From positions 23,154 through 87,153 of the IMG/VR virus record IMGVR_UViG_2791355197_000001: 64,000 nt of DNA; one strand, given 5' to 3'. This stretch comes from a virus. The notes under the pieces are model-generated. The model ran no database searches and was not told the origin of the DNA. It saw only the letters and a list, made by a program, of their open reading frames with translations. The translations under genes were made by a program, and so were the position numbers. Shown here in pieces: positions 1 through 64,000 of the stretch; within the stretch, counting starts at the first letter, position 1, and each line of letters starts with the position of its first letter.

Positions 1-321
1 CGGTTTCGGCAAAACCTCTGGCCGCTCCTTCGTTAGATCGACATAGGCCTCTTTGATGTCCACTGGGCCGTCGTAAAGAATGTGGTCGATGCCGGCCTCG
101 GTGAACGACTTCGAAATTTCGTCCATCGGTCGAGCGGCTTGAAGAATGATCTGTGTGATGAAGCCATTGGCATCATGCCTGACGAGCGTCTTCGTCTTGT
201 TTAGCGCCTCCGGCTCCTCGAGGGTGACCGGCTCGGCGCCGCCGGTGGTCGCTGGCACCGACGCACCGCCCGGAACGAACCCAGGAACAGCCCACGTATT
301 GTCGAGCGTCACCCCAGTCAT
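1..321 (-). CDS. Hypothetical tail-region protein, truncated by the window edge
   Basis: Read manually: ATG at 321-319 overlaps the stop of the upstream gene (ATGA); open frame MTGVTLDNTWAVPGFVPGG... runs to position 1. Confidence 0.6.
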   Translation of the reverse strand, partial: MTGVTLDNTWAVPGFVPGGASVPATTGGAEPVTLEEPEALNKTKTLVRHDANGFITQIILQAARPMDEISKSFTEAGIDHILYDGPVDIKEAYVDLTKERPEVLPKP

Positions 322-722
322 CCCGCGATCCTTCTAAAAAGGGAGTAATACAGGCGGCCCTGCTGATTGCCGAACTTAAACCGGAACTGAATGGCAGAAG
401 CGGAGACCGCTGCGAAAATCCAGAAATCAGTGCCACCACCCCGATAAGCTTCGCACTGGAGGTACTGCGCACCGGGATTGAGCAAAATGCTCGGATCACA
501 GTATCCGAGCATGAATGGCACCTCCGGCAATGTTTCTCCGAAGGACTGCGTCGCGATGCTATTGTTGATGCTGTCCAGCGTTCCACTCAAATAGAACTGA
601 TGGCCGGACCACCGAGAATCAAACACAGTCTGATCAAGGTTCGCGACCGATGCGTCGATGCCCGGCTTGCTGACGACGAGCTTGGCATTGGCGCCTCCCA
701 CCATGAGCACGCGCTGGATCAT
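318..722 (-). CDS. Small tail-associated protein, paralogue 3 (SKPG-x-D motif)
   Basis: 134 aa ORF coupled to its neighbours; LVVSKPGIDAS...FDSR resembles the two upstream genes. Confidence 0.7.
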   Translation of the reverse strand: MIQRVLMVGGANAKLVVSKPGIDASVANLDQTVFDSRWSGHQFYLSGTLDSINNSIATQSFGETLPEVPFMLGYCDPSILLNPGAQYLQCEAYRGGGTDFWIFAAVSASAIQFRFKFGNQQGRLYYSLFRRIAG

Positions 723-1159
723 CCGAGGCTCCGGTTGAAGATCATGTAGTCAACGTAGATGCCGTAAGCTTCGCTGACCGCATTGTTGAAGATCATTTGG
801 TTGTTGTAGATTCGGAAGCCGTTCGAGATTTCGTACCAAAGGACGCCGCTGATGGTGAGGTCGCGCGGTATCGCCATATCAAGCCGGTATGGGTACGAGA
901 CAAGACCAGAGTCGATGTAAGTTCGGAACGCAACGAAAGGGTTCTGCGGCAACGTCGCCGGGTAAGGTATCGCGACGTCTCCGCGGAGCGGTGGCAAATA
1001 GATGCTTCCCGAGTAAATTACCTGCTCGTTCTTGATGTCAGACTTGAGCAGGAAGCTGGCGGCAGCCGTCGCCGTGGCGACATCCGCCCCAGGGATTGAC
1101 AGCCACACTCCGTACTGACCGAGGGTCGGGTTCGCCCCCATCAAAAAACGGCGGGTCAC
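719..1159 (-). CDS. Small tail-associated protein, paralogue 2
   Basis: 146 aa ORF; WLSIPGADVA motif; abuts its neighbours. Confidence 0.7.
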   Translation of the reverse strand: MTRRFLMGANPTLGQYGVWLSIPGADVATATAAASFLLKSDIKNEQVIYSGSIYLPPLRGDVAIPYPATLPQNPFVAFRTYIDSGLVSYPYRLDMAIPRDLTISGVLWYEISNGFRIYNNQMIFNNAVSEAYGIYVDYMIFNRSLG

Positions 1160-1597
1160 TTACCAGACCTTCCAGGCGATATAGTACAGATTGTACACGC
1201 GCCCGTGCATCTGCGAGTACCTGGCGAATACCAGACCTGAATCAGCTGGCGTGAAACCATTCCTCTCGCAGAGTATGGCATAGGGTGATCGCTGGATCGC
1301 AGTCGAACTGTTCGCGTCCCTCATGACGAGAGCCTGGCCATACCCTGCTATCCCCGAGGTGAGGCTATATGGAACGATGTCGACGGCCGGCGGCGTTGGG
1401 TACGTTCCTGAGTAAAACACCTTGGCACCGCTCAGGAACGTGTAGGCGGGAATGAGTCCGACCTCTAGCGGCCTGCCTTGGTTCAGCCGGCTATCAAGCG
1501 ACAGATACTTGTAATCGACAGCGGGCGGAAACTGCGCGTCGTACCCTGGCTTGGATACGGTGACCCTCGTGGCGTCGATGTAGATCCTAACGGCCAC
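1160..1597 (-). CDS. Small tail-associated protein, paralogue 1
   Basis: 145 aa ORF directly downstream of tail tip; VTVSKPGYDA...LDSR motif. Confidence 0.7.
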   Translation of the reverse strand: MAVRIYIDATRVTVSKPGYDAQFPPAVDYKYLSLDSRLNQGRPLEVGLIPAYTFLSGAKVFYSGTYPTPPAVDIVPYSLTSGIAGYGQALVMRDANSSTAIQRSPYAILCERNGFTPADSGLVFARYSQMHGRVYNLYYIAWKVW

Positions 1598-1603
1598 GCG
1601 GCG

Positions 1604-4600
1604 TCACTCCGAAATTGTGAGCGTGCCGGTCGTGAGATTGAAGACAACTTTGCCATCCGAGCTCTGGATGATGCCGGCCGTCAGCGTTCCGACGTTTCCC
1701 GTGATGGCGCTTAGAGTCCCGATATTCATCATGCGCGCGGTAACGGTGCCGTCGAGATACATATTGCCGGTGAACCCGAGCGACGCGACGCCGGCGATGG
1801 TGCCGACCGTAAAGACAGGCTGAGGGGCTCCGCCGTTGTAACCCGGCAACTGGATCTGGAATTTGTCTGCGACGACGATGAAGCTCGAGACGCCAGCGCC
1901 GCCATTGATCAAGTTGAAGCCGGTCGCATAGCCGTTGACATTCAACGTCACGCCGTACTGTGCGGCGGCATAGCCATTCAGCGTCGCGACCGCGTTTGAG
2001 ACCGTATTGACCGTCGAGAAGCTGGGACCGAACGTTGCAGCAACCTGGCTTTGATATGAGGCCAGGCTCGTATCGAGATCTGTGAACGACTTCGCCACCG
2101 TCTGTGCGCTCGAAAAGCCCGGCCCCAACTGCGTTTGCACCGTGTCGATGCTGGTCGCCAGCGCAGCGTCCGCCTCCGTCATCACCTGCTGGAGGCTGCT
2201 GATGCTGGCGAACGCGGCAGCCGATCTGGATGACAGTTCAGACCTAACTTCCTTCTTATCCAGCCAGTTGCGTGCATCCTGATTGGCGACGATGCCCGTG
2301 ATCACCTGCAGCGCGTCGTTGATCGCCTGGTTTAGTTGATCGGTGACGTCGGTGACCTGCTTCTTCAGGGCCTCGTTAAACGACTCGAGCGTCACGAGAC
2401 CAGGCGACAGCTTGACCGTCGGAGCATCGAGATCGACGGTCGAATAGGCGCCGCGCATTGTCGCGTTGACGGCCTGCACCCGAAGCGTCGCGGCCGCCAG
2501 GCTGACGATGACGTCGAACTGGTTCTCGGCGCCCTCGTAGACCTGGGTCCAATTCTTGCCGCCGTCGTAGGTGATGCCGGCAACGTAGTAGATGGCGCCT
2601 TCGGTCGGAAACCAGCTAGCGAATAGCCGCGGCTCGGCGGTGCCCTGGCTGATGTATGCGTTGAGGCCGTAAACCAGCGGAACCTTGGCATTGGACGGAT
2701 ACTGCGGGCTCGGCAGGGTTGGCGGCGTGCCGAGATCGGTCGCATGGACGCGCTCGTCATCAACAACCAGACTGAGCGAGCAGGTGTCACCATTCGGCGT
2801 TCCGTTCAGAACCAGGCAGAGCTTCGACGCGCTCTCGCCAGTGCCGAGTTCGAAGGATGGGGGCTCACCACCATCCTCTCGCGCCAGAACCGCGGCCAAT
2901 GTGGTCGACTGCGCCGTTTGTGCCGCCGCCAGGCTGGTCGGGTCGAGGTTCGCGATCGCAGGGTTGGCGCCCTCGGAGCACACGACGGGACCGAAGAACT
3001 TGCCGTTCGGCATGCGCAACCGGATGTAGAACGGTCCGCTATCCCAGTTCGGCGCCGGATCCAGCGTTAGGGCATTGCCGGCGACGGCGACGACCGCACC
3101 ACCATATCCATATGCCTGCGGCAGCTCGGACTGCACACGGATCACGGAGCCGAGGGTGATCGCCCTGCCCTCGTACTCGACGCCGATGGTGACGTTCTCG
3201 CGGCGATAGAACGACTGCAAATAGGTGAACGCGCACTCGCGGAAGGCCTGCAGGCGATTGACGATGCCGTCAATTCGGATCGTGGTGGCGTTGAGCGAGG
3301 TGAAAGTGTCGCTGTTCGGCGGGTACTGGACTTGCGCCGCCAGCCAGGTGTTCTCGTCGACATATTCGAGGATGACCGCATCCGGATCCTCCTCGCCGAG
3401 CATCGTGAAGTCGATCGCGATCGAGTCCCGCACGATCTCGCGATCGGTGAGGAGCATTGTCGGGACATCGCGCCACTCATCGCGAACGATGGAGACGGTA
3501 TCCCCCAGCCAGAAGTGCTTTGCGCGCGCAACGGCAAGGATCTTGTCGAAGGCGTCCGGCACCGCGACAGCGGAGTCGAAGCGGAAATCGAACGTGTCGC
3601 CTCGGCTGGTGCAGCCTGCCGCAAAGTTCACGACGGCGTTGAAATCGACTTTCGAAATGCCGAGACCCGAACCGTATTGGGTGCTCGTGACACTGTCGAA
3701 GAAGGCCCAGCCCGGATTCCTCGTGGCTTGCAACACGAAGGCGGATCCGTTCCAGACCTGCAGTTTCCGGGTTGCCAGCACGCCGAACTTGTACGAGCCC
3801 TGCGTCGACTGTGACGCCTTAATCCGGATCGCAATGGTCGAGACGTCCGGGAACGAATTGTTGCCTTTCAGGAATGATCTCAGACCGGCCCAGATCACCG
3901 AGTTGGAGCCACCGGTGCCGGCGAGCTCGGCGTCCTCGCGCCTGAAGCGGACCAGGTACCGCCCCGGGACGACGTCTACCTTCACGCTGTTGCGGACTGG
4001 CGCCTGCGATGCGTACTGAAACGACTGCGAGAACAGCGTAACGAACGGACCGGTTTGGTTGCCGGCGTCGTCGCAGGTGGCATATTCGGCCGTAAGCCCG
4101 ACGTTCGAGTACCCGATCGAGTTGTCCTTGCCGCTGATGGTGAAGCAGCCGGCCGGGAACGCGAAGTCCACGGCGATCGACTGAGAAAGCGTGCCGGCAG
4201 GGTTGGCGACAAACGGCCCGGCCCAGGCGCCTGGTGCCGTGGCCGAGGGCGGTAGCGGCGCACCCATGGCATCGTATTGACCGCCTGACGTACCGGTTCC
4301 TGAAGGCAGTTGCTGACCGTTGACCTCGATCGACTGGTCGACGTTGGTTGGAAATAGCGTGACAGTCGCGCCTGGCTCGTAGAACGCCACCTGCGCGCCG
4401 GCGAATGACGCCGAAACACCGCTGACCGGATCCCAGAAGATCGTGTCGTCGACGTAGATCTTCTCGTAGGACATGCTGCCCATCGAGACCGACAGCAGCA
4501 GGTTGAGGTATTGGTCGTTGCCGACGAATTCGGCCCATGGCGTCGCCGCGAAGTCGGGGAACGCCTTCAGGCGGCCGTACCAAACCGGCAGCGGCTGCCC

Positions 4601-5203
4601 CAGTTTCGCGACGTTGCCCTGCGCCGTCACCGAATAGATCTGGTCCGGCGTCGCGTTCGGCGAGTTGGTCGCGCCAGCCTTCGGCAGGATCAGGGCATTG
4701 ACGAGCAGTGTGCCGCCGATGGCGAGACCGGCGCCGAGGGCCGTGGCGCCGAAGCTGCCGGCGGTGAGACCGAACAGGCCGACCGGCGCCCAAAGCGCGA
4801 ATGCGGACACCGCCACCAGGGCGACGATGCCGATGATCTGCTTGACGGCATTCCCGCCCTGCCCGCCACCGCGCGGGAAGCTGAGGAAGCGGACCTGGTC
4901 GTCGGGACCGATCCGGCGGTGACGCCATTCCTTCCTCAGCACCGCCTCGCCGTTGATCTCGAGGATGGTCGGCAGGCCCTTCGCGAACTGCCAACCATAG
5001 GTGCGATCGCGCCAAGCCCAGTTAGTCCGGCGCAGGAAGGACGTCACGGTCTCGCGTGAGCGCGGTTGCGCGCGCGCGACCTCGAGACCCGGCATCACGA
5101 GATGCAGGGCTGGATTGCGGGTACCGCGCTCACGCCGACGGCGGTCACGCGGCCGCGGCACCGGCGCGCGAGGGGCCAGAACTGGCTTCAGCGATCCATG
5201 CAT
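1604..5203 (-). CDS. Tail tip / host-specificity protein (lambda J-like, DUF1983-like C-terminus)
   Basis: 1199 aa; N-terminal ubiquitin-like tail-assembly segment plus hydrophobic stretch, AKLGQPLPVWYG motif, C-terminal YGVTLNVNGYATGF...ADKF; position after NlpC/P60. Confidence 0.85.
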   Translation of the reverse strand: MHGSLKPVLAPRAPVPRPRDRRRRERGTRNPALHLVMPGLEVARAQPRSRETVTSFLRRTNWAWRDRTYGWQFAKGLPTILEINGEAVLRKEWRHRRIGPDDQVRFLSFPRGGGQGGNAVKQIIGIVALVAVSAFALWAPVGLFGLTAGSFGATALGAGLAIGGTLLVNALILPKAGATNSPNATPDQIYSVTAQGNVAKLGQPLPVWYGRLKAFPDFAATPWAEFVGNDQYLNLLLSVSMGSMSYEKIYVDDTIFWDPVSGVSASFAGAQVAFYEPGATVTLFPTNVDQSIEVNGQQLPSGTGTSGGQYDAMGAPLPPSATAPGAWAGPFVANPAGTLSQSIAVDFAFPAGCFTISGKDNSIGYSNVGLTAEYATCDDAGNQTGPFVTLFSQSFQYASQAPVRNSVKVDVVPGRYLVRFRREDAELAGTGGSNSVIWAGLRSFLKGNNSFPDVSTIAIRIKASQSTQGSYKFGVLATRKLQVWNGSAFVLQATRNPGWAFFDSVTSTQYGSGLGISKVDFNAVVNFAAGCTSRGDTFDFRFDSAVAVPDAFDKILAVARAKHFWLGDTVSIVRDEWRDVPTMLLTDREIVRDSIAIDFTMLGEEDPDAVILEYVDENTWLAAQVQYPPNSDTFTSLNATTIRIDGIVNRLQAFRECAFTYLQSFYRRENVTIGVEYEGRAITLGSVIRVQSELPQAYGYGGAVVAVAGNALTLDPAPNWDSGPFYIRLRMPNGKFFGPVVCSEGANPAIANLDPTSLAAAQTAQSTTLAAVLAREDGGEPPSFELGTGESASKLCLVLNGTPNGDTCSLSLVVDDERVHATDLGTPPTLPSPQYPSNAKVPLVYGLNAYISQGTAEPRLFASWFPTEGAIYYVAGITYDGGKNWTQVYEGAENQFDVIVSLAAATLRVQAVNATMRGAYSTVDLDAPTVKLSPGLVTLESFNEALKKQVTDVTDQLNQAINDALQVITGIVANQDARNWLDKKEVRSELSSRSAAAFASISSLQQVMTEADAALATSIDTVQTQLGPGFSSAQTVAKSFTDLDTSLASYQSQVAATFGPSFSTVNTVSNAVATLNGYAAAQYGVTLNVNGYATGFNLINGGAGVSSFIVVADKFQIQLPGYNGGAPQPVFTVGTIAGVASLGFTGNMYLDGTVTARMMNIGTLSAITGNVGTLTAGIIQSSDGKVVFNLTTGTLTISE

Positions 5204-5224
5204 GTCAGTCAGAAAGTCTTCGTG

Positions 5225-5443
5225 TCAGCGCCGGACCTTGGAATCTCGGATCGTGAAAGTGCCGGACGCCAAATCGATGGACAGGCTGCCATCGGCAGAA
5301 CGCAATATTCCAGCGGTCACGGTACCCAGATTTGCATCAACAGCACGCGGCGCCGCGGCCTGCGATGCTGGAGCCGTCCTGAACAAGGCCGGCCCAAAAA
5401 CAGGGACTGCAAACAGCGCTGAAAGGAACGAACGACGGCGCAT
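5225..5443 (-). CDS. 72 aa protein with Tat-like signal (MRRRSFL) and a copy of the J C-terminal motif
   Basis: ATG at 5443 with GGAGA upstream; 15 of 30 residues identical to the last 30 aa of J by manual alignment. Confidence 0.6.
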   Translation of the reverse strand: MRRRSFLSALFAVPVFGPALFRTAPASQAAAPRAVDANLGTVTAGILRSADGSLSIDLASGTFTIRDSKVRR

Positions 5444-5444
5444 G

Positions 5445-5861
5445 TCATGTCTCCATTGGTTCGAAAAACGTGAGCTTCTTCCAGCCCATTTGCCGCAGGG
5501 CCAGAACGGTTTCGCAGGCGACGCCCTGCCTCTCATCGCAGTGGATGACCCGCTGCTCCGACTGCAGCCAGACGCCGATATGCGCCGGCACCCGCAGGTG
5601 GGCCATGAGGACGAGCGCGCCATCCGCAGCGACGACAAGACCGCCGGGCCCCTCTGGCACTTCTCGCCACAAGCCCCGCTCGGGATGCCCCTCGAAGGAT
5701 TCCAGCACCCAGCGCTTCGAGAAGCCGCTCGGCACTGAGACGTGCGGAAGATCGCGCCCGAACAGTTCCTTTTCGACGTGGCAGGCAAAATCCCAGCAGT
5801 TTCGCGTCTGCCATGCCCACGGCTCGCCGATGAGCGGCGCCAAAAACTCGGAACGCGTCAT
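5445..5861 (-). CDS. NlpC/P60-family tail assembly peptidase
   Basis: NCWDF catalytic Cys motif and HIGVW...IHC; start at 5861 overlaps the upstream stop. Confidence 0.85.
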   Translation of the reverse strand: MTRSEFLAPLIGEPWAWQTRNCWDFACHVEKELFGRDLPHVSVPSGFSKRWVLESFEGHPERGLWREVPEGPGGLVVAADGALVLMAHLRVPAHIGVWLQSEQRVIHCDERQGVACETVLALRQMGWKKLTFFEPMET

Positions 5862-6385
5862 GAGGGCAGCAGGCTCGGGAACTGGATGTAGTCGTAGTTT
5901 TTCGTGAGGCGCGGAAACCGTTTGTTCTGCAGGTTCTTCACCATCACGGTGCCGGTGATCGAGGTGCCTACCACCTTGACGTTGCGGAGCTCGAACTCCA
6001 CGGCGCCATACGACGGCTGCGTGAGATCCGAGGCGAGATATTCGCGGTACAGGACCGAGATGTATTCGCGGTACCCGAGCGCCGCTCGGATCTTCGGGAG
6101 CAACTCGCGATTGACGTTGTCGATCTTGATGTTGGTCTGCGGCGGCTGTCCCTGCCGCTGTTCCGGATACGTCGACTCGAACGGGCACGCGATGAACGTC
6201 ACCGTCTCGCCGGCATTGCGCGGCGCGGCCAACTCGATGCCGAATGTCATGTCGTCGCCGACATTCGCGACAACCCGCGCCGCGACATCGAACGATGACT
6301 GCCAGATCTCGAGCGTGTGGTAGACCCGCGCGCTCGGCGGGCACGACGCATAGGCCTCGAGGAGCGCTTCGTTATGCGTCGCCAT
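5858..6385 (-). CDS. DUF1833-like minor tail protein (gpL position)
   Basis: 175 aa; YASCP...TLEI, FIACPFE, IDNVNREL pattern; synteny. Confidence 0.75.
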   Translation of the reverse strand: MATHNEALLEAYASCPPSARVYHTLEIWQSSFDVAARVVANVGDDMTFGIELAAPRNAGETVTFIACPFESTYPEQRQGQPPQTNIKIDNVNRELLPKIRAALGYREYISVLYREYLASDLTQPSYGAVEFELRNVKVVGTSITGTVMVKNLQNKRFPRLTKNYDYIQFPSLLPS

Positions 6386-6756
6386 CAGAGGTCAAACACC
6401 ATGAGGGTCATGGTGGCGGCGATGCGCTGCGACGAGGTCGGCACGTAGCTCGGCTTGCCACCCTTTGCGAACTTGCAGGTCTTCGTGACGTACGCGGAGC
6501 CGAGCCAAACTGGCGCCGTGAACCTGCCGGAGCCGTTGTTGAGCGTGTCGCGCACCCAAGCCACGAAAACGTCGTGCTCGGCGTTGGTGAGGCTGATCGT
6601 CTGCACGACGGTCCCGACGTTGTCGCCAGGCCGCGGCCGCTCGCGGGTATTGCCACCTTCCATATCCGTCGCGATCGGATCGAGGAACCGCTTCTGGATC
6701 TGGAAACCGCTTTTCTGCGGTCGGCTGTTGACAGCGGGCCACGACGGAAGAGCCAT
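6385..6756 (-). CDS. Distal tail protein (gpM position)
   Basis: 123 aa immediately after the tape measure; DMEGGNTRERPR, LNNGSGRFTAPVW. Confidence 0.7.
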   Translation of the reverse strand: MALPSWPAVNSRPQKSGFQIQKRFLDPIATDMEGGNTRERPRPGDNVGTVVQTISLTNAEHDVFVAWVRDTLNNGSGRFTAPVWLGSAYVTKTCKFAKGGKPSYVPTSSQRIAATMTLMVFDL

Positions 6757-6759
6757 GAA

Positions 6760-9700
6760 CTAACTCCCGAAACCCTTTTGGCGTGACGAAATGGCCTGAG
6801 AGATCGGGCCATTTCTTGCCGCGTCGTCGACCATGAGACCGGTGACAGCGTTCTTGAACACGACGTCGACTTGCGTGCCGTTGTTGGTTCGGCTGACGCT
6901 GGTTTGAGGATCCGAGCCCGACGGCGCGTTGTAGATGTTCACGACGACATTGCCCGAGGCGGCGTTGTCGTTCGCGGCGCCTCCGATCCCGCCGGCGGTG
7001 ACACCGAGGCGGCCGTCGGGGCCGCGTCGCAGCGGCATCACGGCCTCCGGGCCGGCCTCGCCCATCAAGCCGGTGCCGCCGTTCGCCATCGGGAAGAGCA
7101 CCGGCCGGGTGACGACGCCGCCGCGCGCGAACGGCACGATGTTGCCGCGGGCGAAGATGTTGCCCAGCGCGCTCGGCGCCACCGGGCCGAACAGGTTGCT
7201 GCCGGCGGTGCCGGGCGAGCCGAAGGTGACGCCAGCGGAACCGAGGAGCGACCCGAAGTCGGCGCCGCCGCCGAGACCGCTGAACGAGCTCTGGAGGCTG
7301 CGCATCAGCGGACCGACGACCATCAATTTGATGATCATCTCTTCGATCGCTCGGATCACCAGCTTCGAGGTGTCCGAAATAGCCTGGCCGAAGCTCTTGG
7401 TGCCGTCGATCGCATCGGTGAACCCGGTCACTAGATCGCTGGAAACCGTCGAGGAGACCTGGCTCAACGCCGCATTGGTGCGCAGCCCTTGCGCCTCGAC
7501 CGAAGCCAACGCCGTCGCGACATCCGGATAGACCGTCTTCAACTGCTGTGCGATCTGAACGTCATCGGGCGACAACAGCGCGGTCTGCCGGCCGATCCGG
7601 ATGTCGTTCTGGACCTGCCTCAGGGCGTTCGCCTGCGCCGCGGCGCCCAAGGCCTTGGCCTGAGCATCGATCGCGGCTTTGTCCTGGTCGGTCAGTTCCT
7701 TGTGGTTGCGGACCGCATCGGTGAGCGCGGTCATCCGGGCGGTATATTCGGCCGCGGCACCGGCGGACATGCCGATCGTCGCGGTCTGAATCGTGGTCGC
7801 GTCCGCTTGCGCCTTGATCTGGAGCGAGCCGTCGGCCTGTGCGCGGGAGAGCGCCAATTGGTCCTTGATCTGCTTGTCGGTCAGCCCGGCACCGGCTTCC
7901 TGGGCCCGCTGGAGCTCGAGCGTCTTCTGCTTGACGCTGTCCAAGACGCTGGCCGACTGGCCGAGCGCCGACATCCGCGCCGACTGGACGCTGGACGCGA
8001 TGTCGAGTTGGAGGGCCGACGTCGCGCGGCCGGTGTCGGCCGGTGAAGCATTGATCTGGGCCGCCTTGGTACGGATCTGCTCGAGCCCGGCGGCAAGGCG
8101 TTCCGCGGGGCTGGCCGCGGCGCCGAGGAATTCGACGAGGGCATTCTTCGGCAGGGCCGCCAGCGCGGCGCTGGTCGCCGCGATAGACCGCTGGAGCTGG
8201 TCCATGGTCTGGCCGACCTTGGCCAGCTTCTGATCGACGTCCGGAGCCGCGGCGAGATCCTGGAGCAGCTTTAGTTGGTTCTGGAGATCCTGCGTCTGGC
8301 CGATGATCGGCAGCGCAGTCCGGATAGCCTGCTGCTGCGCCAGCGATTGCTGCGCATTGCGCGCTTCGTCAGCGGCGGTCTTCTGGCGCTGGAGCGCGGC
8401 GGTGAGCTTGTCGACCTGCGCCTGGGCGGCGGCGACCGCAGCGGGGTCAGCGATGTACCCCAGCGTTCCGGTCTCCGGATTGACCGTCCGGCCACCCGTC
8501 TTCTGCAGAAATTCGAGATTGCGCTGGGCCGCCTGGAGTTGCGCGTCGAGCGTCTGCACCGGGTTCAAGACATTGTAGATGCTCTTGCCGATCGAATCCC
8601 ATGCATTCGAGACCGTGTTGCCAAGCGCCGTCCACGCAGTCCGCGTTGTCGAGACGGTGTTCGCGACGTCCAGCAGGCTCGACTTCACGCCTGCCGCAAG
8701 AACGACCTGTGCAGCATAGGTCTTGTTCTGAGCGACGAGGTTCGTGATGTTCTGCTTCGTCGCGGCATCCAGGAAGCCGAGACGCTGATTGAGGTCTTCG
8801 GCACCCTTCACCGGATCGGCGAACGCCTGCGCCAGCATCTTTGCCGCTTCCGTGGCGTCGACGCCGAAGATTGTCGAGATGTCCTTGCCCATCTGGACGA
8901 TCGGCAGGATGTTGTCGTTGGCGATCTTGCCAGTCTCTGCCAGCGTCGCCGCGAATGACCGCGCCTCAGCGACCGAGAGTCCGGACCGGGAAGACCCGGC
9001 ATCAGCGATCGAGTTAATGCTGCCCGCGGTGGCGCCGCTGGCGCGGCCGGACCCGAGGAGCGACCGATTCACCTCCTGCTGCTTGTCCTGAAACGAGATC
9101 AGCGCAGCAACGCCAAGCCCGATCGCGCCGGCGATGCCGCCCCACACCAGACGGCCAACGCTGAGCAGGCTCAAGAACTTCGACCCGATCACGCTCGCGA
9201 AGTCCACGATGCTGGCCTTCGACGACTGGAAGATTTGGAAGACCTGGCCGCCCTGCTGGGCGAGGATCATGAACGGGGACTGCCCGAGCGCGAGGCCGGT
9301 CAACACGTCGTTCAGCTGATAGGAGAGGTTGACGAGCTCGCCGGACGCGACACGGCCCGTGGTACTGGCGTTCTTCAACTGCTGCTGGACGTCGGTGAGC
9401 CGCTTTGCCAGCATCACCTGCGCCTGCTCGTACTCGCCGGTCGAGATGTAGCCATCGTTCAGCAGCTTCTTGTAGGAGGCCATTTCGGCACCGAGTCGCG
9501 TGAACTCGGTCTCCAGCGGCGCGATCTTGGCGCGCAACTGCTCCGCCGCGGCGGTCATCTTCTGCTCGGCCGCGATCGCTTCATCGAACTCGGCCGCCAT
9601 GGCTGCACCGGCGGCATCGATATCCATGAAGGCTGCGGCCGAGGCTCTCGCCGATTTGGTGACTTGGTCGTAGCCGTAGGCCTGCGCGATCGATTGCTGC

Positions 9701-10587
9701 GTGCTGGCCGCGAGATGCGCGGCCCGCGCCTGCTCGATCTGGTCGAGGCGCGCCACTTCCGCGGCCAAAGCCTCGTAGGTAGCGCCTAGCGACGTTGCCG
9801 AGGCGCCGCCGCCGCCCAGCGCGGCCGTTAGGCTCTGCTGGAAATTGGTGCCGGCCTGTTCCGCGCGCATTCTGGCGATGTCGTCCAACTGCCGCAGGTT
9901 GGCGTCGAAGACGCTTGCGGAATCCTTGGCGGATTTCGCGACGCCGGCGATCAATGCGGCATCGAGATCCTGCGAGAATGCTTTCCCGGTTTCCTGCGCC
10001 TGAGCTCGAGCAATCCCCTCAAGGCCGCCGAACTGCGCCAGGAAGGCATCCGCGCTCTCCTGAGCCGACTTGGTGTCTCCGCCGATGTTGAACTGGGCGT
10101 TGATCCCGGCCTGGGCCCGCTGCGCCGCGGTCAGTTGCTCGATAGCAGCCGCCGCGCGGGTCGCGACCTCCGCATGGAGCGAGTATTCCTCGTTCAATCG
10201 CGTGACAGCACCGGCGATCGAGACGAATCCCTTCTCGGCCAGCGACGCAGCGTCGGCGGTCAGGCCGAACTTCTGGTAGGCGGCGTCGAGGAGCAGGTTG
10301 ACGCGGTCGAGGCCCATGCCGCGATCGGCGGCGTTGCCGATCCGGCGGATGATGGCCTCGAACTGCGCGCCGGCGCCGTAGCCGTCGAGCAGCGATTTGC
10401 TGACCGAGGCCATGCCGCCCGGGATCCTCGCCAGCGCAGCATCGGACTGCGCAAGCGCCGCATTGCGAGCCTTATCGCTCGCAATCATCTTGTTGTCGGC
10501 GTCGACCTTCTGCTGCGCGCCCCGGACATAACCCGAGGCGTCCAAGTCAGACGTGACTCGCAGGGACGACAGCGCCACTCCCGCCAT
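6760..10587 (-). CDS. Tail tape measure protein
   Basis: 1275 aa Ala-rich helical protein; NLSYQLNDVLTGLALGQSPFMILAQQGGQ (lambda-type TMP motif); C-terminal FARGG...GEAGPEAVMPL. Confidence 0.93.
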   Translation of the reverse strand: MAGVALSSLRVTSDLDASGYVRGAQQKVDADNKMIASDKARNAALAQSDAALARIPGGMASVSKSLLDGYGAGAQFEAIIRRIGNAADRGMGLDRVNLLLDAAYQKFGLTADAASLAEKGFVSIAGAVTRLNEEYSLHAEVATRAAAAIEQLTAAQRAQAGINAQFNIGGDTKSAQESADAFLAQFGGLEGIARAQAQETGKAFSQDLDAALIAGVAKSAKDSASVFDANLRQLDDIARMRAEQAGTNFQQSLTAALGGGGASATSLGATYEALAAEVARLDQIEQARAAHLAASTQQSIAQAYGYDQVTKSARASAAAFMDIDAAGAAMAAEFDEAIAAEQKMTAAAEQLRAKIAPLETEFTRLGAEMASYKKLLNDGYISTGEYEQAQVMLAKRLTDVQQQLKNASTTGRVASGELVNLSYQLNDVLTGLALGQSPFMILAQQGGQVFQIFQSSKASIVDFASVIGSKFLSLLSVGRLVWGGIAGAIGLGVAALISFQDKQQEVNRSLLGSGRASGATAGSINSIADAGSSRSGLSVAEARSFAATLAETGKIANDNILPIVQMGKDISTIFGVDATEAAKMLAQAFADPVKGAEDLNQRLGFLDAATKQNITNLVAQNKTYAAQVVLAAGVKSSLLDVANTVSTTRTAWTALGNTVSNAWDSIGKSIYNVLNPVQTLDAQLQAAQRNLEFLQKTGGRTVNPETGTLGYIADPAAVAAAQAQVDKLTAALQRQKTAADEARNAQQSLAQQQAIRTALPIIGQTQDLQNQLKLLQDLAAAPDVDQKLAKVGQTMDQLQRSIAATSAALAALPKNALVEFLGAAASPAERLAAGLEQIRTKAAQINASPADTGRATSALQLDIASSVQSARMSALGQSASVLDSVKQKTLELQRAQEAGAGLTDKQIKDQLALSRAQADGSLQIKAQADATTIQTATIGMSAGAAAEYTARMTALTDAVRNHKELTDQDKAAIDAQAKALGAAAQANALRQVQNDIRIGRQTALLSPDDVQIAQQLKTVYPDVATALASVEAQGLRTNAALSQVSSTVSSDLVTGFTDAIDGTKSFGQAISDTSKLVIRAIEEMIIKLMVVGPLMRSLQSSFSGLGGGADFGSLLGSAGVTFGSPGTAGSNLFGPVAPSALGNIFARGNIVPFARGGVVTRPVLFPMANGGTGLMGEAGPEAVMPLRRGPDGRLGVTAGGIGGAANDNAASGNVVVNIYNAPSGSDPQTSVSRTNNGTQVDVVFKNAVTGLMVDDAARNGPISQAISSRQKGFGS

Positions 10588-10990
10588 TTGTGTGCCCTCC
10601 CTCTCTCAACGCCTTGCGGTTTTCTTCGGCTTCCTTCTCCCGATCGGCCATGCGCTGAACGTGCTCGAGATATTCCTCATCCATGGCGCTCACGAACGCC
10701 AGGAAGGTCTCGAACTCGACGCCCCGAATGTCGTAGCGTCGCGCGTAGGTATCGATGGAAAGGAAGCTGATGGGCGACTGGCCACCCATGGCGCCGTATT
10801 GCCGATCGAACCGAAGGGCATGCCATGCACGCCAATAGGTTTCTGCCCAGAACGGCACTACGGTATCGTTGGGCCGCTCCGCCTCCGCCGCAAGCGCTAC
10901 GGCGTCAGGATCTTCTTCGGCTAATTCGAGAAGCCAGTCGTCAATGCCCTTCTGCTCGAACTCGTAGCGAAGGGCCGCCCTCAGTTTTTT
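10547..10990 (-). CDS. Tail assembly chaperone, frameshifted gpT-like extension
   Basis: The -1 frame from the A AAA AAC heptamer (10990-10984) stays open through KKLRAALRYEFEQ...PFWAETYWRAW...MDEEYL to 10547. Confidence 0.75.
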   Translation of the reverse strand, partial: KKLRAALRYEFEQKGIDDWLLELAEEDPDAVALAAEAERPNDTVVPFWAETYWRAWHALRFDRQYGAMGGQSPISFLSIDTYARRYDIRGVEFETFLAFVSAMDEEYLEHVQRMADREKEAEENRKALREGGHTNGGSGAVVPASHV

Positions 10991-11427
10991 ACTTTGGCCG
11001 CAACGAACTCCGCCTCTTCGCGGCCAACTCGCATCGCCGCACCGTAGATCGAGCCGCGGACATAGCGATACTCGGGATCGGTCAGGATCTCGGTCGCCTT
11101 CGCCGGTGAGAACGGAATGTCCTGCTCATCGTCGTCGACCAGGCCCTCCCAGCCGAGCAGAAGATGCTCGACAGCGAGGCTGCCGTGAGCTTCGGCGAGA
11201 ACATCGTCGGGGACGTTATCGCCGTGCTTCCGGGCAAGCTTGGCGCTGATCGCGTCCCTGGCGATCTTAAAAGGGGCGTAGTTCGTCGATCGAACGAACC
11301 AACGGATGGCGCCGGATGGGTCGATATCGATCGCCGGTATCCAGTCGCCTTCGCGCTCCTTCTGGCTATCTGCCCTCATTGAGGACAACTTCAACTTACG
11401 CACGGTCTTTTCGGGGGATTCAGTCAT
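10981..11427 (-). CDS. Tail assembly chaperone gpG-like
   Basis: 148 aa between tail tube and TMP; HLLLGWEGL motif; ends GTA AAA AAC TGA. Confidence 0.8.
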   Translation of the reverse strand: MTESPEKTVRKLKLSSMRADSQKEREGDWIPAIDIDPSGAIRWFVRSTNYAPFKIARDAISAKLARKHGDNVPDDVLAEAHGSLAVEHLLLGWEGLVDDDEQDIPFSPAKATEILTDPEYRYVRGSIYGAAMRVGREEAEFVAAKVKN

Positions 11428-11601
11428 GGCTTGGTGTCACCTTGGTGAGCAAGGGAAGCCTGGCGGGAGCCAGGGGGTGACCATCGATCCTGAGGACACC
11501 AATCCTCTACCGGCACCAACCGGTCCGGATCGCTGGGATTGCGCAGTGCCGCACGTGATGCGCGGCCCTTAGATGAATTCGGCCGGCCCGACCGCCGGCG
11601 C

Positions 11602-13083
11602 CTATTCGACGTACTCGAAGCGATCGAGCAGGATGTGCGCGTTGGTCGCGACGTCCTGCGAGGCTTGGTAGTCGAAGTCGGCCATGACCTGCGTATTCTT
11701 GGCCGTAGCCTGCGGATTGCCACCGCCGCGATAAACCGCCCGCGGGACCTGCCAGATCAGCGCCTGGCCGTTCTTCTGAACCCGCGAGTTGATGTTGCGG
11801 GGGGTGCCGTTCCGGAACGCCAACACCTCGGTCAGGCTGCCAAAATAGGTGGTGAGCTTGCCAGTGACAGTGCATTCACCATCATCGAGCGCAACCGGCG
11901 CGGCGGAATCGACGGCGTCCAGCGCCTGCAGATTGTTGTTGATCTGGACCGAAAAGCCCTTGGCCCAGTTCGGCGAGCCGAGTTGCGCCTGGTTGACGCC
12001 GAGGCGGCCGACGTTCGCATTGGCTGCCATGACGACACCGGTCGTTACCGGGTCCGGTACCGCGTCGAGCGTCACGGTCGTCTCGTCACCGCCGAGACCC
12101 AGGAAAACCGCCTGCCACTTCAGCTTATCGCCGCTCTGCATATCGACGTTGAAGGTGTTCACCCGCATGCCGAGATACGTGATGAAGGCCGGCGTCTGCA
12201 TACCGAGAAAGCCCTTCTCGATCGTCATCGTGTTGGGCGTGACGCCGTTCTTGATCTGGTCGCTGACGAAGACCGAGATCGTCTTGCCTGTGCCTGGATC
12301 GGCCGCCCAGCCCGACGGCAGATTGTCCAACGTCAGCTTGTTGGCTGCGATCGCGGCGATGCGCGCGTAAGCCGCGTTCCGGGCCTTGGCGCCGGCCGTG
12401 ACCAGGAACGCGAACGTCGAAGCATCCGCGGTACCACCGACCTTCACCCACTGCCCTACGGCGAGGCCGAGCGTGGTGAAATCGAGCGTCGTGGATCCGA
12501 GACCGTCAACCAGCGCGGTGATGTCGCCGGCGACGCCGGCGAAACCGACCACCTTGAGCCGAGCGGTGCCGGGAGGAGCGGCCTCCGCAACCAAGGCGGA
12601 GCCACCGACGATTGTCGTGCCCGTGGATGCCGTGGCTCGGAAAATCTGGTTGTTCGCCGCCTGGCCGAAGCCGCTCGCGCGCACCAGCATGCCGACCTTC
12701 ACCGCGGCCCCGCCCGACACCACTGCATAGGTGCTTGCCGTCGTGCCCGCATCGGTGACGACACTATCGGGGGTGCCATCGTTGAAGAACGCCGGGGTGT
12801 TCACCCAGGCATTTTCGAACGCCGACATGAGGAGCTCCGAGAGCGGCGAGCCATCATCCGGGAAAGAAATCTCACCGTTGATGCCGCCGTTGGTCGTCTC
12901 GTTCGTCTTGATCGGGTCGCCGAGCATGCGGTCGTCTCGGATCTCTTCCGAGTCCACATAGGTCGGCGCCAGGGAGAGCGACTCGCCGGTCATCCTGACC
13001 TTGCGCATGCGCGGCGTCGTCGGGGTGACGCCGGGCGTGGTCTCCCGAACGAGAGCGAGTTGCGTACGGTTGGATGAGGTCAC
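11602..13083 (-). CDS. Major tail tube protein
   Basis: 493 aa; MTSSNRTQLALVRETTPGVTP...MTGESL, SEEIRDDR, TIEKGF, VTGKLTTYF; synteny. Confidence 0.85.
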   Translation of the reverse strand: MTSSNRTQLALVRETTPGVTPTTPRMRKVRMTGESLSLAPTYVDSEEIRDDRMLGDPIKTNETTNGGINGEISFPDDGSPLSELLMSAFENAWVNTPAFFNDGTPDSVVTDAGTTASTYAVVSGGAAVKVGMLVRASGFGQAANNQIFRATASTGTTIVGGSALVAEAAPPGTARLKVVGFAGVAGDITALVDGLGSTTLDFTTLGLAVGQWVKVGGTADASTFAFLVTAGAKARNAAYARIAAIAANKLTLDNLPSGWAADPGTGKTISVFVSDQIKNGVTPNTMTIEKGFLGMQTPAFITYLGMRVNTFNVDMQSGDKLKWQAVFLGLGGDETTVTLDAVPDPVTTGVVMAANANVGRLGVNQAQLGSPNWAKGFSVQINNNLQALDAVDSAAPVALDDGECTVTGKLTTYFGSLTEVLAFRNGTPRNINSRVQKNGQALIWQVPRAVYRGGGNPQATAKNTQVMADFDYQASQDVATNAHILLDRFEYVE

Positions 13084-13098
13084 GGCGTTCTCCCAATG

Positions 13099-13124
13099 AA
13101 AAAGGCGCCCGATGGGGCGCCTTG
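13099..13124 (-). terminator. Probable intrinsic terminator/attenuator upstream of the tail tube gene
   Basis: AAGGCGCCC/GGGCGCCTT stem followed by a T-run on the minus strand. Confidence 0.5.
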
Positions 13125-13152
13125 CGTGAGGTCAGCGATGTGGGGTTGAGGA

Positions 13153-13392
13153 CTACTTCTCGGAGGTCGGCGGCGGTGCCGGCGGGCTCGGCTCGAGCTT
13201 GTTCAGCGGAAGGGATACCGGCGGTGGCAACGCAACCGCCTCGCTGCGTTTCTTGATGAAGCCGCGGGCCTTCAGCGTCTCGATGGAGTGCGGCTCCAGA
13301 TGGTCGCCGTCGCTGACGACATTGCTGCGCTCATCATCCGGCTTGAAGCGGCGGTTGATGGTGCTGAACGGCTTCTCGACATCGTAATCCAT
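13153..13392 (-). CDS. Small virion-region hypothetical protein
   Basis: 79 aa ORF with RBS, co-oriented within the late operon. Confidence 0.6.
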   Translation of the reverse strand: MDYDVEKPFSTINRRFKPDDERSNVVSDGDHLEPHSIETLKARGFIKKRSEAVALPPPVSLPLNKLEPSPPAPPPTSEK

Positions 13393-13404
13393 TGCGGGAG
13401 TCTC

Positions 13405-13878
13405 CTATTCGGCCTCGGTCAGGCCCCAGACGATGCTGACGGACATGAGGTAGTAGTTCGCGTTCTCGGCCCCCGGATCGCCGGCGCCCATGTCCGCGTC
13501 CTTGAACTCGAGCCGATCGTTCAGCATCGTCATGCCGCGGAACATATTGGCGAGACCCTTGGCGATCCGCCGCGCCTCGCGCGATCCTGTGCCCCGCGGT
13601 GTGAAGACGTGGAACCAGAGCGTGCCGTCTTCGTCCCAGCGATTGCCGCCTTGATCTACGCCACCACCGATCGACTGTTGCCCGTACAGTTGGCTGTTCA
13701 GAACGACCAGGACCCAGGGATTGATCTCGCCGCTCGGCGAGCTATCCCCTTCATTCTCGTAGACCAGCGGCGCGACAGTGAAATCCCAGTTGCCGGCGAC
13801 CAACTGATTGGTGGTGAGGTCGACATATCCGAGATACTGCCGGATCGCGTCGAACACCGGATCGTACGGTAGATCCAT
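13405..13878 (-). CDS. Tail terminator protein
   Basis: Start MDLPYDP at 13878 coupled to the upstream stop; GTLWFHVFTPRGTGSREARRIA pattern. Confidence 0.75.
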   Translation of the reverse strand: MDLPYDPVFDAIRQYLGYVDLTTNQLVAGNWDFTVAPLVYENEGDSSPSGEINPWVLVVLNSQLYGQQSIGGGVDQGGNRWDEDGTLWFHVFTPRGTGSREARRIAKGLANMFRGMTMLNDRLEFKDADMGAGDPGAENANYYLMSVSIVWGLTEAE

Positions 13879-14531
13879 CACTCGACCTTCATCGTCATCA
13901 CCAGCGCCGGATACGTCATCTGCGCTCCCGCAGCGGTGTCGCTGCGCAGCTTCGTCCTGGCGAATGGACGGTAGCCGCGCCGGAAACGGCCCTTGAGGAT
14001 GTAGCCACCCGGCAGCGTGATCATTGTCCGCTTCGCCGTGACGAAGTTGCCGAACCTCGACATGACCATCTTCCGGACGTCTTCGATGATGCCTGGTGGC
14101 ACTGACATCCGCATGTGGCCGACATCGATCTTGCGGCTGTATGCACGGTTGTTCGTCAAGATGACGGTCGAGTTGATCGAGATGCTGTCGAAGTTGGCGA
14201 CGATCCCGCCGGGCGTCATGATGAACCACGACTTCTTGTAGTCGCCGGACTTCTCGGGCGATCGATCGACTGCGGCCTGCAGCGCTAGCTCAATGATCTC
14301 CTGCCACCATCTGAAGACGTACAGGATCGGTCCCGGAGGAACGACGGTCTCTTCCTCGGCGTCGAGCCGGCCGTTGACGTACTTGTCGTACCGCTCCGAG
14401 CCGGTACCTTCCTGGATCGCCTTCGACAACTCGGAGCGCGCGAAGGCGGCCATTTCCTTCGCGATGTTCTCCGGTGCGATCCCCGCAGTTGCGAACTTGA
14501 GATCCCGCTCAAATGTCGAGATGCGAGGCAT
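13878..14531 (-). CDS. Tail completion / neck protein (HK97 gp10 position)
   Basis: 217 aa; AVDRSPEKSGDYKKSW, LTNNRAYSRKID; synteny. Confidence 0.65.
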   Translation of the reverse strand: MPRISTFERDLKFATAGIAPENIAKEMAAFARSELSKAIQEGTGSERYDKYVNGRLDAEEETVVPPGPILYVFRWWQEIIELALQAAVDRSPEKSGDYKKSWFIMTPGGIVANFDSISINSTVILTNNRAYSRKIDVGHMRMSVPPGIIEDVRKMVMSRFGNFVTAKRTMITLPGGYILKGRFRRGYRPFARTKLRSDTAAGAQMTYPALVMTMKVE

Positions 14532-14533
14532 TT

Positions 14534-14914
14534 CTAGCCGTCGACGATCATCTTGACGCGAACGATTTCGCCGTCGACCGCGATCGCGTCGGCCGATTTC
14601 ACCGTCTTGGGGCCACCTTTGATTATGGCGACGTCGCCGATAATCGGAATCGCGGGATCAACGTCAAAGGGGGGCGCGGCTGGAGCCGGAGCATTTTGCG
14701 GCCAACCCTCCGCCCTGATCTGCGTCATGGAGATGATCACGACGAAAGGCTGCTTGTAGATTCCGGCCGCAATCGCCTCGGCGTTCAGGCGATAGCTCCG
14801 GACATGCGCCCGTACCGTGACCTCGTCCTTGTGGGCGCCAATGACGCGGCGAAGGACGATGTCCTCACCTTCCCTCTCGAGCGAGTCGTCCAGGTCGTCG
14901 ATGTGGTCGCTCAC
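14534..14914 (-). CDS. Head closure / head-tail joining protein
   Basis: 126 aa beta-rich ORF after the adaptor. Confidence 0.6.
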   Translation of the reverse strand: MSDHIDDLDDSLEREGEDIVLRRVIGAHKDEVTVRAHVRSYRLNAEAIAAGIYKQPFVVIISMTQIRAEGWPQNAPAPAAPPFDVDPAIPIIGDVAIIKGGPKTVKSADAIAVDGEIVRVKMIVDG

Positions 14915-14918
14915 GTGA

Positions 14919-15593
14919 CTACACCGATCGGTAGCGATATGGCGCGAGCTTGGCCTGGATATCCGGTGGCAAGCCGCCGCCCTGCGCGAGCCCTCCTACC
15001 CAGTATTCGCGGGCATCGATGTCCTGGACGTCCAGGGACTTCAGCAACGGATCCCGGGTCCGAGCCGCCCGCATCCCCTTGACCATGTCGACGACCGCGG
15101 ACTCGATGTCATATGGCAGCGTCCGGGCGGCTCCGCCCTGGTCCGGCAGCAGCCACCCTGCAGTAAACCTGACCTCGATCTTGACGCGGCAACGCCAGAA
15201 GCATTCCTGATAGAAGCCGAGACCGCGCAGCCGGGTAAGGACGCCGCTGCGGCCCTCGAGCTCGTACTGCTCGGCGGTGAGATCTACGTCGTTCTCCTTG
15301 ATATAGGCGATCGCCGTCACAGGCCGGCGAGCCAATACCAGCTTCGTCAGATGACGGTGATGCTCACGCAGCAAGAACGTCTGGATCAACTCCTCGGACG
15401 CCAAGGTGCGCGTGCCGTCATCGGCCATCGTCACCCTGAGGTAGGAGCACACCATCGCGCTGGCGCGCGCGATGGCTTCGTCGATGTAGGCATCCTCGGC
15501 CGAACCGCTGATCTTCAGATCTGACTTGATCGTGTCCCGAAGCGTCAAGGCCGTCAGCGTTGCCGGAACGGCTCGAACGATGGTGTTCAGCAT
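14919..15593 (-). CDS. Head-tail adaptor (gp6-like)
   Basis: LTLRDTIKSDLKI...DAYIDEAIARAS, FTAGW...LPYDIESAV. Confidence 0.8.
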   Translation of the reverse strand: MLNTIVRAVPATLTALTLRDTIKSDLKISGSAEDAYIDEAIARASAMVCSYLRVTMADDGTRTLASEELIQTFLLREHHRHLTKLVLARRPVTAIAYIKENDVDLTAEQYELEGRSGVLTRLRGLGFYQECFWRCRVKIEVRFTAGWLLPDQGGAARTLPYDIESAVVDMVKGMRAARTRDPLLKSLDVQDIDAREYWVGGLAQGGGLPPDIQAKLAPYRYRSV

Positions 15594-15624
15594 CTATGCC
15601 TCTCCGGCACAGCCGATCCAGATG

Positions 15625-16131
15625 TCAGCCGGCCGCGGAAGTGCCGGCCGCAGCATCGGTGCCGGCAGTCTTGCCGCCGGCATCGGCCTGCGCGCCGCCG
15701 GCGCTCGCCTGGCCCTCGGCTGCCTCCTTCTGACTACCGGTCGAGCCTTCGGAGGCGTTGCCGACTTCGCCGGTTGCCGAAGTTTGGGGATTGGCTCGCC
15801 GATCGAGTTCCGCCTGGACGATGGTCCGGGCCTCGTCGGTGCCGGCGACAGGCTTGCCGAAGATCTTCTCCGCCAGCGCCTTCAATGCGAACCACTTCAG
15901 CTTGGCCCAGTTCTCCGGGATCTCGACCTCGCCGTCGATTACGGTCACGTCTCCGCCGCCATCACCGGCCCCGGCGGTGTCAGCCCCTTCGCTACCCTCC
16001 AGGACTGCCAGCCCGTACTTCAAAGCGGTGTCGGCGAGATCACCATCGATCACGTCTCCCGCGGCGAAATTGGTTGGATTGGTCTCACCATCCCTGACTC
16101 CCGGAAACGGCGTAACAACCACTGCACTCAT
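15625..16131 (-). CDS. Hypothetical head-region protein with a small helical (HeH/Rho-N-like) module
   Basis: 168 aa; EIPENWAKLKWFALKALAEK segment flanked by low-complexity Gly/Ala linkers. Confidence 0.6.
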   Translation of the reverse strand: MSAVVVTPFPGVRDGETNPTNFAAGDVIDGDLADTALKYGLAVLEGSEGADTAGAGDGGGDVTVIDGEVEIPENWAKLKWFALKALAEKIFGKPVAGTDEARTIVQAELDRRANPQTSATGEVGNASEGSTGSQKEAAEGQASAGGAQADAGGKTAGTDAAAGTSAAG

Positions 16132-16166
16132 GGCAAATCTCCCATAGTTTTGCCCGGTCTCAGGTA

Positions 16167-16193
16167 GCGGCGCCGTTTGGACAACGGCGCCGC
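16167..16193. terminator. GC-rich hairpin after the capsid-linked gene
   Basis: GCGGCGCCGTT/AACGGCGCCGC inverted repeat. Confidence 0.45.
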
Positions 16194-16220
16194 ATCGAGC
16201 CCGATCGCTACGGTTTCAGG

Positions 16221-16616
16221 TTACGGAAGCGGAGACACACGGGCCCGCGAGCGGATGACAGCCATCGACTGCAGCATGCCGGTGGTCGCGCCGGCCGTGA
16301 CGATCGATCCGCGGACGTAACGCTTGCTGCCGACGTAGCCGACGCGCTGAACAGCGTTCTGGCCCGCGGCGCTCGTCACCGGAGCGAATGCTCCCTGGAT
16401 GTCCGGGGCAGCAGCGGCGACATAGGTGGCGCCATCGTCGCTGTGCTGGATCGACGGGGTATGCGAGCCGTCGGTCCAGGCGCCCGCCTCGAACGCAAAC
16501 ATCACGCTCTCGTAGCCCTGGAGGTCGACAGTCGCGCCATTGGCGGTGCCGTTCACGCGGGCCGCCGGCGCAAGGGTCTGAGCAACGTCAACGTTGCTCC
16601 GGAGATCACGCTTCAT
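16221..16616 (-). CDS. Probable head decoration/cement protein
   Basis: 131 aa immediately downstream of the capsid gene; VDLQGYES...SIQHSDDG...GYVGSKRYVR. Confidence 0.65.
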   Translation of the reverse strand: MKRDLRSNVDVAQTLAPAARVNGTANGATVDLQGYESVMFAFEAGAWTDGSHTPSIQHSDDGATYVAAAAPDIQGAFAPVTSAAGQNAVQRVGYVGSKRYVRGSIVTAGATTGMLQSMAVIRSRARVSPLP

Positions 16617-16713
16617 AGCGTTAGTCCCTTCTGAAGTTGGAGGAAATGGTGGAGGAGTGCTGCGGCCCGGCCCGCTGGGCCGAGCCGCGGTCTCGATCTT
16701 GCTCGAAGGGCGC

Positions 16714-18132
16714 TTACGCGAACTTCAGGAGCTTGATCGCTTCGAAGTTCTGGATGCCACCGCCGACGCGCTTGGTCGTGTAGAACAGCACGTACGGCTT
16801 CGCGGTGTACGGGTCGCGCAGGACGCGGATACCGATCCGATCGATGATCAGATAGGCACGCTTGAAGTCGCCGTATGCCACCGAGAGAGAGTTGGCGCCC
16901 ATGTCCGGCATGTCGGGCATCTCGACCGACGGCCGGCCGAGGATTTCCTCGATGAAGCCTTCCTGACGGAGGACCATGTTGAGGAGATAGTTGCCCTGGC
17001 CGTCCTTGAGCTTCCGGATCGCGCCGAGCGTGCCGCGGTTCGCCACGAAGGTCGAATTGATGCGGTACGGGCTCTTCACCGAATGCAGAAGGTCCACCAG
17101 ACAGTCGGCCGGGTTGGTGGCTGCGAACGCGCCGGCGGCGCCGGTGGTTATGAAGCCGATCTTGCCCCACGCATAGGCGGCGTTCGCGACAGTCTGGTAA
17201 CCACCGACAATGCCGTTCGGCTTGTTCTGGCCGTCTCCGACCACGAAGGCGTTGCCCTCCTGGCGGGCGAACTCCAACTGCACCTCGCCCGCGATCCATG
17301 CGCCGATATCGACAAACGCGTCGTCGAGCAGGCTCTGGGAAGCCGCCGGCATGGCGTACATTTCCATGACCGGGAACTTCAGCTCGCTGAGGTTCGAGCC
17401 GGCGGTCTGCGGACGGGAGTCCACTTCGCCGACCCAGCCGGAAGCGGTACCGTGCTGGTTGACCAGCTTGCGGTATTCCGAGGTTCCGATCGTGCGGACG
17501 GTGGCGAGATCGCGCATCGGCGAGATCTGCTGCACGACTTCATCGATCATCGTCTCGATCTCGGGCAGCACGGTATAGCCGCCGTCCGGATCCGAGCCGA
17601 TGCTCATGGCGGCCTTCACCTCGAGCTCGCGCAGCGCCGACGCACCACCCTGGAGGGCGTTCTCGCCGCGGCGGAAGTACGTATTGAAGGCCTTCGCGTA
17701 CTCCGGCAGGTTCGGGTTGGAGACTCGCGGATCCTTGCTGGCCTTGGCACCGCCGGTGCCGAGTGCAGTCAGCGACGCCTGCTTCTCGCTGAGCTTCTCG
17801 ATGTCGGCGAGGACCTTCTTGATGAGCGCGTCGACTTCCTTGTTCGCCTTGACGAGATCGTCGACGGCCGCATTGACGCGATCGACCTTCTCGGAAGTGA
17901 CGACATCCGCCTTGGCCTTCAGCGCGGTGTCATTCTCCGCCTTGAAGTCGGTGAACGTCTTCTGGAGCTTGTCATAGGTCTCCTTCTGGGAGGCCTTGAA
18001 CTGGTCCAGATTCGTGGTGAGCTGCTGGACGAGCTCGGCAACATTCGCACCGTCGGCGCGAATACCACCAAGCATCAGGGCGCGTGGCGCAGCAGTGCGC
18101 AGCGCGCGCGGGTCAACGTGGCGCATAGCCAA
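16714..18132 (-). CDS. Major capsid protein, HK97 fold
   Basis: 472 aa; coiled-coil delta domain, DPDGGYTVLPE, WVGEVDSRP, YGDFKRAYLIIDRIG, KRVGG. Confidence 0.95.
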   Translation of the reverse strand: MAMRHVDPRALRTAAPRALMLGGIRADGANVAELVQQLTTNLDQFKASQKETYDKLQKTFTDFKAENDTALKAKADVVTSEKVDRVNAAVDDLVKANKEVDALIKKVLADIEKLSEKQASLTALGTGGAKASKDPRVSNPNLPEYAKAFNTYFRRGENALQGGASALRELEVKAAMSIGSDPDGGYTVLPEIETMIDEVVQQISPMRDLATVRTIGTSEYRKLVNQHGTASGWVGEVDSRPQTAGSNLSELKFPVMEMYAMPAASQSLLDDAFVDIGAWIAGEVQLEFARQEGNAFVVGDGQNKPNGIVGGYQTVANAAYAWGKIGFITTGAAGAFAATNPADCLVDLLHSVKSPYRINSTFVANRGTLGAIRKLKDGQGNYLLNMVLRQEGFIEEILGRPSVEMPDMPDMGANSLSVAYGDFKRAYLIIDRIGIRVLRDPYTAKPYVLFYTTKRVGGGIQNFEAIKLLKFA

Positions 18133-18152
18133 TTCCTTCAGATGTGAGGGGT

Positions 18153-19547
18153 TTAGGACTTCAAGGACCGGTTCAGCCCTGCGAGGGCTGCGATCAGGTC
18201 CGCGTCACCAGCGCCAGGCTTGGTGGTGGTGACGTCAGCGCCAGGCTTGACGTCGGTTTGAGCAGCGGCCGCCGCCGGCGTACCGCTCTTCAAATCTCGG
18301 ATGAGCGCACGGAACGTGCCGCGGGACATGCCTTCATGCTCGCCGTCCTTCCGGGTCAAGATCTTCTCGATCTCGCGCACCGCAGGCGTGCCCTCCTGGG
18401 TCGACGCGCTCACGATCATGTTGCGGGCCTGAGCCGCCGGCACATGACCGCGGCGTACGAGGGCCGCCTCGATATGCAGGGCTGCGATCTTCGACTTCGA
18501 GCTCGCCGCGGCGCCCTTGTCTTCCTTGATCTTGTCCTGCGACAGGACGGTATCGGCGAAACCTTCGTCGATCGCCTGTTTGGCGCCGATAAAGGTCTCG
18601 TCGTCCATATAAGTCTCGACGTCGGCGGCCTTCATGCCGGTGCGGGCGACGTAGATGTCCCTCAGCGCCTGATCGAAAGGCTCGAGATAGTCGGCGACCT
18701 CGCGCATGTCGTTGCGGTTGCCGATCGCCATGACCCAGCAATTGTGGATCATGATGAAGGCGCCCTGCCCGATCTGGATTTCGTCGCCGGCCATGGCGAT
18801 CACGGACGCGGCGCTCGCCGCCAACGCCATGACCTTCACGGTGACCTTGCCGGGGTATTGGTTGAGCAGGTTGTAGATCGAGATGCCCTCGAACATATCG
18901 CCGCCCGGCGAATTGATCTGCACCTCAACCGGCTGGCCACCGAAGCTCTTCAGTTGATCAGAGATCGACTTGTCGGTGATGCCGCCACCGGTCCAAAAGT
19001 CGTAGCCGATGACGTCGAAGATCTCGATGACGTTCTTCTCGTCGGCGGCCGCGGCGCGGATGCCGGGGTTCCAGCGAGAGAAGCAATCCGGGCTCGCCGG
19101 CGCCGACGACGCCAGATCCGATCGCGGCTGCACCTCAATCCGCGGCGGGCGGTTAGCGACAGCGATCACCGACGCGTTCGGCCCCTTGCCGCCGTCGGCC
19201 TGGCTCGAGTCCGTGTCTCCGTCGATTTCGTCGAGCAGCGCGCCGGCGGCGTCATAGACAGCCTTGTCCTTCTGCGAGCTCGAGCGCTGCCTGATCGCGA
19301 CCAACGCACTGCGGTAGATCTTGCCATCCTTGGCGAAGGGGTACTTCCAGTGGTCTTTGGTGTCGAAGTTCTCGGTCGTGTCGATACCGAGATGATGCTT
19401 GCCGTAGTTCGCCCAGTCGGTACCGGCATCGCCGAGAAGCGCGTTGCCGTCGTCGGCGGTGAACGACCACGCCGAGTCCCGATCGATGTTGTCGCCGGCA
19501 ATGAGGTCGCGCGCATAGGCGCGGCCGGCGCGATTGAGATCAGCCAT
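18153..19547 (-). CDS. Prohead maturation protease, ClpP/S14 type, with N-terminal extension
   Basis: INSPGGDMFEG, LAASAASVIAMAGD, MIHNCW catalytic motifs. Confidence 0.9.
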   Translation of the reverse strand: MADLNRAGRAYARDLIAGDNIDRDSAWSFTADDGNALLGDAGTDWANYGKHHLGIDTTENFDTKDHWKYPFAKDGKIYRSALVAIRQRSSSQKDKAVYDAAGALLDEIDGDTDSSQADGGKGPNASVIAVANRPPRIEVQPRSDLASSAPASPDCFSRWNPGIRAAAADEKNVIEIFDVIGYDFWTGGGITDKSISDQLKSFGGQPVEVQINSPGGDMFEGISIYNLLNQYPGKVTVKVMALAASAASVIAMAGDEIQIGQGAFIMIHNCWVMAIGNRNDMREVADYLEPFDQALRDIYVARTGMKAADVETYMDDETFIGAKQAIDEGFADTVLSQDKIKEDKGAAASSKSKIAALHIEAALVRRGHVPAAQARNMIVSASTQEGTPAVREIEKILTRKDGEHEGMSRGTFRALIRDLKSGTPAAAAAQTDVKPGADVTTTKPGAGDADLIAALAGLNRSLKS

Positions 19548-19562
19548 GTGCCCTCTCGTCGA

Positions 19563-20861
19563 TTATGGTGATGTCGGAGCGTTCGGATCGTGCGCGGCCA
19601 AGGCATCTGTCGCCTTGCTGGCATCCTGCATGTTGACAGCCTGCAGGTACGTCTGCCCGATGCCGTCAGGCAGCGGATTTTCGTCTTCCATCTCGCGGAT
19701 GTCGTCAGCGTTCCACCAACCCCATTGGCGGCCAACGGCATACGACAACACACGCGTCTTGATGTCGGCCCGCAGAAGCCCGGCCGGATTGACCCGGACA
19801 TATAGATTCGGATCGTCCTCAGGCTGAAGGTCGCGCTTGATCGCGTCCGCCCACATCGTGAACCAGTCCTGGAGCGTGTAGGCAACGAACCCGATGCCCA
19901 TCTGCTCGATGCCGGATCCCCACGAGGTCTGCTTCGTCGTCAGGCCGACCATGAACGGCGGCACACCGAAGAACATGCAAATCTCGGTCGCCGTGATCTC
20001 GCGGTTCTGGATGAACTGGATATCCTCGTTGCTGAGGTCGACCTTCTCCCACTTCAACCCACCCTCGAGGATGAGGGTCTTGTGTGCGTTGTCGGCACCG
20101 CGATACTCGTCGAGGCTTGCTTTCAGGCGATCCTTATCCGGATCATCCATTTCCCCCTCGGTGGACAGGACAGTCCCAACCGAAGTGCCATTTTTGTACA
20201 TCTTGGCCAGCCGCTTCTCGGACTGGATCGAGATGCCAAGCGTTTCGCGCGCGAAGCCGAGCACGGACAAGCCGTTGATGCCGTCGAGCGACATGCCGCG
20301 AAGGTGCAGGATGTCTTCCTGCCCGATCGTGACCTGCCCGCCGTCCGGCCGTGTGTAGGTATACGTCAGCGTAAAGTCGGCGTTCTGCTTCACCTGCATT
20401 GCGCCGATCAGCGGAATAAGCCACTTGATCTTGCCGAGCGCGCCGCGGACGATCAGCGCGTAACCGTTGCCGCGCATCAGCACCATCATCTGCATGAGGC
20501 GCTTGAATTCGCTCGGCGTCTGCCAAGGGTTGGGCTTGGTCTTCAGGACGCTCCAGATCGCAGCGTCCTCGGCGTCGACTCGGTTCTTGCCGACGCGCCG
20601 CTTGATGTCCATCGGGAGCGTCGCTAGAGCACCGCAGATGATGGCGGAACAGCGATATGCGGTCGCGACCTTCAGCGCATTATGCGGCGTAACCGGCGCG
20701 CCTGCCTCGCTTTCATAACCGCGGCCGCGCAGCCATTCCGAGACGCGAGGATCCTCGAGGTCGAACACGTCCGAAACCTCGACGGACGCGTTGATCCGCG
20801 GCTCGCGCCGCTGCTCGACCGGAACACCGCCGCCTGGTCTGAAGAAATCGAAAAATCCCAT
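19563..20861 (-). CDS. Portal protein, HK97 family
   Basis: KPNPWQTPSEF, GNGYALI, ILHLRGMSLDGINGLS, FFGVPPFMVG. Confidence 0.95.
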   Translation of the reverse strand: MGFFDFFRPGGGVPVEQRREPRINASVEVSDVFDLEDPRVSEWLRGRGYESEAGAPVTPHNALKVATAYRCSAIICGALATLPMDIKRRVGKNRVDAEDAAIWSVLKTKPNPWQTPSEFKRLMQMMVLMRGNGYALIVRGALGKIKWLIPLIGAMQVKQNADFTLTYTYTRPDGGQVTIGQEDILHLRGMSLDGINGLSVLGFARETLGISIQSEKRLAKMYKNGTSVGTVLSTEGEMDDPDKDRLKASLDEYRGADNAHKTLILEGGLKWEKVDLSNEDIQFIQNREITATEICMFFGVPPFMVGLTTKQTSWGSGIEQMGIGFVAYTLQDWFTMWADAIKRDLQPEDDPNLYVRVNPAGLLRADIKTRVLSYAVGRQWGWWNADDIREMEDENPLPDGIGQTYLQAVNMQDASKATDALAAHDPNAPTSP

Positions 20862-20870
20862 TCAGACCCC

Positions 20871-22553
20871 TCAAAGGACCGTGGCCCTCGGCTTTGCGCG
20901 GCCATGAGCCTTCGGGTTGGTCGCCATCAGATAGGCGGAGTTGAACATCGCGATCGCGGGATCGATCTTCGCGTCGCCAGCGGTTTGCTTCGTCGCGCGG
21001 ATCGCTGTTGCCGTCGGCTCGATCTTCAGGTTGCTGACGCACCAATCCATCATCGAGCTCGGTGCGTGCCGAAGCTTTCCCGAGACCAGCATGCGTTCGC
21101 AGGTCTTGATGCTGTTCATCATGCCGAACCCCTGCGGGGCGCCGATGAGCAGCTTGTTGTCGACGGTGATGTCGACTTCCTTGTCTGCCAATGCGTCGAC
21201 GAACTCGCCGAGACCGGCCGGGTCGACTGCGACACCACCGAGGAGCCGCCGGTCCTTCACCAGCTTGATGATGCGGACGATCTTCGAGATGTCCTGCAGC
21301 GAGTCGTCGACGATGGTGAGATCGCCCTCCTTCTCGAATTGAAGCAGGCGCGGCGCGATCGACTGCCTGAGCTCGAGCACGCCGCGGTGGCACCAGGCGT
21401 GGACCCAAAGGAGCCAGTCGCGCGTTTCGCGGTGCCGGCCCATCAGGCTGAGACCGAACAAGTCGTCGAGGCCGCCGCCGTCAATGCCGGGGACGATGAC
21501 GTCGCAAACCTTGAAGAGATGCCGAAGCGTGATCCTGTCGTCGTCTCGCTTCTGCCAATGCGCGGCACCAGCCCAGCGGTTGGCCCGCAGGTTCATGCCG
21601 ATCTCGACGTTGAGATGCTTGGCTAGGAAGGTGTTGAGCGCGAGATCGCTGCCGCGCTGGGCCTTGATCAATTCGCCCAGCAACCACTCGGTGCTGACGG
21701 ACTTGTCGAGGTTTGGGTTCGTGATCCGCCAGTTCGACGGATCGAGATAAGCCTTCTTGGCCAGCAGCGCGGCCGGGAATTCGTAGAGCACGCCAAGGCT
21801 GGTCGGATCCACGATCTTTCCGTCTCGGACGTCGCGGAAGTAGTCCAGCTTCTCCTTGAACACGCCGGTCGGTGGAGCGTCCGACTGGGTCGTGAGGAAG
21901 ATGACAAAACCTTCCGGCCTCGATACCAGGCCGCCGAGCGCCTCCTGGAACATCGCAGAGGCATTGGCGCGCTTGCCGAAGATCCAGAGCTCGTCGATCA
22001 GGACGAAGGCAGCCTTCTTGCCGCCGACGACATCGGTATCGGCGGCGACCACCTTGAGGACAGCGTCGGTGGTCAGATGCGTGATCTGCCGGTAGTTGTC
22101 CTGGACGTGCAGCAGATCCTTCAGCTTGGGGTGCAGCCGGACCATGGCTGCCGCCGGCACGAACGAGTTGTTGGCGATCTCGATCGTCGGCGCCAGGATC
22201 AGCAGTTCGGCGCCGTGCCGCCAGTTCCGCACCAGCGCGGTGACCATGATGCCGGCAGCGATCGTCGACTTGGTGTTCTTCTTGCTGATCAGCAGCAAGA
22301 ATTCGCGGATCAGCCGCTTCGCCTGCCCGTGGTCATAGGCGCCGAAGATCGCCCGAACGAATTCGAATACCCAAGGCTCGCAGACCTCGCCGAAGGTCGG
22401 TTGTCGCGGCAGATCGTAGATCCGGAGCGACTTAAACACCTCGAGGGCGGCGTCGGCCTCGCTCGGGAACAGCGGCTCGAACGGGATCAGGCTCTGGCCC
22501 GCAATGATCCTCCGTTCCCAGTCCGGGCAAGCCGTAGACCAAGCCAGGGTCAT
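20871..22553 (-). CDS. terL: Terminase large subunit
   Basis: ISKKNTKST Walker A, LIDELW Walker B, GIDGGGLDDL nuclease motif, KIDPAIA. Confidence 0.95.
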   Translation of the reverse strand: MTLAWSTACPDWERRIIAGQSLIPFEPLFPSEADAALEVFKSLRIYDLPRQPTFGEVCEPWVFEFVRAIFGAYDHGQAKRLIREFLLLISKKNTKSTIAAGIMVTALVRNWRHGAELLILAPTIEIANNSFVPAAAMVRLHPKLKDLLHVQDNYRQITHLTTDAVLKVVAADTDVVGGKKAAFVLIDELWIFGKRANASAMFQEALGGLVSRPEGFVIFLTTQSDAPPTGVFKEKLDYFRDVRDGKIVDPTSLGVLYEFPAALLAKKAYLDPSNWRITNPNLDKSVSTEWLLGELIKAQRGSDLALNTFLAKHLNVEIGMNLRANRWAGAAHWQKRDDDRITLRHLFKVCDVIVPGIDGGGLDDLFGLSLMGRHRETRDWLLWVHAWCHRGVLELRQSIAPRLLQFEKEGDLTIVDDSLQDISKIVRIIKLVKDRRLLGGVAVDPAGLGEFVDALADKEVDITVDNKLLIGAPQGFGMMNSIKTCERMLVSGKLRHAPSSMMDWCVSNLKIEPTATAIRATKQTAGDAKIDPAIAMFNSAYLMATNPKAHGRAKPRATVL

Positions 22554-22747
22554 TGCGATCGCGAAGACCTATGGCGCCGGCGAAGATCCTTGTGCCAGCC
22601 CGTCACGAGAGGCTCAGCGCGCCGCTTGCCACACCGCGATAGGATGCCGATGGCCCGATCAAGGGGGCAATGCGGCAGGCGACGCATGATCCGCATGGTG
22701 ACGATGCGCCGACCAGGGCGCTCTTCGTACGACGACCGCCCGCGCAT
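22550..22747 (-). CDS. Arg-rich 65 aa ORF between terS and terL
   Basis: Fills the gap exactly and overlaps the terL start (ATGA); no recognisable family. Confidence 0.35.
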   Translation of the reverse strand: MRGRSSYEERPGRRIVTMRIMRRLPHCPLDRAIGILSRCGKRRAEPLVTGWHKDLRRRHRSSRSQ

Positions 22748-22752
22748 GCCGG

Positions 22753-23208
22753 CTACTCGTTGACCGCGGTATTGTCGATCACCAGGCCAATCTTCGGTGG
22801 CTCAGGCGGCTGAAATGCCCCCGATGAAGCCACTCGCTCCGCCGCGGCCTTGCGCTCCGCCTTCTTCCCGACCTTCTCCGGCGCCGGCGGTGCAGCCGGT
22901 ACCTCGACGCCGGCGTTTCCGAGATCGGCGATCGCCTGAGCAGCGGCCGACACCCGGGTCATCTCCTCGAGCTTCTTGATGCAGGTGGCGTTGCCCTTCT
23001 TCGCCTGCTTGAAGAGCATCCCGACCACTTCGGCCCGCTTCTTGGCCACACCGGTCGCAATCTCTTCGGGGAAGGACTTCACCAGCGTCGGCGTCGAGAT
23101 CCCGAGCACTCGAGCGCATTCATCCTGGGACATTCCGCACGAGATCCACTCCTCGACCTTCGTGCGCTGCGCTTTCGTCGGTTTGAACGCCGGCCGACCT
23201 CGGGCCAT
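22753..23208 (-). CDS. terS: Terminase small subunit
   Basis: MARGRPAFKPT...GMSQDECARVLGISTPTLVKSF (HTH), GKKAER C-terminus; upstream of terL. Confidence 0.8.
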   Translation of the reverse strand: MARGRPAFKPTKAQRTKVEEWISCGMSQDECARVLGISTPTLVKSFPEEIATGVAKKRAEVVGMLFKQAKKGNATCIKKLEEMTRVSAAAQAIADLGNAGVEVPAAPPAPEKVGKKAERKAAAERVASSGAFQPPEPPKIGLVIDNTAVNE

Positions 23209-23264
23209 GCCGAAACTCCAATTTCTTTGCCGTTTTGGGTGAACTGGACGAAATTTCCGGTCGG

Positions 23265-23350
23265 CCCAAAAAAAATTGTGCGAATGAGCCCCCGTGCGGT
23301 AGGGGGTCCCGCCGGTTCCTAGACTTTTCGACCCCATACCCCTTGGCCTC
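23265..23350 (-). other. Putative cos / packaging-initiation region
   Basis: Minus-strand GGGGTATGGGGTCGAAAAGTCTAGGAACCGGCG...GCACAATTTTTTTT just upstream of terS; resembles the G-run/A-T-run layout I recall upstream of terS in HK97-like phages (pattern recall, not verified). Confidence 0.4.
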
Positions 23351-23558
23351 GAGCGGCTGGCCGGCATGGCGCGCGCTGGCGTGTCGTCGGCGCTGGCGCT
23401 GGATTGGTCGGGGCGTTCGGCCTGGCTGATCAGTGTCAGCCGATATGCTGGCGCCCGTGGCGCCGCGCCGCGCGCGGCAACCGTCCGCGCTCTCTCTCGC
23501 CTGTCTGTCTAGGTGGTGACGTTCTGTTGACGTGGCAGGCGCGCGCCGATCCGCCGAG

Positions 23559-23732
23559 CTAGGCCGCACCATGCGGCGCGCTATCGCTGGGCATTGCGTC
23601 CCATGCGTCGGCGCTGGTGATGGTGCTGCGCTCAACCCGGATGACTGGCAGCACAATGACGGTTGCAGGCTGGCGCCGTTGTCGGCGGGCTCCGCGTGGC
23701 GCGCTGGGCGGTAGCTCGACTACCTCGCCCAT
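23559..23732 (-). CDS. Small hypothetical protein
   Basis: MGEVVELPPS...PATVIVLPVIRVER, 57 aa. Confidence 0.4.
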   Translation of the reverse strand: MGEVVELPPSAPRGARRQRRQPATVIVLPVIRVERSTITSADAWDAMPSDSAPHGAA

Positions 23733-23751
23733 GCCGTGCCCCTGACATGCG

Positions 23752-23785
23752 AAACCCGCCAAGGCGGTGCGACCTGGCGGGCTTT
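23752..23785. terminator. Hairpin, possible terminator
   Basis: AAACCCGCCA/TGGCGGGCTTT imperfect inverted repeat. Confidence 0.4.
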
Positions 23786-23960
23786 GGTTTGCAGCGACAA
23801 TGCGCCGAATGCCTGTTCTGAATCGCAAATTGAGTCGGCTGTCAAACCGCTGTCGCACGGGTTGGCAGTGGATGACGGCGCCGACGGCGCTTGATGCATC
23901 TCAATTCCGTGATAGTTGCGGACTGGATGACTGCGGCATAACTCAATCTTGAGGCGTCCA

Positions 23961-24272
23961 ATGACCGATACAAAGGCGAGCAAGGGCACGGCCAAACGCA
24001 AGCCAGCAAGCCGGGCCTTCTCTTCCGCTGATGCTTCACTGAGAATCAGCGCGGCTGAATTCCGGGCCTGGCAGGAAGGCGCCAGCCTCTCGAATGCCGC
24101 AGCTGCGCGCCTGCTCTACGTGTCTGAAAATACCTTGGCGCAGTACCGGGCCAATGGTGCGGGGCCGGATATCGCGCGCCAGATTTGGGCGATCATTGCC
24201 GGGATAAGGCCGGATACTGGACGGCAGCGCGCCGAATTGCTGGGCCGGATCAATGCCGCGCTAGGCGCCTAA
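23961..24272 (+). CDS. Cro/XRE-like HTH protein, first gene of the plus-strand array
   Basis: GAGG RBS before ATG 23961; ISAAEFRAWQEGASLSNAAAARLLYVSENTLAQY HTH pattern. Confidence 0.7.
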   Translation: MTDTKASKGTAKRKPASRAFSSADASLRISAAEFRAWQEGASLSNAAAARLLYVSENTLAQYRANGAGPDIARQIWAIIAGIRPDTGRQRAELLGRINAALGA

Positions 24273-24414
24273 TGCCTCAATATTGCGATACCAAGCCGGG
24301 CCATTCTAACTTTTTTTCGCAATTTTGCGTTTTGCCAGTTGACGGCCGCGCCGATATCTGCGCATGTACGCATCACCACGGCGCGATTGTGCGCAACTTC
24401 AAAGGCCCGGCGAA

Positions 24415-24588
24415 ATGATCCCCTTCATTTCCTTTTGTATCGCTAACCCGGCTTTCACTCTGGCCATGCTCGCAGCGATCTATACCGCTTGCTGGGCCGC
24501 CCTCGTCCCCTTCCTTTACGCGCCCGCCAAGTCTCGGCGCCTTTCGATCCGGCGCCGCGCGCGCCGCTCCAGCTTGTCGCGCCGCTGA
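24415..24588 (+). CDS. Small membrane protein (57 aa)
   Basis: Follows motif A copy 1; hydrophobic N-terminal half and Arg-rich tail. Confidence 0.55.
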   Translation: MIPFISFCIANPAFTLAMLAAIYTACWAALVPFLYAPAKSRRLSIRRRARRSSLSRR

Positions 24589-24639
24589 GGCGGTGCGGCT
24601 CAACCCGCGCAATCGTGCGCAACTGAAAAGGCAAACTCG

Positions 24640-24711
24640 ATGAAAGACTTTCTTCTCTTCCTCGCCGTGGCGTTCGTTGGAACGCTTGTAATCGTCGCCT
24701 GCTGTATCTGA
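24640..24711 (+). CDS. 23 aa hydrophobic peptide MKDFLLFLAVAFVGTLVIVACCI
   Basis: Follows motif A copy 2 and AAAAGG; single-TM composition; below the ORF-track cutoff. Confidence 0.55.
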   Translation: MKDFLLFLAVAFVGTLVIVACCI

Positions 24712-24803
24712 CGATTTGCAGCCTATGCCGTGCACGTCGCGGCATAAACGGCAAATCGCCGAACCCCGCGCAATTGTGCGCAACTCCAAAGGAAGTAACT
24801 GCA

Positions 24804-25682
24804 ATGACTGTCTACACCTCAACCGCCCGTTTCGATGGTACCGCCCGCGCTCTCACCGAGAACGAATTGCGCAAGCTGGCGCCGTCGGTTTTCGCGGTCG
24901 ACGCTCACCATTCACGTTCCGAACGCTTCCAGCCTATCCCGACGTTTGACGTGCTGCGCGCGCTGATGGCGGAAGGCTTCCAGCCCGTCGGCGCGAAACA
25001 GAGCGTTGCCCGGCTCGATGATCGCCGCGACTTCACCAAGCATCTGATCCGCCTGCGCCGTCTCGACAACGCCGCAACCTACACCGTCGGTGACACCGTC
25101 TGCGAAATTCTCCTCAAGAATGCCAATGACGGGACATCGGCCTATGACTTGATCGCCGGGCTTTTCCGTGTCCGTTGCCTCAACAGCCTTGTGGCGCAGG
25201 TCGGCACCGTCGAATCCGTCAAGGTCCGCCACACCGGCACCGCGCAGGATGTTTCGCACAAGGTGATTGAGGGCACCTATCGCGTGCTGGGCGAGGCCCA
25301 GAAGGCTCTATCGGCGCCGCAGGACTGGGCGCGCCTGGCACTCGACCGCGACGAAAAGCAGGTGCTGGCAGAAGCCGCGCACGTTCTGCGGTTCGGTGAT
25401 GCGGAAGGCGAAACGAATACGCCGATTCAGCCCGCGCAGTTGCTGCAGCCGCGTCGCCGCGACGACGTCGCCGCCGATCTCTGGACTACGTTCAATGTGG
25501 TTCAGGAAAACGTCATCCGTGGCGGGCTGTCAGCTCGCGGGCTCGATGCCAACGGCCGCCGCCGTCGCGTCACGACTCGCGCCGTTAACGGGATTGATCA
25601 AGACGTGAAACTGAACCGCGCCCTTTTCACGCTCGCGGCCAAAATGGCGGAGCTCAAAGGCGCGGCTCGCATCGCGGCCTAA
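24804..25682 (+). CDS. DUF932 family protein
   Basis: LAPSVFAVDAHHSRSERFQPIPT, FTKHLIRLR, LKNANDGTSAY, GLFRVRCLNSLV, DLWTTFNVVQENVIRGG. Confidence 0.9.
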   Translation: MTVYTSTARFDGTARALTENELRKLAPSVFAVDAHHSRSERFQPIPTFDVLRALMAEGFQPVGAKQSVARLDDRRDFTKHLIRLRRLDNAATYTVGDTVCEILLKNANDGTSAYDLIAGLFRVRCLNSLVAQVGTVESVKVRHTGTAQDVSHKVIEGTYRVLGEAQKALSAPQDWARLALDRDEKQVLAEAAHVLRFGDAEGETNTPIQPAQLLQPRRRDDVAADLWTTFNVVQENVIRGGLSARGLDANGRRRRVTTRAVNGIDQDVKLNRALFTLAAKMAELKGAARIAA

Positions 25683-25694
25683 GCGATTGCAGCC

Positions 25695-25719
25695 CATGCC
25701 CGGGCTTGTCCCGGGCATG
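25695..25719. repeat. Rhizobial REP-like palindrome CATGCCCGGG-CTTGT-CCCGGGCATG
   Basis: Perfect 10 bp stem; resembles the extragenic palindromes I recall from Bradyrhizobium-group genomes. Confidence 0.6.
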
Positions 25720-25776
25720 ATCGGCAACCGCCGGAAACCGCGCAATTGTGCGCAACTCGAAAAAGGGAAAATTGCC

Positions 25777-25881
25777 ATGAAGTATCGCCGCCACGATTCC
25801 GACCGCAAGCCAACCGACAAGCGGACTCGCCGCGCCGTGCTGAGCCAAGGCAAGCGCGCCTTTCTGAATTCCTGCCTCTGA
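25777..25881 (+). CDS. 34 aa basic peptide
   Basis: MKYRRHDSDRKPTDKRTRRAVLSQGKRAFLNSCL after motif A copy 4. Confidence 0.55.
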   Translation: MKYRRHDSDRKPTDKRTRRAVLSQGKRAFLNSCL

Positions 25882-25893
25882 GGAGCTAGGCCT

Positions 25894-26190
25894 ATGCCTG
25901 TTATCGAACTGGACGGCGCAGTCTATTTCAATTGCTGTACCGGCACCGCTGCGCCGGATTGGTCTCAATTCGTCGCGCTCGAAACCGGCGGCTGCACTAC
26001 GGAAACAGACGCGCGAACGGGCCAAGAATGGACCAACGGCGGAGAGCCGGACGACGTTGCCGAATTCTGGACTGTTTACGGCCGCCTGAAGGAAGGCGGT
26101 TGCGAGGCCATTACGGATTGCAAGACGCGGGCTGAGGTTGACGCGGTCGCGCTCCGCCTCTCCGAGCTATCCGGGCTTCCCGTTCATTGA
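25894..26190 (+). CDS. Acidic hypothetical protein (98 aa)
   Basis: GAGG RBS; EFWTVYGRLKEGGCEAITDC. Confidence 0.7.
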   Translation: MPVIELDGAVYFNCCTGTAAPDWSQFVALETGGCTTETDARTGQEWTNGGEPDDVAEFWTVYGRLKEGGCEAITDCKTRAEVDAVALRLSELSGLPVH

Positions 26191-26282
26191 CGTTGCGACA
26201 CTGCGCAGGCCTGGCCCTGCGCAGCACGGAACGCCAAAGCGGACTAACGCGCGATTGTGCGCAACTCAAAAGGACTCTGGAT

Positions 26283-26486
26283 ATGCGAGGGATTTGGACT
26301 CTCTACGTCGACCAATACGGCAACCGCTGGGGCGCCAGCACGGTTGCGGAGCTGCGCGGCAAGATCGGCGGCGGGCGCATCGCCAAGATGTATCGCGACA
26401 AGGCGAACGGCCGCGCCGTCCACTGCGGCTACATCATCGGTTCGCATTGGTGCACCGCTTATAGGCCTGTCGAGGTGCCCGCATGA
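26283..26486 (+). CDS. Hypothetical protein (67 aa)
   Basis: After motif A copy 5; MRGIWTLYVDQYGN...KMYRDK...HCGYIIG. Confidence 0.7.
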   Translation: MRGIWTLYVDQYGNRWGASTVAELRGKIGGGRIAKMYRDKANGRAVHCGYIIGSHWCTAYRPVEVPA

Positions 26487-26623
26487 TGGCGGAGACATTC
26501 ATTCCCGACAACATCCACGGGATTCCCGTTGGCTTCTACACGGACCGCGGAATCGCCGCGCTGCTGCGCAGTTTCTGCCGTTATCCCGCCGCGGTGCGGT
26601 TCATTGCGGACATGCTGGAATAG
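26483..26623 (+). CDS. Hypothetical protein (46 aa)
   Basis: ATGA-coupled; MMAETFIPDNIHGIPVGFY...FIADMLE. Confidence 0.55.
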   Translation: MMAETFIPDNIHGIPVGFYTDRGIAALLRSFCRYPAAVRFIADMLE

Positions 26624-26691
26624 CGCGGGCCTGGCCCGCCGACGTTTCGAACCCGCGCGATTGTGCGCAACTGAAAGAGGAGCAATTCAAC

Positions 26692-27255
26692 ATGGCTTGG
26701 CAGTTCTATGACTTTTTCGTCCATCCGACTATCCACGGGCCGATGCCGGAAAAGCGCTGGATTCCGGCCGCAAACGACAAGCCGCACAAGGTGCGGCGTA
26801 GCTCGAAAGTCACCCGCACCGCTGGCGGCGTGTCCGCTGACGATTTGAACGAACGCCACGCAATCGAGTACGCGCGTTGGCTGGCGCGGCGAGACAACGC
26901 CGATATCCCGTCCGGTACCTCGCCGCTAATCATCTGGGACGGCGTGACAGACGCCGCCGGAAAATGGCGCAAGCGCGCCCGTGCAGTCGAGTTTGGCACG
27001 CGGCGGACAACTCACACCGGCTACGGCCGAAACGCCTGCACAACGCACCACTGGGACGTCGCCGCCCGGATCGAAATTCCGCATTGGGATTGGCAGCCCG
27101 CCGAACCGGTTGAGGAGATCACTCCGGAAGCGGTACCGGTCCCGGTTGCGCCTTCCTTCAAGATCCCGGGCAGGATCCTGCGGACATCATGCCTTGTGCC
27201 AGTTTTGGCGCGTGTCCCGGTTGCGCCTTCCTGCGCAATTCGGCTTGCGGCTTGA
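26692..27255 (+). CDS. Hypothetical protein (187 aa)
   Basis: After motif A copy 6 and GAGGAG; MAWQFYDFF...SCAIRLAA. Confidence 0.7.
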   Translation: MAWQFYDFFVHPTIHGPMPEKRWIPAANDKPHKVRRSSKVTRTAGGVSADDLNERHAIEYARWLARRDNADIPSGTSPLIIWDGVTDAAGKWRKRARAVEFGTRRTTHTGYGRNACTTHHWDVAARIEIPHWDWQPAEPVEEITPEAVPVPVAPSFKIPGRILRTSCLVPVLARVPVAPSCAIRLAA

Positions 27256-27265
27256 GACGGCGCCG

Positions 27266-27625
27266 ATGAAACGCCAGCAAGCTCCGACGTTCAATCAACT
27301 TTGCGATGCATTGCAGTCGCGTCCTTCGCCGCGCTCGCAAGCCGAATGGCGCGAGGCCTCAACAGCCATGCGCCTGGCCCGGCGCCATCCCGGCCGCGTC
27401 GGCCGAACGATCTATATCGAATGCGGGACATTTGCGCGCCGCATTTACCTTGAGGCCACTTGGGGCGGGGTGAATTGCTACAACGGCCCGCACCCATTCG
27501 GCTACGTCAACATGATCGCTCACCACCGGTTCGTGCTCCGGCAGGGACTGCGGGAAGGCCGCGTTGCGGAAGCCCGACACTTTGCTGAGGCCTCGCGCCT
27601 CCGCGGGCCGGTGCCGCTGCCATGA
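27266..27625 (+). CDS. Hypothetical protein (119 aa)
   Basis: MKRQQAPTFNQL...; co-oriented and tightly packed. Confidence 0.55.
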   Translation: MKRQQAPTFNQLCDALQSRPSPRSQAEWREASTAMRLARRHPGRVGRTIYIECGTFARRIYLEATWGGVNCYNGPHPFGYVNMIAHHRFVLRQGLREGRVAEARHFAEASRLRGPVPLP

Positions 27626-27729
27626 CGCGAAAGCCTCAACCCCGCAAACAGCGCTGCCCCTACTGCAGGCAGTTGCGGCCGTTCTACATGATCGCCGCAC
27701 ACATCACCCAATGCGAGGCGCTTAGGTAG
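27622..27729 (+). CDS. 35 aa C2HC zinc-finger-like peptide
   Basis: MTRKPQPRKQRCPYCRQLRPFYMIAAHITQCEALR, ATGA-coupled. Confidence 0.5.
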   Translation: MTRKPQPRKQRCPYCRQLRPFYMIAAHITQCEALR

Positions 27730-27832
27730 CGTCCCGGCTACGACCGATTTCCACGGTGGATGACGTTCCCCCCCGGCGTCGGCCGATTCCAAATCCGCGC
27801 AATAGTGCGCAACTGAATAGGAGGTTTCCGAG

Positions 27833-29251
27833 ATGACTGACAGCAACACCAAGCGCGCATTTTCGCCTACCGGTAGCGAAATCGTCGCCACCGCCGACAT
27901 GATCCCCGGCAACGCGATGTGCTTTTTCTATGGCCGCAACGCCGATGGCACGCTCGAAATGGACCATTCGAGCGAGGGCACTCGCATGTGCTGGGATGGC
28001 GCCATCACCAAGACCGACGAGCGCGGCCAAACCCTATTCATCGCCCAGGACGGCACCGAGTGGCCCGAAGATTCGATCCACCTGGAAGGCGAGGAGCCGC
28101 GCCAGATGCCGGCCGCGCCGGATTCCCCGGTTGCGCCTCTTCTCTCCGCTCGCGAGCATGCAACCGTTTTGGCCGCTCTACGCCACTGGCAGCGCCATCA
28201 AGCTGATAGCGTCGGCGTGAGCCGCAACGTGATCCCGGAGGACGATATCGCCACTATCGGCGGCACCGTGGCGCCTATGCGCGCCGCTGAGGTCGATGCC
28301 CTTTGCATGCGGCTCAACTCCCCGGTTGCGCCTTCGCCCGATTGGCGCGAGATCGCGCGCGACCTGGCTGGCGCGCTCGACGCCTGCAGCCATCAGATTG
28401 GCCAGATGTCCGGCATGTTCGATGACGAGGACGGAACGATCGCGGCCGCCGTCTCGGACGCTGATGACGCGACGGAGTCCTATCGCAAGGCCATCGCTGG
28501 CGCACGGCCTTCGCGCTCGCCTGCGCTCGGAACGGTTTGGACCTGCACCACCGACGGCGACGAGTGCGCGCTCACCACAACCATTCACGCCACGGAAGCG
28601 GAGGCGCTGGAGCGTGTTCGCGACGACTTGCGGATGGATTGCAAGCCAAACCAATTGAAGCACCTTGGGGCGCTGCCCGCGGTTGATTTGCCGGAAGCGT
28701 GGACCGAAGCCAACGACGGCGCGTGCATCATCGAAAGCCACAAATTGCCGTGCCTCCCCGCTGCGCCCTCGCCCCTTGCCGTCGTGGTTGAACAGGGCCT
28801 TGTCGCGCGCGTCATGTCCGACAATCCCGAGCTGATCGGTGCGCCGGTGCTGCTGATCGATCATGACACCGAAGGCGCCGACGCCGACGATGTTTTCCAG
28901 ATCGCCGCGAATGACGGCAGGGCCGTGTCAATCGTCGGCCACATCTTCAACGTCGAGGCATCGGACGTGCACTTGCCAGCTGTCATGGCAACCATGCTGG
29001 AGCGCGGCCGCGACTTGCGGCAGCCACCTGGCGGATTTCCGGGTCAGGATGATCGGGCGCGCGCCGAAGGCTGGTGTCTGATTGAGGACGCTGGCGGGCT
29101 GCTGCGCATCGAGGCTGACAGCGACTCCGACATTTTCAGCCCGGGCGGCGTCAGCCACGACGACGAGGCCGAGGCCTTCGTCAAGGCGAAAGCGGCCGAA
29201 GGCAGCGAGTATCACATCGCGGCGCTTGCCCGGGTCGGCACCGCGCAATAG
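27833..29251 (+). CDS. Mosaic multi-domain hypothetical protein (472 aa)
   Basis: After motif A copy 7 and GGAGG; several short acidic modules separated by SPVAP/PAAPSP linkers. Confidence 0.75.
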   Translation: MTDSNTKRAFSPTGSEIVATADMIPGNAMCFFYGRNADGTLEMDHSSEGTRMCWDGAITKTDERGQTLFIAQDGTEWPEDSIHLEGEEPRQMPAAPDSPVAPLLSAREHATVLAALRHWQRHQADSVGVSRNVIPEDDIATIGGTVAPMRAAEVDALCMRLNSPVAPSPDWREIARDLAGALDACSHQIGQMSGMFDDEDGTIAAAVSDADDATESYRKAIAGARPSRSPALGTVWTCTTDGDECALTTTIHATEAEALERVRDDLRMDCKPNQLKHLGALPAVDLPEAWTEANDGACIIESHKLPCLPAAPSPLAVVVEQGLVARVMSDNPELIGAPVLLIDHDTEGADADDVFQIAANDGRAVSIVGHIFNVEASDVHLPAVMATMLERGRDLRQPPGGFPGQDDRARAEGWCLIEDAGGLLRIEADSDSDIFSPGGVSHDDEAEAFVKAKAAEGSEYHIAALARVGTAQ

Positions 29252-29339
29252 CCCCGGCTACGATCGATTTCCCTCACCCCCGAGCTACGACCGATTTCGC
29301 AAGGCGCAATCGTGCGCAACTGAAAAGGAGCAAGATCAC

Positions 29340-31496
29340 ATGAACCATACCGCCACCTATTCGCCCGATGACAACAAATTGCGCCTCTATCCCGCGCACC
29401 GCCTCGACGCCGAGGAGTACGCGCGCGTAAAGGCCGCCGGCTTCAAGTGGGCGCCGCGTCAAGAACTGTTCGTCAAGCCGACCTGGTCGCCGGAAGCCGA
29501 GGACCTGCTGATTGATCTCGCTGGCGAGATCGGCGACGAGGATACGAGCCTGGTGGATCGCGCCGAGCAGCGCGCCGACCGTTTCGAGGACTACAGCGAC
29601 AAGCGCCTCGCCGACGCCGAGCGCGCGCGGAAGACGGTCGATGAGATCGCAGAGCGCTTCTACATGGGTCAGCCGATCCTTGTGGGCCACCATTCGGAGA
29701 GGAGCGCGCGCAAAGACAAAGAGCGCATGGACAACGGCATGCGCAAAGCTCTCAAGCTCTGGGATACCTCGAACTATTGGACCGCGCGCGCGGCCGGCGC
29801 GATCGCTCACGCGAAATACAAAGAACTGCCGGCCGTCCGGCATCGCCGCATCAAGACCATCGAATCCGACAAGCGAAAGCTGGAAAAGTCGACGGCCGAG
29901 AATGAGCGTCAGCTCAAAGCTTGGCGGATTGTCGCCAGCATCACCGACGCCGAGAAGCAGCGCTCAACCGGTCTCACCGTGGCGAACGTCGGCGGCTATT
30001 GGTCAATGTCTTTCCCCCTGGCCGACTATCCGCGCGATCCGCCGGCCTCGCAGTACGAGGGCCCCATGGGCCTTTGGTCGGCTATCGATGGGAACGTCAT
30101 CACGGCCGCCACGGCAGCCGAGCTTGCGATTGCTGGCCTGGAACGCTCAGCCCCGCGCAAAGCCCGCTGGATTGCTCATTACGACAACCGCCTGGCCTAT
30201 GAACGCGCGATGCTGGCCGAGCAGATCGGAACGGAGGCGAGCGCCAACCCGCTGGCCGACCGCTTCGCTTTCGCTGTCGGCGGCCAAGTGCATGCTGGCC
30301 GATACGACGAATGGCTGACCGTGACGAAGGTCAACCGCGGCGCCAACGGTTCGGTTTCAAGCATCACCACCACCACGCCGGCCGGCTCGCGCAACAAGCT
30401 GGCGCGTTGGCGAGTCGAGAGCGTCCGCGACTATCAGGCGCCGAGCGAGGAGACCGTCGCCGCGGCGAAGGCGGCAAGCAAGCTCCCGCCGCTCTGCAAC
30501 TATCCCGGCGATGACTTCGCCCGCCTGACTCAGGATGAATACGACAAGGTTCCGAAGGACTATCGAGGTTATCGACCGCGTGCCGCTACCGAGACGGTCG
30601 GCGCGCACCGTACCCGCGTAGCCATCGGGGCCTATGCGTTCCGCGGCACCTGCGACCCCAACAAGCGACATTCCTACGCCGGGGTTTTCATCACGGATGC
30701 AAAGCGCGTCGACCCGCCCAAGGTCGTGCCAGCCCCCGAGCCGCAGGAGCCGGCCGAATTCGTCGCCGAGTATGTCGCGCCACCCGCTGTTGACCTTGAC
30801 GCGACGCTGGGAACAATCGCCGAGATCATGGCGGAGCCGTCGCCGGTTGAGTCCGTGCCGGAAGTCGTCCCGGTTGCGCCCGCGGAATCGCTGCGCCATC
30901 TCCCGGATACGGCCGATTTGCCGGCGCCGACAGCCGCGGACACGTTCGAGGCAATGCGGGCGATGCTCAGGGGTGGCGGCGTGCAGGTCGTCGTAGCCCC
31001 GCAACTCTTCGCGACCCCGCCCACCTTGGCGACCGATGTGATCGAGGCGGCAGACATTCAGCCCGGCCACCTGGTGCTGGAGCCGAACGCCGGCACGGGG
31101 GCCCTCGTCTATCCTGCACTGGAGCGCGGCGCGAGCGTTACCGCTGTTGAGATAAACGACGTCCTGGCGCGGACGCTCGGGCTCGATCGTCGGATATACC
31201 TGACGGTGCGACTCGATTTCCTCACTCTCGAACCGTCCGACGAGTGGATGTTTGACCGCGTCGTGATGAATCCCCCGTTCGAGCGCGGAGCAGACATCAA
31301 GCATATCGAGCACGCGCGGCGGTTTCTGAGACCTGGCGGCCGGCTGGTCGCGATCTGCGCCGACGGCCCGCGCCAACGGGCGAAGCTCGAACCGATCGCA
31401 GCGGAGTACCGCGCCTTGCCCGCCGGGTCCTTCAAGGCCGCCGGCACGATGGTCAACACGGCGTTGGTCGTCATCGACGGGCCGCCGCCTGGATAG
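29340..31496 (+). CDS. DUF3560-domain protein fused to an N6-adenine-type SAM methyltransferase
   Basis: N-terminal TATYSPDDNKLRLY, GQPILVGHHSER; C-terminal VLEPNAGTGAL (motif I) and VVMNPPF (motif IV). Confidence 0.88.
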   Translation: MNHTATYSPDDNKLRLYPAHRLDAEEYARVKAAGFKWAPRQELFVKPTWSPEAEDLLIDLAGEIGDEDTSLVDRAEQRADRFEDYSDKRLADAERARKTVDEIAERFYMGQPILVGHHSERSARKDKERMDNGMRKALKLWDTSNYWTARAAGAIAHAKYKELPAVRHRRIKTIESDKRKLEKSTAENERQLKAWRIVASITDAEKQRSTGLTVANVGGYWSMSFPLADYPRDPPASQYEGPMGLWSAIDGNVITAATAAELAIAGLERSAPRKARWIAHYDNRLAYERAMLAEQIGTEASANPLADRFAFAVGGQVHAGRYDEWLTVTKVNRGANGSVSSITTTTPAGSRNKLARWRVESVRDYQAPSEETVAAAKAASKLPPLCNYPGDDFARLTQDEYDKVPKDYRGYRPRAATETVGAHRTRVAIGAYAFRGTCDPNKRHSYAGVFITDAKRVDPPKVVPAPEPQEPAEFVAEYVAPPAVDLDATLGTIAEIMAEPSPVESVPEVVPVAPAESLRHLPDTADLPAPTAADTFEAMRAMLRGGGVQVVVAPQLFATPPTLATDVIEAADIQPGHLVLEPNAGTGALVYPALERGASVTAVEINDVLARTLGLDRRIYLTVRLDFLTLEPSDEWMFDRVVMNPPFERGADIKHIEHARRFLRPGGRLVAICADGPRQRAKLEPIAAEYRALPAGSFKAAGTMVNTALVVIDGPPPG

Positions 31497-31570
31497 CCCC
31501 CCGGCTGCGCCCTCTCGCTTACGACCGATTTCCCACCCCCCGGCTGCGACCGATTTGAGAGGAGACCCCC

Positions 31571-31810
31571 ATGACCGACTTCATCATCTGCAGAAACTGC
31601 GGCACCGAGGAGCACGCGCACCTGATCGACGCTAAGCCGGAGATCGGCGCCGATGAAAACAGCGACTTCACCCGCATGGAATGCATTGCCTGTTATGGGC
31701 CCGGCTGGCGACCGGCTGCATCAACGTCCGATTTCAAACTCTCGGTGGCGCCGCACTTAGCGCCGTACTACGCGGCCTATGCTGGGCGGATGGGCTGGAC
31801 ACCGCAGTAG
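31571..31810 (+). CDS. Small Cys-containing (zinc-ribbon-like) protein
   Basis: CRNC...CIAC; GAGAGGAG RBS after motif B. Confidence 0.65.
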   Translation: MTDFIICRNCGTEEHAHLIDAKPEIGADENSDFTRMECIACYGPGWRPAASTSDFKLSVAPHLAPYYAAYAGRMGWTPQ

Positions 31811-31885
31811 CCCGGCTGCGCCCCTGCGTACGACCGTTTTCCCGTCATCCCCTCGGCTACGGCCGATTCTGAAAGGAGAATTACC

Positions 31886-32257
31886 ATGCTCATCACCGTC
31901 AAGGCCGGCGCAAAAGTCGATGGTCACACGTTCAGCAAGGACTCGAACCAAAACTTCGGGCGAGAGAAAGCCGAAGGGCTTATCAAAGATGGCCGCGCGC
32001 AGCCCGTGGCGTTCGATGCTGAGGGTAACTGCCGGATCAATACCAGGTTTGATGCTTGGCTCAACGAGCACGGCGCCCTGGCTATCGGTTCCGGTGGCGA
32101 CGCCTTTCTGCATCTCTCATCAGAATTCCCGCTCGCGTACTTGCCCGAGGCCTTGCAAGCCTATCAAGCGGGGCATCACCACGGCATGGGTGACGGCCGC
32201 ATCAAGCTGCAGTCAGAGATGCGGGACCTGCTCTGCGTGGAGCCCGCTCGCACATGA
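31886..32257 (+). CDS. Hypothetical protein (123 aa)
   Basis: AAAGGAGA RBS after motif B. Confidence 0.7.
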   Translation: MLITVKAGAKVDGHTFSKDSNQNFGREKAEGLIKDGRAQPVAFDAEGNCRINTRFDAWLNEHGALAIGSGGDAFLHLSSEFPLAYLPEALQAYQAGHHHGMGDGRIKLQSEMRDLLCVEPART

Positions 32258-32529
32258 ACGCCGAGCAGATCATAGCTGCTGCCGGCCTCAAGATCGCGAC
32301 ACGCGCCGAGTTCGACGCCGAGTCCGACGTCCCCGCCGGGGTTCGCCTGTTGGCCGCGCGCATCTTCAAGCGTTGGGGCGGCGACTTCGTGGTGTACGAC
32401 CCGGCCGGCGGCGATGACGGCTGGCTGCTGATCGATGATGATCGCGACCAGATCATAGGCGAGACGGTCGAGCACCTCGGACGGCTCGAGCCTGAGCCGC
32501 CGGCGCCAGCGCAAGGCTCACTGTTCTGA
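32254..32529 (+). CDS. Acidic hypothetical protein (91 aa)
   Basis: ATGA-coupled; ends QGSLF. Confidence 0.65.
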   Translation: MNAEQIIAAAGLKIATRAEFDAESDVPAGVRLLAARIFKRWGGDFVVYDPAGGDDGWLLIDDDRDQIIGETVEHLGRLEPEPPAPAQGSLF

Positions 32530-32569
32530 TCCCCCGGATACGATCGATTTTGAACAATAGGAGAACGAT

Positions 32570-33136
32570 ATGACGCAATCCGACTACAAGCACGGCACCT
32601 GCGCATGGTGTGGCAACCAAGAAGAGGTTTTCCGCGACAACATGCTGTGCGACACCTGCGACAGCGATACGGTCTATTGCACTGTCTGCCGATCGCGCCA
32701 GCACCATGAATCGAAATGCCGCCACGTTTTCCAAAGCCACGGATGCGGCGAATGGCGCGGCGCCGGCTTCGATCCAATCGACAACGAGATGAAGGCACCT
32801 TTCCACCGCCTGTTGTCGGCCATGGGCGAAGACTTCGCGGTCGATCTGAAAACTGCGATCCGGTCAGGACGGTTCTTCACCTGGACAATAGCGCCGATGA
32901 TCGGCGGTGGCGGAATGCTGGAGCTCAACGGCATGCCGCAGCGCGACGGTCGTTCGATGCTATTCGAGTGGGGCGATGCCTTGATCAAGCTCGGCGAAGG
33001 ACGGCGCGCGGAGGAACTGCACGACGGCTATCGATGGATCGTGAGCCTATACAAGCGCAACACCACGAAGGCCAACCGGACCACCCTCGCCTGGATCGAT
33101 CAATGGTTGTGGCCTTTTGCCGGGGCCGCGTCATGA
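32570..33136 (+). CDS. Hypothetical protein with N-terminal Cys pairs
   Basis: CAWC, CDTC, CTVC, CRH; AGGAGA RBS after motif B. Confidence 0.7.
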   Translation: MTQSDYKHGTCAWCGNQEEVFRDNMLCDTCDSDTVYCTVCRSRQHHESKCRHVFQSHGCGEWRGAGFDPIDNEMKAPFHRLLSAMGEDFAVDLKTAIRSGRFFTWTIAPMIGGGGMLELNGMPQRDGRSMLFEWGDALIKLGEGRRAEELHDGYRWIVSLYKRNTTKANRTTLAWIDQWLWPFAGAAS

Positions 33137-33507
33137 GCCGAAGAGTCCGACGCGTTCCCGCAGACTGGCAGCACCCCCGCAACTCCGGCGGCCGCTATGT
33201 GCCGCTGGCTGAAGCCATTCCGGATGCGCCTGCGCCATACCCTGCGGCCAGCTATATGCCGGCTTGGCCAGCAGCGGAACGGACGCACTGGCAGTTGTAC
33301 GAGACCACCAGCGCCGGGACGCCGCTATCACCGCCCTGCCCGTCGCCCGAGGCCTTGGCCAAATGGCTGGCCGGCCACCATGTGGAGGCCGCACCGGGCT
33401 TCACGGGAACGGAGGCGCAATGGCTGGCCGCGATCAAGCGCGGCGGCGTCATCCCGCCGGTGATGACCGTCGGCAAGCGCCAGGTCAATCCGCTCGACTA
33501 CACCTGA
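33133..33507 (+). CDS. Conserved phage hypothetical protein
   Basis: RRVRRVPADWQHP...WQLYETTSAGTPLSP...PEALAKWL, a pattern I recognise from phage early proteins. Confidence 0.65.
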   Translation: MSRRVRRVPADWQHPRNSGGRYVPLAEAIPDAPAPYPAASYMPAWPAAERTHWQLYETTSAGTPLSPPCPSPEALAKWLAGHHVEAAPGFTGTEAQWLAAIKRGGVIPPVMTVGKRQVNPLDYT

Positions 33508-33601
33508 TCGGCCGGGACTCCCGGCTACGATCGATTTTGTGCTACCCCCTCGGCTACGGCCGATTCCGGGCGATTGTGCCCAACCGGAAAGGAACTCTCA
33601 G

Positions 33602-33925
33602 ATGTCCCCACCCCGATTTGTTCACCGCAAGATCTCGGCCGAGGACTTCAAGTCCGAACTGGCCAAACAAGGCATGTCAGTGCCGGCGTTCGCAAGGGTC
33701 TGGTGCCAGAACCTGTCGACGGTCACGAAATGGGCGAATGGCGGGAATGACATTCCGACCTGGGTGCCGATCGCGCTGACCATGATGACGCTACCGAACG
33801 CCCACGGGACCGCGCGCATGGCGGCCGCAGCGATGATCCAGCAGGACCGGCTGCATCCCGAACTCGGTGAATTCCCCTACCAGAAGCTGCGGCAGATGCC
33901 TGCGGACGACGAGATCGAGGAATAG
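33602..33925 (+). CDS. Cro/XRE-like HTH protein, last gene of the array
   Basis: ISAEDFKSELAKQGMSVPAFARVWCQNLSTVTKWANG; after motif A copy 9. Confidence 0.75.
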   Translation: MSPPRFVHRKISAEDFKSELAKQGMSVPAFARVWCQNLSTVTKWANGGNDIPTWVPIALTMMTLPNAHGTARMAAAAMIQQDRLHPELGEFPYQKLRQMPADDEIEE

Positions 33926-33932
33926 CCCCCGG

Positions 33933-34139
33933 CTACGATCGATTTTGCGGACCCCGCTTGCGCCTTGCTGCCTTGGCTGTCCGCTTTTTTGCCGGCGATC
34001 GCTTCACCGCTGGAGCCGCTGCCGGGGTCTTCGCTGCGTCCTCGGCATCGAGCTTGCGTTTCAGCGCTTGCATCTCCTCGTACCGGGCTTCCCGCTGCTG
34101 ACGCAGCCGGTCGGCGCGCGGTGATTGTTCGCGCCCCAT
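33933..34139 (-). CDS. Basic hypothetical protein (68 aa)
   Basis: Coupled to the 34139-34414 gene; Lys/Arg/Ala-rich. Confidence 0.5.
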   Translation of the reverse strand: MGREQSPRADRLRQQREARYEEMQALKRKLDAEDAAKTPAAAPAVKRSPAKKRTAKAARRKRGPQNRS

Positions 34140-34414
34140 TAGCCGGCCTCCGCCTCATCAACCGGCACCTCGCCGACCTCGAGCATGACCGGCGGATGGG
34201 TCCGCGAGATGACCCTAAGATGCACAGGGGCGCCGGCGTTCAGCCGAGCCAACTCCTCTGCCGTCGGCTTCCATGCTGACGTTAGGGACGGCATAGAATT
34301 GTTGATGACCTCGGCGCGGATCGGCAGCGCAAAGCACGTCCCGTCTCGCTCCTCGTCCCAATTCGGCGGGGCGCCCAATGTCATGTTGGCGCCGTCGATC
34401 TTCGCAATGTCCAT
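34139..34414 (-). CDS. Conserved phage hypothetical protein
   Basis: LGAPPNWDEERDGTCFALPIR...WKPTAEELARLNAG. Confidence 0.7.
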   Translation of the reverse strand: MDIAKIDGANMTLGAPPNWDEERDGTCFALPIRAEVINNSMPSLTSAWKPTAEELARLNAGAPVHLRVISRTHPPVMLEVGEVPVDEAEAG

Positions 34415-34423
34415 TGTACCCTC

Positions 34424-34768
34424 CTACGATCTCATGCGGTTTGCTCGAGCCTGGATGCCGGCCCGGGTGTTGTGCGAGTTGCAGGCGCAGCGGCCATTAC
34501 TGAGATCCAGCGCCAATTCTGGCCGATCGCGCACATCCTGAATGTGATCGGCGTACATCTGGTCTCCCTTCTCACGGCTGCGCTCGCAACGGTGGCCGTT
34601 CTCGACGTATTCGCAGCGCCAACCTGCTCGCTTCTTGACCTGCAACGCCCACTGCTGATGCTCAGCAGTCTGATAGTGAGGATCCGCGCGCTTCGGCGGA
34701 GGCTTGACCTTCCTGGTGTCCAACGTCGGGACGCGTGGGCTGAGAGATGGGATGCGCGACCGCCTCAT
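34424..34768 (-). CDS. HNH endonuclease (HK97 gp74-like packaging cofactor)
   Basis: WRCE...C...ADHIQD...NGRCACNSHN. Confidence 0.85.
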   Translation of the reverse strand: MRRSRIPSLSPRVPTLDTRKVKPPPKRADPHYQTAEHQQWALQVKKRAGWRCEYVENGHRCERSREKGDQMYADHIQDVRDRPELALDLSNGRCACNSHNTRAGIQARANRMRS

Positions 34769-34950
34769 TTTTTATCTCCTCGTCGCGGACCGAACATTTT
34801 CCGGCCCATCGCACGCACCATCTCCCGCTGGTCCCAGGTCATGGTGTCGTTGTCGACGTCGAGCAGCAGGAGACCGTATTCCCGCCAAACCCGCTGCTTG
34901 GTCTCCAGCGGTGTTTCCCGCGTGTTGGGAGCGAACCGTCCGAGCGACAT
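34765..34950 (-). CDS. Small hypothetical protein
   Basis: 61 aa coupled to the HNH gene. Confidence 0.55.
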   Translation of the reverse strand: MSLGRFAPNTRETPLETKQRVWREYGLLLLDVDNDTMTWDQREMVRAMGRKMFGPRRGDKK

Positions 34951-34961
34951 CGATCAGCCCC

Positions 34962-35873
34962 TTACTTTCGCAAGCCCATGCCGGCAGCGGTCCTGAGCCG
35001 CCGCACGGCGTCCCATGTCCGGTCGATGATCTCGACGCCCTCGTAATGCTTCACGAGCGCGTTCAGCGCGATCCGGAAGTCGGAATTGTTGGTGCGGTGC
35101 TCCTCGCCGCCATGCAGCCGGACGTCCTCGCTGCTGCACTCGAGTCCAATCCTGACGAGCAGGATATCGAACTGCCGCCCGCCGAGACGACGCTCGACCT
35201 CCCTGAGACGCCCGCTGGCCTCGAGTGCGATGGTGTGCGAGGGCGACCCGCCGCCTCCGCCGTCGACCTTGTCTTGCAGCGCGAAACCGCGCGCTCCGTG
35301 GAATGTCGCGAGATCGAAGTCGCGCCGGAACCGATCCGCGGCGCTCTGGCGCAGCTTGTCCTCTGGATCCGCGGCGCCCCGCTTCTTCGACTCGGTCAGA
35401 TTGAGATGCGAGGCGCGAACGGTGTCGACCATCACGTTGAGCCGCGGGTTTTCCGGGTCCGGAATGATGTGCTTGCGCCGGCCGCTAGCGAGCCGCTCGG
35501 CCTCTGCGGCCGCCTTCTGCTCCTTCTTCGTCAGCGGCTTGCCGAGAATGTTCAATAGATCGGCGGCCCGCGCGGCCGCATGCTGATACCCCTGCTGGAA
35601 CAGCTTGTTTGTCCGGAGATACTCCGTCACCAGGCGGGTTGTCGGCGTATCGTAGCCCATGGCCCACTCGATACCCGCTTCGCCAATACGACGGGCGCTT
35701 GCGCGCTCTTCCTCAAGCATGACCTGGGCTTCATACGAGAGACCGGCGTAGGAGCGCATCGGCTTGGCCCGCCGGATATCACGCTGGAATGCACGGGCGC
35801 GACGATCGCGCTCCTTGTCGACGTGTACCGCCGCGACATCCGTGATCTGTGCTTGAGACATTCCATCCTCCAC
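34962..35873 (-). CDS. Probable late-gene transcription regulator (Q-position; DUF6456-like C-terminus)
   Basis: AADRFRRDF...VDGGG...LREVERRLG pattern; position at the end of the replication operon. Confidence 0.55.
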   Translation of the reverse strand: MEDGMSQAQITDVAAVHVDKERDRRARAFQRDIRRAKPMRSYAGLSYEAQVMLEEERASARRIGEAGIEWAMGYDTPTTRLVTEYLRTNKLFQQGYQHAAARAADLLNILGKPLTKKEQKAAAEAERLASGRRKHIIPDPENPRLNVMVDTVRASHLNLTESKKRGAADPEDKLRQSAADRFRRDFDLATFHGARGFALQDKVDGGGGGSPSHTIALEASGRLREVERRLGGRQFDILLVRIGLECSSEDVRLHGGEEHRTNNSDFRIALNALVKHYEGVEIIDRTWDAVRRLRTAAGMGLRK

Positions 35874-36153
35874 GCAGAATCACGAATAGATTTCGCGGAG
35901 GTGATTTGTCTACAAAAGCAAGCAGAAAGTTGGAGCGTCATCCACCAGTCCGTTGAAGGTGCAGCGTCAACGGCCAGAGCCACTGATCAATCCACTCGAT
36001 CGTCGTTCGATTCGCCTTCGCGGGATCCGTTTGTAGAGGCTGAGCAGCCATGACCTACCGCCGGTGATGTGGTCCAGCAGGTAGGAGCTTCTCCTTGATG
36101 CCGACCTCGGCGTACATCACGGCAAATGGGCCGCCGATCGATGAACGCGGCCT

Positions 36154-36648
36154 TCACATCGTGATGAACTTTGCGCCGAGCTGCCGCAGCATTTCGTAGG
36201 GCCCGATGTACTCGACGCCGAACTGCTTGCAGACATTCGGGATCTTCGGCTTCTTCGATGTGGCGTCGACGAGCTGCTCGCCTGTCACGACGATCATTCC
36301 GTCCACCTGGGCTCGGGCGATAAGCCAGGCGTCGGCACCCTTGAGGAATTCGCTGGCGTTGTGCTGCGGGTACGTCTTGACGACATATTCCGCGATTGGC
36401 TGATAGGCGGCCTGAACCGGCGCGGCCGGCGGCTGGAAGAACGGCGTGCCGTCGCGGTCCTTCACCCAAACAGCCAGTTCATCGCCGAAGCCGACCATCT
36501 CCTCGTAGACGGTGCGGCATGACACGATCCGGCCAGACGCTGACTCCTTGTCGAGCCAGGTCCAGAATCCGGGCACGATATCCATGGCGTAGGGGCCGTT
36601 CTGCGCTTGGATGAAAATGTTGCTGTCCAAACAGTACGGCTTCGGCAT
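36154..36648 (-). CDS. DUF4411 family PIN-like nuclease
   Basis: YCLDSNIFI, FWTWL, ADAWLIARA, VVTGE, KIPNVC. Confidence 0.88.
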   Translation of the reverse strand: MPKPYCLDSNIFIQAQNGPYAMDIVPGFWTWLDKESASGRIVSCRTVYEEMVGFGDELAVWVKDRDGTPFFQPPAAPVQAAYQPIAEYVVKTYPQHNASEFLKGADAWLIARAQVDGMIVVTGEQLVDATSKKPKIPNVCKQFGVEYIGPYEMLRQLGAKFITM

Positions 36649-36651
36649 CGA

Positions 36652-37815
36652 TCACCGCAGCTCCAACTTGTCGGCCACTGCACGCAGCAGCGGGACCTTG
36701 ACACCGAGCAGGCGCGCCGCATCCCGGTACAGGGTGCGGCCCTCGAACGTGGCGTTGATTACAGCCCTGGTGAACAGCGAACCGTTACGCGAGCGAAGGG
36801 TGACGTAGAAGTCGCCGCCGCCTTCATCGCCACCGCTGTCCCGCTGCCGGAAGCGGGCAAACTCGCGCCGATACATCTCGTCGATTTCGCGTTGGTCGAC
36901 GTCGAGCAGATCGGATGCCCGCCGCAGCAGCACCAGCGAACTCACGCGATAGCGCCGCACCAGATGGCCGATGTTGGCCTCGATGCTTACCTTGTAATTC
37001 CAGTGACGCCGCAGGCTTTCCGCCGGCACCAGCACCTCGGCCGCGACGGCGTTGCAGAACTGCTCGGTCCTCGCCTCTTGCCGCTGGCTCTGCGCCAGTT
37101 CGACGTTCGATATCCCGGTGGCGCCAATCCACAGGTGTGCTATCTCGTGCGCCAGCGTGAATATCTGTGCGGCTTTGGCGTCTCGGCCGTTGATGAATAC
37201 GAGCGGCGCCACCTTGTCGGCGATGGCGAAGCCGCGGAATTCGTCGACGGACAGCGCGCGGTGAGTGTTGTTGCCCACTATCCCGCTGCGCATTACCATG
37301 ACGCCCGCCGCCTCGGCCTGGCGGATGAATAGGCGTAGGAAATCCTCCCAGCTGCTCGCCTCCGCCCGCATGGCCTCATCGATCTTGAGTACCTCGGCGA
37401 TACTGCGCGCGACCTCGTTCGGGTCGCTCCTAATCGTGTAGGCGCCCACGAAGCCCAGCGGCTCGGCGCCCTCCTGCTGCCGGTAGTCCCGATACCACTC
37501 GTGCTTCCGGATGATATCGTTGACCAGGTCGTTAAAGTCGACACTAGGCCGCCGCAGTTCGGCGTTGCCCACGGTCCGCAGATCCGGCAACGCGAACTGC
37601 TCCGCCGGCGGGCTCTGCAGGAACAGGTAGCCGAATGGGATTCGCAGGACGTTCGCGAGGGTCTGCGCCTGCTTGAATGTTGGCTTGGCCTCGCCGTTCT
37701 CCCATGCATCGAGGCGGTCCGGCTTCACGCCGAGCCTTCCCGCCACGTCCTCCGGCGCGAGCTTGGACCGCTCGCGCGCCCAGCGCAGAACCTCCGGTGT
37801 GATGAGCGCTTCCAT
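36652..37815 (-). CDS. XRE HTH fused to ImmA/IrrE (M78) metallopeptidase
   Basis: N-terminal LRWARERS...WENGEAKPT HTH; FTLAHEIAH HExxH; EQFCNAVAAEVLVP. Confidence 0.92.
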   Translation of the reverse strand: MEALITPEVLRWARERSKLAPEDVAGRLGVKPDRLDAWENGEAKPTFKQAQTLANVLRIPFGYLFLQSPPAEQFALPDLRTVGNAELRRPSVDFNDLVNDIIRKHEWYRDYRQQEGAEPLGFVGAYTIRSDPNEVARSIAEVLKIDEAMRAEASSWEDFLRLFIRQAEAAGVMVMRSGIVGNNTHRALSVDEFRGFAIADKVAPLVFINGRDAKAAQIFTLAHEIAHLWIGATGISNVELAQSQRQEARTEQFCNAVAAEVLVPAESLRRHWNYKVSIEANIGHLVRRYRVSSLVLLRRASDLLDVDQREIDEMYRREFARFRQRDSGGDEGGGDFYVTLRSRNGSLFTRAVINATFEGRTLYRDAARLLGVKVPLLRAVADKLELR

Positions 37816-38027
37816 TGCAGTCGGTTAGCTGTTCCCGGGCCGGCCTGCCACCCTGCGGCCGCGCCAACCGTCGCACGAATTCGTTAACGGCTCAACGTCC
37901 TGCCGGACACGAAAAAGCCCAAGCTAGGCCCGGGCTGCATTGCGTACCCTTGCGGGATCGGGCCGTTGGCCTGCTCCCACACGATGCGGACCACGGTCCG
38001 CCATGGTCGGACGGAGGTGACTATTAG

Positions 38028-39476
38028 TCAAAATGGTATCTCCTCTCGGCTAGCGTTTCCTCCAAACAGCATCCTCGGTCCGTTGAAGTCAATTTCCTTC
38101 CACTTGCTGCCGGTGCCGCTGCGGTTCTTGAAGACGGCAAAGGCCGCCTTCTCCTTCCAAATCTCCCATTCGCGAAGCCAGCGATCGCGCTGCTCCCGCC
38201 CTTTCGGGTTCTCTTCGCTGGCAGGCTCCGGCTCGTTGTCGCGGAGCCAAATCTTTGGAATGCTCAGGCCAATGATGATGTCGCTGTTTTCGACAATCAG
38301 GCCGCCGCCGTAGATGTCGCCGCTACCGAACTTCCAACTCGGCGCGCGCTGTCCCTCACGGGTCAACTGCGCGAGTTGCCAGACGACGCCGTCGAGCTCC
38401 TTGGCGAGATCTTTCGTATAGGCCGACGCGTATTCGACCGTCCGCACGACGTTCCAATGCTCCTGCTCCGGCTCGACCAGCTTCAGATGGTCGATGCAGA
38501 ACTGCTTCACGCCATACCGCCGCTTCGCCTTCCGGAACTCGTTGCCGATCTGCTTGATCGTCATCCGGCTGCGGTCTTGGACCCAGACCTTGATCGACTC
38601 GAGCTGTTCCTTCGCTCGCCGGATGTCGAGGAATTCCTTCTGGTTGAAGTCGCCGCTGATCTGCTTCTTGACCGAGACGCCGGACAGCGACGCGATGTCG
38701 CGATATGCGATCTGCTCCGCGGACATTTCGAGGCTCAGCGAAAAGCCCGGGAAAATGCTCGTCTCGTCCAACGATGGTCCCGCATTGTCGCGTAGGATCT
38801 GCGCCATCAAGGCCGATTTGCCGTGGCCCGATGGTGCCGCCAGAGTGACGGTCGTGCCGCCAACCATAGGCCCGAGAACCTGGTCCAACTCCGGGATCTT
38901 GGTGAGCACGCCGACGGCCCGCTTACCCTGATGCTCGTAGGCCTCACCCGCCTTGGCCATCGCACTGCCGGCAGCCTCACCGAGCGCAACGGCATGCCGC
39001 ACCCGGTCGTGGTCGTCGACGATGCGGAGCATGTCGTCGAGTTCCTGGCGCGTTTGATCGAACGTCTTGTCGGGCGCCGTGGCGATCTTCCCGAGTTGTA
39101 TGCGGGCGCGTTCCCGCCATGCCAAAATGACGTCGTCGACGAAGTCGAGCGCGCTGCTGACGTCCGCCGCCTTCTCGATCAGGATCTGAAGGACGGCCTC
39201 TGTATCGCCGACTCCCTCGAACTCGGTCGGGAGCTTGGCCTCGAGCAGCGACAGGGTCGGGCCGGCTCCATTGAGGCAGCAGTCCTCGACCGCGGCGAAG
39301 ATCAGACGGTGATGCGGCACCGTGAACTGGTCCGCCGACACGCGATCCGAGACAGCCCAGAAGGTCTCGGCCGACCCCAAAAGTTTTCCGATGATGGCTT
39401 CCTCAGCGCGAACATTTTGGGTCGGCCTATTGGGCGCGGCTCCTCGCGATGGACCAAGTGTTCCGACTTTAGCCAT
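38028..39476 (-). CDS. dnaB: DnaB-like replicative helicase
   Basis: APSGHGKS Walker A, SLEMSAEQ, IDHLKL, LAQLTRE, KNRSG. Confidence 0.88.
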   Translation of the reverse strand: MAKVGTLGPSRGAAPNRPTQNVRAEEAIIGKLLGSAETFWAVSDRVSADQFTVPHHRLIFAAVEDCCLNGAGPTLSLLEAKLPTEFEGVGDTEAVLQILIEKAADVSSALDFVDDVILAWRERARIQLGKIATAPDKTFDQTRQELDDMLRIVDDHDRVRHAVALGEAAGSAMAKAGEAYEHQGKRAVGVLTKIPELDQVLGPMVGGTTVTLAAPSGHGKSALMAQILRDNAGPSLDETSIFPGFSLSLEMSAEQIAYRDIASLSGVSVKKQISGDFNQKEFLDIRRAKEQLESIKVWVQDRSRMTIKQIGNEFRKAKRRYGVKQFCIDHLKLVEPEQEHWNVVRTVEYASAYTKDLAKELDGVVWQLAQLTREGQRAPSWKFGSGDIYGGGLIVENSDIIIGLSIPKIWLRDNEPEPASEENPKGREQRDRWLREWEIWKEKAAFAVFKNRSGTGSKWKEIDFNGPRMLFGGNASREEIPF

Positions 39477-40222
39477 CAGGCCGGCACCTCAAACTGAAAT
39501 TGATCCTGTGAAAGGCGTCGCTGCATCACCAAGACCATGTCCTGGTCTGCCTCAATCAGGATGCTGGAACAGCCGTACCGCGCAGCGGCAATGCCCGTTG
39601 TTCCGCTGCCAGCAAAGCAGTCCAACACAACGCCGGCCGGTGGACATGAGTAAAGAAGCAGCGGATCGACGATCCCGAGGGGCTTCTGGGTAGCGTGCAC
39701 CGCGCGCCGATGCTCGGATCGCACGTAAATCACGCTACGCATGAGACGTGGGCCTCCGTCAACCGTTCGATACTCCATCTCTTCGATGTCGCCCAAGTGT
39801 ATCGTACGGCCACGGCGCCTCACCGTCCGTGCGATTGCGTCGTTGGTCACCTGAGGAAGCTTGTAGACCTGATCCCATGCGGCATCGTCACGGTAGAACT
39901 GGACCGCGGACTCGTGGACACGACGAAACCGATCGGCATGGAAACCGCTTCCGTTCTGCTTTTCCCAGACGACGTCCTGAGCTGGGCGCCAACCTGCAAA
40001 TTCGGGCGCGCGATCGAGGAACATCTTGAGCGTTCCGAACACCCACATGCTACCGGTTTTTTTGAGCACTCGCCGTACACTGGCGGGCCAGCCAACCGGC
40101 CAGCGGTCCCATATTAGCTTCGTTGATCCATAGGGCGGATCGGTCAAGATCAGGTCAACCGACTCATCCTCGAGGCGGTTCACAACGTCACGGCAATCGC
40201 CGCAGATCACCTGCACGCTCAT
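39476..40222 (-). CDS. DNA methyltransferase, beta class (N4-C/N6-A)
   Basis: TDPPYG; HATQKP; VLDCFAGSGTT. Confidence 0.92.
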   Translation of the reverse strand: MSVQVICGDCRDVVNRLEDESVDLILTDPPYGSTKLIWDRWPVGWPASVRRVLKKTGSMWVFGTLKMFLDRAPEFAGWRPAQDVVWEKQNGSGFHADRFRRVHESAVQFYRDDAAWDQVYKLPQVTNDAIARTVRRRGRTIHLGDIEEMEYRTVDGGPRLMRSVIYVRSEHRRAVHATQKPLGIVDPLLLYSCPPAGVVLDCFAGSGTTGIAAARYGCSSILIEADQDMVLVMQRRLSQDQFQFEVPA

Positions 40223-41541
40223 GCCGGCACCGCCTCGAGCTCGACCGAGGTTAGCATCGGATGGCTCGCGCTGATCCGTTTGGCGGCCATCTCGGCGTAA
40301 TCAGCGTTCAACTCGATCAGGATGGCGTCACGCTGCAGCCTGTCCGCAACCAGTCCGGTGGTGCCGGCGCCGGCAAACGGATCGAGCACGGTACCGCCGG
40401 GCGGCACGCCGGCCAGGATGCAAACCGCGGCGACCTCGGGCGGCATCACCGCGAAATGGTTCAACCAGTCCTCGTGCGAGCCACATTCGCAATATCGGAG
40501 CGTTACCTTGCGCCCGTCGCGTTCGATCTTTTCCGCGCGGAGTCGCCCAACTTCGGCACTCGGGTAGAACCGACGGCACCCCGTACAGAACTCGTCATTG
40601 AAGCCGCCCGGCGCGACCCACCAGACCGACCGAAGAGCCGCGCCGTTGGCGCGCTGTTCAGCCACCGACATGCCGTCCCAGCGATCGTTGAAGCCCGCAT
40701 GGCGCCGCCCGTGCCCTCGTTGGCGATCGCGCTTGCGCGCGCCGGCGTGCGGTGGCTGCCCGTCAGGCGCGTAGCCGCCACCGCTGACAACAAGGCCACC
40801 ATCCTCGGCGCCGAGGCGGTCGCGCATGGCACGCGCTAGCCTGGTCACCGACTCCGGCGCTGCCGGCAGCCTGACGTCCTCATAGCCGTGGTAATAGGTC
40901 TCCGACTTCGTGAGGTGGAAGACGTATTCATGAGCCGAGGTCGACCGGTCTCGCGTGCTCTCCGGCATCCCGTTGGGCTTGGCCCAGATGTTGTCCTTGC
41001 GCAGCCACCAACCGTCCGCACGCAGCGCGAAGGCCAGCATCCACGGGATGCCGATCAGGTCCTTCTGCTTCAAGCCGCCGGGCGCCGGCTCCCATGCTCG
41101 ACCGATCGCGCCGTCACCCTGGGCTTTCGCTTGGAGGCCGGCCGGCACACGGCTGCCGCGCTCGGTCTGCGCGGCTGTCCTCGAGCTCGCACCGATCTCC
41201 CAGTTCTGCCGGACCACCATCGACGCTTCCTGCGACTGCAGCGTGCCGAGCAACGTCGATGATGCGGCGGCCGGATTGCCGCCCCGACCGGATCCTGCAT
41301 AGCAATCGCCGATGTTGATCCAGAGCGAGCCGTCATCCCGCAGAACGCGCCGTATCTCCCGGAACAGGTCGACGAGCTCCGCGATATAGGCCTCGGGCGA
41401 GTTCTCGAGCCCGATCTGGCCGGCCATCTTGTAATCGCGCAGGCGGAAGTACGGCGGCGAGCAGACGCAGGCATGCACCGAGTTGGAAGGCAGAAGCCGG
41501 ACAACCGCCCGGCAATCACCATTGAGAATTCGAACCGTCAA
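40219..41541 (-). CDS. DNA methyltransferase, beta class, with insertions
   Basis: CSPPYF; DLIGIPW; HFAVMPPE; VLDPFAGAGTT. Confidence 0.92.
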   Translation of the reverse strand: MTVRILNGDCRAVVRLLPSNSVHACVCSPPYFRLRDYKMAGQIGLENSPEAYIAELVDLFREIRRVLRDDGSLWINIGDCYAGSGRGGNPAAASSTLLGTLQSQEASMVVRQNWEIGASSRTAAQTERGSRVPAGLQAKAQGDGAIGRAWEPAPGGLKQKDLIGIPWMLAFALRADGWWLRKDNIWAKPNGMPESTRDRSTSAHEYVFHLTKSETYYHGYEDVRLPAAPESVTRLARAMRDRLGAEDGGLVVSGGGYAPDGQPPHAGARKRDRQRGHGRRHAGFNDRWDGMSVAEQRANGAALRSVWWVAPGGFNDEFCTGCRRFYPSAEVGRLRAEKIERDGRKVTLRYCECGSHEDWLNHFAVMPPEVAAVCILAGVPPGGTVLDPFAGAGTTGLVADRLQRDAILIELNADYAEMAAKRISASHPMLTSVELEAVPA

Positions 41542-42629
41542 GCTGAGGCCTCCACGCGCCGCCGCGCATTCCAGATGTCGAGATAGTCGGTACGCATACG
41601 CGGTTCCGGCTGGCTGTCGTGCAGCTTGCCGATCGCCACCATGCGTTCATGAAGCTTGCGCACCGCAGCGCGGCCGGCGGGCTCAGCGAGGACCAGGTCG
41701 CCGTCCTGGCGGCGCCACGGCTTGTCGCCGTCCGGGAAAGACGTGATCCTCTCCACCTCGATCGGCGGCTCGAGCCCGGCAACGCCGCTGGTGCTGAGGC
41801 CGGCCCAGACCGGGCGCCGATACTTGATCAGCGCGCGCGCAGCGAGACTGGTCTCCAGGCCCTCGCCCAGGCCGATGTGCGCCGCGACCCCGCCGATCCG
41901 AACAGCACCGCCGGCTGCCGCGCCGGCGCCTATCTTCGCCACCTCTACCGGCGCCTTCGCGGGCTTCGACGGATCGAGATGGACTTTCCAGATAGCGGTT
42001 AGATCGCCGAAGACATCATCGACGCGGGCGACCAGCGTCATGAAAGCCAGCCGGTCGTCCAGGTCATAGACAACGCGGCCGTGGAAGCGGAGGCAGTCGT
42101 CCCAGCCGCCGGGAGGCACCGGTATGCCGCGCGCCAGCAGATAGGCCTCGGCGTGCGTCCCGGCGATCGGAACAGATTCCATCCAGATCTCGCCCGCGGT
42201 CCGCTGCCGCGCCTGCACATGCTCAGCGGCACGCCGCTCGTCTGCGGCACGCTTCTCCGCGGCCTCGGCTGCCCTGTCCTCGCGCCGCCTCCGCTCCTCT
42301 GGCGTTTCCTCACGCGCGCGATCGAGCCCGACAAATTCGCGGGCGCGGTCGAACACCTCACCGTCGGCCCTGTGATTGCCCGTCAGCCCATAGGCGAACA
42401 GGTTGATCTCGTCGCCGCCGATGCTGGCCGAGCTACGCACCCACGAACCGCGCGTGTACTTGCCGACCGTGCCGAGATAGACCTGAAAAGAACCGAGATC
42501 TCCCTTCACGCCGGGAGCGCAATACGCGATCTTGCCGCGCGTCTTGTATCCCTTCCAGAAATGGTCGAGGACACGCTCAAGCTGCTCGTTCAAGCGCTTC
42601 TTGATTTCGGCTGTATCTTCTCGCGTCAT
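41538..42629 (-). CDS. Toprim-domain primase-like protein
   Basis: AEAYLLARGI, LRFH, GLGEGLETSL, FPDGD; start MTREDTAE coupled to the upstream stop. Confidence 0.85.
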   Translation of the reverse strand: MTREDTAEIKKRLNEQLERVLDHFWKGYKTRGKIAYCAPGVKGDLGSFQVYLGTVGKYTRGSWVRSSASIGGDEINLFAYGLTGNHRADGEVFDRAREFVGLDRAREETPEERRRREDRAAEAAEKRAADERRAAEHVQARQRTAGEIWMESVPIAGTHAEAYLLARGIPVPPGGWDDCLRFHGRVVYDLDDRLAFMTLVARVDDVFGDLTAIWKVHLDPSKPAKAPVEVAKIGAGAAAGGAVRIGGVAAHIGLGEGLETSLAARALIKYRRPVWAGLSTSGVAGLEPPIEVERITSFPDGDKPWRRQDGDLVLAEPAGRAAVRKLHERMVAIGKLHDSQPEPRMRTDYLDIWNARRRVEASA

Positions 42630-42868
42630 GCCAAGCCTGCAGCCGCCTCGATAGCTTGTCGCTTCAAGTTCGCCCAAAGCCGGTTACAAGCCGTTCCGTC
42701 GTTCTCATGGTGATACCGGCGCCATGCGCGCTTGCGCCGCCCATAGACGCGGCGCCGATCGACGGGCAGCGCGCGCCAATGGTCCCCGCAAATCCATTCC
42801 GTCGGAGGAGCGAACCGACCTGTGGTGCGCCGGCAGAACGGCACGCAGCATCGCACCCGATCTGTCAC
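42626..42868 (-). CDS. Small Cys/His protein
   Basis: CCVPFCRRTT...ICGDHW. Confidence 0.65.
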   Translation of the reverse strand: MTDRVRCCVPFCRRTTGRFAPPTEWICGDHWRALPVDRRRVYGRRKRAWRRYHHENDGTACNRLWANLKRQAIEAAAGLA

Positions 42869-43674
42869 AGCATGCTCTCCTGCTTCGGCTCAGGCGCAGA
42901 CGTAAGTGGCGGCGCCAGCGGATCGGCCGGCTTCCACGCCTCATAGTCGGCAGCTATCTCATCCCAGACACGCGGATGCTGCGCCTTGAAGTTCGGGAAA
43001 TCCACGGCGGCGCGATAGACGCCCCGATCGAGGATGAGCCAGCCAGCGCCCGACGGCAGCCACCGGCGATGATCGATGTTGACGTGCTTAAAATCAGCCC
43101 GGACGAGGAAGCCGCGCTTCTGCAGAATGATCGCGATCTTGATGGCGGCGATCTTCCAACTCGTCAGTTGGACCGGTGACGGCGCGCCAGCGTCGACATC
43201 GGGCACGTAGTCGGGAAGGATATGCCGCTTCGCCGGTGCCCACTCGTGCCATTCGTCGTCATTGGTGCCGTGCCTATCCCCCGGCAATCCCGGTTCGAAG
43301 GCCTTGGGCCTCCATCCATAATAGGACTTCTGAGACTCGACTTGTTCCTCAGACCGCACGTAGATGATGGTGAGGCCGATGTACTTGCAGATGCGGCCAA
43401 AGCCTCCTTGTGAATCTGCCGGCACTAGCACGGCGCGGCAATCCGGCCCGGGATGATCGGCGTAGAACGATCCGTATTCCTCAAGCGCCTGGCTGATGAC
43501 TTCGGTGTTCAGTCGAAGCTTCGCCTCTACGCCAATCTGGAATCCGTCCGCCTTGCGCACCAGCAGGATGTCCCAGCCGCAGGTCTCCGGGTAAGCGGTC
43601 CATCCCTCGGGTAGCGAGGAGATGAACCGCTTGCACAGCTCTACTTCCGAAGTGAACGGCTTCGGCTTCGGCAT
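42865..43674 (-). CDS. PD-(D/E)xK-fold nuclease-like protein
   Basis: YPETCGWDILLVR...IGVEAKL; start at 43674 coupled to the upstream stop. Confidence 0.55.
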   Translation of the reverse strand: MPKPKPFTSEVELCKRFISSLPEGWTAYPETCGWDILLVRKADGFQIGVEAKLRLNTEVISQALEEYGSFYADHPGPDCRAVLVPADSQGGFGRICKYIGLTIIYVRSEEQVESQKSYYGWRPKAFEPGLPGDRHGTNDDEWHEWAPAKRHILPDYVPDVDAGAPSPVQLTSWKIAAIKIAIILQKRGFLVRADFKHVNIDHRRWLPSGAGWLILDRGVYRAAVDFPNFKAQHPRVWDEIAADYEAWKPADPLAPPLTSAPEPKQESML

Positions 43675-46088
43675 CAGGCCTCCCGCGACGCCATGAGCGC
43701 GACAGCAACCGGTCTGACCCAAATAGGGGTGCTCCCCATCATGAATGTTTGGCCTGACCAAGCGGCGAGCAGCGTGGTGCCGCAGACGTCAGCGATTGCC
43801 TGCGCCGCGGGTGGTGGGACCATGTTGCCGATGCGCTCGCGCCACGCGGAGTCTGAGGCACCATCGAGCACCAGCAGATTGTTCATGCGCTCGACGCGCG
43901 CGGCCCATTCCGGGTCGAGCGGATCGAGCGACAGCACAGACCGCTCCTCTTCATTATCGAGGTCGACGAGGCCCTGCAGCGCAGCGAGCTCGAGCGTCGT
44001 GAACGGCCGGTGCCATGTCCCGTCCAAAGCACGGATGACACAGACCAATTTGTCACTGGCAGCCGGAAGCTTGTCCCAAGGTGCGGGGTCGGACGCAGGC
44101 CCCTCGCCGGTCTCCCGTGGGTCTGCAACAGACCACGGGCCGTTGTTGTTCTTTGCGTGCGCCGGCACCGCGCCGCTGTGCTCATCCCACGGCACAACGC
44201 CGTAGTGGCCGCCCGTAAGGTACGCATCGCGGCTGGTATCCGACAGCGCCTCGGGTCGCGGATCTGCCACCGCAAAGGCACCGTTGGTCGGGTGCGTCTC
44301 GCCGGCAACGACGCCAGCGTTCTCGTCCCATCCTTTCACGCCGAGCGCGGAATTGCGCGCGCCTTCGATCAGCCTCGGGTCTGCAACCGAAAGCGCGCCG
44401 CCTGCCGGATGCGTCGAGGACGTCACGGTGCCCCCATGCTGCTCCCAGCCTGTGACCTTCAGCACATGGTGGTGAGTGCTGGCGCCAAAGCCCGGCCGCG
44501 GATCCGCAACGGCGCCGGCGCCCGAGGCTACCTGTTGGGAGCCGGTCACGGGCCGAGCATGCTCGTTCCAGCCCGTCACGCGCTCCTTCGAACTCGACGC
44601 GCCCGGATGCCAGTTGAGGTGACGCGGGTCGGCAACGGCGAAGGCGCCGTTCCCCGTGGTCGAGGCGCCGATGACAGCGCCCGTCGCCTCATCGAACCCG
44701 GTGACGCGGTACTTGGTCTGCTTGTAGTCATCGCGCTGCGCCGGACGCGGATCGGCGACGGCCAAGCCACCTCCAGCACCACCAGGTCCGGCGACCGCCG
44801 GCGACGTCTCCGGCCATGACACAATACGGAACGCGGAGTTGAAGACCTTTCGCTCCAGCCGAGGGTCTGCGACGGCATAGCGGCCGGTCCCGACTGAGAC
44901 GTCCCCCTTCACGACCGACGACGGTTGGTCCCAGTGCCCGACGCCCAGTTGCACGCTCTTCTCGTGACCGTCGACGCGCGGATCAGCCACCGATTGAGCG
45001 CTTGATCCCGGGCTCCGTTGGGTGGTGACAGCCGCCGCGGTGCCCTTCCAGTCGTTCACCCTCAGACCGTGGAAATCCTGGGCACGGATCTCGCGCGGGT
45101 CGGCGACGCTGAATGCGCCTGTCGTCGGGTTCGCCCGCCCCGTCACGGTGCCAGAGGTCTCGTCCCAGCGCCGAACACCGAGGACTCCCCGGTGCCACTC
45201 CTCATCCGGAACAATGCCGAAGTCGCGAAGATGGCCGTCCTGCACCGCAAGGTCATTCAGCGAACGCCAGTCCGCGCCGGCGCGAACGAACGCAAGCCGC
45301 ACCCACGTCTTCCATTGCAGCGACGGCATCCGGTGCATTGGACCGCCTAGACCCGCGATGATGCCCGGGATCGGCAGTTTCTCGAGGATCTCGCCGACCC
45401 CGCGCAGCGGATGCTTGACCGGCTCGTAAAGGAACGTCGGGATCTTGGCGACATGGCGCGCGACTAACAGAAAGCGCTTACGGCTCTGCCCGAGGTGCCC
45501 GATCTCGCCGCAGTCATGGGTCGTTTCCGCGACGGCGTAGCCGTATGATCGAAACAGCGCGATGATCTGGTCGAGGAGATGCCTGCCGCGCGTTGCGATG
45601 CGCGGCACGTTCTCAAAGACGTACAGTTCGACGGGATCGTCCTTGTGCGCCTCGAGAGTCAGCCAGACGCCGCGAAGCGTCAGCCCATTCAGCGCCTGGT
45701 ACTTCCGCGTGCCCGACATTTTCTCGGACAAGAGGCCTGAGAAGCCTTTGCAGGGGGCGGACAGGAAGACGATGTGCGGATGCTGATTGCCGGCGGCTCG
45801 ACGAATATCGTCTGGACCGCGCTCAACCCAGCCCGGGGGCGGCTCGTGCCCGTGGAAATCGCGATACTGCTCGCGCGAAAACAGATCCATGCACGATGCT
45901 TGAGCACCAGTCAGGTTCTCGAAGTCACGGCACGCCGCGGGGTCGCTGTCGATGCCGCCGATGCAGCGGAAGCGCGCGAAGAGGTTGCCGACTTTCGCAC
46001 GCCCCTTGTTGAAGCCCTTGGCACCGCCGCCAAGCCCGCAGAAAAGATGAAGGTGATTGATATCGACCTGGAGTGGCTGAATCTGCAT
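43674..46088 (-). CDS. DNA cytosine-5 methyltransferase with repeated variable region
   Basis: HLFCGLGGG (I), SAPCKG (IV), FENVPRI (VI), QSRKR (VIII), ERIGNMVPP (X); nine VADPR repeats. Confidence 0.92.
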   Translation of the reverse strand: MQIQPLQVDINHLHLFCGLGGGAKGFNKGRAKVGNLFARFRCIGGIDSDPAACRDFENLTGAQASCMDLFSREQYRDFHGHEPPPGWVERGPDDIRRAAGNQHPHIVFLSAPCKGFSGLLSEKMSGTRKYQALNGLTLRGVWLTLEAHKDDPVELYVFENVPRIATRGRHLLDQIIALFRSYGYAVAETTHDCGEIGHLGQSRKRFLLVARHVAKIPTFLYEPVKHPLRGVGEILEKLPIPGIIAGLGGPMHRMPSLQWKTWVRLAFVRAGADWRSLNDLAVQDGHLRDFGIVPDEEWHRGVLGVRRWDETSGTVTGRANPTTGAFSVADPREIRAQDFHGLRVNDWKGTAAAVTTQRSPGSSAQSVADPRVDGHEKSVQLGVGHWDQPSSVVKGDVSVGTGRYAVADPRLERKVFNSAFRIVSWPETSPAVAGPGGAGGGLAVADPRPAQRDDYKQTKYRVTGFDEATGAVIGASTTGNGAFAVADPRHLNWHPGASSSKERVTGWNEHARPVTGSQQVASGAGAVADPRPGFGASTHHHVLKVTGWEQHGGTVTSSTHPAGGALSVADPRLIEGARNSALGVKGWDENAGVVAGETHPTNGAFAVADPRPEALSDTSRDAYLTGGHYGVVPWDEHSGAVPAHAKNNNGPWSVADPRETGEGPASDPAPWDKLPAASDKLVCVIRALDGTWHRPFTTLELAALQGLVDLDNEEERSVLSLDPLDPEWAARVERMNNLLVLDGASDSAWRERIGNMVPPPAAQAIADVCGTTLLAAWSGQTFMMGSTPIWVRPVAVALMASREA

Positions 46089-46297
46089 CAGGCCAGCGCC
46101 TCCGCGATATCCTGGGCGAGTTCGGCGAGCGAAACGACCTTGGACTGCGGCATGCTGGGCACCTTCACGCCTGTCTCCAGCGCGATGGTCTCTGACATGC
46201 CAACGTACTGGACGCCGTGATAATCCGAGGTCCGGACCCCGTGCCTCCGCAGAATGCCGGGAAGCACGGTCTCGATCTTCTTTGCATCGATCCGCAT
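46088..46297 (-). CDS. Small hypothetical protein
   Basis: 69 aa, coupled on both sides. Confidence 0.6.
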   Translation of the reverse strand: MRIDAKKIETVLPGILRRHGVRTSDYHGVQYVGMSETIALETGVKVPSMPQSKVVSLAELAQDIAEALA

Positions 46298-46300
46298 GTC

Positions 46301-47431
46301 CTACACCCTCATCGGCATGAGGACGTAGAGCGAGTCCGCGTCGCTGCCCTTGAACAGCGTCGGCGAGCCCGGATCGGCGAGGTTGATTTCGAGCGTGTCA
46401 CCCTGCACCTGGGCAACAACTTCGTGCAGGTACCGGCTATTGAAACCGATCTCCATGCTGTCCGAAGCATACTCGGCATCGAGTTCGTCGACCGCGTTGC
46501 CGGCGTCCGGATTGCTGACCGTTAGTGTCACCTTCCCGCCAGCGAGAGACACCTTCACGGCGCGCCCGCGCTCGCTGGAGATCGTCGCGACCCGGTCTGC
46601 CGCGGCCGAGAACTCGCTGCGCGGCACCTTCAGAACGCGATCGTTGTTCTGTGGAATGACGCGATCGTAGTCCGGAAAGGTCCCGTCGATCAGCTTCGAA
46701 GTCAGAGTGAGATCACCTGCGGTGAAGCGAATCTTGCCCTGGCTGAGCTCGATCTGGACTTCCTGGTCGGCGCCGCCGAATAGTTTGCCCACCTCGGCGA
46801 CCGTCTTCCGGGGGACGATAATGCCCGGCATTCCCGTGGCTCCCTCGGGCAAATCGAGATCGAAGCGCGCCAAGCGGTGACCATCGGTTGCTACCCCCCG
46901 CAGCGTGTTCCGGTTGCCCTCGCGCCGAGTGTGCAAGTAGATGCCGTTGAGGTAGTACCGGGTCTCTTCCGTGGAGATTGCAAACTCGACCCGCTGGATC
47001 AATCGGTGGAGATCGGTCCCCTTCACCGAAAATGAATGCGTCAGGTCACCGGCCTTGACGTCGGGGAAGTCGGAAGGCGGTAGCGTCTGCAGCGTCGAAC
47101 GAAACCGTCCCGCCCTCACAGTCACGATGTTCTTCGCATCATCCTGTTCCAACGTGATCTGAGATCCCGCCGGCACCTTGCGCACGATCTCATTGAGCAG
47201 ACCGGCGGGCACAGTGGTCGCTCCCTTCGCTGCGACCTGGGCCGGCACCCTATCGATCACCTCAAGGTCCAGATCGGTCGCCTTCAGCAGGACGGCATCC
47301 TGCTCGACTTCAATCAGCACGTTGCTCAGGATCGGAATGGTGTTGCGCCTCTCCACAACACGCGTGACCTTGGCCAATACTTTGACGAGCGCGGCTTGCT
47401 CGACGACGGCCTTGAAGGATGTCTGGGTCAA
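46301..47431 (-). CDS. dnaN: DNA polymerase III beta sliding clamp (phage-encoded)
   Basis: RRNTIPILSNVL, ATDLDLE, STEETRYYLNG, VATDGHRLA, SKLIDGTFPDY, VLMPMRV; TTG start at 47431 with GGAG RBS. Confidence 0.93.
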   Translation of the reverse strand: MTQTSFKAVVEQAALVKVLAKVTRVVERRNTIPILSNVLIEVEQDAVLLKATDLDLEVIDRVPAQVAAKGATTVPAGLLNEIVRKVPAGSQITLEQDDAKNIVTVRAGRFRSTLQTLPPSDFPDVKAGDLTHSFSVKGTDLHRLIQRVEFAISTEETRYYLNGIYLHTRREGNRNTLRGVATDGHRLARFDLDLPEGATGMPGIIVPRKTVAEVGKLFGGADQEVQIELSQGKIRFTAGDLTLTSKLIDGTFPDYDRVIPQNNDRVLKVPRSEFSAAADRVATISSERGRAVKVSLAGGKVTLTVSNPDAGNAVDELDAEYASDSMEIGFNSRYLHEVVAQVQGDTLEINLADPGSPTLFKGSDADSLYVLMPMRV

Positions 47432-48000
47432 AATGGAGTCTCCTTTCGGATTGGGGTGAGTGTCGGTTCGAAGAGATCGCCACGCGGAGCTGCGAAGCGC
47501 GGGTCGAGGTGGCCGCGTAGCCACCAGGCCACGCCGAGACTCTCGGCGGCGTCGAGTGAGGTGATCGACCTGTCGATCAATTGGGCGAAGCCGAGCGACG
47601 TGTCCTTGCTCGCGCGGCCGCTCCCGGTGAATGCCTTTCGCCAGGTGCCCTGGTTGACGTAGATGAACGGGACGTCGTGCGCGGCGCAGACTTCCTCGGC
47701 AATGGCGCACAGCCCATAGATGCGCTGGAATGTCTTCATCGGCGGGCGGGTTGGCTCCGGCTCCGGGTTTTCCTCTGTCGGCTTACCCTTGAGCTCGATG
47801 TCGGTCCGCAGCGGCTCTTCCGCGGCGACGTGCCGGACCTGGTTGTCCTTGATGATCTGGTAGAGCGTCTTCCGGAAATGCCGGAAGACGTAGCCGGACG
47901 TCTTGCCCTCCCAATGAAAGGCCCGGGCCCAGACATAGCGATCACCGTCGAGCAGCGTGATGCCCGTTGTCGTCGCGATATCTAAGCCCAGGATCTTCAT
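47428..48000 (-). CDS. RuvC-like Holliday junction resolvase
   Basis: KILGLDIATTTG, AAEE, WRKAFTG, DAAESLGVA. Confidence 0.8.
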   Translation of the reverse strand: MKILGLDIATTTGITLLDGDRYVWARAFHWEGKTSGYVFRHFRKTLYQIIKDNQVRHVAAEEPLRTDIELKGKPTEENPEPEPTRPPMKTFQRIYGLCAIAEEVCAAHDVPFIYVNQGTWRKAFTGSGRASKDTSLGFAQLIDRSITSLDAAESLGVAWWLRGHLDPRFAAPRGDLFEPTLTPIRKETPF

Positions 48001-48005
48001 CACGA

Positions 48006-48194
48006 TCAGGCGGCCTCGATCGCCGGCTCGTCGAACCAGGCTTCAACCTGTCGGCCGTCGCCGGCGCGGTACCGGACCTGATAACTATTGCAGTGGCTCT
48101 CGAATTCGGCCCGGCCGATGACGGTGCCCTGCTCGTTGCTCTCGACCATCTTCACGGTCGACTTCATTTCGTACAGAAACGGCTTGTTCTTCAC
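48006..48194 (-). CDS. Small hypothetical protein
   Basis: GTVIGRAEF...YQVRYRAGDGR...WFDE. Confidence 0.65.
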   Translation of the reverse strand: MKNKPFLYEMKSTVKMVESNEQGTVIGRAEFESHCNSYQVRYRAGDGRQVEAWFDEPAIEAA

Positions 48195-48239
48195 GTTCAG
48201 TCCTCTTTGTTGCCTGCAGCGGAATTGCCGCGGGTCGTG

Positions 48240-48800
48240 TTAGGCCTTGCCCTCTTCGTCATTGCCGCCGTCGGACTTCTCGCCTTCCGTCGCCGGCGTC
48301 GGCATTGACAGGACGTGGTCCCGCTCCGATCGCGCATCGCGGAAGGCGGAAAGCCATGCCTGCCCCTTGAGCGAGCCGATTTCGTACGGGTTGTCGGTTT
48401 CCTTCGAGCCCGGCTCGCTATCGAGACGGAAGCCAGCGGCGCGGCCCTCGAGCTTCGCCCTCTCGTCCTCGGGCGTCGGACCCACGCCGGCCATGCCGAA
48501 CAGTTCGAACTGCCGCGGGCTCAACACCTTGCCGAGATACCCGACATAGACGCCCGCCTTACTGACCTTCTCGCAGAAGGCGTCGATGGCCTCGTCACCG
48601 CCAGCAACGAGCTCAAGCGCGAGCTTGGCCGCTTCGTTGTGCAGACCCTGCGCCTGGGTCTGGGCATAGGTCCCGCGCAGCTTGTTCTTCGCGGTGTTGT
48701 TGACCTCGTTCTGCGCGGCAGCTTCGGCCTGCGCGTTCCGAATGCGTGAGAGGTTCGCGGAATCGAGGGCCGCTTGTGCAGGTTCGTTGGGCTTCGACAT
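48240..48800 (-). CDS. Hypothetical protein, GapR/DUF2312-like N-terminus and NPY...W C-terminal motif
   Basis: Helical N-terminal half ending QFELF; EGRAAG...NPYEIGSLKGQAW. Confidence 0.45.
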   Translation of the reverse strand: MSKPNEPAQAALDSANLSRIRNAQAEAAAQNEVNNTAKNKLRGTYAQTQAQGLHNEAAKLALELVAGGDEAIDAFCEKVSKAGVYVGYLGKVLSPRQFELFGMAGVGPTPEDERAKLEGRAAGFRLDSEPGSKETDNPYEIGSLKGQAWLSAFRDARSERDHVLSMPTPATEGEKSDGGNDEEGKA

Positions 48801-48817
48801 TGGGATTCCTTCTGCTG

Positions 48818-49699
48818 TCAGTGAGTGATGAACGCGATGGGACGTTTCGATTGCCAGCAGAGGCCGCACGTCGCGCAGGCCTCGGTCCGGCCGAGTTGCT
48901 GTGGGCAAACGATCGCTTCCGCTGGCGCCTGCAGCGGCGTCTCGACCGACACCGTCGAGCACTCGTCAATCGGCGCGTCAGAGAAGCGGATGGCGAAGCG
49001 GTCCCAGTTCGCCAGCACCAGACGCACCAGCGCCGCGGCGATAGGGTCGCGCTTGGCGTCCCAGCGCGCCGAGAACTCGAAGACATGCAACTGCGGCACG
49101 TCGGCGAGCAGCTGCTGCCACAGCGTGACATACGGGACCGAGTAGAAATCGCCCAGGACATGCAGCCGCACGACGAAGCCGCGACGATGCCTCCGGCCGA
49201 GCGCGCGCACCTCCTGCGCCAGCCGAGCTTCGAGCGCGGCGCCGCGGGCCAGCCGGTGCGCGTGCTGCATCGAGTTGCCGTAGCAGGAACGCCAATGCCG
49301 GCAGGACTGCGGGCACGTCGCGCGCTCCTCGAGCGTCAGGGTGTAGATCGGGAAGCACCTCCACCGCCCCTTGGTGACGGCTTTGCCGATTTTCGAACTG
49401 TTGAACCCGCTCTTGAGAACGTCGTGTCTGTATGACTGCGGGTCGACCACGGTCGAGCGATAGACCGTACGACCCTCAACAATCGCCGGGGTGTCGAATG
49501 CCGGGATCTTCGCCGGCCGGCCGGCGAGGGACAGCGCGGACTGCCGCGAATGGTTGGTGGGTTTGACCCCGACCTTCCCCTTGATGATGAGGCGGAGATA
49601 CGCGAGCGAGCCGCCGACGTGCGCCTTGATTTGCGGAACTGTCAGGCTCTGCGCGTGCAGCGCTCTCACCTGTTCATGGTTGATCGTGCGCGCCCTCAT
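48818..49699 (-). CDS. Gene-product-88-like protein
   Basis: TLTLEERATCPQSCRHWRSCYG, VRLHVLGDF, CPQQ...CATCGLCW. Confidence 0.7.
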   Translation of the reverse strand: MRARTINHEQVRALHAQSLTVPQIKAHVGGSLAYLRLIIKGKVGVKPTNHSRQSALSLAGRPAKIPAFDTPAIVEGRTVYRSTVVDPQSYRHDVLKSGFNSSKIGKAVTKGRWRCFPIYTLTLEERATCPQSCRHWRSCYGNSMQHAHRLARGAALEARLAQEVRALGRRHRRGFVVRLHVLGDFYSVPYVTLWQQLLADVPQLHVFEFSARWDAKRDPIAAALVRLVLANWDRFAIRFSDAPIDECSTVSVETPLQAPAEAIVCPQQLGRTEACATCGLCWQSKRPIAFITH

Positions 49700-50319
49700 G
49701 CCGCGACCTCGAGGAGGTCGAACAGCGGCGTCGGGGCAATTATCTTTTCCTTCTGCCGGCGCTCGGGCCGGCGCCCGTCGTCGTATTTGCCGACCTCATT
49801 TCCCCAAGGGACAAACCCTTCATGCGTCTCGCGCGAGAAAAGGTCACAGCGTGCCAGTCCAGGCGTACGCTCGCGGATCATTTCGTAGAATTCGCGCGGC
49901 TTCTGGCTATGACCGCGGGCCTTGCCCTTGATCACACCCCAGAATGGATCGTGGATTTGCTCACCGTTGCCGAAGACGCCGACCAACACGGACTCGTGCA
50001 TGCCGCGGGCACGGTATCCGGTACCGACCCGCCCCTTCGGCCAAACCAATTCGGTCTTGTAGAGCGCGCCCCAGCGCTTCAGCAGCCACATCGATTTGTC
50101 GAGGGTCGGCGGACAAGCCCAAAGGCCGACGACGCCATTGCTGCGGACCAGGTGGCCAACCGGCAATTGTCCGAGCTCGTCCCACGACAAGATGTCGTAC
50201 TGCGCGGACGCCGATTTCTTGTTGCCCCTCGACGAATACAGTTCGAATTCCGTCGGCGGATCCACGATGCAGATATCGAAGCCGAACATCGGCAGCGGGT
50301 CGAAGAAGAAGTCCTTCAT
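49696..50319 (-). CDS. MT-A70-family methyltransferase
   Basis: IVDPPT, GLWACPP, GTGY, HSQKPREFY, CDLFSRE...WGNE. Confidence 0.82.
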   Translation of the reverse strand: MKDFFFDPLPMFGFDICIVDPPTEFELYSSRGNKKSASAQYDILSWDELGQLPVGHLVRSNGVVGLWACPPTLDKSMWLLKRWGALYKTELVWPKGRVGTGYRARGMHESVLVGVFGNGEQIHDPFWGVIKGKARGHSQKPREFYEMIRERTPGLARCDLFSRETHEGFVPWGNEVGKYDDGRRPERRQKEKIIAPTPLFDLLEVAA

Positions 50320-50672
50320 GGTGCAGTCGGCTCCATGAAGTATGCGCGCAGAGCTTCCTCGGCCGCGGTGCGTTCCGATATCCGGTGCTGGCGGGCATAG
50401 GCCTTCAGCGCGCGGCGAACCTCGGGCAACGGGTGCACGACAAGGCCGTCTCCGACGCCTGGCTCTGGGAGGCTGAGCGTCCGTGCCTTCCCCGGCTCGC
50501 GCATAAGCGCACCGCGTTCCACGATGCTGTCGATCAAGTGCGAGATTGTGCCGCGGCCTCGGATGCCGAGATGGTCCGCAATCTCACGGTAAGACGGCGA
50601 GGCTCCACAGGCATCGATCCGGTGCCTTACAAACTCGACGCACTGCGCCTGGACGTTGGTCAGCCCAATCAT
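50316..50672 (-). CDS. LexA-type winged-HTH protein without a protease domain
   Basis: LTNVQAQCVEFV...SPSYREIADHLG...ERGALMREPGKARTL. Confidence 0.8.
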   Translation of the reverse strand: MIGLTNVQAQCVEFVRHRIDACGASPSYREIADHLGIRGRGTISHLIDSIVERGALMREPGKARTLSLPEPGVGDGLVVHPLPEVRRALKAYARQHRISERTAAEEALRAYFMEPTAP

Positions 50673-50908
50673 TCTGGGCCTCCAGCCGGCAGGGTCGGCT
50701 TGATCACCTCATCGGCGTAACGGGCGAAGACGTTGTAGGCCTTCTGGCGGCCGATCGACCCAATGAGATAGGCCGCGATGGCCTGAAGGTGTGCATCAAC
50801 CACCATGGCGGCGACGTCCTTCCCGCCGGCATGCTCGACCGTCATCAAGGACACGACGCATTCCTTGCGGGCGTACTCTTTCATGATGGTCGAGGCAGCG
50901 GGCTTCAT
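50669..50908 (-). CDS. Small hypothetical protein
   Basis: MKPAASTIMKEY..., coupled on both sides. Confidence 0.55.
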   Translation of the reverse strand: MKPAASTIMKEYARKECVVSLMTVEHAGGKDVAAMVVDAHLQAIAAYLIGSIGRQKAYNVFARYADEVIKPTLPAGGPE

Positions 50909-51498
50909 GATGCGGCCGCCCTCTTCGCGCGGTTCATCGCGGCCATGCGCTGCCCCAGGGCGACCCGCCGGGCGCGCTCCTCGGGCGTGATGCGGATCTC
51001 GCGATGACCAGCGCTCTGATAGGCCGCGCGGCAATGGGGACCGCAGTACGGCAGATCGGATATCGCCGGATCACCGCAAAAGAAGAAGTTGGGCGTGGTT
51101 GGATCACCGATCGGCCATCGGCAATCCCCGCGCTCGAGGTCGAGCAACCCTTTCCGGCGCTCGGCGGGAACGTTGCCATCGAAGGCACTGGCGTGGCCGG
51201 CCGGCGCCTCTTCCGCCGTCGCCAACGGGGCCATGATGTGTGGCGCGGCAAGGACTGCACGCAACACCTTGGTCCGCTGCGGCGTGGTCGACCCCAATCG
51301 CGGAGCTCGCTTCGCCGCGACCGCCTTCGCTTTCCGGTCATCTGCCCTGCCAGACAGCCCAAGCCTGTGGACCTTTCCGATCACGGCGTTGCGGGTGACA
51401 TCGCCGAGCTCAGCAGCAATCCGCGAGCATGATATGCCGGACGCCCAAAGCTTCTTGAGCCGTTCAACGCGATCTTCGGACCAGGTGGCGACAGCCAT
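50905..51498 (-). CDS. gcrA: GcrA-like cell-cycle regulator
   Basis: WSEDRVERLKKLWASG...VTRNAVIGKVHRLGL; CRWPIGDP...FFCG...YCGPH. Confidence 0.9.
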   Translation of the reverse strand: MAVATWSEDRVERLKKLWASGISCSRIAAELGDVTRNAVIGKVHRLGLSGRADDRKAKAVAAKRAPRLGSTTPQRTKVLRAVLAAPHIMAPLATAEEAPAGHASAFDGNVPAERRKGLLDLERGDCRWPIGDPTTPNFFFCGDPAISDLPYCGPHCRAAYQSAGHREIRITPEERARRVALGQRMAAMNRAKRAAAS

Positions 51499-51737
51499 CA
51501 GCGCGCCACCTTCCGCCGTTCTTCGCGGATCTTTGCAAAGGGCTTCTCGCAGCGACCATCCAGCCACTTCGAGACGTCGAACCACCAGCGCGCCCAACCA
51601 ATCAAACATTCGCCGCAGGATGCGCAGCGATTGCTAACGGCGACGGCCTGATCGGCCAAAAATGAAAACACGCAGGAGCTCGCTTCAACTTTGCGCCGCG
51701 AATTCGCGCGGCTCGTACTCAGACTGACCGCAGGCAA
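51498..51737 (-). CDS. Small hypothetical protein (start uncertain)
   Basis: Stop overlaps the gcrA start (TGATG). Confidence 0.4.
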   Translation of the reverse strand: MPAVSLSTSRANSRRKVEASSCVFSFLADQAVAVSNRCASCGECLIGWARWWFDVSKWLDGRCEKPFAKIREERRKVAR

Positions 51738-51738
51738 C

Positions 51739-52170
51739 TCAGCGCCGGCTCAACTCCATGTGGATCTGCCGCTCGTCAGCTTCGCGCCGCACGCGCTTCA
51801 CTTCCGCCTCCGCCTCGGCGAGACGGCGCTCGAGGATCTGACGTGTCAGCCAGCGTTCACGCGTTTCCTCCGGGATGTGTGCCCAGAGCGCGTCGATGCA
51901 CTCGAGGCCCTCGGGCCCGGCGCAGACATTGAGAAAGTGCTCGATGTCGATCACGCGGTTGCTTGCGGTCCAGTTGTCGACGGTGCCCATCGAGCACTTC
52001 GCGCGCGCTGCCATTGTCTTTCGGAAGCTGCCGCCGGTCATCGCGTTGCGACAAACCCGAATGATTTCAGCGGTGATCTTGGCGGCTCTTACGTTCGTAG
52101 AAATCGGTTTGTACGAACGTGGGAGGTGTCCGTTTGCATTGATCGAAGCGGCAAGCGATGCTGTTCCCAT
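51739..52170 (-). CDS. CII-position HTH regulator
   Basis: KTMAARAKCSMGTVDNW HTH; located downstream of cro. Confidence 0.6.
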   Translation of the reverse strand: MGTASLAASINANGHLPRSYKPISTNVRAAKITAEIIRVCRNAMTGGSFRKTMAARAKCSMGTVDNWTASNRVIDIEHFLNVCAGPEGLECIDALWAHIPEETRERWLTRQILERRLAEAEAEVKRVRREADERQIHMELSRR

Positions 52171-52510
52171 GATGAATGCTCCCTATTTTCACAAACAAAA
52201 TTCGAGCGTCGCCGTCGTGCAGACGCCTGACAAAGATGACGACTGGGCGCGCGCCGCCCTGGCCGGAACACGAATGCTGATTGCGGAAGAATGCTTCGAT
52301 GCGATGCTGCAGATGCTGATCGATGCCGGCCTCGTGCCGAGGAGCTGCGCCGCGGTCATGCTCGACCGCCTTTCTGAGCGGCTGCTACTCCACGCGTCAG
52401 GACGCACCGAAACGCACTGGGCGATCCGGATGCCCGAACTGATCGACCAGGCAACGAGGTTGTCGAGAAAGGCCGCGACGCTGAAGACGGTGATCGGCGG
52501 GGTGTCATGA
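52169..52510 (+). CDS. Counter-oriented hypothetical protein between cro and cII
   Basis: 113 aa helical-looking ORF occupying the cro-cII gap. Confidence 0.45.
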   Translation: MMNAPYFHKQNSSVAVVQTPDKDDDWARAALAGTRMLIAEECFDAMLQMLIDAGLVPRSCAAVMLDRLSERLLLHASGRTETHWAIRMPELIDQATRLSRKAATLKTVIGGVS

Positions 52511-52518
52511 CGGCGCCC

Positions 52519-52779
52519 TCACCGCGCCGCAGCGTCGGCGGGCGTCCGAGCCGCGACGTTCGCGGCATAGAGCTCTTCAGCGGTGACGTCGCAGAGCCCG
52601 CGGATCACGCCCCAATGGCGGTCGGGGATGCCGATCTTCGGCCACTTGTAGACGGCCTCGATCGTGACAGCCCCATCGGAGGCCTTCGCGATCTCCGCGG
52701 CGCCGCCGGCGTACTTGATGATTTCGGGAACCGTCTTGGGACGATCGGCGGCCGGGGTGTCTACGGAGGCATCTGTCAT
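52519..52779 (-). CDS. cro: Cro-like repressor
   Basis: EIIKYAGGAAEIAKAS...EAVYKW...GIPDRHW; divergent from cI. Confidence 0.8.
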   Translation of the reverse strand: MTDASVDTPAADRPKTVPEIIKYAGGAAEIAKASDGAVTIEAVYKWPKIGIPDRHWGVIRGLCDVTAEELYAANVAARTPADAAAR

Positions 52780-52786
52780 GGCCCCT

Positions 52787-52848
52787 GGAATTTACTGGAA
52801 TTTAATTCCGGAGACAAGTCATCCGAATTCCATTCCGAAAATAATTCC
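52787..52848. promoter_or_regulatory. OR-type operator cluster, (G/C)GAA-N5-TTCC
   Basis: GGAATTTAATTCC 52797, CGAATTCCATTCC 52824, CGAAAATAATTCC 52836 in the AT-rich cro-cI gap. Confidence 0.7.
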
Positions 52849-52866
52849 AGTTCCTACACTGGCACC

Positions 52867-53649
52867 ATGGAGAATCTGGAACCGGGCAAAGGACTTACCT
52901 TGGAAACGCCGCCTCTACTGTGGAACCACCGACTGCGTGCTGCTCGCAGATCGAAGGGTGTGTCGGTACCTGATCTCGCCCGCCTCGTCGTCGGCAACGA
53001 AGACGCGGACGCGATCGCGGCAATGATCCAGAGGATCTACAGCTACGAGAAGGTCTCAGCGAAGCAGAAGCCGGTCGAACAACCACGCGGTAAAGCGATG
53101 GAGCAGCTCGCTGCAGCGCTCGGCGTGAGTGTCGAATGGTTGCGCGACGGTAAGACAACCTCGGGTAACCATAACTCGGATGAGACGATTGTTGCCGTTG
53201 ACGAAAATATGGTTACCCCAAACCTTACGGGCGAACAAATAGAAACAAAATCTTCGCGGAAGACCGTTCCGATTTACGGTCGAGCCGCGGGTGGTCGTGA
53301 GGGAAGATTTGTTTTGAACGGGGAAAAGGTCGGGGAAATCTTACGCCCTCCGAGCCTCGAGGCAGTCGCCGAGGGCTACAGCGTTGAGCAAAGCGGAGAC
53401 TCGATGTCTCCGGCAATCAAGGATGGGTACAAACTCTACGTCAATCCGAAGCTACCGTACCGACGCGGTCAGTTGGTTGTCGTGCAGATCAAGACCGGCG
53501 TGGAGAACGAATTCGACGGCTACGCGAAAGAGTTCGTGTCGTTCTCGCGGAAGGAACTAGTGCTCGAGCAGTACAATCCGCCGAAGCAACTCCGGTTCGA
53601 CGCCGACCTGGTCGAGAGCATCCACCGAATTGTGGGCATGGAGTTTTAG
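52867..53649 (+). CDS. cI: CI-like repressor, HTH plus S24 peptidase
   Basis: RLRAARRSKGVSVPDLA HTH; GDSMSP and YAKEF catalytic Ser/Lys; start approximate. Confidence 0.88.
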   Translation: MENLEPGKGLTLETPPLLWNHRLRAARRSKGVSVPDLARLVVGNEDADAIAAMIQRIYSYEKVSAKQKPVEQPRGKAMEQLAAALGVSVEWLRDGKTTSGNHNSDETIVAVDENMVTPNLTGEQIETKSSRKTVPIYGRAAGGREGRFVLNGEKVGEILRPPSLEAVAEGYSVEQSGDSMSPAIKDGYKLYVNPKLPYRRGQLVVVQIKTGVENEFDGYAKEFVSFSRKELVLEQYNPPKQLRFDADLVESIHRIVGMEF

Positions 53650-53728
53650 GAGCCCCACATCTGGTGGCGTCGACTCCTGCTCGGAAAGATTCAATGATGC
53701 CGGCATACATCGTCATGAGCGAAGAGCG

Positions 53729-53986
53729 ATGCGGCGTCAAAACACTGCAAAAACCGTTATTTCCGAGCCTTTCCTCCAAATCCTATGTTCCGACTGCGGT
53801 CATTCTGCCGTCTGGACAGCCGAAGATCTCCAAACCTTTCGGATTCCTCCGGAGACTACGATCGATGAGCTTGGCGAGCACCTTCACTGCTCGCGCTGCC
53901 GCCGCCAGGGCGGCCGCGGGTGGAACGTCGAGATCCACCCTCGCCGCGTTTATCCTGATCAGTCTTGGCGTCGCCGCGCGGGTTGA
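53729..53986 (+). CDS. Small zinc-ribbon protein
   Basis: CSDCGH...LHCSRC. Confidence 0.55.
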   Translation: MRRQNTAKTVISEPFLQILCSDCGHSAVWTAEDLQTFRIPPETTIDELGEHLHCSRCRRQGGRGWNVEIHPRRVYPDQSWRRRAG

Positions 53987-54335
53987 AGCCGAGCAACCAT
54001 CCGAAGAGACCATCAACGCCGCTCGCACCGAGATCGCTCGCATGCGCGAACCCGAGTTGCGATCGCTGCTGAACTATTTCGCTGAGTGCTCCGACCGGAC
54101 ATCGCGCAGCGCCACGGTGAAGCAAGCCTGCAAAGCGGCGCTGATCAAATACCAAACCGAATTCGGCGGAAAACGGACGATCGATACGGTGATCGCGGAG
54201 CAGGAAAAACTTGTCGAAATCCAAGGCGCATTTCGTGCCGTTGGCCAAGCCTCCGATATGACCTATGTAGACACCGTCGACACTCGCATCCGAGAGGCCA
54301 TCGGCGAAGCGTTGAAGATGCAGTCCACTCGCTAG
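53866..54335 (+). CDS. Possible exported helical protein (start uncertain; overlaps the previous ORF)
   Basis: Hydrophobic LAAFILISLGVAA followed by a helical domain with two Cys. Confidence 0.4.
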
Positions 54336-54365
54336 GGCGCGTGCTCATAAAGCGTGCGCATTTGG

Positions 54366-54430
54366 CGTCCGCTATACCCCTAATAGCAGCTCGAAAGCGG
54401 AAGTCCTGGGACGTCCGCGTTAGGCCAATG
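54366..54430. repeat. Imperfect palindromic intergenic element (GTCCGC...GCGGA type)
   Basis: GTCCGCTATACCCCTAATAGC...AAAGCGGAAGT...ACGTCCGCGTTAGGCCAATGGGCGAC; resembles recalled Bradyrhizobium-group repeats. Confidence 0.4.
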
Positions 54431-54714
54431 GGCGACGTTTGCTGCTCCCGGAAAAAAAGGATGAACTACTTGGATCACCTCGTCGTCGATGCTGGAGTAG
54501 TGACGGCGCAACTACCGGCCCGACCTTCGATCGCATGGGAGTTCGTGGATAGTCGCCATGTAGGATTGGTAAAAGCTTCCCTCATTCCCTGCGCGGTGAA
54601 GCCGGCGGTGGCTCCAGCGGTGCGGACTGACAGCAATACATTCAACTTTTGCTCCCGCCCGCGCGGCTTTTGACGAGCACGGCAGCCGCGCGGCGGGCCA
54701 AACGATTCTCTACA

Positions 54715-55176
54715 TTATAAAAAACGCATCGCCGTCTTCAGTTCCGTTTTCAGCTTATCCCGGGACGCCACATACTTGCCATAGCTCGGGGGATCCTCCC
54801 CGCTCGGACCCCCAGAACAATTATCATGCAAACCGTTGATTAATGCGTCGAGTGCACTCACACCAGAATTGATCTGTTGCACGGCAACCGGTGTCTTGTC
54901 TGTCGCCAAAGCCGTTCTTGCAGCGCTGAATGCATTCACAGCCGTGTTCCCGTGGACCTGCAACGCTCCCCAGCTAACTGGCGGCACTCCGCTCCCCTTG
55001 CCTGAGCAACCACTGCTCATCTCCATCATCTGATTTTGGAGCGTAGCGATTTCCTCGCCCAGTATCGTGTCCACAACGGTCTTCGGATCGGCGGCAGAGG
55101 CAACGTTGGCAAGCGGGGCAAAAAAGAAAATCCCACAAATGATCGAGGCAGTCTTATACCGGAGCGAGTGAACCAT
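54715..55176 (-). CDS. Exported moron protein (signal peptide, lower GC)
   Basis: N-terminal hydrophobic signal ending ASA; Cys pair; AT-richer codon usage than the flanks. Confidence 0.7.
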   Translation of the reverse strand: MVHSLRYKTASIICGIFFFAPLANVASAADPKTVVDTILGEEIATLQNQMMEMSSGCSGKGSGVPPVSWGALQVHGNTAVNAFSAARTALATDKTPVAVQQINSGVSALDALINGLHDNCSGGPSGEDPPSYGKYVASRDKLKTELKTAMRFL

Positions 55177-55381
55177 CTGAAAATCCTCCTTGGCTATGAT
55201 TTCTTCATAGGTCCGCCAGACGTGGCGAGAGCACGTGGGAGCGATCTATTGAAATTAATTAGAGAGCAGCTGGCGGCAATCGCCGAACGGGAACATTATC
55301 ACGCCCACTCCTTTAAGTAAATCACTACTTTGAGTAAATACGCCGCTGCCTTTAAACCGGTCAGAAATCCCGAACTTGCGC

Positions 55382-55460
55382 ATGTCCGAAGTGGGTCAAA
55401 GGCGGTAATGCTCTCACCGTGCCGAGCACTTCCGCTTAGCTCCTGATAGCGAACGTCAAC
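55382..55460. repeat. Second imperfect palindromic intergenic element of the same type
   Basis: ATGTCCGAAGTGGGTCAAAGGCGG...CACTTCCGCTTAGCTCCTGATAGCGAACGT. Confidence 0.45.
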
Positions 55461-55989
55461 GCGCTAATGTGTACACGCCCTGGCATGCCAACTTGGCCGC
55501 GATCGTGCTGCGGACTGCGGGAAGCCGATCAACGAATTCGGCGACCCCGGCGAGCTCGTCGCGGGCCGCCCTTACCTCGACCATCATCTCTGCGATCGCC
55601 GGCAAGAACTTGGACTTCTGCCGCCAGCGCCGGCAAGCCATCTCGACCGCTCCGAATGACGGATCCAGCGACATGACGTCGTCGCGGAGGAATTGGCCGA
55701 ATACCACAGCATCCTGGCTACCGGCGTTTGGGAACGCCTTGAGAAGCAGGCCGAGGTAGGCAACGGCGGCGGCGGCAGGTATCGGCGCGATGGCATGGTC
55801 GAACGCCGCCCTGTTCTTCCCGTGCGCCTCGATCGCTCGGTCGACCAGCTCCAGGAGCTCGGCGCTCGGTTCGTCAGCCAAGGCGGCCGCCTCGCGAGCC
55901 GCGGCTAATTCCCGCAGCGCCGGCTCGAGCCCTGAAAATGACGGCGGAGCCGGCGGGTTTCCGCGCGGCCTTTCAACGAGTTCGCGCAT
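55456..55989 (-). CDS. Helicase loader/inhibitor-like replication protein
   Basis: LLLKAFPNA...ACRRWRQKSKFLPAIAEM; directly downstream of the initiator. Confidence 0.6.
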   Translation of the reverse strand: MRELVERPRGNPPAPPSFSGLEPALRELAAAREAAALADEPSAELLELVDRAIEAHGKNRAAFDHAIAPIPAAAAVAYLGLLLKAFPNAGSQDAVVFGQFLRDDVMSLDPSFGAVEMACRRWRQKSKFLPAIAEMMVEVRAARDELAGVAEFVDRLPAVRSTIAAKLACQGVYTLAR

Positions 55990-56857
55990 GGAAATCCTCC
56001 TCGGTTAGACCGGTCATCATGCCCTCAATCGCGGTGTCGGCGCGGCTCGGCGCCGTCGGCGTGCCGCCTCGAGGCGATCGGCGGTCATAATCGTTGCCCA
56101 CCCACGTCCGCCATGCGGCATCCCAGTCGGCCATCAGGTTACCTCTGCTGGTGTGGAAGTTCTTGAACTTCTCCGCCTGGAATCGGATGTGGTCATCGTT
56201 CCATCCGCGCTCGCGGGCATACTTCCAACCCGCTTCAGGGAGTTGCCAGTCGGCAGGAAGCCTCGTCCTCCGCCCAACTGTCCGACGCCCCCCGCGCTTT
56301 GGCTGCTGCTCCTCGGCCGAAGGATCATCGCCAAAGAGGCCCTGGGCCGGGATCAGTTCGCGCCCGGGAACGGGCGCCCTATGATCTTCCCCTTCTTCAT
56401 TTCTTGAATGTTTTATTTCTTCTGTATTGTCCCGGCGCTGTCCCGGTGCTGTCTCGACCGCGTCTCGGTGCTGTCCCGGCACTGTCTCAAAATCCGCTCT
56501 ATCGGGCATCTCGACGTCATCATACTCGGGGTGATATTTCCCGTAGTTGCAAACGGTTATGACAGTAATTCCGGACGACACCGCCACCGAAATCATTGTC
56601 TCGGTTTTCAGACGATTTAGAAATCGCTCGACCTTGCTTTTGCTCCACGACCACACAGAGCTCAAATGGCGCACGGATGCAGCCACCTGCCCGCGGTCAA
56701 GAGAAACCAGGTGGTCGCCGAGCCGGCGCTGACGCGGCTTCCATGCGGCCTCGTTCAACAACCAGACCCACGCCTCAAATTCGGAATACTCGTCCCGCCG
56801 AAAAAACGGGTGCTCTAGCGCTGAGCGAGCGAGCCTGATGTAACCGCCTTGTGCCAT
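55973..56857 (-). CDS. Phage replication initiator (O-like)
   Basis: GGYIRLARS...RGQVAASVRHLSSVW wHTH; C-terminal LPADW...KFKNFH...DWDAAWRTW. Confidence 0.85.
   Translation of the reverse strand: MAQGGYIRLARSALEHPFFRRDEYSEFEAWVWLLNEAAWKPRQRRLGDHLVSLDRGQVAASVRHLSSVWSWSKSKVERFLNRLKTETMISVAVSSGITVITVCNYGKYHPEYDDVEMPDRADFETVPGQHRDAVETAPGQRRDNTEEIKHSRNEEGEDHRAPVPGRELIPAQGLFGDDPSAEEQQPKRGGRRTVGRRTRLPADWQLPEAGWKYARERGWNDDHIRFQAEKFKNFHTSRGNLMADWDAAWRTWVGNDYDRRSPRGGTPTAPSRADTAIEGMMTGLTEEDFHARTR
56401..56488. repeat. Putative replication origin: six 11 bp iterons plus an AT-rich tract inside the initiator gene
   Basis: TGTC(C/T)CGG(C/T)GC-type units at 56428, 56439, 56450, 56461, 56472 and 56483; AT-rich 56401-56427. 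Confidence 0.75.
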
Positions 56858-57279
56858 CAGCGCGCTCCCGCAATCATTTCACGAAAACGGGGGCGCCCCA
56901 GGTTGCGCGATCGCTGCTCGGTCTTTCGGTGCCCGAGCTCTCCGCGCCGGGCTCTCACCCATCGCAGAGACGCATGGAACGTCTCGATTGCAAAGGCGAC
57001 CTCGCACGCAAACCATTCTCCGCGCAGATGGTGGTGCACCAATTCGCGATGGATATGCTCCTCAACCTGCTCGCAAATCTCTCGCTCGAACTGGCGTGAC
57101 TTGAAGACCAGAACGAGCTCGCTCGGGTTTGCGACCTGCAACTCTGCCAGCCGCTTTTCCGGGTCCGCCGCGATACCGACCTTCAGGGAACCGCACCCTG
57201 CGCGGACGATGTAGAGCGCGCAGGGAGCACTCGGATGCCTGCTGTTGATGTGCGTGCGGCCGGTCGGATGTCCCCTCAT
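56857..57279 (-). CDS. GIY-YIG / T5orf172-like protein
   Basis: LYIVR...LKVGIAADPEKRLAELQVANP...RGEWF. Confidence 0.8.
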   Translation of the reverse strand: MRGHPTGRTHINSRHPSAPCALYIVRAGCGSLKVGIAADPEKRLAELQVANPSELVLVFKSRQFEREICEQVEEHIHRELVHHHLRGEWFACEVAFAIETFHASLRWVRARRGELGHRKTEQRSRNLGRPRFREMIAGAR

Positions 57280-57327
57280 GTCCTCTTTCGCTTTCGAGAT
57301 GCCTTAAGGCCGGTCATAATCCTGTCT

Positions 57328-57381
57328 GGAATTTATTTCCAGGTTTTTATTGACACGTCTCTGCATCTGGAATTATCTTCC
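57328..57381 (+). promoter_or_regulatory. PL-type sigma70 promoter flanked by two GGAA-N5-TTCC operators
   Basis: TTGACA 57350-57355, 17 bp spacer, TTATCT 57373-57378; operators at 57328 and 57369. Confidence 0.8.
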
Positions 57382-57402
57382 AGATGCCAAGGGAGACTTG
57401 CC

Positions 57403-57594
57403 TTGAACACCACAGCCCCAATCGCCGATCCGGCCGCCCTCGAGGAAGGGCAGCGCTGCCCGATAGCGGGCTGCGACGGCACCGTCGTGCTGGTCCGCGA
57501 CGGCGATTGCGCCTGTCACATCGCACCGCCCTGCTCGGCCTGCACGGAAGCTCGTCTGGCCTGCGACGTCTGCGGTGAGGAGCGCCGGCCATGA
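57403..57594 (+). CDS. Cys-rich zinc-binding small protein
   Basis: TTG start after GGGAGA; CPIAGC...CACHIAPPCSAC...CDVC. Confidence 0.65.
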   Translation: MNTTAPIADPAALEEGQRCPIAGCDGTVVLVRDGDCACHIAPPCSACTEARLACDVCGEERRP

Positions 57595-57815
57595 CGGAGC
57601 TCAGCTACGTCGCCACCGCTATTGCCTTCACCGGCGTCGGCATCGTCGTCTGCGCGACTTTCTCCACTCGCGCCTACTGGGATGCGGTCCGCGACCGCGG
57701 CGACCTGCTGCTTGCCCTTTTCAACGCCGGATCCTCGCTGAAGGCGGCTGGCCGCGCCGAGGAAGCCGCGCAGGCGTTCGGGATCGCGAAGGCGGTCCAG
57801 GAGAGGTCCGCATGA
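57591..57815 (+). CDS. Small membrane protein
   Basis: One hydrophobic segment; ATGA-coupled. Confidence 0.6.
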   Translation: MTELSYVATAIAFTGVGIVVCATFSTRAYWDAVRDRGDLLLALFNAGSSLKAAGRAEEAAQAFGIAKAVQERSA

Positions 57816-58129
57816 CCGACCTTTCGCATGATCCGACCGCCATCATCGACGACCTTGCCTTCCGTGCCGGGTATCTCGAGCGGGCGCACATCGAGACCAT
57901 TGAGCGGCTGAGAGCGCTTGCCGCTCGCGGTGGCGCTACGGCTGACGAATTGCGCCTGGCGATCGCCGGGCTCGCTATCGACACGCACAAGGGACTCGGC
58001 GCGCTCCAGGTCGGTGCGGCCGCGCGGATGGCCGCTCGTCACGCTGCGACCACGCCCAAGGTGTGCGCGAAGATCCTGCAATTCCCGGCGCCTGCCGCTG
58101 AAGCAAGGCCGGAGGCTCTGCCGTCATGA
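57812..58129 (+). CDS. Hypothetical protein
   Basis: MTDLSHDPT..., ATGA-coupled chain. Confidence 0.55.
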   Translation: MTDLSHDPTAIIDDLAFRAGYLERAHIETIERLRALAARGGATADELRLAIAGLAIDTHKGLGALQVGAAARMAARHAATTPKVCAKILQFPAPAAEARPEALPS

Positions 58130-58398
58130 CGGAGAACCCAGCATACATCGTGCGCATTACGCCGGCGGCGTTCGAAACGGCGGCCGTCAATCCTTGGCAC
58201 GGTGTCGCCAAGATTGCCGAGCGTCTCGGCGTCAGGCCGATCGAGGCACGGGAGCAACCTGGCAGGCCGACCGTCATTGTGAGCGGCGCGGAGTCGCTTC
58301 CATTGCAAGGCGGAGCATGTGCTCCGTCCTACGACCTCTTTGAGCTCCTCGAAGCCCTGCTGGACCGCCTCGATCGCGTTGAACGGGGGCAGTCATGA
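58126..58398 (+). CDS. Hypothetical protein
   Basis: ATGA-coupled chain. Confidence 0.55.
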   Translation: MTENPAYIVRITPAAFETAAVNPWHGVAKIAERLGVRPIEAREQPGRPTVIVSGAESLPLQGGACAPSYDLFELLEALLDRLDRVERGQS

Positions 58399-58619
58399 TC
58401 GCGGCATCCCTCCCGTCGACTTGGACCCGCCTGATCTTCGCGCCGGCGGCGGAACGTGCCGCGGCGACGCCGGAGGAGCGAGCCGCGTACGACAACTTCG
58501 TCAAGCGGCTGATGGCGAACCCCGAAGATTTTGGCTTCCGGCACGAGACCCCCGAGGACGTGGCGGCCGATGACCGCTTCGACACCGCGCTCGCCGCTGA
58601 AAATCAGGATTGGGGGTAG
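58395..58619 (+). CDS. Hypothetical protein
   Basis: ATGA-coupled chain. Confidence 0.55.
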   Translation: MIAASLPSTWTRLIFAPAAERAAATPEERAAYDNFVKRLMANPEDFGFRHETPEDVAADDRFDTALAAENQDWG

Positions 58620-58621
58620 CC

Positions 58622-58876
58622 ATGGCGCATCCAGGAATGACCCGGTGCACGCCGGACACCTTCGACCTCGACCTCACCGGTGCTTACGCCGTGATCCTTC
58701 GTGCGTGCGGCATGACGTTCGAGGGGACAGAGGATGAGATCGAAGCCCGCGCCTTCCAGATTCTCTGGAAGCCAGCCGACGGCCGCCCCTATTCCCAGGT
58801 CAAGCCACGGCTGGCCACCGCGATCGAACTCGCGCGCCGCGACGGCACCATCATCCTCAGCACGGTGGCGGCATGA
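58622..58876 (+). CDS. Hypothetical protein
   Basis: MAHPGMTRC..., ends GTGGCGGCATGA coupling. Confidence 0.55.
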   Translation: MAHPGMTRCTPDTFDLDLTGAYAVILRACGMTFEGTEDEIEARAFQILWKPADGRPYSQVKPRLATAIELARRDGTIILSTVAA

Positions 58877-59049
58877 CGCTCGAACGCGCGGTCATTGTAA
58901 TTTTGCTGGCTTTGATCATTGCCCTGCTTGTCGGCGGCAACACGGTTGAGGGCTTCGGCATCGGGCTGCTCGTCGGCCTGGTGCTTGGCGCTCCCGTGGG
59001 CGCCGCCTTTGTCACTGATCGTCCGAACAAGGAGCCGACCTCGAGATGA
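58873..59049 (+). CDS. 58 aa two-TM membrane protein
   Basis: Read manually: MTLERAVIVILLALIIALLVGG...GLLVGLVLG. Confidence 0.55.
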   Translation: MTLERAVIVILLALIIALLVGGNTVEGFGIGLLVGLVLGAPVGAAFVTDRPNKEPTSR

Positions 59050-59159
59050 ATGCTGTCCGAACCTTCGCGCGTGAAGTTGCGGCGTTCCTCGCGATCGCGG
59101 CGATGATCTTTGGCTGCATCGTCACGGCGGCCCCAGCGATGGGGATTGGCCATGGCTGA
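59046..59159 (+). CDS. 37 aa single-TM peptide
   Basis: Read manually: MNAVRTFAREVAAFLAIAAMIFGCIVTAAPAMGIGHG; ATGA-coupled. Confidence 0.45.
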   Translation: MNAVRTFAREVAAFLAIAAMIFGCIVTAAPAMGIGHG

Positions 59160-59730
59160 GCACGAACGGCGGGTCGAGCTTGATCCATCGGTGCTGACCC
59201 GGCTCGGCACCAACATGGAGACCATCGGCCAGGCCTGGCAGGCCGACGTCGACGAACTGAACACGGCACGCGACCAGATCCAGATGCTGAGGCGCGAGCT
59301 CGATCAAGCGGACGACCGCGTGTCAAACCTTCAGGCCGATCTCACTGCGAGCCGGTCCGAGGTTCAACGGCTGCTCCAGCGGAACGCCTTCCTCGAGGCC
59401 CACACCCAGCGCCTGTTCGAGACTGCCCACAATGTCGGCGACAGCATGAAGTCGCTGGCCGAGTCTGCCGTCGATGTCGCGCGCCACGCGCCCGCGGGGG
59501 CGCCGACTGGCGCGACTCCGGTGCGCGCCGATGGCACCACGGCGCCGCGGCCAATCGTGGTCGCGGCGCCGAAGGTCTCGGCTCCGATCCAACCGGCTCC
59601 GACGCGCCCACGCACGCTGGAAGACGTCCGCCGCGAGAACCTGGCCGCGGACGCCGAAGACGACGGCACCGGCCTGCCGCCGGGCAAACCGCAGTTCCTC
59701 AGAACACCGCTCCCAACCGTCACACCGTAG
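59152..59730 (+). CDS. Coiled-coil hypothetical protein
   Basis: Heptad-rich ELNTARDQIQMLRRELDQ...; Pro-rich tail. Confidence 0.6.
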   Translation: MAEHERRVELDPSVLTRLGTNMETIGQAWQADVDELNTARDQIQMLRRELDQADDRVSNLQADLTASRSEVQRLLQRNAFLEAHTQRLFETAHNVGDSMKSLAESAVDVARHAPAGAPTGATPVRADGTTAPRPIVVAAPKVSAPIQPAPTRPRTLEDVRRENLAADAEDDGTGLPPGKPQFLRTPLPTVTP

Positions 59731-59737
59731 GTTTCCC

Positions 59738-61114
59738 ATGAACGCGCCGCAGGCTTCACCGCTCAAGATCCTTTCCCTCGACGTCGAGAACGTGTTGCGC
59801 GTCCGCGCGGTCAGGATCACGCCGAAAGGCAACGTGCTCGAGCTCACCGGTCGCAACCGGCAGGGAAAGAGCAGCGTCATCGACGCGCTCTGGGCCGCGC
59901 TCGGCGGCGAGAAGAAGATACCGGCCGATCCCGTCCACGACGGCGCGAAGATAGGCAACATCGTTGTCGATATCGGCGACGCCACAGGCCTGAAGTACCG
60001 TGTCACTCGCCGGATCAAGAAGAAGGATGATGGTGACTGGTCCACCAGCCTTACGATCGAGAACGAGGATGGCTTTCGATCCGACAAGCCGCAGCAGATC
60101 CTGAACACCCTAATCGGGGCCCTCAGCTGCGACCCGCTCGACTTCATCAACAAGGGGCCGAAAGAACAGTTCGATCTTCTTAAGACGTTCGTGTCTGGGG
60201 TCGATTTCGACGCGATCGCGGACGCCAATGAAGCGGACTTCGACGCCAGGACCGTGGTCAATCGCGATGCCAAGGCTCTGCGCACCCGTGCCAATGCGAT
60301 CGTCGTCGACGAGACCGCGCCGACCGAGCAGGTCGACGAGGCTGCGTTGGTACAGGAACTCGCGGAAGCCGCTACCAAGAATGGCCTGGTGGGACGGTTT
60401 CGGGCTGAGCAGGCCGCTCGGAAAGCGAACGCAGACGGTCTCGACCGCGAGGCCGAAGCCAATCGCGCTCGTGTGAAGGAACTGGAAGCTGAGATCCAAC
60501 AGCTTTCTCAGCGAATTGCAGTGCTCAATTCTCAAGCCGACGGCCATGAACAGTCGGCGTCGGATATCCGCCTTGAGATTAGCAGCGCCGGCGACGAGCC
60601 GCCGACCGTCGATACCCAGGAATTGCAGGCCAGGATCAACGCGGCTCGGGACACGAACGCGAAGGTGGCCGCCGCGGCTCGAGCTCGGACCGAGAAGGAG
60701 CGTCTAGCCGGCGAAGCCGCCGCCCTCGAGGAACGGTCTGACGCCCTCAGCAAGGCGATCGCCGCCCGCGAAACCGAGAAGCAGGAAGCGATCGCGCGCG
60801 CCGAGATGCCGGTGCCGGGCCTGTCCTTTGGAGACGGCACCATTCTGCTCGACGGCCATCCGCTCGCCCAGGCCAGCCAGGCGCAGAAGCTCAGCCTTGC
60901 CGTCGCAATCGCGATGAAGCTGCAGCCGCGGCTCCGCTTCCTGACGACCAAGCACGCCGCGCTGCTGGACGACGAGTCCTGGGCGGCTCTCGTCCAGCTC
61001 GCCGATCAGCAGGATCTGCTCGTCATCGCGGAAACCGTCAATTCCAACCGGCCCACCGCGGTGGTCATCGAAGACGGCCACGTCCGCGGTGCCGCCCAGC
61101 AAGCCGCGGAGTGA
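59738..61114 (+). CDS. SbcC/RecN-like AAA ATPase with coiled coil
   Basis: GRNRQGKSS Walker A, long coiled coil, QASQAQ signature region, LLDDE. Confidence 0.85.
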   Translation: MNAPQASPLKILSLDVENVLRVRAVRITPKGNVLELTGRNRQGKSSVIDALWAALGGEKKIPADPVHDGAKIGNIVVDIGDATGLKYRVTRRIKKKDDGDWSTSLTIENEDGFRSDKPQQILNTLIGALSCDPLDFINKGPKEQFDLLKTFVSGVDFDAIADANEADFDARTVVNRDAKALRTRANAIVVDETAPTEQVDEAALVQELAEAATKNGLVGRFRAEQAARKANADGLDREAEANRARVKELEAEIQQLSQRIAVLNSQADGHEQSASDIRLEISSAGDEPPTVDTQELQARINAARDTNAKVAAAARARTEKERLAGEAAALEERSDALSKAIAARETEKQEAIARAEMPVPGLSFGDGTILLDGHPLAQASQAQKLSLAVAIAMKLQPRLRFLTTKHAALLDDESWAALVQLADQQDLLVIAETVNSNRPTAVVIEDGHVRGAAQQAAE

Positions 61115-61578
61115 TCGCCATGTTCGACAGCCTTCTCCGTTTCTTCCGCCCTCGCCGCTCTTCGCCCTGGGATTCTGCTCCGCCCTGGGCGCTGGAACTG
61201 AAGCACATACAGGAGCGAGTTCTGAACAAAGAGGACCAACAGATGTCTGCCCAAGACGATCTCAACGCCGCCGTAGGCGTGCTCGTGAAAGGCTACAGCG
61301 ACCTGCATACCGCGCTCGTGCCGGCGCTGCAGATCATCGCCGACAACGCCAACGGCAATGCCGCGATCATTCAGCAGATCGCGAACATCCAGGGCGTCTC
61401 CCAGAAGATGGCGCAGGATGCCGCCGCCCTCACTGCTGCGATCCCGGCAGCGACCACGGTGACGCCGCCGGCCAGCCCGCCGTCGGTCGATACCGGCGGC
61501 ACCCAGGCCGATGTCGCGCCACCCTCGATCGACGTCCCGCCTGTCACCGACCCGAACGCGACCCCGCCGACTTCCTGA
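61111..61578 (+). CDS. Hypothetical protein
   Basis: 155 aa ORF coupled to the ATPase; Pro/Thr-rich tail. Confidence 0.55.
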   Translation: MIAMFDSLLRFFRPRRSSPWDSAPPWALELKHIQERVLNKEDQQMSAQDDLNAAVGVLVKGYSDLHTALVPALQIIADNANGNAAIIQQIANIQGVSQKMAQDAAALTAAIPAATTVTPPASPPSVDTGGTQADVAPPSIDVPPVTDPNATPPTS

Positions 61579-61648
61579 CCGGAAGACGGCTCCTCCCCAA
61601 CTTGCCGCGCGGGTTTCGGCTCGCGCGGCCTCTTCTCCGGAAATCACC

Positions 61649-62767
61649 ATGAACGCCGCTGTCCCCACCGCTGACGTCGCTGCCGCCGAGCCCGTGAAAT
61701 TCGCGCCCGGCATCTACTTCGGCGTGCCCGAGGACAAGTACCACCAGGACACCTCGCTCGGATCCACGAAGCTGAAGGAACTGGTGATCGACCCGATCGA
61801 GTACCAGCACGGCCGCTTGCACGGCGCCGAGCAGAAAGAGACGTTTCAGCTGAAATGGGGCCGCGCGATCCACTGCCGCGCGCTCGAGGGAAAGCAGTTC
61901 CTGTGCGAGCGTTTCCCGATCGCGCCATCCCTGGCCGACTATCCCAAAGCGCTCGTGACAATGGATCACCTGCGCGACCACGCCAAGAAACTTGGCCTCA
62001 CCAAGATCGGCAATACCAAAGCATTGGTCGCCACCGCGATCCGCGAATTCGACCAGACTATCCCCATCTGGGACGAGATCATGGCTCGGTTCGAAAATGA
62101 GCACGCTGGCAAGACCATCATCCCGCGCGAGGCGATCGAGCACATCGAGCGCGCCGTGGAATGGATGCAGCGGGAGCCGAAGCTGGCACCCGTCATGGAG
62201 GGCGGCACCTTCACCGCCGGCGCGTCCGAAGTCTCTATCTTTTACGAGGAGAACGGCGTTCGGCTGAAGGCACGCATTGACCATCTGCTTTCGCACGCGG
62301 TCGTCGACCTGAAGTCCTTCCGGCCCTTCCTGCAGGAGCGACTGAGAGAAGGCGCGAAGAAGGCGATCTCGCGCATGCGGTACGACCTGCAGGCCGCAGC
62401 ATACATCCGCGCGCTGAAGGTTGCCGCCAAGCTGTTTGCCGAGGGCAAGATTTTCGATTGTCCCTACTCGCCAGCCTTCCTCGAGTCCGTGTTTGCAGCG
62501 CTGAAGGTGGCGGAGCGCGATCCGCGATCCGAAGAGGCACTGAAATGGGTGTGGGTGCTGATCAAGGCCTCGGGCGCGCCGCAACCGGTCGTCGCTGAGT
62601 TCGATCTCGGCAGCATGATCTTCCGCCAGGCGGCCGTCGATATCGACGACGCCATCAAGAACTACCGCCTCTACGTCGAGAAGTTCGGCCTTGACCAGGA
62701 CTGGGTGCCGGAGATCCCGGCCGAGGTCTGGGGCGATACCGACTTTCCGTCATGGGCTTTCACCTGA
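61649..62767 (+). CDS. RecE-like PD-(D/E)xK exonuclease (DUF3799-like)
   Basis: YHQDTSLGSTKLK, WGRAIH, LKARIDHL...VDLKS, YDLQAAAY. Confidence 0.85.
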   Translation: MNAAVPTADVAAAEPVKFAPGIYFGVPEDKYHQDTSLGSTKLKELVIDPIEYQHGRLHGAEQKETFQLKWGRAIHCRALEGKQFLCERFPIAPSLADYPKALVTMDHLRDHAKKLGLTKIGNTKALVATAIREFDQTIPIWDEIMARFENEHAGKTIIPREAIEHIERAVEWMQREPKLAPVMEGGTFTAGASEVSIFYEENGVRLKARIDHLLSHAVVDLKSFRPFLQERLREGAKKAISRMRYDLQAAAYIRALKVAAKLFAEGKIFDCPYSPAFLESVFAALKVAERDPRSEEALKWVWVLIKASGAPQPVVAEFDLGSMIFRQAAVDIDDAIKNYRLYVEKFGLDQDWVPEIPAEVWGDTDFPSWAFT

Positions 62768-62784
62768 ACCACTGAGGACTGACG

Positions 62785-64000
62785 ATGAATATGATTGTCG
62801 AAGGCGACCCGCGCGACCAGGAACGCCAAACACTGCCCGCCGTAGTGGTAGAAAGTGCCATGCCCGCGATGCTGCGCGCGGAGATCGACGGTCAGATTGC
62901 GACCGCCAAGGCCTATCCGCGGAACGTCTCGCGTGCGATCGGCAACATCAAGAGCCTGGCGACCCTCGACGAGGAGACCGCCGCGGAGTCGCTTTACGCG
63001 CTCGTCCGTAAGAAGAAGCAGCAGAGCCGCGGCGGCAACGACTCCGCGGACACTGCCAATGCGGCAATCGAGGGTCCGAGCATTCGCCTTGCGGAGATTG
63101 CGGCCCAATGTTGGGGCAACTGCCGGATCGAAGCCCACGTCGTCACGGTCAATAAGAAGGACAAGTGGGTCGAGGCCGTTGGCACGTTCCACGATCTCGA
63201 GACCAACATGGCATCGACCGCGACTGTGCGGCGCCGGATCTCGACGTCAAGCGGCAATCTCTTCTCCGAAGACATGATCACCGTCACTGGCAACGCCGCC
63301 TGTTCGATTGCCAAGCGTAACGCGATCCTCGCTGGCATTCCGCGTGGCGTCTACCGCCCGGCTTATCATGCTGCGCGCGAGGTTGTGGCCGGTACTGCGG
63401 CTACGCTTTCGCAGAACCGCGACAAGGCTATCAAGGCCTTCGCGGCTTACGGCGTCACACCCGATCAGATCTTTGAAGCTCTGGACGTCCAGGGCGAAGC
63501 CGATATCCGTCTTGAGCACATCGCGACGCTGCGCGGCATGTTCATGTCGATCAAGAACGGCGAAGCCACGGTCGAAGAGATGTTCGCCAAGGAGAAGCCG
63601 TCTCAGGCCGATCCCGACTACAACCCCCTGACGAGGAAGGATACCGCCGCCGGCGCGAATGCAGCGGCTAGCGACCAACACCAATCCGCCGGTGAGAAGC
63701 CGGCCACGGATTCCGCCGCGGCGGAGGCAGCGCATCCATCTGGCCACGCGGCGGGACATCAACCCGCGGCCGGATCGGACAACGCTGCCACCTCGGCGCA
63801 GTCATCGGCGAAGCCAGCCCCCGCCGATGAAGGGACGAGCCAGGAGCGCACCGCCAGTGGCTCGTCCCAACCTGATTTGCTGTCCGGCCCAACCTCCGCC
63901 CAGGACGGCAAAGCGCAGTCGAGCATTCCCCAAGGCTCGGCTGCAGACGGAGCGGACGCGACCCGTGGCAATGGCGCCGCGTCCGCTCCCGATCAACTTC
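62785..64000 (+). CDS. Probable single-strand annealing / recombination protein, truncated by the window edge
   Basis: Read manually: GAGGA RBS, MNMIVEG...AEIDGQIATAKAYPRNV...IEGPSIRLAE...SIAKRNAILAGIP; follows the exonuclease. Confidence 0.65.
   Translation, partial: MNMIVEGDPRDQERQTLPAVVVESAMPAMLRAEIDGQIATAKAYPRNVSRAIGNIKSLATLDEETAAESLYALVRKKKQQSRGGNDSADTANAAIEGPSIRLAEIAAQCWGNCRIEAHVVTVNKKDKWVEAVGTFHDLETNMASTATVRRRISTSSGNLFSEDMITVTGNAACSIAKRNAILAGIPRGVYRPAYHAAREVVAGTAATLSQNRDKAIKAFAAYGVTPDQIFEALDVQGEADIRLEHIATLRGMFMSIKNGEATVEEMFAKEKPSQADPDYNPLTRKDTAAGANAAASDQHQSAGEKPATDSAAAEAAHPSGHAAGHQPAAGSDNAATSAQSSAKPAPADEGTSQERTASGSSQPDLLSGPTSAQDGKAQSSIPQGSAADGADATRGNGAASAPDQL

Follow-up and report, generated by a model that had tools for sequence, protein, structure and literature searches.

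Within the 64,000-nt stretch of viral DNA analysed here (the window), a small gene, S, encodes a protein that joins a predicted export leader with a twin-arginine core to a short C-terminal module which, as judged by alignment and structure prediction, is homologous to the end of the tail-tip protein J encoded next to it. S belongs to a family that is unannotated and so far undescribed in Rhizobiales prophages, and the gene is accessory and mobile, being inserted at differing points of tail-tip modules. As to its role, our leading reading, to which we would give somewhat short of an even chance, is that S may be an exported mimic of the fibre end, which would prevent adsorption or hide the receptor. 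The features on which this account is built are collected in Table 1.

Table 1. Positions of S, its parts and its neighbours in the window, and of related features in other loci
Feature	Position	Strand	Remarks
Small ORF S (P0001), stop codon included	5225..5443	minus	72 aa; ATG at 5441-5443
Predicted export leader of S, residues 1-29	5357..5443	minus	MRRR, RRSFL twin-arginine-type core, uncharged stretch, AxA-like sites
J-end module of S, residues 34-67	5243..5344	minus	three-strand beta meander; BLASTP, hhalign, AF2
Shine-Dalgarno motif GGAGA	5450..5454	minus	6 nt upstream of the S ATG, inside the last K-like codons
K-like minor tail protein gene	5445..5861	minus	Cys/His peptidase-like motif; stop at 5445-5447
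DUF1833 gene	5858-6385		
Tape-measure gene	6760-10587		
J (TipJ family), tail tip / central fibre gene	1604..5203	minus	1199 aa; NF040662, E 2.8e-88; Pfam Phage-tail_3 and Phage_Tail_Tip
N-terminal extension of J, residues 1-200	4600-5203	minus	
C-terminal module of J, residues 1166-1199	1607..1708	minus	homologous to the S module
Spacer between S and J	5204-5224		
Left copy of the 8-nt direct repeat TGACATGC	5440..5447	minus	K stop, C, S start
Right copy of TGACATGC	5200..5207	minus	TGA, C, J start
Three genes directly downstream of J	1160-1597; 719-1159; 318-722	minus	
S and a further ORF at the K-J junction	L053:6990-7460		
Conserved first ~45 nt of the small gene	L051:7001-7045; L052:2455-2499; L054:7001-7045; L056:5105-5149; L057:9001-9045		
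Leader on unrelated small ORFs	L065:183-434; L068:4958-5227; L069, L071, L072:7001-7405; L070:7001-7270; L073:7001-7255		
J with ...AAKR end	L045 (G286:C1:2920200-2928200); L049 (G216:C1:864400-872400); L050 (G272:C1:5784700-5792700)		

The operon that harbours S has the layout of a lambda-like tail-tip module and runs from the tape-measure gene through a 123-aa gene, the DUF1833 gene and the K-like gene to S and then J, with a gap of 1 nt between the K-like stop codon and the S ATG and a spacer of 21 nt between the S stop codon and the J start. The K-like protein matched phrog_329 ('minor tail protein') weakly and had no match in Pfam or NCBIfam. An initial annotation, made from the letters of the DNA, had called S as a 72-aa ORF with its own GGAGA, an RRxFL start and an AxA-like site, all of which was borne out; it had also let the ORF end at ...TIRD, where in fact five more residues, SKVRR, follow. 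A consensus scan of 4900-6400, run with an E. coli-type consensus, found no promoter-like site, the corresponding scan 3' of S found no terminator, and RNA folding around the gene was ordinary (z 0.22). Lacking a promoter or terminator of its own, S is presumably co-expressed with the tail proteins, probably late, and its position shows the gene to be co-transcribed with the tail genes.

By its conservation, S is a genuine small protein-coding gene. A Shine-Dalgarno-like motif precedes it in all eight loci inspected, and comparison with its orthologue in the IMG/VR locus L053 yielded a pN of 0.21 and a pS of 0.70 (dN/dS roughly 0.1, with dS saturated); because pN is far below pS, this comparison indicates purifying selection at the protein level. 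The possibility that the 5' half of S is frame-shifted fibre sequence was considered and rejected, as the other two frames, inspected by eye, held nothing fibre-like. On the far side of the gene, the spacer before J has no clear Shine-Dalgarno motif and the J start is uncoupled from the K stop codon after the insertion, and J translation may here rely on re-initiation after S.

With the K-like protein as the query against 400 genomes of the genus, related tail modules were detected in 12 other genomes. Twelve loci from 10 of these genomes were examined, and in each of them the K stop codon adjoins the J start in a TGAcATG-type junction. Alignment with the closest relative, G392, whose K is 93% identical, reveals an insert of ~240 bp in the window. 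Two copies of TGACATGC, 240 bp apart, bound this insert, and G392 has a single copy at its uninterrupted K-J junction. Furthermore, the insert alters the end of K (...EPN before the stop codon in G392, ...EPMET here) and supplies the GGAGA. The sole relative with S at the same K-J junction is L053, in which the tape measure is 90%, K 87% and J 84% identical to the proteins of the window and the small gene 63% identical to S; a further 62-codon ORF follows S at that junction, where the window has S alone. As TGACATGC is the stop-C-start overlap itself and the K-J junction took up genes twice, recombination at translational-coupling junctions is suggested.

In other loci the gene occupies other places: it precedes a K-like/DUF6950 gene in three (L051, L052, L056), follows the first gene behind the tape measure in L055 and L061/62, and stands directly after J in phi2LM21, L054 and L063; wherever a locus includes a J-like gene, S lies within 0-3 genes of it. 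Its base composition is likewise atypical, with a GC3 of 0.59 against 0.78-0.86 for its neighbours in the window, and in 9 of 9 other loci the GC3 of S is below that of the large neighbouring gene.

An exhaustive phmmer search through 1.8 billion representatives returned small proteins of 71-90 aa that match S over its full length, and a profile search enlarged the family to at least 54 protein clusters of 68-105 aa. Among the members, the named sources are the Sinorhizobium prophage phi2LM21 (p49), Ensifer adhaerens, Shinella and 'unclassified Bradyrhizobium', all annotated as hypothetical, and the nearest homologue (P0029) bears the source name Bradyrhizobium; the family ranges over prophages of Rhizobium, Sinorhizobium/Ensifer, Shinella and Bradyrhizobium. 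Its members have a three-part build, in which a near-invariant leader is followed by a variable linker of ~10-45 residues, often Pro/Ala-rich, and by the J-end module with the consensus A-N-I-G-x-V-x-A-G-x-I-R-S-x-D-G-x-x-x-I-D-L-x-x-G-x-I. All 54 clusters retain the ORF and the leader as well as the module's Gly/Asp pattern.

Matches of the family to Pfam, PHROG and NCBIfam were limited to weak signal-peptide and tail-tip hits, and our search of the literature turned up neither the family nor its leader motif. A word-based homologue search with the single S protein returned S itself and nothing else, and the single protein compared with 100 relatives gave significant matches to J C-termini only. 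The family profile, run against 400 genomes of the order with 14 candidates scored per genome, found no further full-length member at E <= 1e-6, and the S gene is shown to be rare, not absent, in this sample. A search for longer, fused forms of S gave just one J-like protein. When 50,697 phage records were searched with four family members as queries, full-length S occurred only in the predicted prophage phi2LM21, and virulent Rhizobium phages matched only via the module inside a tail protein.

The resemblance of this module to the J end had been noticed initially as 15 identities in 30 residues, a count that is correct; BLASTP extends it to 16 of 34 identical residues (76% positives, ungapped, E 5e-9) between S 34-67 and J 1166-1199. 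Profile comparison by hhalign, with 44 family members set against 10 J C-termini, gave a probability of 98.8% (E 1.1e-16) across the last 49 columns of both. In AF2 models, strands were predicted at residues 46-48, 54-57 and 62-65 of S (family alignment, pLDDT 85-91) and at fragment positions 79-81, 87-90 and 95-98 of the last 100 J residues (pLDDT 92); with the alignment offset of +33, the predicted strands of the two proteins coincide exactly at homologous positions. In many members the homology begins earlier, with PLVFEDGxLKL in the small proteins matching LPIVFENGELKL in J, and extends back into the Phage_Tail_Tip / central straight fibre region. PF09327 matches one of 44 family members (E 0.0019), and S is a fragment-sized derivative of PF09327 proteins, not a full-length member of that family.

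In lambda gpJ, the corresponding region is a beta-sheet prism, which is followed by an Ig-like receptor-binding domain (PMC11101478). The J proteins considered here terminate at the module end, and since J stops there, S copies the distal end of a fibre that itself lacks a recognisable receptor-binding domain. The same module is present three times inside a 790-aa fibre protein (P0015) that ends in an S74 chaperone domain, and is thus a general structural element of fibres. Foldseek against the PDB returned nothing significant, its top rows, at E > 1, being triple-beta-helix spikes, and the ESM Atlas provided no useful lead. A 2065-aa protein with seven matched stretches (P0005) was rejected as a relative, as it is a SpaA/CarboxypepD_reg repeat protein and not a fibre.

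Every complete S locus with a J-like gene has the module at the C-terminus of that J, and the pairing of S with its cognate J can be followed in eight such loci. Cognate pairs outscored shuffled pairs there (permutation p about 0.001, in loci that are not independent), and the own J was the best partner for four of the small proteins; the cognate excess is small except in L054 and is confounded by the relatedness of the loci. In L054, S and J end in nearly identical stretches of 38 nt and have their final 12 residues in common, which is the product of recent gene conversion. For the S of the window, the score is 90 with its own J and 87-88 with three foreign J proteins, and because of these foreign scores it is not a duplication of this phage's own J. 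The 'old retained duplication' first suggested for S is therefore not supported: the DNA is indeed diverged, but S is not a copy of its own J, given the dispersed family, the foreign scores and the absence of the insert from 12 related loci.

J and its surroundings showed some variation of their own. The protein begins with an extension of ~200 residues, conserved in relatives, in which a ...RGGGQGG motif precedes a long Gly/Ala-rich hydrophobic stretch; this region has no Pfam match and recalls a fusion of J with a lambda gpI-like protein. Directly downstream of J lie three genes of 134-146 aa, conserved in relatives (70-84% identical in L053) and without matches in Pfam, PHROG or NCBIfam, which are candidates for the receptor-binding parts missing from a J that stops at the prism of the fibre. 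Paralogy of these three, considered by eye, was rejected as there is no significant similarity among them, and a VSKPGxDA motif is common to two. In three related prophages J reaches ~1290-1320 aa, a C-terminus ending in ...AAKR replaces the module and the downstream genes differ; these related prophages exchange the distal part of J as a cassette.

At its other end S starts with MRRRSFL and an uncharged stretch, and residues 19, 26 and 29 each close an AxA-like site. The family leader follows the pattern M-(K/R/N)-R-R-S-F-L-A-A-L-F-A-A-P, with M1, R3, R4, S5, F6, L7 and P14 invariant in 44 aligned members, and all 54 members combine a basic N-terminus, an uncharged run (median 17 residues) and AxA-like sites ending at residues 17-24, the commonest cleavage-type pattern being ...AKA at residues 20-22. 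The sole matches of the family profile among PDB sequences were the signal/transit peptides of PsbU and of a periplasmic binding protein. The Pfam model TAT_signal (PF10518) matched 6 of 44 members weakly (best E 0.0019) and TIGR01409 one of nine (E 0.033), the S of the window being matched by neither, and with ~22 aa the leader is short for a Tat signal. A lipobox was found in no member of the family; the S of the window has no Cys, and the Cys at residues 11-25 in 4 of 54 members have no lipobox context. TatC is encoded in the host genome. From these features of the sequence, S probably crosses the inner membrane, the invariant RRxFL pointing to Tat, with Sec possible too, and the leader would presumably be cleaved and S act in the envelope.

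The N-terminal 14 residues are far better conserved than the remainder of S, to a degree that exceeds the usual level for signal peptides, and in Rhizobium/Sinorhizobium-type loci this conservation partly includes synonymous sites, for instance CGC AGG for two arginines. In five loci (Table 1), conservation at the level of the DNA covers the initial ~45 nt of the small gene despite otherwise unrelated upstream contexts, synonymous sites included (ATG AAA CGC AGG TCA TTC CTC GCG GCG), which may reflect recent leader exchange, RNA-level constraint or codon constraint. A leader-type start (MKRRSFLA...LG..P...) was also met on small ORFs with unrelated mature parts in tail modules of alphaproteobacterial phages, and judging by these sequences the leader seems common to a wider set of small tail-module proteins.

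How might such a protein act? If S is a fibre-end mimic, its leader would take it across the inner membrane, and the Tat route would permit export of a pre-folded, perhaps trimeric, mini-prism. The mature peptide of ~40 aa in the periplasm or envelope would then be a soluble mimic of the fibre end, which would most likely hinder the same phage or related ones in adsorption or entry and could occupy the envelope component touched by the fibre end; S might instead mask receptors on the dying cell and so spare the progeny from debris. The mimic would be kept in step with the fibre by occasional gene conversion from J, of the kind observed in one relative. Small exported proteins with genes next to those for receptor binding are the classic means by which siphophages close the cell behind them; the known ones, such as Llp and Cor, are lipoproteins that do not resemble the fibre. 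Envelope exclusion, which follows this precedent, is favoured as the most economical account. Against it, S has no homology to known exclusion proteins, the copied piece is the end of a structural beta-prism and not a recognisable receptor-binding domain, and a periplasmic protein could not, until the cell lyses, get at the outside of a surface receptor. Moreover, expression in the prophage state, which is needed for classical superinfection exclusion, is doubtful because S has no promoter of its own and begins 1 nt from the K stop codon. With no receptor-binding domain in the copied piece, receptor occupation would not be the sole possible act of the mimic.

The invariant RRSFL, the AxA-like sites, the signal-peptide matches in the PDB and the presence of TatC would serve as well if S were exported for some other job in the envelope, either as a Tat 'hitch-hiker' that carries a partner docking to the fibre end or as a release/lysis factor, a reading that we hold to be possible though rather doubtful. 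It would suit a gene that lies in a late tail operon without its own promoter, a module that is structural and may in J be a docking surface instead of a receptor binder, and a leader that other tail modules combine with small, unrelated mature domains. However, no partner gene consistently co-occurs with S, the gene lies outside the lysis cassette, and there is no specific pointer to any one such function.

In phage fibres, the N-terminal anchor is conserved and the distal part variable. S could by this analogy be a protein that stays in the cell and is built into the virion as an accessory of the tail tip, with the N-terminal ~14 residues as the anchor and the J-like module extending or decorating the fibre. 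The strong conservation of these residues, partly at synonymous sites, their occurrence in front of unrelated C-terminal parts in tail modules and the co-transcription of S with tail genes would all agree with such an arrangement. Nevertheless, we judge it unlikely, since the full anatomy of a signal peptide is seen in 54 of 54 members and the PDB matches are signal peptides only; furthermore, most close relatives make the same tail without S, and the position of the gene is not syntenic.

The proposal, made in the initial annotation, of a chaperone or cap for the J trimer, here taken as a cytoplasmic assembly factor, fares worse and appears very improbable. Although S adjoins J and has the same terminal strands, so that it could pair with J chains during their synthesis, and although the K-J interval is the place of the assembly gene I in lambda, the export leader disfavours this role, 12 related loci whose J ends are near-identical do without S, and the gene comes after J in phi2LM21 and L054. 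That S is a functionless recombination scar, a fragment of a fibre gene left open by chance, is the least credible of all, since the flat GC by codon position in the S of the window (0.60/0.62/0.59, without periodicity), its status as a singleton at the 90% clustering level and its truncation against the nearest relatives, which run on after ...IRD, are outweighed by a three-part design kept across the family, a pN far below pS, conserved Shine-Dalgarno motifs and a confident AF2 fold for the module.

If S, as an exported fibre-end mimic, does block adsorption or entry, it would represent a new and easily recognised route of exclusion, namely mimicry by a fragment of the virion, and would give a handle on the envelope contact of TipJ fibre ends without a receptor-binding domain in rhizobia, with a bearing on the phage resistance of rhizobial inoculant strains. 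Going further, S might be the prototype of a class of self-mimics, that is, pre-folded and probably trimeric miniatures of the fibre end, exported by Tat, matched to J by gene conversion and competing with incoming or progeny tails for an envelope component; we offer this as a speculation that is more likely wrong than right. In such a class the leader would be a shared 'export cassette', a notion that arises because related phages fuse it to other small tail-module proteins. Whatever the function of S, many Rhizobiales prophages have this family, with its invariant leader and a floating position in the tail module, as unannotated features.

Among known systems, morons resemble S in that they are extra genes between genes that are adjacent in relatives, have an atypical base composition and can lie within the tail cluster, as does the exclusion moron gp15 of HK97. 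S differs in having neither a promoter nor a terminator of its own, and it is translationally coupled to the preceding tail gene. With regard to TipJ and the central straight fibre of lambda gpJ (PF09327), homology of the S module takes in the final ~49 residues of those TipJ proteins that end after the beta-prism; S has this terminal piece only, placed behind an export leader, whereas the hub domains, the helical shaft and the remaining prism are absent from it. Within the family, gene p49 of phi2LM21 (MF614627) encodes a protein 41.7% identical to S over residues 1-65 (tblastn) and follows directly after 'tail fiber protein J', and thus lies downstream of J, whereas S lies upstream; p49 is annotated as hypothetical only and is not discussed in the phi2LM21 paper (PMC5537653).

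Our preferred reading of S as an exported mimic is most reminiscent of Llp of T5 and of the Cor proteins of the phi80/N15/T1 type. Both Llp and Cor target the receptor of their own phage from the periplasmic face of the outer membrane, and prevent superinfection as well as loss of progeny on debris (for background, bioRxiv 10.1101/2022.06.28.497910; 10.64898/2026.03.26.714494). Like them, S is small and phage-encoded, bears an N-terminal export signal (predicted in its case) and has its gene beside those for receptor binding or the tail tip. In contrast, Llp and Cor are lipoproteins, whereas S has no lipobox, has no promoter of its own and is unrelated to them in sequence, and it is S, not Llp or Cor, that carries a copy of the fibre end of its own phage.

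What the first reader, a model, noticed from the sequence alone, without database searches (positions are those of the whole stretch)
23961..33945. Repeat-punctuated cassette array of about 17 genes inserted between HNH and terS: candidate new phage gene-array system
Seen: a 10 kb plus-strand block inside an otherwise minus-strand late/middle region. Most of its intergenic gaps carry one or more of three short repeats (A, B, C), in the order stop codon, GC hairpin or motif B, motif A, SD, ATG. The cargo is mostly small unknown proteins, zinc fingers and membrane peptides, plus DUF932 and a DUF3560-methyltransferase. Established: DUF932, DUF3560 and orphan methyltransferases are typical of the early-transferred regions of conjugative elements, which are enriched in anti-restriction/anti-defence genes. 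Inference: this is a modular, co-regulated anti-defence array whose units are added or shuffled at the repeats. No integrase, Cas or reverse transcriptase lies next to it in the window.
Basis: partly seen in the sequence, partly recalled or inferred. Interest (0 to 1): 0.92.

Follow-up and report, generated by a model that had tools for sequence, protein, structure and literature searches.

The report
Hairpin-punctuated variable gene array in prophage
A Bradyrhizobium prophage carries a 10-kb operon of about 19 mostly unknown accessory genes, and nearly every separately translated gene is preceded by the same small RNA hairpin; related phages keep the hairpins but differ widely in gene content, which suggests a standard "expression socket" for swappable, probably counter-defence, genes.

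Summary
Window 23961-33925 is a plus-strand block of about 19 ORFs between terS and HNH of a minus-strand prophage. Motif A has 9 copies and motif B has 10-12, against 0.46 and 0.08 expected by chance. Neither occurs anywhere else in the 8.4-Mb genome.

Eight related prophages share the frame terL-terS | g1 ... g19 | HNH, but only 3 of 87 gene families are universal.

Motif A is a hairpin with a 5-bp stem and an ANNG loop, lying 3-5 nt before the Shine-Dalgarno sequence. Its stems covary (GCGC, GGGC/GCCC, GCCC/GGGC, GCTC/GAGC, and more in distant relatives) while the loop stays constant. All non-Watson-Crick stem pairs are sense-strand G·U. This points to an RNA element coupled to translation starts, not a double-stranded DNA operator or a promoter.

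An XRE-type HTH gene (g19) always ends the array and co-occurs with the hairpin, which recalls Aca regulators.

Five or six indels are cleanly flanked by repeat copies. Junctions with repeats do not break more often than junctions without them, and no recombinase is present. It is therefore not a dedicated cassette system.

The anti-defence role is inferred only, from DUF932, DUF3560-methyltransferase and ArdC-N in relatives. The closest precedents are PeSLs, SAS/ESAS and Aca RNA motifs. I class it as a new variant of a known kind.

The parts
23961..33925 (+). Whole accessory-gene array (g1 to g19), convergent with the HNH operon and divergent from terS
   Evidence: ORF layout. The same frame is found in 8 related prophages.
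22753..23367 (-). Small terminase subunit (left flank of the array)
   Evidence: phrog_309 terminase small subunit 8e-8. terL lies at 20871-22553.
34424..34768 (-). HNH endonuclease (right flank of the array)
   Evidence: phrog_589 8e-11. Weak Pfam HNH hit.
23961..24272 (+). g1, a 103-aa HTH-like protein. It is the first gene of the array and has no motif A upstream.
   Evidence: HTH_17 weak hit. Family A2 is present in all 9 phages at 38-94% identity. Weak XRE matches in PDB.
24339..24367 (+). Sigma-70-like promoter candidate: TTGACG, 17 nt, GCATGT. It ends 13 nt before the first motif A.
   Evidence: The same arrangement is found after g1 in most of the related phages.
24381..24397 (+). Motif A copy 1 (before g2, 24415-24588, a 57-aa membrane peptide)
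24607..24623 (+). Motif A copy 2 (before g3, 24640-24711, a 23-aa membrane peptide)
24768..24784 (+). Motif A copy 3 (before g4, 24804-25682, DUF932)
   Evidence: Pfam DUF932 3e-34 and phrog_12094 2e-101.
25740..25756 (+). Motif A copy 4 (before g5, 25777-25881; g6, 25894-26190, follows)
26249..26265 (+). Motif A copy 5 (before g7, 26283-26486; g8, 26483-26623, is translationally coupled)
26655..26671 (+). Motif A copy 6 (before g9, 26692-27255; g10 about 27368-27625 and g11 27622-27729 follow)
27797..27813 (+). Motif A copy 7 (before g12, 27833-29251, a 472-aa ORFan). Together with copy 8 it flanks a clean cassette indel relative to L032.
29304..29320 (+). Motif A copy 8 (before g13, 29340-31496: DUF3560 at aa 71-189 plus an NPPF amino-methyltransferase at aa 555-715)
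33568..33584 (+). Motif A', the compensatory stem variant GGGC/GCCC, before g19. This variant is conserved in all 9 phages.
33602..33925 (+). g19, a 107-aa XRE-type HTH. It is the last gene of the array and the candidate Aca-like regulator.
   Evidence: 71-96% identity among the 9 phages. AF2 model with XRE/HigA2/MqsA/Aca2-like fold matches. Co-occurs with motif A.
27734..27750 (+). Motif B copy (directly after the g11 stop). A B2-like hairpin lies at 27773-27789.
29254..29297 (+). Motif B pair (29254-29270 and 29281-29297), after the g12 stop and before motif A copy 8
30869..30919 (+). Junction-like DNA inside the g13 linker: motif C (encoding PVAP) plus motif B (encoding LPDTAD). It is read in frame and conserved in all 9 phages.
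31500..31556 (+). Intergenic motif C followed by two B copies (31515-31531 and 31540-31556), then SD and g14 (31571-31810)
31811..31869 (+). Intergenic motif C plus the B2 hairpin (31853-31869; UCGGC-UACG-GCCGA), then SD and g15 (31886-32257); g16 (32254-32529) is coupled
32534..32550 (+). Motif B after the g16 stop, then SD and g17 (32570-33136); g18 (33133-33507) is coupled
33521..33566 (+). B1 (33521-33537) plus the B2 hairpin (33550-33566), after the g18 stop and before A'
33929..33990 (+). Last B copy (33929-33945), then a terminator-like hairpin GCGGAC...GTCCGC followed by T6 (33947-33990). This is the probable end of the transcription unit.

Best explanation
The block is a hypervariable accessory-gene operon, probably early-expressed and probably counter-defence. 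It sits in a fixed slot between terS and HNH in a family of temperate rhizobial phages.

Its genes are joined by standardised junction modules that act mainly on the mRNA. Motif A is a small RNA hairpin: a 4-5 bp stem, an A-N-N-G loop closed by R-U, and a 3' AA. It lies 3-5 nt upstream of a uniform Shine-Dalgarno module (UGAAAGGA). It stands in front of every cistron that is not translationally coupled or preceded by motif B.

I infer that the hairpin sets the 5' context of each ribosome-binding site. It could act as a 5' stabiliser or insulator after transcription start or processing. It could also be the operator of one trans-acting factor that times translation of the whole operon. The best candidate for that factor is g19, the conserved XRE-HTH gene that always closes the array, by analogy with Aca2 and Aca1, which bind RNA hairpins next to ribosome-binding sites.

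Motif B marks cistron ends. B1 starts 3-5 nt after the stop codon and can pair with a TAG stop. B2 is a C(UACG)G hairpin.

Because the same 17-45 nt modules recur at many junctions, ordinary homologous recombination between them adds and removes cassettes. That is a by-product of the repeats, not a dedicated mechanism.

Shown: the repeats, the hairpin covariation, the fixed spacing to SD, the variable cargo, and the repeat-flanked indels.
For: Repeats are real and private to the array.

87 motif A copies were found in 9 arrays. All are in gene orientation and lie 12-24 nt before a start codon. The SD AGG starts 4-7 nt after the motif in 86 of 87, while the bases in between vary.

Hairpin evidence:
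- 99.7% of stem cells pair. Double-sided changes occur at two pairs, and 0 of 500 shuffles reach the observed value.
- Mesorhizobium copies, found without requiring pairing, have GCCC/GGGC and GCTC/GAGC stems with an unchanged loop.
- Distant relatives add the stems GGCC, CGGC/GCCG, TGCC/GGCA, GGTC/GACC and TGGC/GCCA.
- Non-Watson-Crick stem pairs are 58 sense-strand G·U and 0 A·C.
- The arms covary while the centre is conserved. That is the reverse of a palindromic dsDNA operator.

Motif A is not a promoter. Sigma-70-like TTGACR elements occur 38-43 nt upstream at only two junctions, which would place A at the 5' end of the primary transcripts.

g19 link:
- g19 has an XRE fold.
- It is the most conserved array protein.
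- Among 80 DUF932 loci it occurs in exactly the 4 that have motif A.
- It is the last gene of hairpin-bearing arrays at 41-58% identity.
- Precedent for HTH proteins binding RNA hairpins at ribosome-binding sites, including between genes of anti-defence operons: PMC13551039.

Variable cargo and repeat-flanked indels.

Cargo hints: DUF932, DUF3560-NPPF methyltransferase, and ArdC-N / phrog anti-restriction protein in relatives.
Against: - There are no expression data. No RNA run holds the locus.
- Within the Bradyrhizobium group the stem hardly varies, so most covariation comes from a few lineages. The 21 copies from L272-L276 were picked with a pattern that requires pairing. That pattern also occurs 5-10 times per locus on the opposite strand.
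- An HTH protein would be expected to read a helix, yet the stems vary freely. This weakens g19 as a sequence-specific reader of the stem.
- g19 and motif A may co-occur only because they belong to one element lineage.
- B1 itself pairs poorly, and no canonical terminators were found.
- The cargo could serve lysogenic conversion or superinfection exclusion instead of counter-defence.
- The position of cos, and hence whether this end is injected first, is unknown.
Confidence: 0.6

Rival explanations
1. Motif A is a double-stranded DNA operator, of the stoperator or CIR type. A phage repressor would bind at every junction and block elongation, keeping the array silent in the lysogen.
For: The sites are asymmetric, orientation-dependent and intergenic, and there are many per genome, as with L5 stoperators (described in PMC3203893). 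The first copy lies just downstream of a promoter-like element. Two HTH genes lie in the array.
Against: The arms covary while the centre is constant. All stem mismatches are G·U on the sense strand, with no A·C. Spacing to SD is constrained. There is no copy at the immunity region or anywhere else in the prophage or genome.
Confidence: 0.1
2. The junctions are PeSL-like mobile regulatory cassettes. Motif B or the GC hairpins would be terminators and motif A a promoter, so each gene would be its own transcription unit and recombination between cassettes would be the main driver of shuffling.
For: The order hairpin, then A, then SD resembles the terminator-then-promoter order of PeSLs. The region is rich in ORFans and variable. 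Repeat-flanked indels exist (PMC2839356 and PMC4122927).
Against: Motif A contains no -35/-10 pair, and its two halves are only 10 nt apart. The consensus scan finds no plus-strand sigma-70 promoter or intrinsic terminator at any junction. TTGACR elements lie upstream of A at only two junctions. B lacks a U tract. Breakage is not enriched at repeat junctions.
Confidence: 0.1
3. It is a dedicated cassette-capture system, integron-like. A and B would be recombination sites used by a specific recombinase to insert and excise gene cassettes.
For: The genes share one orientation, are mostly promoterless, small and unknown, and have structured repeats at their boundaries. Five or six indels have one repeat copy at the empty site and two flanking the insert.
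Against: No integrase or other recombinase lies in or next to the array in any of the 9 phages. Many indels have a repeat on one side only, or none. Adjacency is not broken more often at repeats. Motif A tracks the SD, not the cassette boundary. Junction DNA has been absorbed into ORFs.
Confidence: 0.05
4. The array is expressed from the prophage and serves the lysogen, through superinfection exclusion, defence or lysogenic conversion, rather than serving the infecting phage as counter-defence.
For: The array has its own promoter-like elements and its own terminator, and is oriented against the lytic operons. It includes small membrane peptides. Most cargo has no known function.
Against: The annotated cargo is of the anti-restriction or plasmid-establishment kind: ArdC-N, an orphan amino-methyltransferase, and DUF932. 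The operon-terminal HTH with RNA hairpins at ribosome-binding sites matches anti-defence operon control. No PADLOC-type defence domains were noticed, but the PADLOC library was not scanned.
Confidence: 0.2

Closest known systems
PeSL (promoter-early stem-loop) regulatory cassettes of T4-type phages (PMC2839356, PMC4122927)
   Same: Short conserved composite motifs sit between non-essential ORFan genes in a hypervariable region. Indels between related phages are bounded by the motifs, which serve as homology for modular shuffling.
   Different: PeSLs are a strong sigma-70 early promoter plus an effective terminator. Here motif A has no promoter hexamers and B has no U tract. The conserved part is a hairpin tied to the Shine-Dalgarno sequence. 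The hosts are temperate siphovirus-type phages of alphaproteobacteria, and breakage is not enriched at the repeats.
Start-associated sequences (SAS/ESAS) of cluster K mycobacteriophages (PMC3203893)
   Same: An asymmetric repeat lies in one orientation immediately upstream of the start codons of 10-19 non-structural genes per genome. It is absent from the host genome, is kept across phages in front of different gene families, and has a proposed role in translation initiation.
   Different: The SAS contains the SD itself and has a different sequence (GGGATAGGAGCCC). The ESAS inverted repeats lack compensatory support for an RNA hairpin. Motif A is separate from the SD and shows covariation. Here the repeats are confined to one operon that also has stop-associated repeats.
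Aca2/Aca1 control of anti-CRISPR operons through RNA hairpins in the 5' UTR (PMC13551039)
   Same: A small HTH gene sits at the 3' end of a counter-defence operon. Conserved stem-loops lie next to ribosome-binding sites, and are also reported between genes inside such operons.
   Different: g19 matches no known Aca family by sequence. No known Acr is in the array. There are 9-11 hairpins per operon instead of one or two. The stems vary, so recognition, if any, must be by the loop. Binding is untested.
L5 stoperators and phiC31 conserved inverted repeats (repressor sites spread through intergenic regions)
   Same: Many short, oriented intergenic sites per phage genome.
   Different: Those are dsDNA sites identical to the repressor's operator at the early promoter. 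Here there is no copy outside the array, the arms covary, only G·U mismatches occur, and spacing to SD is fixed. The phiC31 comparison rests on my memory and was not checked in a paper.
Leading-region anti-defence islands of conjugative plasmids (PMC11541004)
   Same: The cargo types match: ArdC-N, an orphan methyltransferase, and many small unknown genes in one orientation. The array may sit at the DNA end that enters first.
   Different: This is a phage, not a plasmid. No ssDNA promoter elements are present. Whether this end enters first is unknown because cos was not mapped. DUF932 and DUF3560 are not mentioned in that paper's main text.

Membership tests
PeSL cassettes (T4-type phages) | Each cassette contains a strong sigma-70-like early promoter | tested here: not met
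   There are no -35/-10 hexamers in motif A. The consensus scan finds no junction promoter on the plus strand. TTGACR lies upstream of A at only 2 junction types.
PeSL cassettes (T4-type phages) | A stem-loop that terminates transcription | tested here: inconclusive
   Hairpins are present (B2, and GC-rich hairpins with z = -3.2 at 25680-25782), but none has a U tract and none is called by the terminator scan.
PeSL cassettes (T4-type phages) | Indels between related phages are bounded by the repeats | tested here: met
   Five or six clean repeat-to-repeat indels. There is no enrichment over other junctions.
SAS/ESAS (cluster K mycobacteriophages) | An oriented short repeat within a few nt of start codons of non-structural genes, absent from the host | tested here: met
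   87 of 87 copies lie 12-24 nt before a start codon, all in one orientation. There are none elsewhere in the genome.
SAS/ESAS (cluster K mycobacteriophages) | The repeat is the 13-bp GGGATAGGAGCCC that includes the SD core | tested here: not met
   Motif A is a different sequence and ends 3-5 nt before the SD (PMC3203893).
Aca-regulated anti-defence operon | An HTH regulator gene at the end of the operon | tested here: met
   g19 is last in 9 Bradyrhizobium-type arrays and in 3 of 5 distant loci (L273, L274, L276). In L272 and L275, as in L033 and L077, a same-strand HerA-like ATPase gene follows it directly. XRE fold.
Aca-regulated anti-defence operon | Sequence membership in a described Aca family | tested here: not met
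   No Pfam or PHROG family. The PDB profile search is empty. Aca2 structures appear only among weak fold matches.
Aca-regulated anti-defence operon | The regulator binds a structured RNA motif next to the ribosome-binding site | not testable with these tools
   The hairpin and its position are shown. Binding needs a gel-shift assay.
Aca-regulated anti-defence operon | A known anti-CRISPR or anti-defence gene in the operon | tested here: inconclusive
   ArdC-N (28.1 bits against a cutoff of 22.6) and a phrog anti-restriction protein occur in 5 relatives but not in the window. No Acr library was available.
Integron | An IntI-type tyrosine recombinase next to the array | tested here: not met
   The flanking genes are terS/terL and HNH/DUF6456/PIN/DnaB in all relatives.
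Integron | attC sites (57-141 bp imperfect palindromes) at every cassette end | tested here: not met
   The junction elements are 17-nt motifs. Many genes are joined without any repeat: 59 coupled junctions.
Stoperator-type repressor sites (L5) | The same site also serves as the operator at the repressor-controlled early promoter | tested here: not met
   There is no copy outside 24381-33584 in the window, including the immunity region near the S24-peptidase gene.
Plasmid-type leading-region anti-defence island | Located on the DNA that enters the cell first | not testable with these tools
   The terS/HNH slot suggests a position next to cos, but the cos site and the injection polarity are unknown.

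The most novel reading that the evidence does not exclude
The A hairpin and the array-terminal HTH g19 (or another single factor) form an operon-wide translational control system. One reader would recognise an ANNG-loop hairpin in front of 9-11 separate cistrons, and any newly captured ORF placed behind a junction module would at once be expressed and timed with the rest. g19's own message carries a compensatory stem variant (GGGC/GCCC, kept in all nine phages), which would exempt it from the control or tune it differently. This would be a natural plug-and-play expression standard for counter-defence genes. It is shared by HK97-like and lambda-like phages and by non-phage elements of Rhizobiales.
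Probability: 0.25. Interest if true: 0.75.

Novelty: new variant of a known kind. Interest (0 to 1): 0.6.

Why it matters
Phage accessory and counter-defence regions are hypervariable, and how newly acquired genes become properly expressed is poorly understood. This array offers a compact natural case. A covarying start-associated RNA hairpin stands before almost every cistron, together with a uniform ribosome-binding module and stop-associated repeats. These features are conserved across phages whose cargo is almost entirely different.

If the hairpin is read by the conserved terminal HTH protein, the recent finding that Aca proteins bind RNA at ribosome-binding sites would extend from single leaders to whole 20-gene operons, and to alphaproteobacterial phages.

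In practice, the hairpin plus g19 is a search handle for harvesting dozens of unknown candidate anti-defence genes from rhizobial prophages. The junction module may also be useful as an insulating expression part.

Tried and rejected
- Rfam: no family matches.
- Isolated phages: none in INPHARED carries the array. g12 has no plasmid relatives of note.
- Exact motif A in 400 genomes of the family: only single chance copies. Relatives had to be found through proteins and through IMG/VR pattern scans.
- Other DUF932 loci (76 of 80) have no such repeats. The repeats are therefore not a property of DUF932 contexts.
- g1 and g19 as paralogues: no BLASTP similarity.
- g19 against PDB by profile: nothing found.
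- Motif A as a promoter, and B as a canonical terminator: rejected.
- Preferential breakage at repeat junctions: not found.
- Genome-specific homogenisation of position 17 of motif A: the pattern follows the relatedness of the phages and was not pursued.
- The stop-codon/B1 pairing is weak, and its apparent covariation comes from few orthologous junctions.
- Complex prediction was not used because it gives no verdict for protein-RNA pairs.
- Gene calls in relatives come from my own heuristic (GC3 plus SD). Some small ORFs, and the class of 41 "other" starts, are unreliable.

Full report
1. WHAT IS IN THE WINDOW

The window lies in an 8.4-Mb genome at C45:223433-287432. It holds a prophage whose lytic genes are on the minus strand. 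On one side are portal (19563-20861), terL (20871-22553) and terS (22753-23367). On the other are HNH (34424-34768), a DUF6456 protein, an XRE-M78 peptidase/DUF4411 pair, DnaB, primase, a beta clamp and several DNA methylases.

Between terS and HNH lie about 19 plus-strand ORFs, at 23961-33925. Pfam and PHROGs name only two of them. g4 is DUF932 (3e-34; phrog_12094, 2e-101). g13 carries DUF3560 at aa 71-189 and an amino-methyltransferase with an NPPF motif at aa 555-715. The remainder are ORFans, among them 23-57 aa membrane peptides and Cys-rich proteins.

The block ends with a terminator-like hairpin followed by T6, at 33947-33990.

2. THE REPEATS ARE REAL

Motif A (GCGCRATNGTGCGCAAC) has 8 exact copies plus the variant GGGCGATTGTGCCCAAC, against 0.46 expected by chance. 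Motif B (CCGGMTACGRYCGATTT) has 10 copies at up to 2 mismatches, against 0.08 expected. In the whole genome neither has a true copy outside the array. A relaxed hairpin-plus-SD pattern gives 9 hits in these 9 kb and 46 scattered hits in the remaining 16.8 Mb of both strands.

Motif C is two different things. All coding copies (CCCGGTTGCGCC) encode P-V-A-P in frame, in four unrelated protein families. The intergenic copies are CCCGGCTGCGCC.

3. RELATIVES

The DUF932 protein led to two Bradyrhizobium genomes, L031 and L032. Exact-pattern scans of IMG/VR found six further proviruses. All nine share the frame terL <- terS | g1 ... g19 | HNH <- DUF6456.

My ORF calls give 87 families across the nine arrays. 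Only three are universal: g1, the DUF3560-methyltransferase and g19. Forty-one are singletons. The order of shared families is colinear, and DUF932 is present in only 4 of 9 arrays.

It is therefore not met. One family found in five relatives is an ArdC N-terminal domain, also a phrog anti-restriction protein. Twenty other families tested have no Pfam match.

4. MOTIF A IS A START-ASSOCIATED RNA HAIRPIN

Across the nine arrays, 87 copies all lie in gene orientation, 12-24 nt before a start codon. Positions G1, G3, C4, A6, G9, T10, G11, C12, A15 and A16 are invariant or nearly so. The AGG of the SD begins 4-7 nt after the motif in 86 of 87 copies, although the intervening bases differ. This constrained spacing links the element to the ribosome-binding site.

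Evidence for base pairing:
- The copy before g19 has the compensatory stem GGGC/GCCC in all nine phages.
- Two Mesorhizobium loci (L033, L077) were found with a mismatch search that did not require pairing. They carry the stems GCCC/GGGC (three copies) and GCTC/GAGC, with the loop unchanged.
- On 94 copies, 99.7% of stem cells pair, two pairs show double-sided changes, and 0 of 500 shuffles reach the observed value.
- Every non-Watson-Crick stem pair is G·U on the sense strand (58 cases). None is A·C.

More distant relatives were reached through g19 homologues at 41-58% identity. They add the stems GGCC, CGGC/GCCG, TGCC/GGCA, TCGC/GCGA, GGTC/GACC and TGGC/GCCA in front of the same A-rich SD module. 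There is a caveat. These 21 copies were selected with a pattern that demands pairing, and that pattern also occurs 5-10 times per locus on the opposite strand.

The arms covary while the centre is conserved, which is the opposite of a palindromic dsDNA operator.

Motif A is not a promoter either. It has no hexamer pair, and the scan finds no junction promoters. Sigma-70-like TTGACR elements with a 17-nt spacer lie 38-43 nt upstream of A at only two junctions. One is after g1 (window 24339). The other is before the DUF3560 gene in seven relatives. In both cases the hairpin would sit at the 5' end of the primary transcript. The hairpin forms in the minimum-free-energy folds of whole junctions.

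5. MOTIF B

B1 (CCGGCTACGATCGATTT) begins 3-5 nt after the stop codon. That stop is TAG in 18 of 30 cases, against 32% TAG overall. Its GGCTA can pair with TAG(C/T)C.

B2 (TCGGCTACGGCCGATTY) is a perfect 5-bp hairpin with a C(UACG)G loop of the UNCG type. B1 on its own pairs poorly, and neither element has a U tract. I therefore regard B as a cistron-end RNA element of unknown action.

B-core copies occur on the array strand only in L273, L274 and L276. L272 has none.

Copies of B and C inside ORFs are read as LPDTAD and PVAP. They lie in Pro-rich linkers or C-terminal tails of unrelated proteins. Two families share the tail PVAPxCAIRxx, which is encoded by motif C plus a degenerate A. Junction DNA has evidently been absorbed into coding sequence by fusions or by loss of stop codons.

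6. DO CASSETTES MOVE AT THE REPEATS?

Partly. Five or six indels are clean, with one repeat copy at the empty site and two flanking the insert. The clearest is g12 (window 27823-29298) against L032. Further cases occur between the IMG/VR phages. About ten more indels have a repeat on one side only, and about eight have none.

A direct comparison shows no preference for repeats. Adjacency of gene families is kept in 0.45 of comparisons across repeat-bearing junctions and in 0.37 across coupled junctions. No recombinase is near the array. The repeats therefore supply homology for ordinary recombination, as PeSLs do, but they are not the sole or a dedicated route.

7. THE g19 LINK

g19 is the most conserved array protein, at 71-96% identity. 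It folds as an XRE-type HTH: model pLDDT is 66, and the best fold matches are HigA2, MqsA, C-controller proteins and Aca2, with weak E-values.

g19 is always the last gene of the array. Among 80 DUF932 loci its homologues occur in exactly the four that have motif A, whereas g1 homologues occur in only two. In the large protein collection the family has 84 clusters, mostly from Bradyrhizobium and soil.

Five distant members were fetched. Four of them close same-strand arrays of small genes with A-type hairpins, in phages with either HK97-type or GpA-type terminases. The fifth lies on a truncated contig.

This recalls Aca2 and Aca1. Those HTH proteins at the end of anti-CRISPR operons bind RNA hairpins next to the ribosome-binding site, and such RNA motifs are also reported between genes inside operons (PMC13551039).

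Two points argue against a simple equivalence. g19 belongs to no described family. The stems vary, so any reader would have to recognise the loop and the 3' AA.

g1 and g19 show no sequence similarity to each other.

8. COMPARISON WITH KNOWN SYSTEMS

Closest in behaviour are three systems:
- PeSLs of T4-type phages (PMC2839356, PMC4122927).
- SAS/ESAS of cluster K mycobacteriophages (PMC3203893).
- Aca RNA motifs.

The array fails defining features of each. It has no promoter or terminator of the PeSL kind, its sequence and placement differ from SAS, and g19 has no Aca family membership. It also fails the integron and stoperator tests.

What appears to be new is the combination: a covarying hairpin coupled to a uniform SD before nearly every cistron, stop-associated repeats, a fixed slot between terS and HNH, and a conserved terminal HTH gene.

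I found no paper that tests DUF932 or DUF3560, so the anti-defence reading stays an inference from association. No isolated phage carries the array, and no expression data exist.

9. VERDICT

The array is a hypervariable accessory operon with RNA-level junction modules. Repeat-mediated recombination is a side effect of those modules. It is a new variant of a known kind, of moderate to good interest, and gives clear bench tests.

Noticed in passing
window 36154-37815 (minus strand): An XRE-HTH/M78 (ImmA/IrrE) peptidase gene (36652-37815) lies directly upstream of a DUF4411 PIN-like gene (36154-36648). The pair sits between the DUF6456 gene and DnaB and looks like a toxin-antitoxin or defence-type pair.
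   Followed up: partly
window 39476-41541, 43674-46088, 49696-50319, 29340-31496: The prophage carries at least five DNA methyltransferase domains of different classes: two N6_N4_Mtase, one 804-aa C5 methylase fusion, one MT-A70, and the NPPF enzyme in the array.
   Followed up: no
window 46301-47710 (minus strand): A phage-encoded DNA polymerase III beta clamp of 469 aa. All three clamp domains start only at about residue 100, so it has an unexplained N-terminal extension.
   Followed up: no
window 27139-27255, 28124-28337, 30867-30919; also fam24 in L258, L259, L261, L262: Junction-like DNA is read in frame as PVAP and LPDTAD peptides in four unrelated protein families. Two of the families share the C-terminal tail PVAPxCAIRxx. 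This could be absorbed junction DNA or a short linear peptide motif.
   Followed up: partly
L033 15458-17225; L077 13482-15449; L272 10001-11777; L275 679-2744: Outside the Bradyrhizobium phage group, the g19 homologue is directly followed, often with overlapping ends, by a HerA_C (PF05872) ATPase gene. The two Mesorhizobium loci show no terminase or HNH within 10 kb, so the hairpin/g19 module also lives in another kind of element.
   Followed up: partly
window about 23560-23960: The region between terS and g1 holds features conserved in all nine phages: a hairpin AAACCCGCC...GGCGGG, a GACAAT-N17-CTGAATC promoter-like pair, and two GANTC (CcrM-type) sites about 10 nt apart. It may contain cos and a cell-cycle-linked promoter.
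   Followed up: no
L274 6979-8289: A relative phage encodes a TROVE-domain (Ro60-like) protein next to an HNH_3 gene, just beyond its g19 homologue.
   Followed up: no
L276 4991-9892: The array of one relative carries an ATP-dependent DNA ligase domain protein, a DUF5983 protein and a 442-aa DUF4942 protein. This shows how wide the cargo range is.
   Followed up: no
window 33923-33945 and other B1 copies: The stop codon before motif B1 is TAG far more often than in the array overall (18 of 30 against 70 of 221). It can pair with the GGCTA of B1, so the stop codon may be part of the repeat unit.
   Followed up: partly

Follow-up and report, generated by a model that had tools for sequence, protein, structure and literature searches.

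A repeat-punctuated, colinear accessory gene block between terS and HNH in a temperate Bradyrhizobium prophage

A block of about 10 kb on the plus strand (positions 23961-33945 of the window, the 64,000-nucleotide stretch of DNA analysed here) lies between terS and HNH in a temperate, HK97-like Bradyrhizobium prophage and is best explained as an accessory operon that belongs integrally to a narrow lineage of temperate Bradyrhizobium siphophages and whose gene content is hypervariable. The block is read in the direction opposite to the remaining phage genes and is punctuated by three short repeats (A, B and C), which occur on the plus strand only, far more often than by chance, and nowhere else in the 8.4-Mb bacterial genome. 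The arrangement resembles ones described before in phages and on plasmids, rather than a new system of cassette shuffling. With about even confidence, the block is read as an early operon under an Aca-like HTH regulator, in which the conserved regulatory punctuation would also provide homology for recombination, without dedicated cassette machinery. The features are, in order:

22753-23367 (-): terS (phrog_309 match, 8e-8)
23368-23960 (no strand): non-coding region of about 600 bp between terS and g1; holds the g1 promoter; kept in relatives
23961-24272 (+): g1, XRE/Cro-type HTH, 103 aa; first gene, no motif A ahead
24339-24367 (+): sigma70-like promoter P1, TTGACG-N17-GCATGT; AT-rich upstream stretch; 13 nt before the first A
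24381-24397 (+): motif A copy 1, ahead of g2
24415-24588 (+): g2, membrane peptide with Arg-rich tail (core family F0)
24607-24623 (+): motif A copy 2, ahead of g3
24640-24711 (+): g3, hydrophobic peptide, 23 aa
about 24724-24746 (+): GC hairpin ahead of A copy 3
24768-24784 (+): motif A copy 3, ahead of g4
24804-25682 (+): g4, DUF932 protein (Pfam 3.4e-34)
25695-25719 (+): GC hairpin ahead of A copy 4
25740-25756 (+): motif A copy 4, ahead of g5 and g6
25777-25881 (+): g5, Arg-rich peptide, 34 aa
25894-26190 (+): g6
26201-26224 (+): covarying hairpin ahead of A copy 5
26249-26265 (+): motif A copy 5, ahead of g7 and g8
26283-26486 (+): g7
26483-26623 (+): g8
26655-26671 (+): motif A copy 6, ahead of g9, g10 and g11
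26692-27255 (+): g9
27266-27625 (+): g10
27622-27729 (+): g11, Cys/His-rich
27733-27813 (+): junction module; B 27733-27750, B variant 27772-27789, A copy 7 27797-27813
27833-29251 (+): g12, 472 aa, family not recognised; in relative G401, missing from relative G402
29253-29320 (+): junction module; B 29253-29270, B 29280-29297, A copy 8 29304-29320
29340-31496 (+): g13, fusion of DUF3560 and SAM-methyltransferase (domain match 6e-33)
30869-30880 and 30902-30919 (+): in-frame C and B, inside the inter-domain linker of g13
31500-31556 (+): junction module ahead of g14; C 31500-31511, B 31514-31531, B 31539-31556
31571-31810 (+): g14
31811-31869 (+): junction module ahead of g15 and g16; C 31811-31822, weak B 31823-31840, hairpin-type B 31852-31869
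31886-32257 (+): g15
32254-32529 (+): g16, core family
32533-32550 (+): motif B ahead of g17 and g18
32570-33136 (+): g17, Cys-rich
33133-33507 (+): g18
33520-33584 (+): junction module; B 33520-33537, B 33549-33566, variant A' 33568-33584 (GGGCGATTGTGCCC)
33602-33925 (+): g19, XRE-type HTH, 107 aa; last gene, where an aca gene would sit
33928-33990 (+): block terminator; final B (33928-33945), stem (GCGGAC...GTCCGC) and T6 run
34424-34768 (-): HNH (phrog_589 match, 8e-11)

All elements that the initial annotation had described for this repeat-punctuated block were recovered, and its junction order (stop codon, GC hairpin or motif B, motif A, Shine-Dalgarno (SD), ATG) can be read off the sequence itself. 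The array stands with a corrected count of 19 ORFs (including ORFs of 23, 34 and 35 aa) in place of about 17, and domain matches bear out its DUF932 and DUF3560-methyltransferase genes. A motif is present at 12 of the 18 gene junctions; the remaining six are overlapping or very short, and coupled. The proposed modular, co-regulated unit agrees with a start-associated motif before nine cistron groups (8-12 per element), two bracketing XRE-type HTH genes, and a promoter and terminator of its own, the latter facing convergent minus-strand genes. The non-coding region between terS and g1 has no ORF showing a coding GC3 signal, is 67-71% identical in DNA to G402 and may, to judge from the HNH-terS arrangement, be the cos/packaging region.

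Motif A is a 14-bp dyad, GCGCR-AYNG-TGCGC, with nine copies in the block; as GCGCRATNGTGCGCAAC it gave eight exact copies and one variant, all on the plus strand (24381-33584), and with up to three mismatches 18 matches in the window against 4.5 expected, a number reached in none of 100 shuffles. Motif B, CYCGGCTACGRYYGATTT, is not an inverted repeat and has about 12 copies in the block (as CCCGGCTACGAYCGATTT with up to three mismatches, 11 copies against 0.09 expected, all on the plus strand, 27733-33945), and motif C, CCCGGYTGCGCC, has seven exact copies (plus strand, 27141-31822; 13 matches against 2.9 expected with up to one mismatch). In a search of the whole 8.4-Mb genome, all exact copies of A and all copies of B with 0-1 mismatch fell inside the block. 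With a looser A pattern, 54 of 54 exact copies in five records of 54-121 kb were one-stranded and lay within 10-12 kb, with no control hits; in a sample of 400 genomes of the same family, none had more than two copies of A.

Across ten elements, 101 of 102 copies of A precede an SD and start codon, the dyad ending 13-24 nt before the start (18-23 nt in 81 of the 101); the SD is extended and lies directly downstream. The first A is placed at about +7 relative to P1, a TTGACR-N16/17 promoter being conserved 13 nt upstream of it in all ten elements compared, and a second promoter, TTGACA-N17-TAGAGA, occurs 9 nt ahead of the A of g13 in most relatives. P1 and the other proposed promoters are non-canonical and were not picked up by a strict consensus scan; one or two are recognisable per block, and most A copies have none nearby. 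It is very improbable that A is itself a lineage-specific promoter for host RNA polymerase with a phage factor, B and the hairpins being terminators and each unit being transcribed independently, as a PeSL strictly so called: A lacks -35/-10 features and ends just 3-10 nt ahead of the SD, the recognisable sigma70-like promoters lie upstream of A and not within it, and neither a phage RNA polymerase nor a sigma factor turned up among the ORFs scanned (16.7-51 kb), even though stop codon, stem-loop, conserved motif, SD and start form the PeSL layout (PMC2839356) and whole units, with their own A, are gained and lost between relatives.

The arms of A (4-5 bp) are almost invariant, being identical in about 90 copies, and its centre varies. 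The corresponding RNA hairpin has a predicted stability of -7 to -9 kcal/mol. The most frequent pairing on the sense strand is G5.U10, with G1.U14 in two copies and G5-C10 in one; A.C pairs do not occur, mismatches are confined to the terminal and the innermost pair, and a compensatory variant, GGGC/GCCC (A'), is conserved ahead of g19, a position that it holds in ten tabulated elements. Replacement of T10 by C is never seen in about 50 G5 copies (one G5-C10 copy is listed in the pairing tally), and this constancy counts against a pure pairing constraint, which would permit C. Invariant arms around a variable centre are what a DNA operator for a dimeric HTH protein (434-type) classically shows, rather than a hairpin that serves RNA structure alone, and so speak against the preferred reading.

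A could accordingly be imagined, with a lesser but appreciable probability, as an operator that works purely at the DNA level: a dimeric HTH repressor, be it g1, g19 or that of the prophage, would bind at the promoter and at every internal copy, block initiation and elongation and keep the block silent in the lysogen, comparable to the stoperators of cluster A mycobacteriophages and to the kor and ArdK repressor regulons of conjugative plasmids. The two XRE-type HTH genes within the block, the form of the dyad, the first A just past the promoter and an A-like dyad, TGCGCATGTACGCA, overlapping the -10 region of P1 in this window would fit such an array, for which stoperators are a precedent (PMC9283540). 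An operator needs no fixed distance to the SD, yet nearly every copy directly precedes SD and start; the substitutions in A are strand-specific and wobble-compatible, with one compensatory double change, and most copies are not near a promoter. Stoperators are likewise many short, intergenic repressor sites in one orientation relative to transcription (PMC9283540), but they are asymmetric (13-14 bp) and genome-wide, and the immunity repressor binds them as a monomer, whereas motif A is a dyad, in one block only, tied to the SD.

In the preferred reading as an Aca-like operon, transcription would start at the block's own sigma70-like promoter by the terS-proximal non-coding region and end at its own terminator, the repeats between genes serving as regulatory punctuation. 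An XRE-type HTH regulator encoded in the block, g19 (distal, aca-like) and/or g1, would recognise motif A in the manner of Aca1/Aca2: as an RNA hairpin, both in the 5'UTR and between cistrons, and perhaps as a DNA dyad too; the outcome would be a burst of expression at entry or induction, then shut-off. For g1, a weak HTH_17 match and ESM Atlas neighbours in XRE/HTH_3/HTH_92 clusters were obtained, and the top PDB folds for its AF2 model (pLDDT 72) were HipB, HigA2, C.Kpn2I, Aca10 and Aca2; for g19, the neighbours were HTH_3/Xre-like clusters and the top folds (pLDDT 66) ClgR, HigA2, MqsA, R-M controller proteins (C-proteins) and, bound to a 14-bp palindrome, Aca1. The E-values are weak (0.08 or worse), and such fold matches are generic for HTH domains. 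Aca RNA motifs are inverted repeats directly past the TSS, with about 20 nt between their end and the start codon, and they also occur between genes within anti-defence operons, in clusters of up to three (PMC13551039). In acr-aca operons (PMC13551039, PMC6765145), as in the block, a small HTH gene lies distal to small genes of no known family and motif copies stand between genes of a single operon, and solved Aca proteins are among the nearest folds of g1 and g19. Unlike these operons, the block carries 8-12 motif copies, a distinct A' ahead of the HTH gene, a second HTH gene that opens it and no known acr gene, and no sequence similarity between g1 or g19 and solved Aca proteins was detected.

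Motifs B and C and the GC hairpins may be 3' or intercistronic elements, either weak attenuators (hairpin and U-run) or processing sites. Half of the B copies in the window are without a stable hairpin (-1 to -3 kcal/mol); B keeps its U-run despite a genome G+C of 63%, its non-pairing positions (TACG, GATTT) are conserved as sequence, and the GC hairpins upstream of A covary between elements. RNase E prefers to cleave at RN-WUU, which the GAUUU of motif B fits; parallels are the RNase III processing of T7 early mRNA and the Rhodobacter puf operon. Host RNase E might thus cut a long transcript in A/U-rich linkers, independently of any regulatory protein, and free cistron groups whose ends are stabilised by hairpins, A on the 5' side and a GC hairpin or hairpin-type B on the 3' side. 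The order of 3' hairpin, single-stranded A-rich linker, A hairpin and SD would suit this scheme, as would the covariation, the retained U-run and the location of A at the 5' end of predicted primary transcripts; structural hairpins should drift, yet the arms of A do not, the conserved parts of B do not pair and many B copies are unfolded, which makes the scheme unlikely.

The same block occurs in about ten related (pro)phages. In nine elements 54 gene families were counted, four of them in all nine (4-6 core) and 16 singletons; variation consists of gain, loss and in-place replacement of genes, and A copies delimit the indels between relatives. Homology breakpoints fall in motif zones in 34% of cases against a background of 10.9%, and in 68% against 36% for intergenic breakpoints only, an enrichment that is drawn from pairwise comparisons that are not independent and is partly expected because motifs fill much of the intergenic DNA. 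Variable content with repeats at the junctions is seen in related prophages; the shuffling of units is not supported, gene order being strictly colinear (1889 concordant pairs, 0 discordant). An integron-like, dedicated cassette exchange with A and/or B as recombination sites would account for variable content and breakpoints at the repeats, but can hardly be credited: the genes keep their order throughout, the repeats are linked to the starts and stops of translation, and since A is a 14-bp dyad and B not an inverted repeat, neither resembles attC. As the initial annotation had noted, integrase, Cas and reverse transcriptase are missing from the ORFs scanned (16.7-51 kb), as is any other recombinase near the block. 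Its proposal of a candidate new phage gene-array system is not supported, no recombinase having been found in that scan, no attC-like site being present and close precedents existing in PeSLs (PMC2839356), Aca motifs (PMC13551039) and SAS/ESAS (PMC3203893).

For the Aca-like operon, ordinary homologous recombination at the junction modules (20-100 nt) would produce gene gain, loss and replacement, as at T4 PeSLs, because these modules are the sole sequence common to otherwise unrelated cargo genes. T4-type PeSLs (PMC2839356, PMC4122927) are likewise conserved intergenic modules of 20-100 nt from stop codon to SD/start, flanking ORFans in a hyperplastic region; copies mark the ends of indels between relatives, and the plasticity is accordingly put down to recombination between copies. 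A canonical sigma70 early promoter is part of a PeSL, whereas the conserved core of the block is a dyad beside the SD, promoters are few and the phage is a temperate alphaproteobacterial siphophage. The SAS/ESAS of cluster K (PMC3203893, PMC12699233) are also lineage-specific, one-orientation repeats at a fixed short distance to starts, with an inverted repeat just upstream of the SD; they stand before a subset of non-structural genes of different families and are absent from the host genome. They differ in sequence and host phylum, the repeat described here is confined to one 10-kb block, and departures from consensus keep RNA pairing in motif A but not in ESAS.

The link of the DUF932 and DUF3560-methyltransferase genes to conjugative elements, drawn in the initial annotation, is supported by homologues on the MOBF conjugative plasmid pACP3.3, to which g4 (45%) and g13 (49%) are identical over their full length. 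On pACP3.3 both genes share a strand with SSB, an orphan C5-methyltransferase and kleA, and the array has a start-associated repeat of its own, TAGACCATCWTCAAC, in four copies. As in conjugative-plasmid leading regions (PMC11541004), the two homologues lie on one strand, in the same relative order as on pACP3.3; unlike these regions, the block is on a phage, SSB and a Frpo-type single-strand promoter are absent, and its punctuation motifs have other, unrelated sequences. PADLOC, Pfam, PHROGs and NCBIfam named no anti-defence or defence family in the cargo except the methyltransferase domain. Because the plasmid homologues of g4 and g13 stand beside SSB, methyltransferase and kleA genes, an anti-defence role of the cargo is plausible.

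The stretch at 23961-33945 (plus strand) forms a block of 19 ORFs (g1 to g19), called from GC3, Shine-Dalgarno (SD) motifs and start codons; the array reported in the initial annotation is confirmed, but its number of about 17 genes is not. The window corresponds to positions 223433-287432 of contig C45 in an 8.4 Mb genome, and the prophage in it is of the temperate, HK97-like type, with related loci from Bradyrhizobium embrapense and Bradyrhizobium sp. Ai1a-2. The genes flanking the block are as follows.

22753-23367, minus strand, terS
after terS, minus strand, terL, portal, ClpP-type protease and capsid
34424-34768, minus strand, HNH endonuclease
38-51 kb, minus strand, DnaB helicase, primase, beta clamp, three DNA methylases and a LexA-like DNA-binding protein

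Immediately past the HNH side of the block, at 36154-37815 (minus strand), a DUF4411 (PIN-like) protein adjoins an HTH_3 + Peptidase_M78 (ImmA/IrrE-type) protein, a candidate toxin-antitoxin or defence pair. Three DNA methyltransferases besides that of g13 are encoded at 40219-41541, 43674-46088 and 49696-50319 (minus strand; N6/N4 type, a C5 domain in an 804-aa protein, and MT-A70), and the phage-encoded beta sliding clamp lies at 46301-47710. The G+C content is lower at 52000-56000 (0.586-0.588 versus about 0.63 elsewhere), a stretch between divergent early regions.

Motif A, a 14-bp dyad before start codons, occurs in the block as eight exact copies and one variant, on the plus strand throughout, motif B in 11 copies (0.09 expected) and motif C, CCCGGYTGCGCC, in seven exact copies. 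All exact copies of A and all copies of B with 0-1 mismatch that were found genome-wide lie inside the block. The junction order read in the sequence is stop codon, GC hairpin or B, A, SD, ATG; motifs stand at 12 of the 18 junctions, and the remaining six overlap or are very short. A pattern scan and protein-based searches recovered the same block, with the same flanks, from about ten IMG/VR (pro)viruses and two species-representative genomes, in which the proximal half contains A and the distal half B, all on one strand. Regarding a looser form of A, five records of 54-121 kb contained 10-12 exact copies each, all within 10-12 kb and on one strand. More than two copies of A were found in none of 400 sampled genomes of the same family, which otherwise held single chance copies; nothing among 50,697 deposited phage records matched the block in megablast, and an Rfam scan at E up to 1 yielded a chance snoRNA match only. 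The junction order first described from the sequence is confirmed, and the repeats and the modular block are real and conserved.

The nine complete blocks comprise 54 gene families, of which g2, the g9 family, g13 and g19 occur in all nine blocks, g5 and g16 in eight and g1 in at least seven, while 16 are singletons. Between the window and G402, a related element carrying a homologous block, homology breaks off and restarts at motifs: the g12 unit lies exactly between the A copies at 27797 and 29304, G402 has an additional A-plus-gene unit after g1, and g14/g15 are swapped in G402 for another gene, between B-B and g16. Over all pairs of blocks, 34% of the homology ends fall in motif zones, which make up 10.9% of the blocks (about 3-fold; the comparisons are not independent), and for intergenic ends only, the value is 68% versus 36% (likewise from non-independent pairs). 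Ordered pairs of shared families in the nine elements were concordant in 1889 cases and discordant in none. Genes are gained, lost or replaced where they stand, which is also what has been described for PeSLs (PMC2839356), and are not reordered. The comparison of related prophages bore out variable content with breaks at conserved repeats, but gene order was never altered, and the proposed shuffling of units is not supported.

Likeness to PeSLs extends to the composite stop-to-SD/start module with a stem-loop, found at the 12 motif-bearing junctions, and to indels and replacements bounded by motif copies (the g12 unit and the additional unit of G402). Integrons, in contrast, require an adjacent IntI-type integrase, and among the ORFs scanned at 16.7-51 kb (Pfam, PHROGs, NCBIfam) no integrase or recombinase was found, nor a phage RNA polymerase, Cas protein or reverse transcriptase, in agreement with the initial annotation, which had listed integrase, Cas and reverse transcriptase as missing nearby. 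Their attC sites are imperfect inverted repeats of about 57-141 bp at cassette 3' ends, whereas A is a 14-bp dyad 5' of genes and B an asymmetric motif of 18 nt, and their cassette order is free, whereas no pair is discordant here. A dedicated cassette recombination system is extremely improbable.

Regarding motif A, 82 unique contexts from nine elements (99 with two further elements) gave the consensus ccGCGCR-AYNG-TGCGC-AAy, followed by 1-4 nt, GAAAGGA, 5-10 nt and ATG, where GAAAGGA is an extended SD, complementary to the alphaproteobacterial 16S rRNA 3' tail. An SD and a start codon follow 101 of the 102 copies in ten elements, and the distance from the dyad end to the start codon is 18-23 nt in 81 of these 101. 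Every element carries an AT-rich stretch with TTGACR, a spacer of 16 or 17 nt and a -10-like hexamer, with the first A 13 nt downstream, and in most relatives the A of g13 is likewise preceded, at 9 nt, by a second promoter, TTGACA-N17-TAGAGA; with this spacing A would fall roughly at +3 to +7 when counted from the predicted transcript starts. In the window, P1 (24339-24367, plus strand, before g2) is the only recognisable promoter. A strict scan of the block for sigma70 promoters and intrinsic terminators gave plus-strand values not above those of shuffled controls. PeSL cassettes differ in having a sigma70 early promoter each, as against P1 and, in relatives, the promoter before g13; that the units are morons with their own promoters and terminators is very unlikely. 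Inspection by eye ruled out that A is a direct repeat or a site of the sigma54, ECF or FixK type, since the spacing or the variant before g19 did not fit.

The arms of A are near-invariant and its centre is variable, an operator-like feature that favours A acting as DNA. Where copies depart from the consensus, the sense strand can still pair (most often as G5.U10, twice as G1.U14 and once as G5-C10), no A.C pair occurs, and the copy before g19, A', is a compensatory GGGC/GCCC variant; the predicted hairpin has a stability of -7 to -9 kcal/mol. Such wobble-compatible changes, the compensatory A' and the constant spacing to the SD point to A acting as RNA and count against an array of operators read solely as DNA, which is considered somewhat unlikely. 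At 24359-24372, the -10 of P1 is overlapped in the window by a dyad like A but with a shorter spacer, TGCGCATGTACGCA, which is present in the two closest relatives and absent from the other elements; it is possibly a DNA operator partnered with the downstream A. Internal A copies are preceded by GC hairpins whose sequence changes from element to element while the pairing is kept. Punctuation for processing or stability that works independently of any protein is judged quite unlikely. At 24712-24806 and 25683-25779 an after-stop UUGCAG can pair with a pre-AUG CUGCAA in a long-range helix that would enclose the hairpin and A (fold z-scores about -3), and the z-scores for RNA folds of whole units were mostly not significant.

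Aca regulators are HTH proteins that are encoded at the ends of anti-defence operons and bind an inverted repeat in the promoter; Aca1 and Aca2 also bind an RNA hairpin located from just past the transcription start site (TSS) to about 20 nt before the start codon, and Aca RNA motifs also occur between genes within operons and in clusters of up to three sites (PMC13551039). In the case of Aca2 one protein can act on both RNA and DNA. Motif A, with 8-12 copies per block, fits this RNA-motif geometry, which favours Aca-like control. In acr-aca operons the HTH (or RHH) regulator gene is usually last, and the block has such genes last (g19) and first (g1); the RNA inverted repeat of such operons extends from just past the TSS to about 20 nt before the start, which resembles the position of the first A, 13 nt past the predicted -10. 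A possible counterpart to the promoter inverted repeat of acr-aca operons is the dyad on the -10 of P1, which occurs in the window and its two closest relatives and not in the other elements.

The first gene, g1, has its own promoter and no A, and g19 has A' upstream. Both products are XRE/Cro-type HTH proteins according to language-model neighbours and AF2 models (pLDDT 72 and 66), and their nearest solved folds are HigA, HipB, restriction-modification controller proteins, Aca1 on a 14-bp palindrome, Aca2 and Aca10, with weak E-values, yet uniformly HTH proteins. In a phmmer search of all PDB chains (Aca1, Aca2 and Aca10 included) neither had a match at E up to 1; they differ in this from acr-aca regulators, the comparison covering the Aca families with a solved structure. 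BLASTP found no similarity between g1 and g19, which are therefore not recent paralogues. In the proposed mechanism g19 and/or g1 would control the block in Aca-like fashion through A, an overall picture, drawn by analogy, to which an even chance is given. The peptide encoded by g5 (25777-25881; 34 aa, Arg/Lys-rich, …DKRTRR…GKRAFLNSCL) is conserved in all but one of the nine elements, each time with a separate A copy. It is similar to an arginine-rich RNA-binding motif and offers an alternative candidate for the ligand of the A hairpin.

Motif B (111 unique contexts) is an asymmetric motif of 18 nt that begins a few nt from the stop codon and is often in tandem, in which case the first copy lacks a stable stem and the second, about 10 nt further on, has a U-run and folds into a 5-bp stem with a UACG loop (-9 kcal/mol). 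Pyrimidines invariably occupy positions 12-13, facing G4 and G5; the closing pair is frequently mismatched, and TACG and GATTT are kept as sequence. Another copy lies 3' of the last gene, immediately ahead of the true terminator of the block. Since half of the copies lack a stable stem, a plain intrinsic terminator was rejected as a general explanation of B; the options for its role are an attenuator, a processing element or a second protein-binding site. Copies of B and C also occur in frame within genes.

27141-27152 and 27216-27227, in-frame motif C in g9
28126-28137 and 28321-28332, in-frame motif C in g12
30869-30919, in-frame motifs C + B in g13

These copies encode linkers of the PVAP and LPDTADLP types. 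Those in g13 sit in a linker that varies in the plasmid homologue, and an in-frame GAGG-N-ATG comes after the B copy, directly before the methyltransferase domain; a tandem B-B is kept at the same place in G402 and in a second related element, G401. Such in-frame copies may serve as internal expression signals, or they may be left over from recombination between junction modules.

Post-transcriptional control by two signals, A and B, would have the HTH pair read a hairpin before about ten cistron groups, with a private A' before the regulator gene and B after stop codons, and would time the translation of a large and rapidly changing anti-defence arsenal on the end of the phage chromosome that enters first; this fuller version is unlikely. 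If it is true, RNA control of the Aca type would reach beyond single 5'UTRs to an array of 10 kb, and the start-associated sequences of other phages, long unexplained, would gain a testable mechanism.

Regarding the cargo, g4 encodes a DUF932 protein and g13 a fusion of DUF3560 with a SAM-methyltransferase domain that resembles proteins of giant phages and plasmids and 'orphan MTase' models; the other genes are unnamed throughout. PADLOC detected no defence family in the block apart from methyltransferase-like matches, Pfam and PHROGs recognised only the orphan-type methyltransferase domain as anti-defence or defence-related, NCBIfam gave nothing useful, and g12 had no usable match in the ESM Atlas. 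DUF932 is present in 27 phage records, mostly of about 350 kb. The DUF3560 N-terminal domain matched at least 5000 plasmid records, 4107 of them conjugative, and none of the 50,697 phage records, and the N-terminal 200 residues (29340-29960) share about 70% identity with plasmid proteins of betaproteobacteria, a pattern suggesting that the domain moved from plasmid to phage.

As in plasmid leading regions, g4 and g13 have homologues in conjugative-plasmid arrays of SSB, methyltransferase and anti-restriction genes. The MOBF plasmid pACP3.3 encodes on one strand a C5-methyltransferase, PLD, SSB, DUF932, DUF3560-methyltransferase and kleA, with full-length identities of 45% to g4 and 49% to g13; motifs A and B are absent from this array. 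The plasmid array (record NZ_CP021365.1) has a start-associated repeat of its own, TAGACCATCWTCAAC, in four copies (0.01 expected), each 18-24 nt before a start codon.

NZ_CP021365.1, positions 2300, 5600, 6311 and 8951, copies of TAGACCATCWTCAAC

The genes downstream of these copies are a methyltransferase operon, SSB, DUF932 and DUF3560, and start-associated punctuation may be general to such gene arrays. Plasmid homology and the leading-region literature (PMC11541004, the main text of which does not mention DUF932 or DUF3560) make an anti-defence role of the cargo a reasonable inference. The view of a co-regulated block with variable, plasmid-like cargo stands, given the variable content and the homologues in pACP3.3.

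A conserved non-coding stretch of 600 bp at 23368-23960 adjoins terS and is likely the packaging site (cos). In that case packaging would end, and injection begin, with the promoter-proximal end of the block. In lambda, the right end is the last packaged and the first injected. A first-entering position would, by analogy, parallel plasmid leading regions and the early regions of T7 and T5.

Cluster K SAS/ESAS combine GGGATAGGAGCCC with flanking 17-bp inverted repeats; the sequence of A differs, and the positional logic is shared (PMC3203893). By analogy, the block would be an Aca-type regulated operon with PeSL-like punctuation, both known kinds, and its start association is SAS/ESAS-like. The claim of a new kind of system is not sustained, given these precedents, the lack of a recombinase among the ORFs scanned at 16.7-51 kb and the lack of an attC-like site.

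In the nine elements the block presents about 100 copies of one start-associated dyad, which precede 54 gene families, the regulator gene being preceded by a compensatory variant. It is a compact catalogue of candidate anti-defence genes, in which plasmid leading-region genes (DUF932, DUF3560-methyltransferase) appear to have been acquired by a phage and equipped with the phage's own expression signals. If the model of Aca-like control holds, the block would be an unusually clean natural system in which cistron-by-cistron translational control by HTH regulators of the Aca kind can be tested, and it would illustrate how the exchange of genes in temperate phages is guided by conserved regulatory punctuation.
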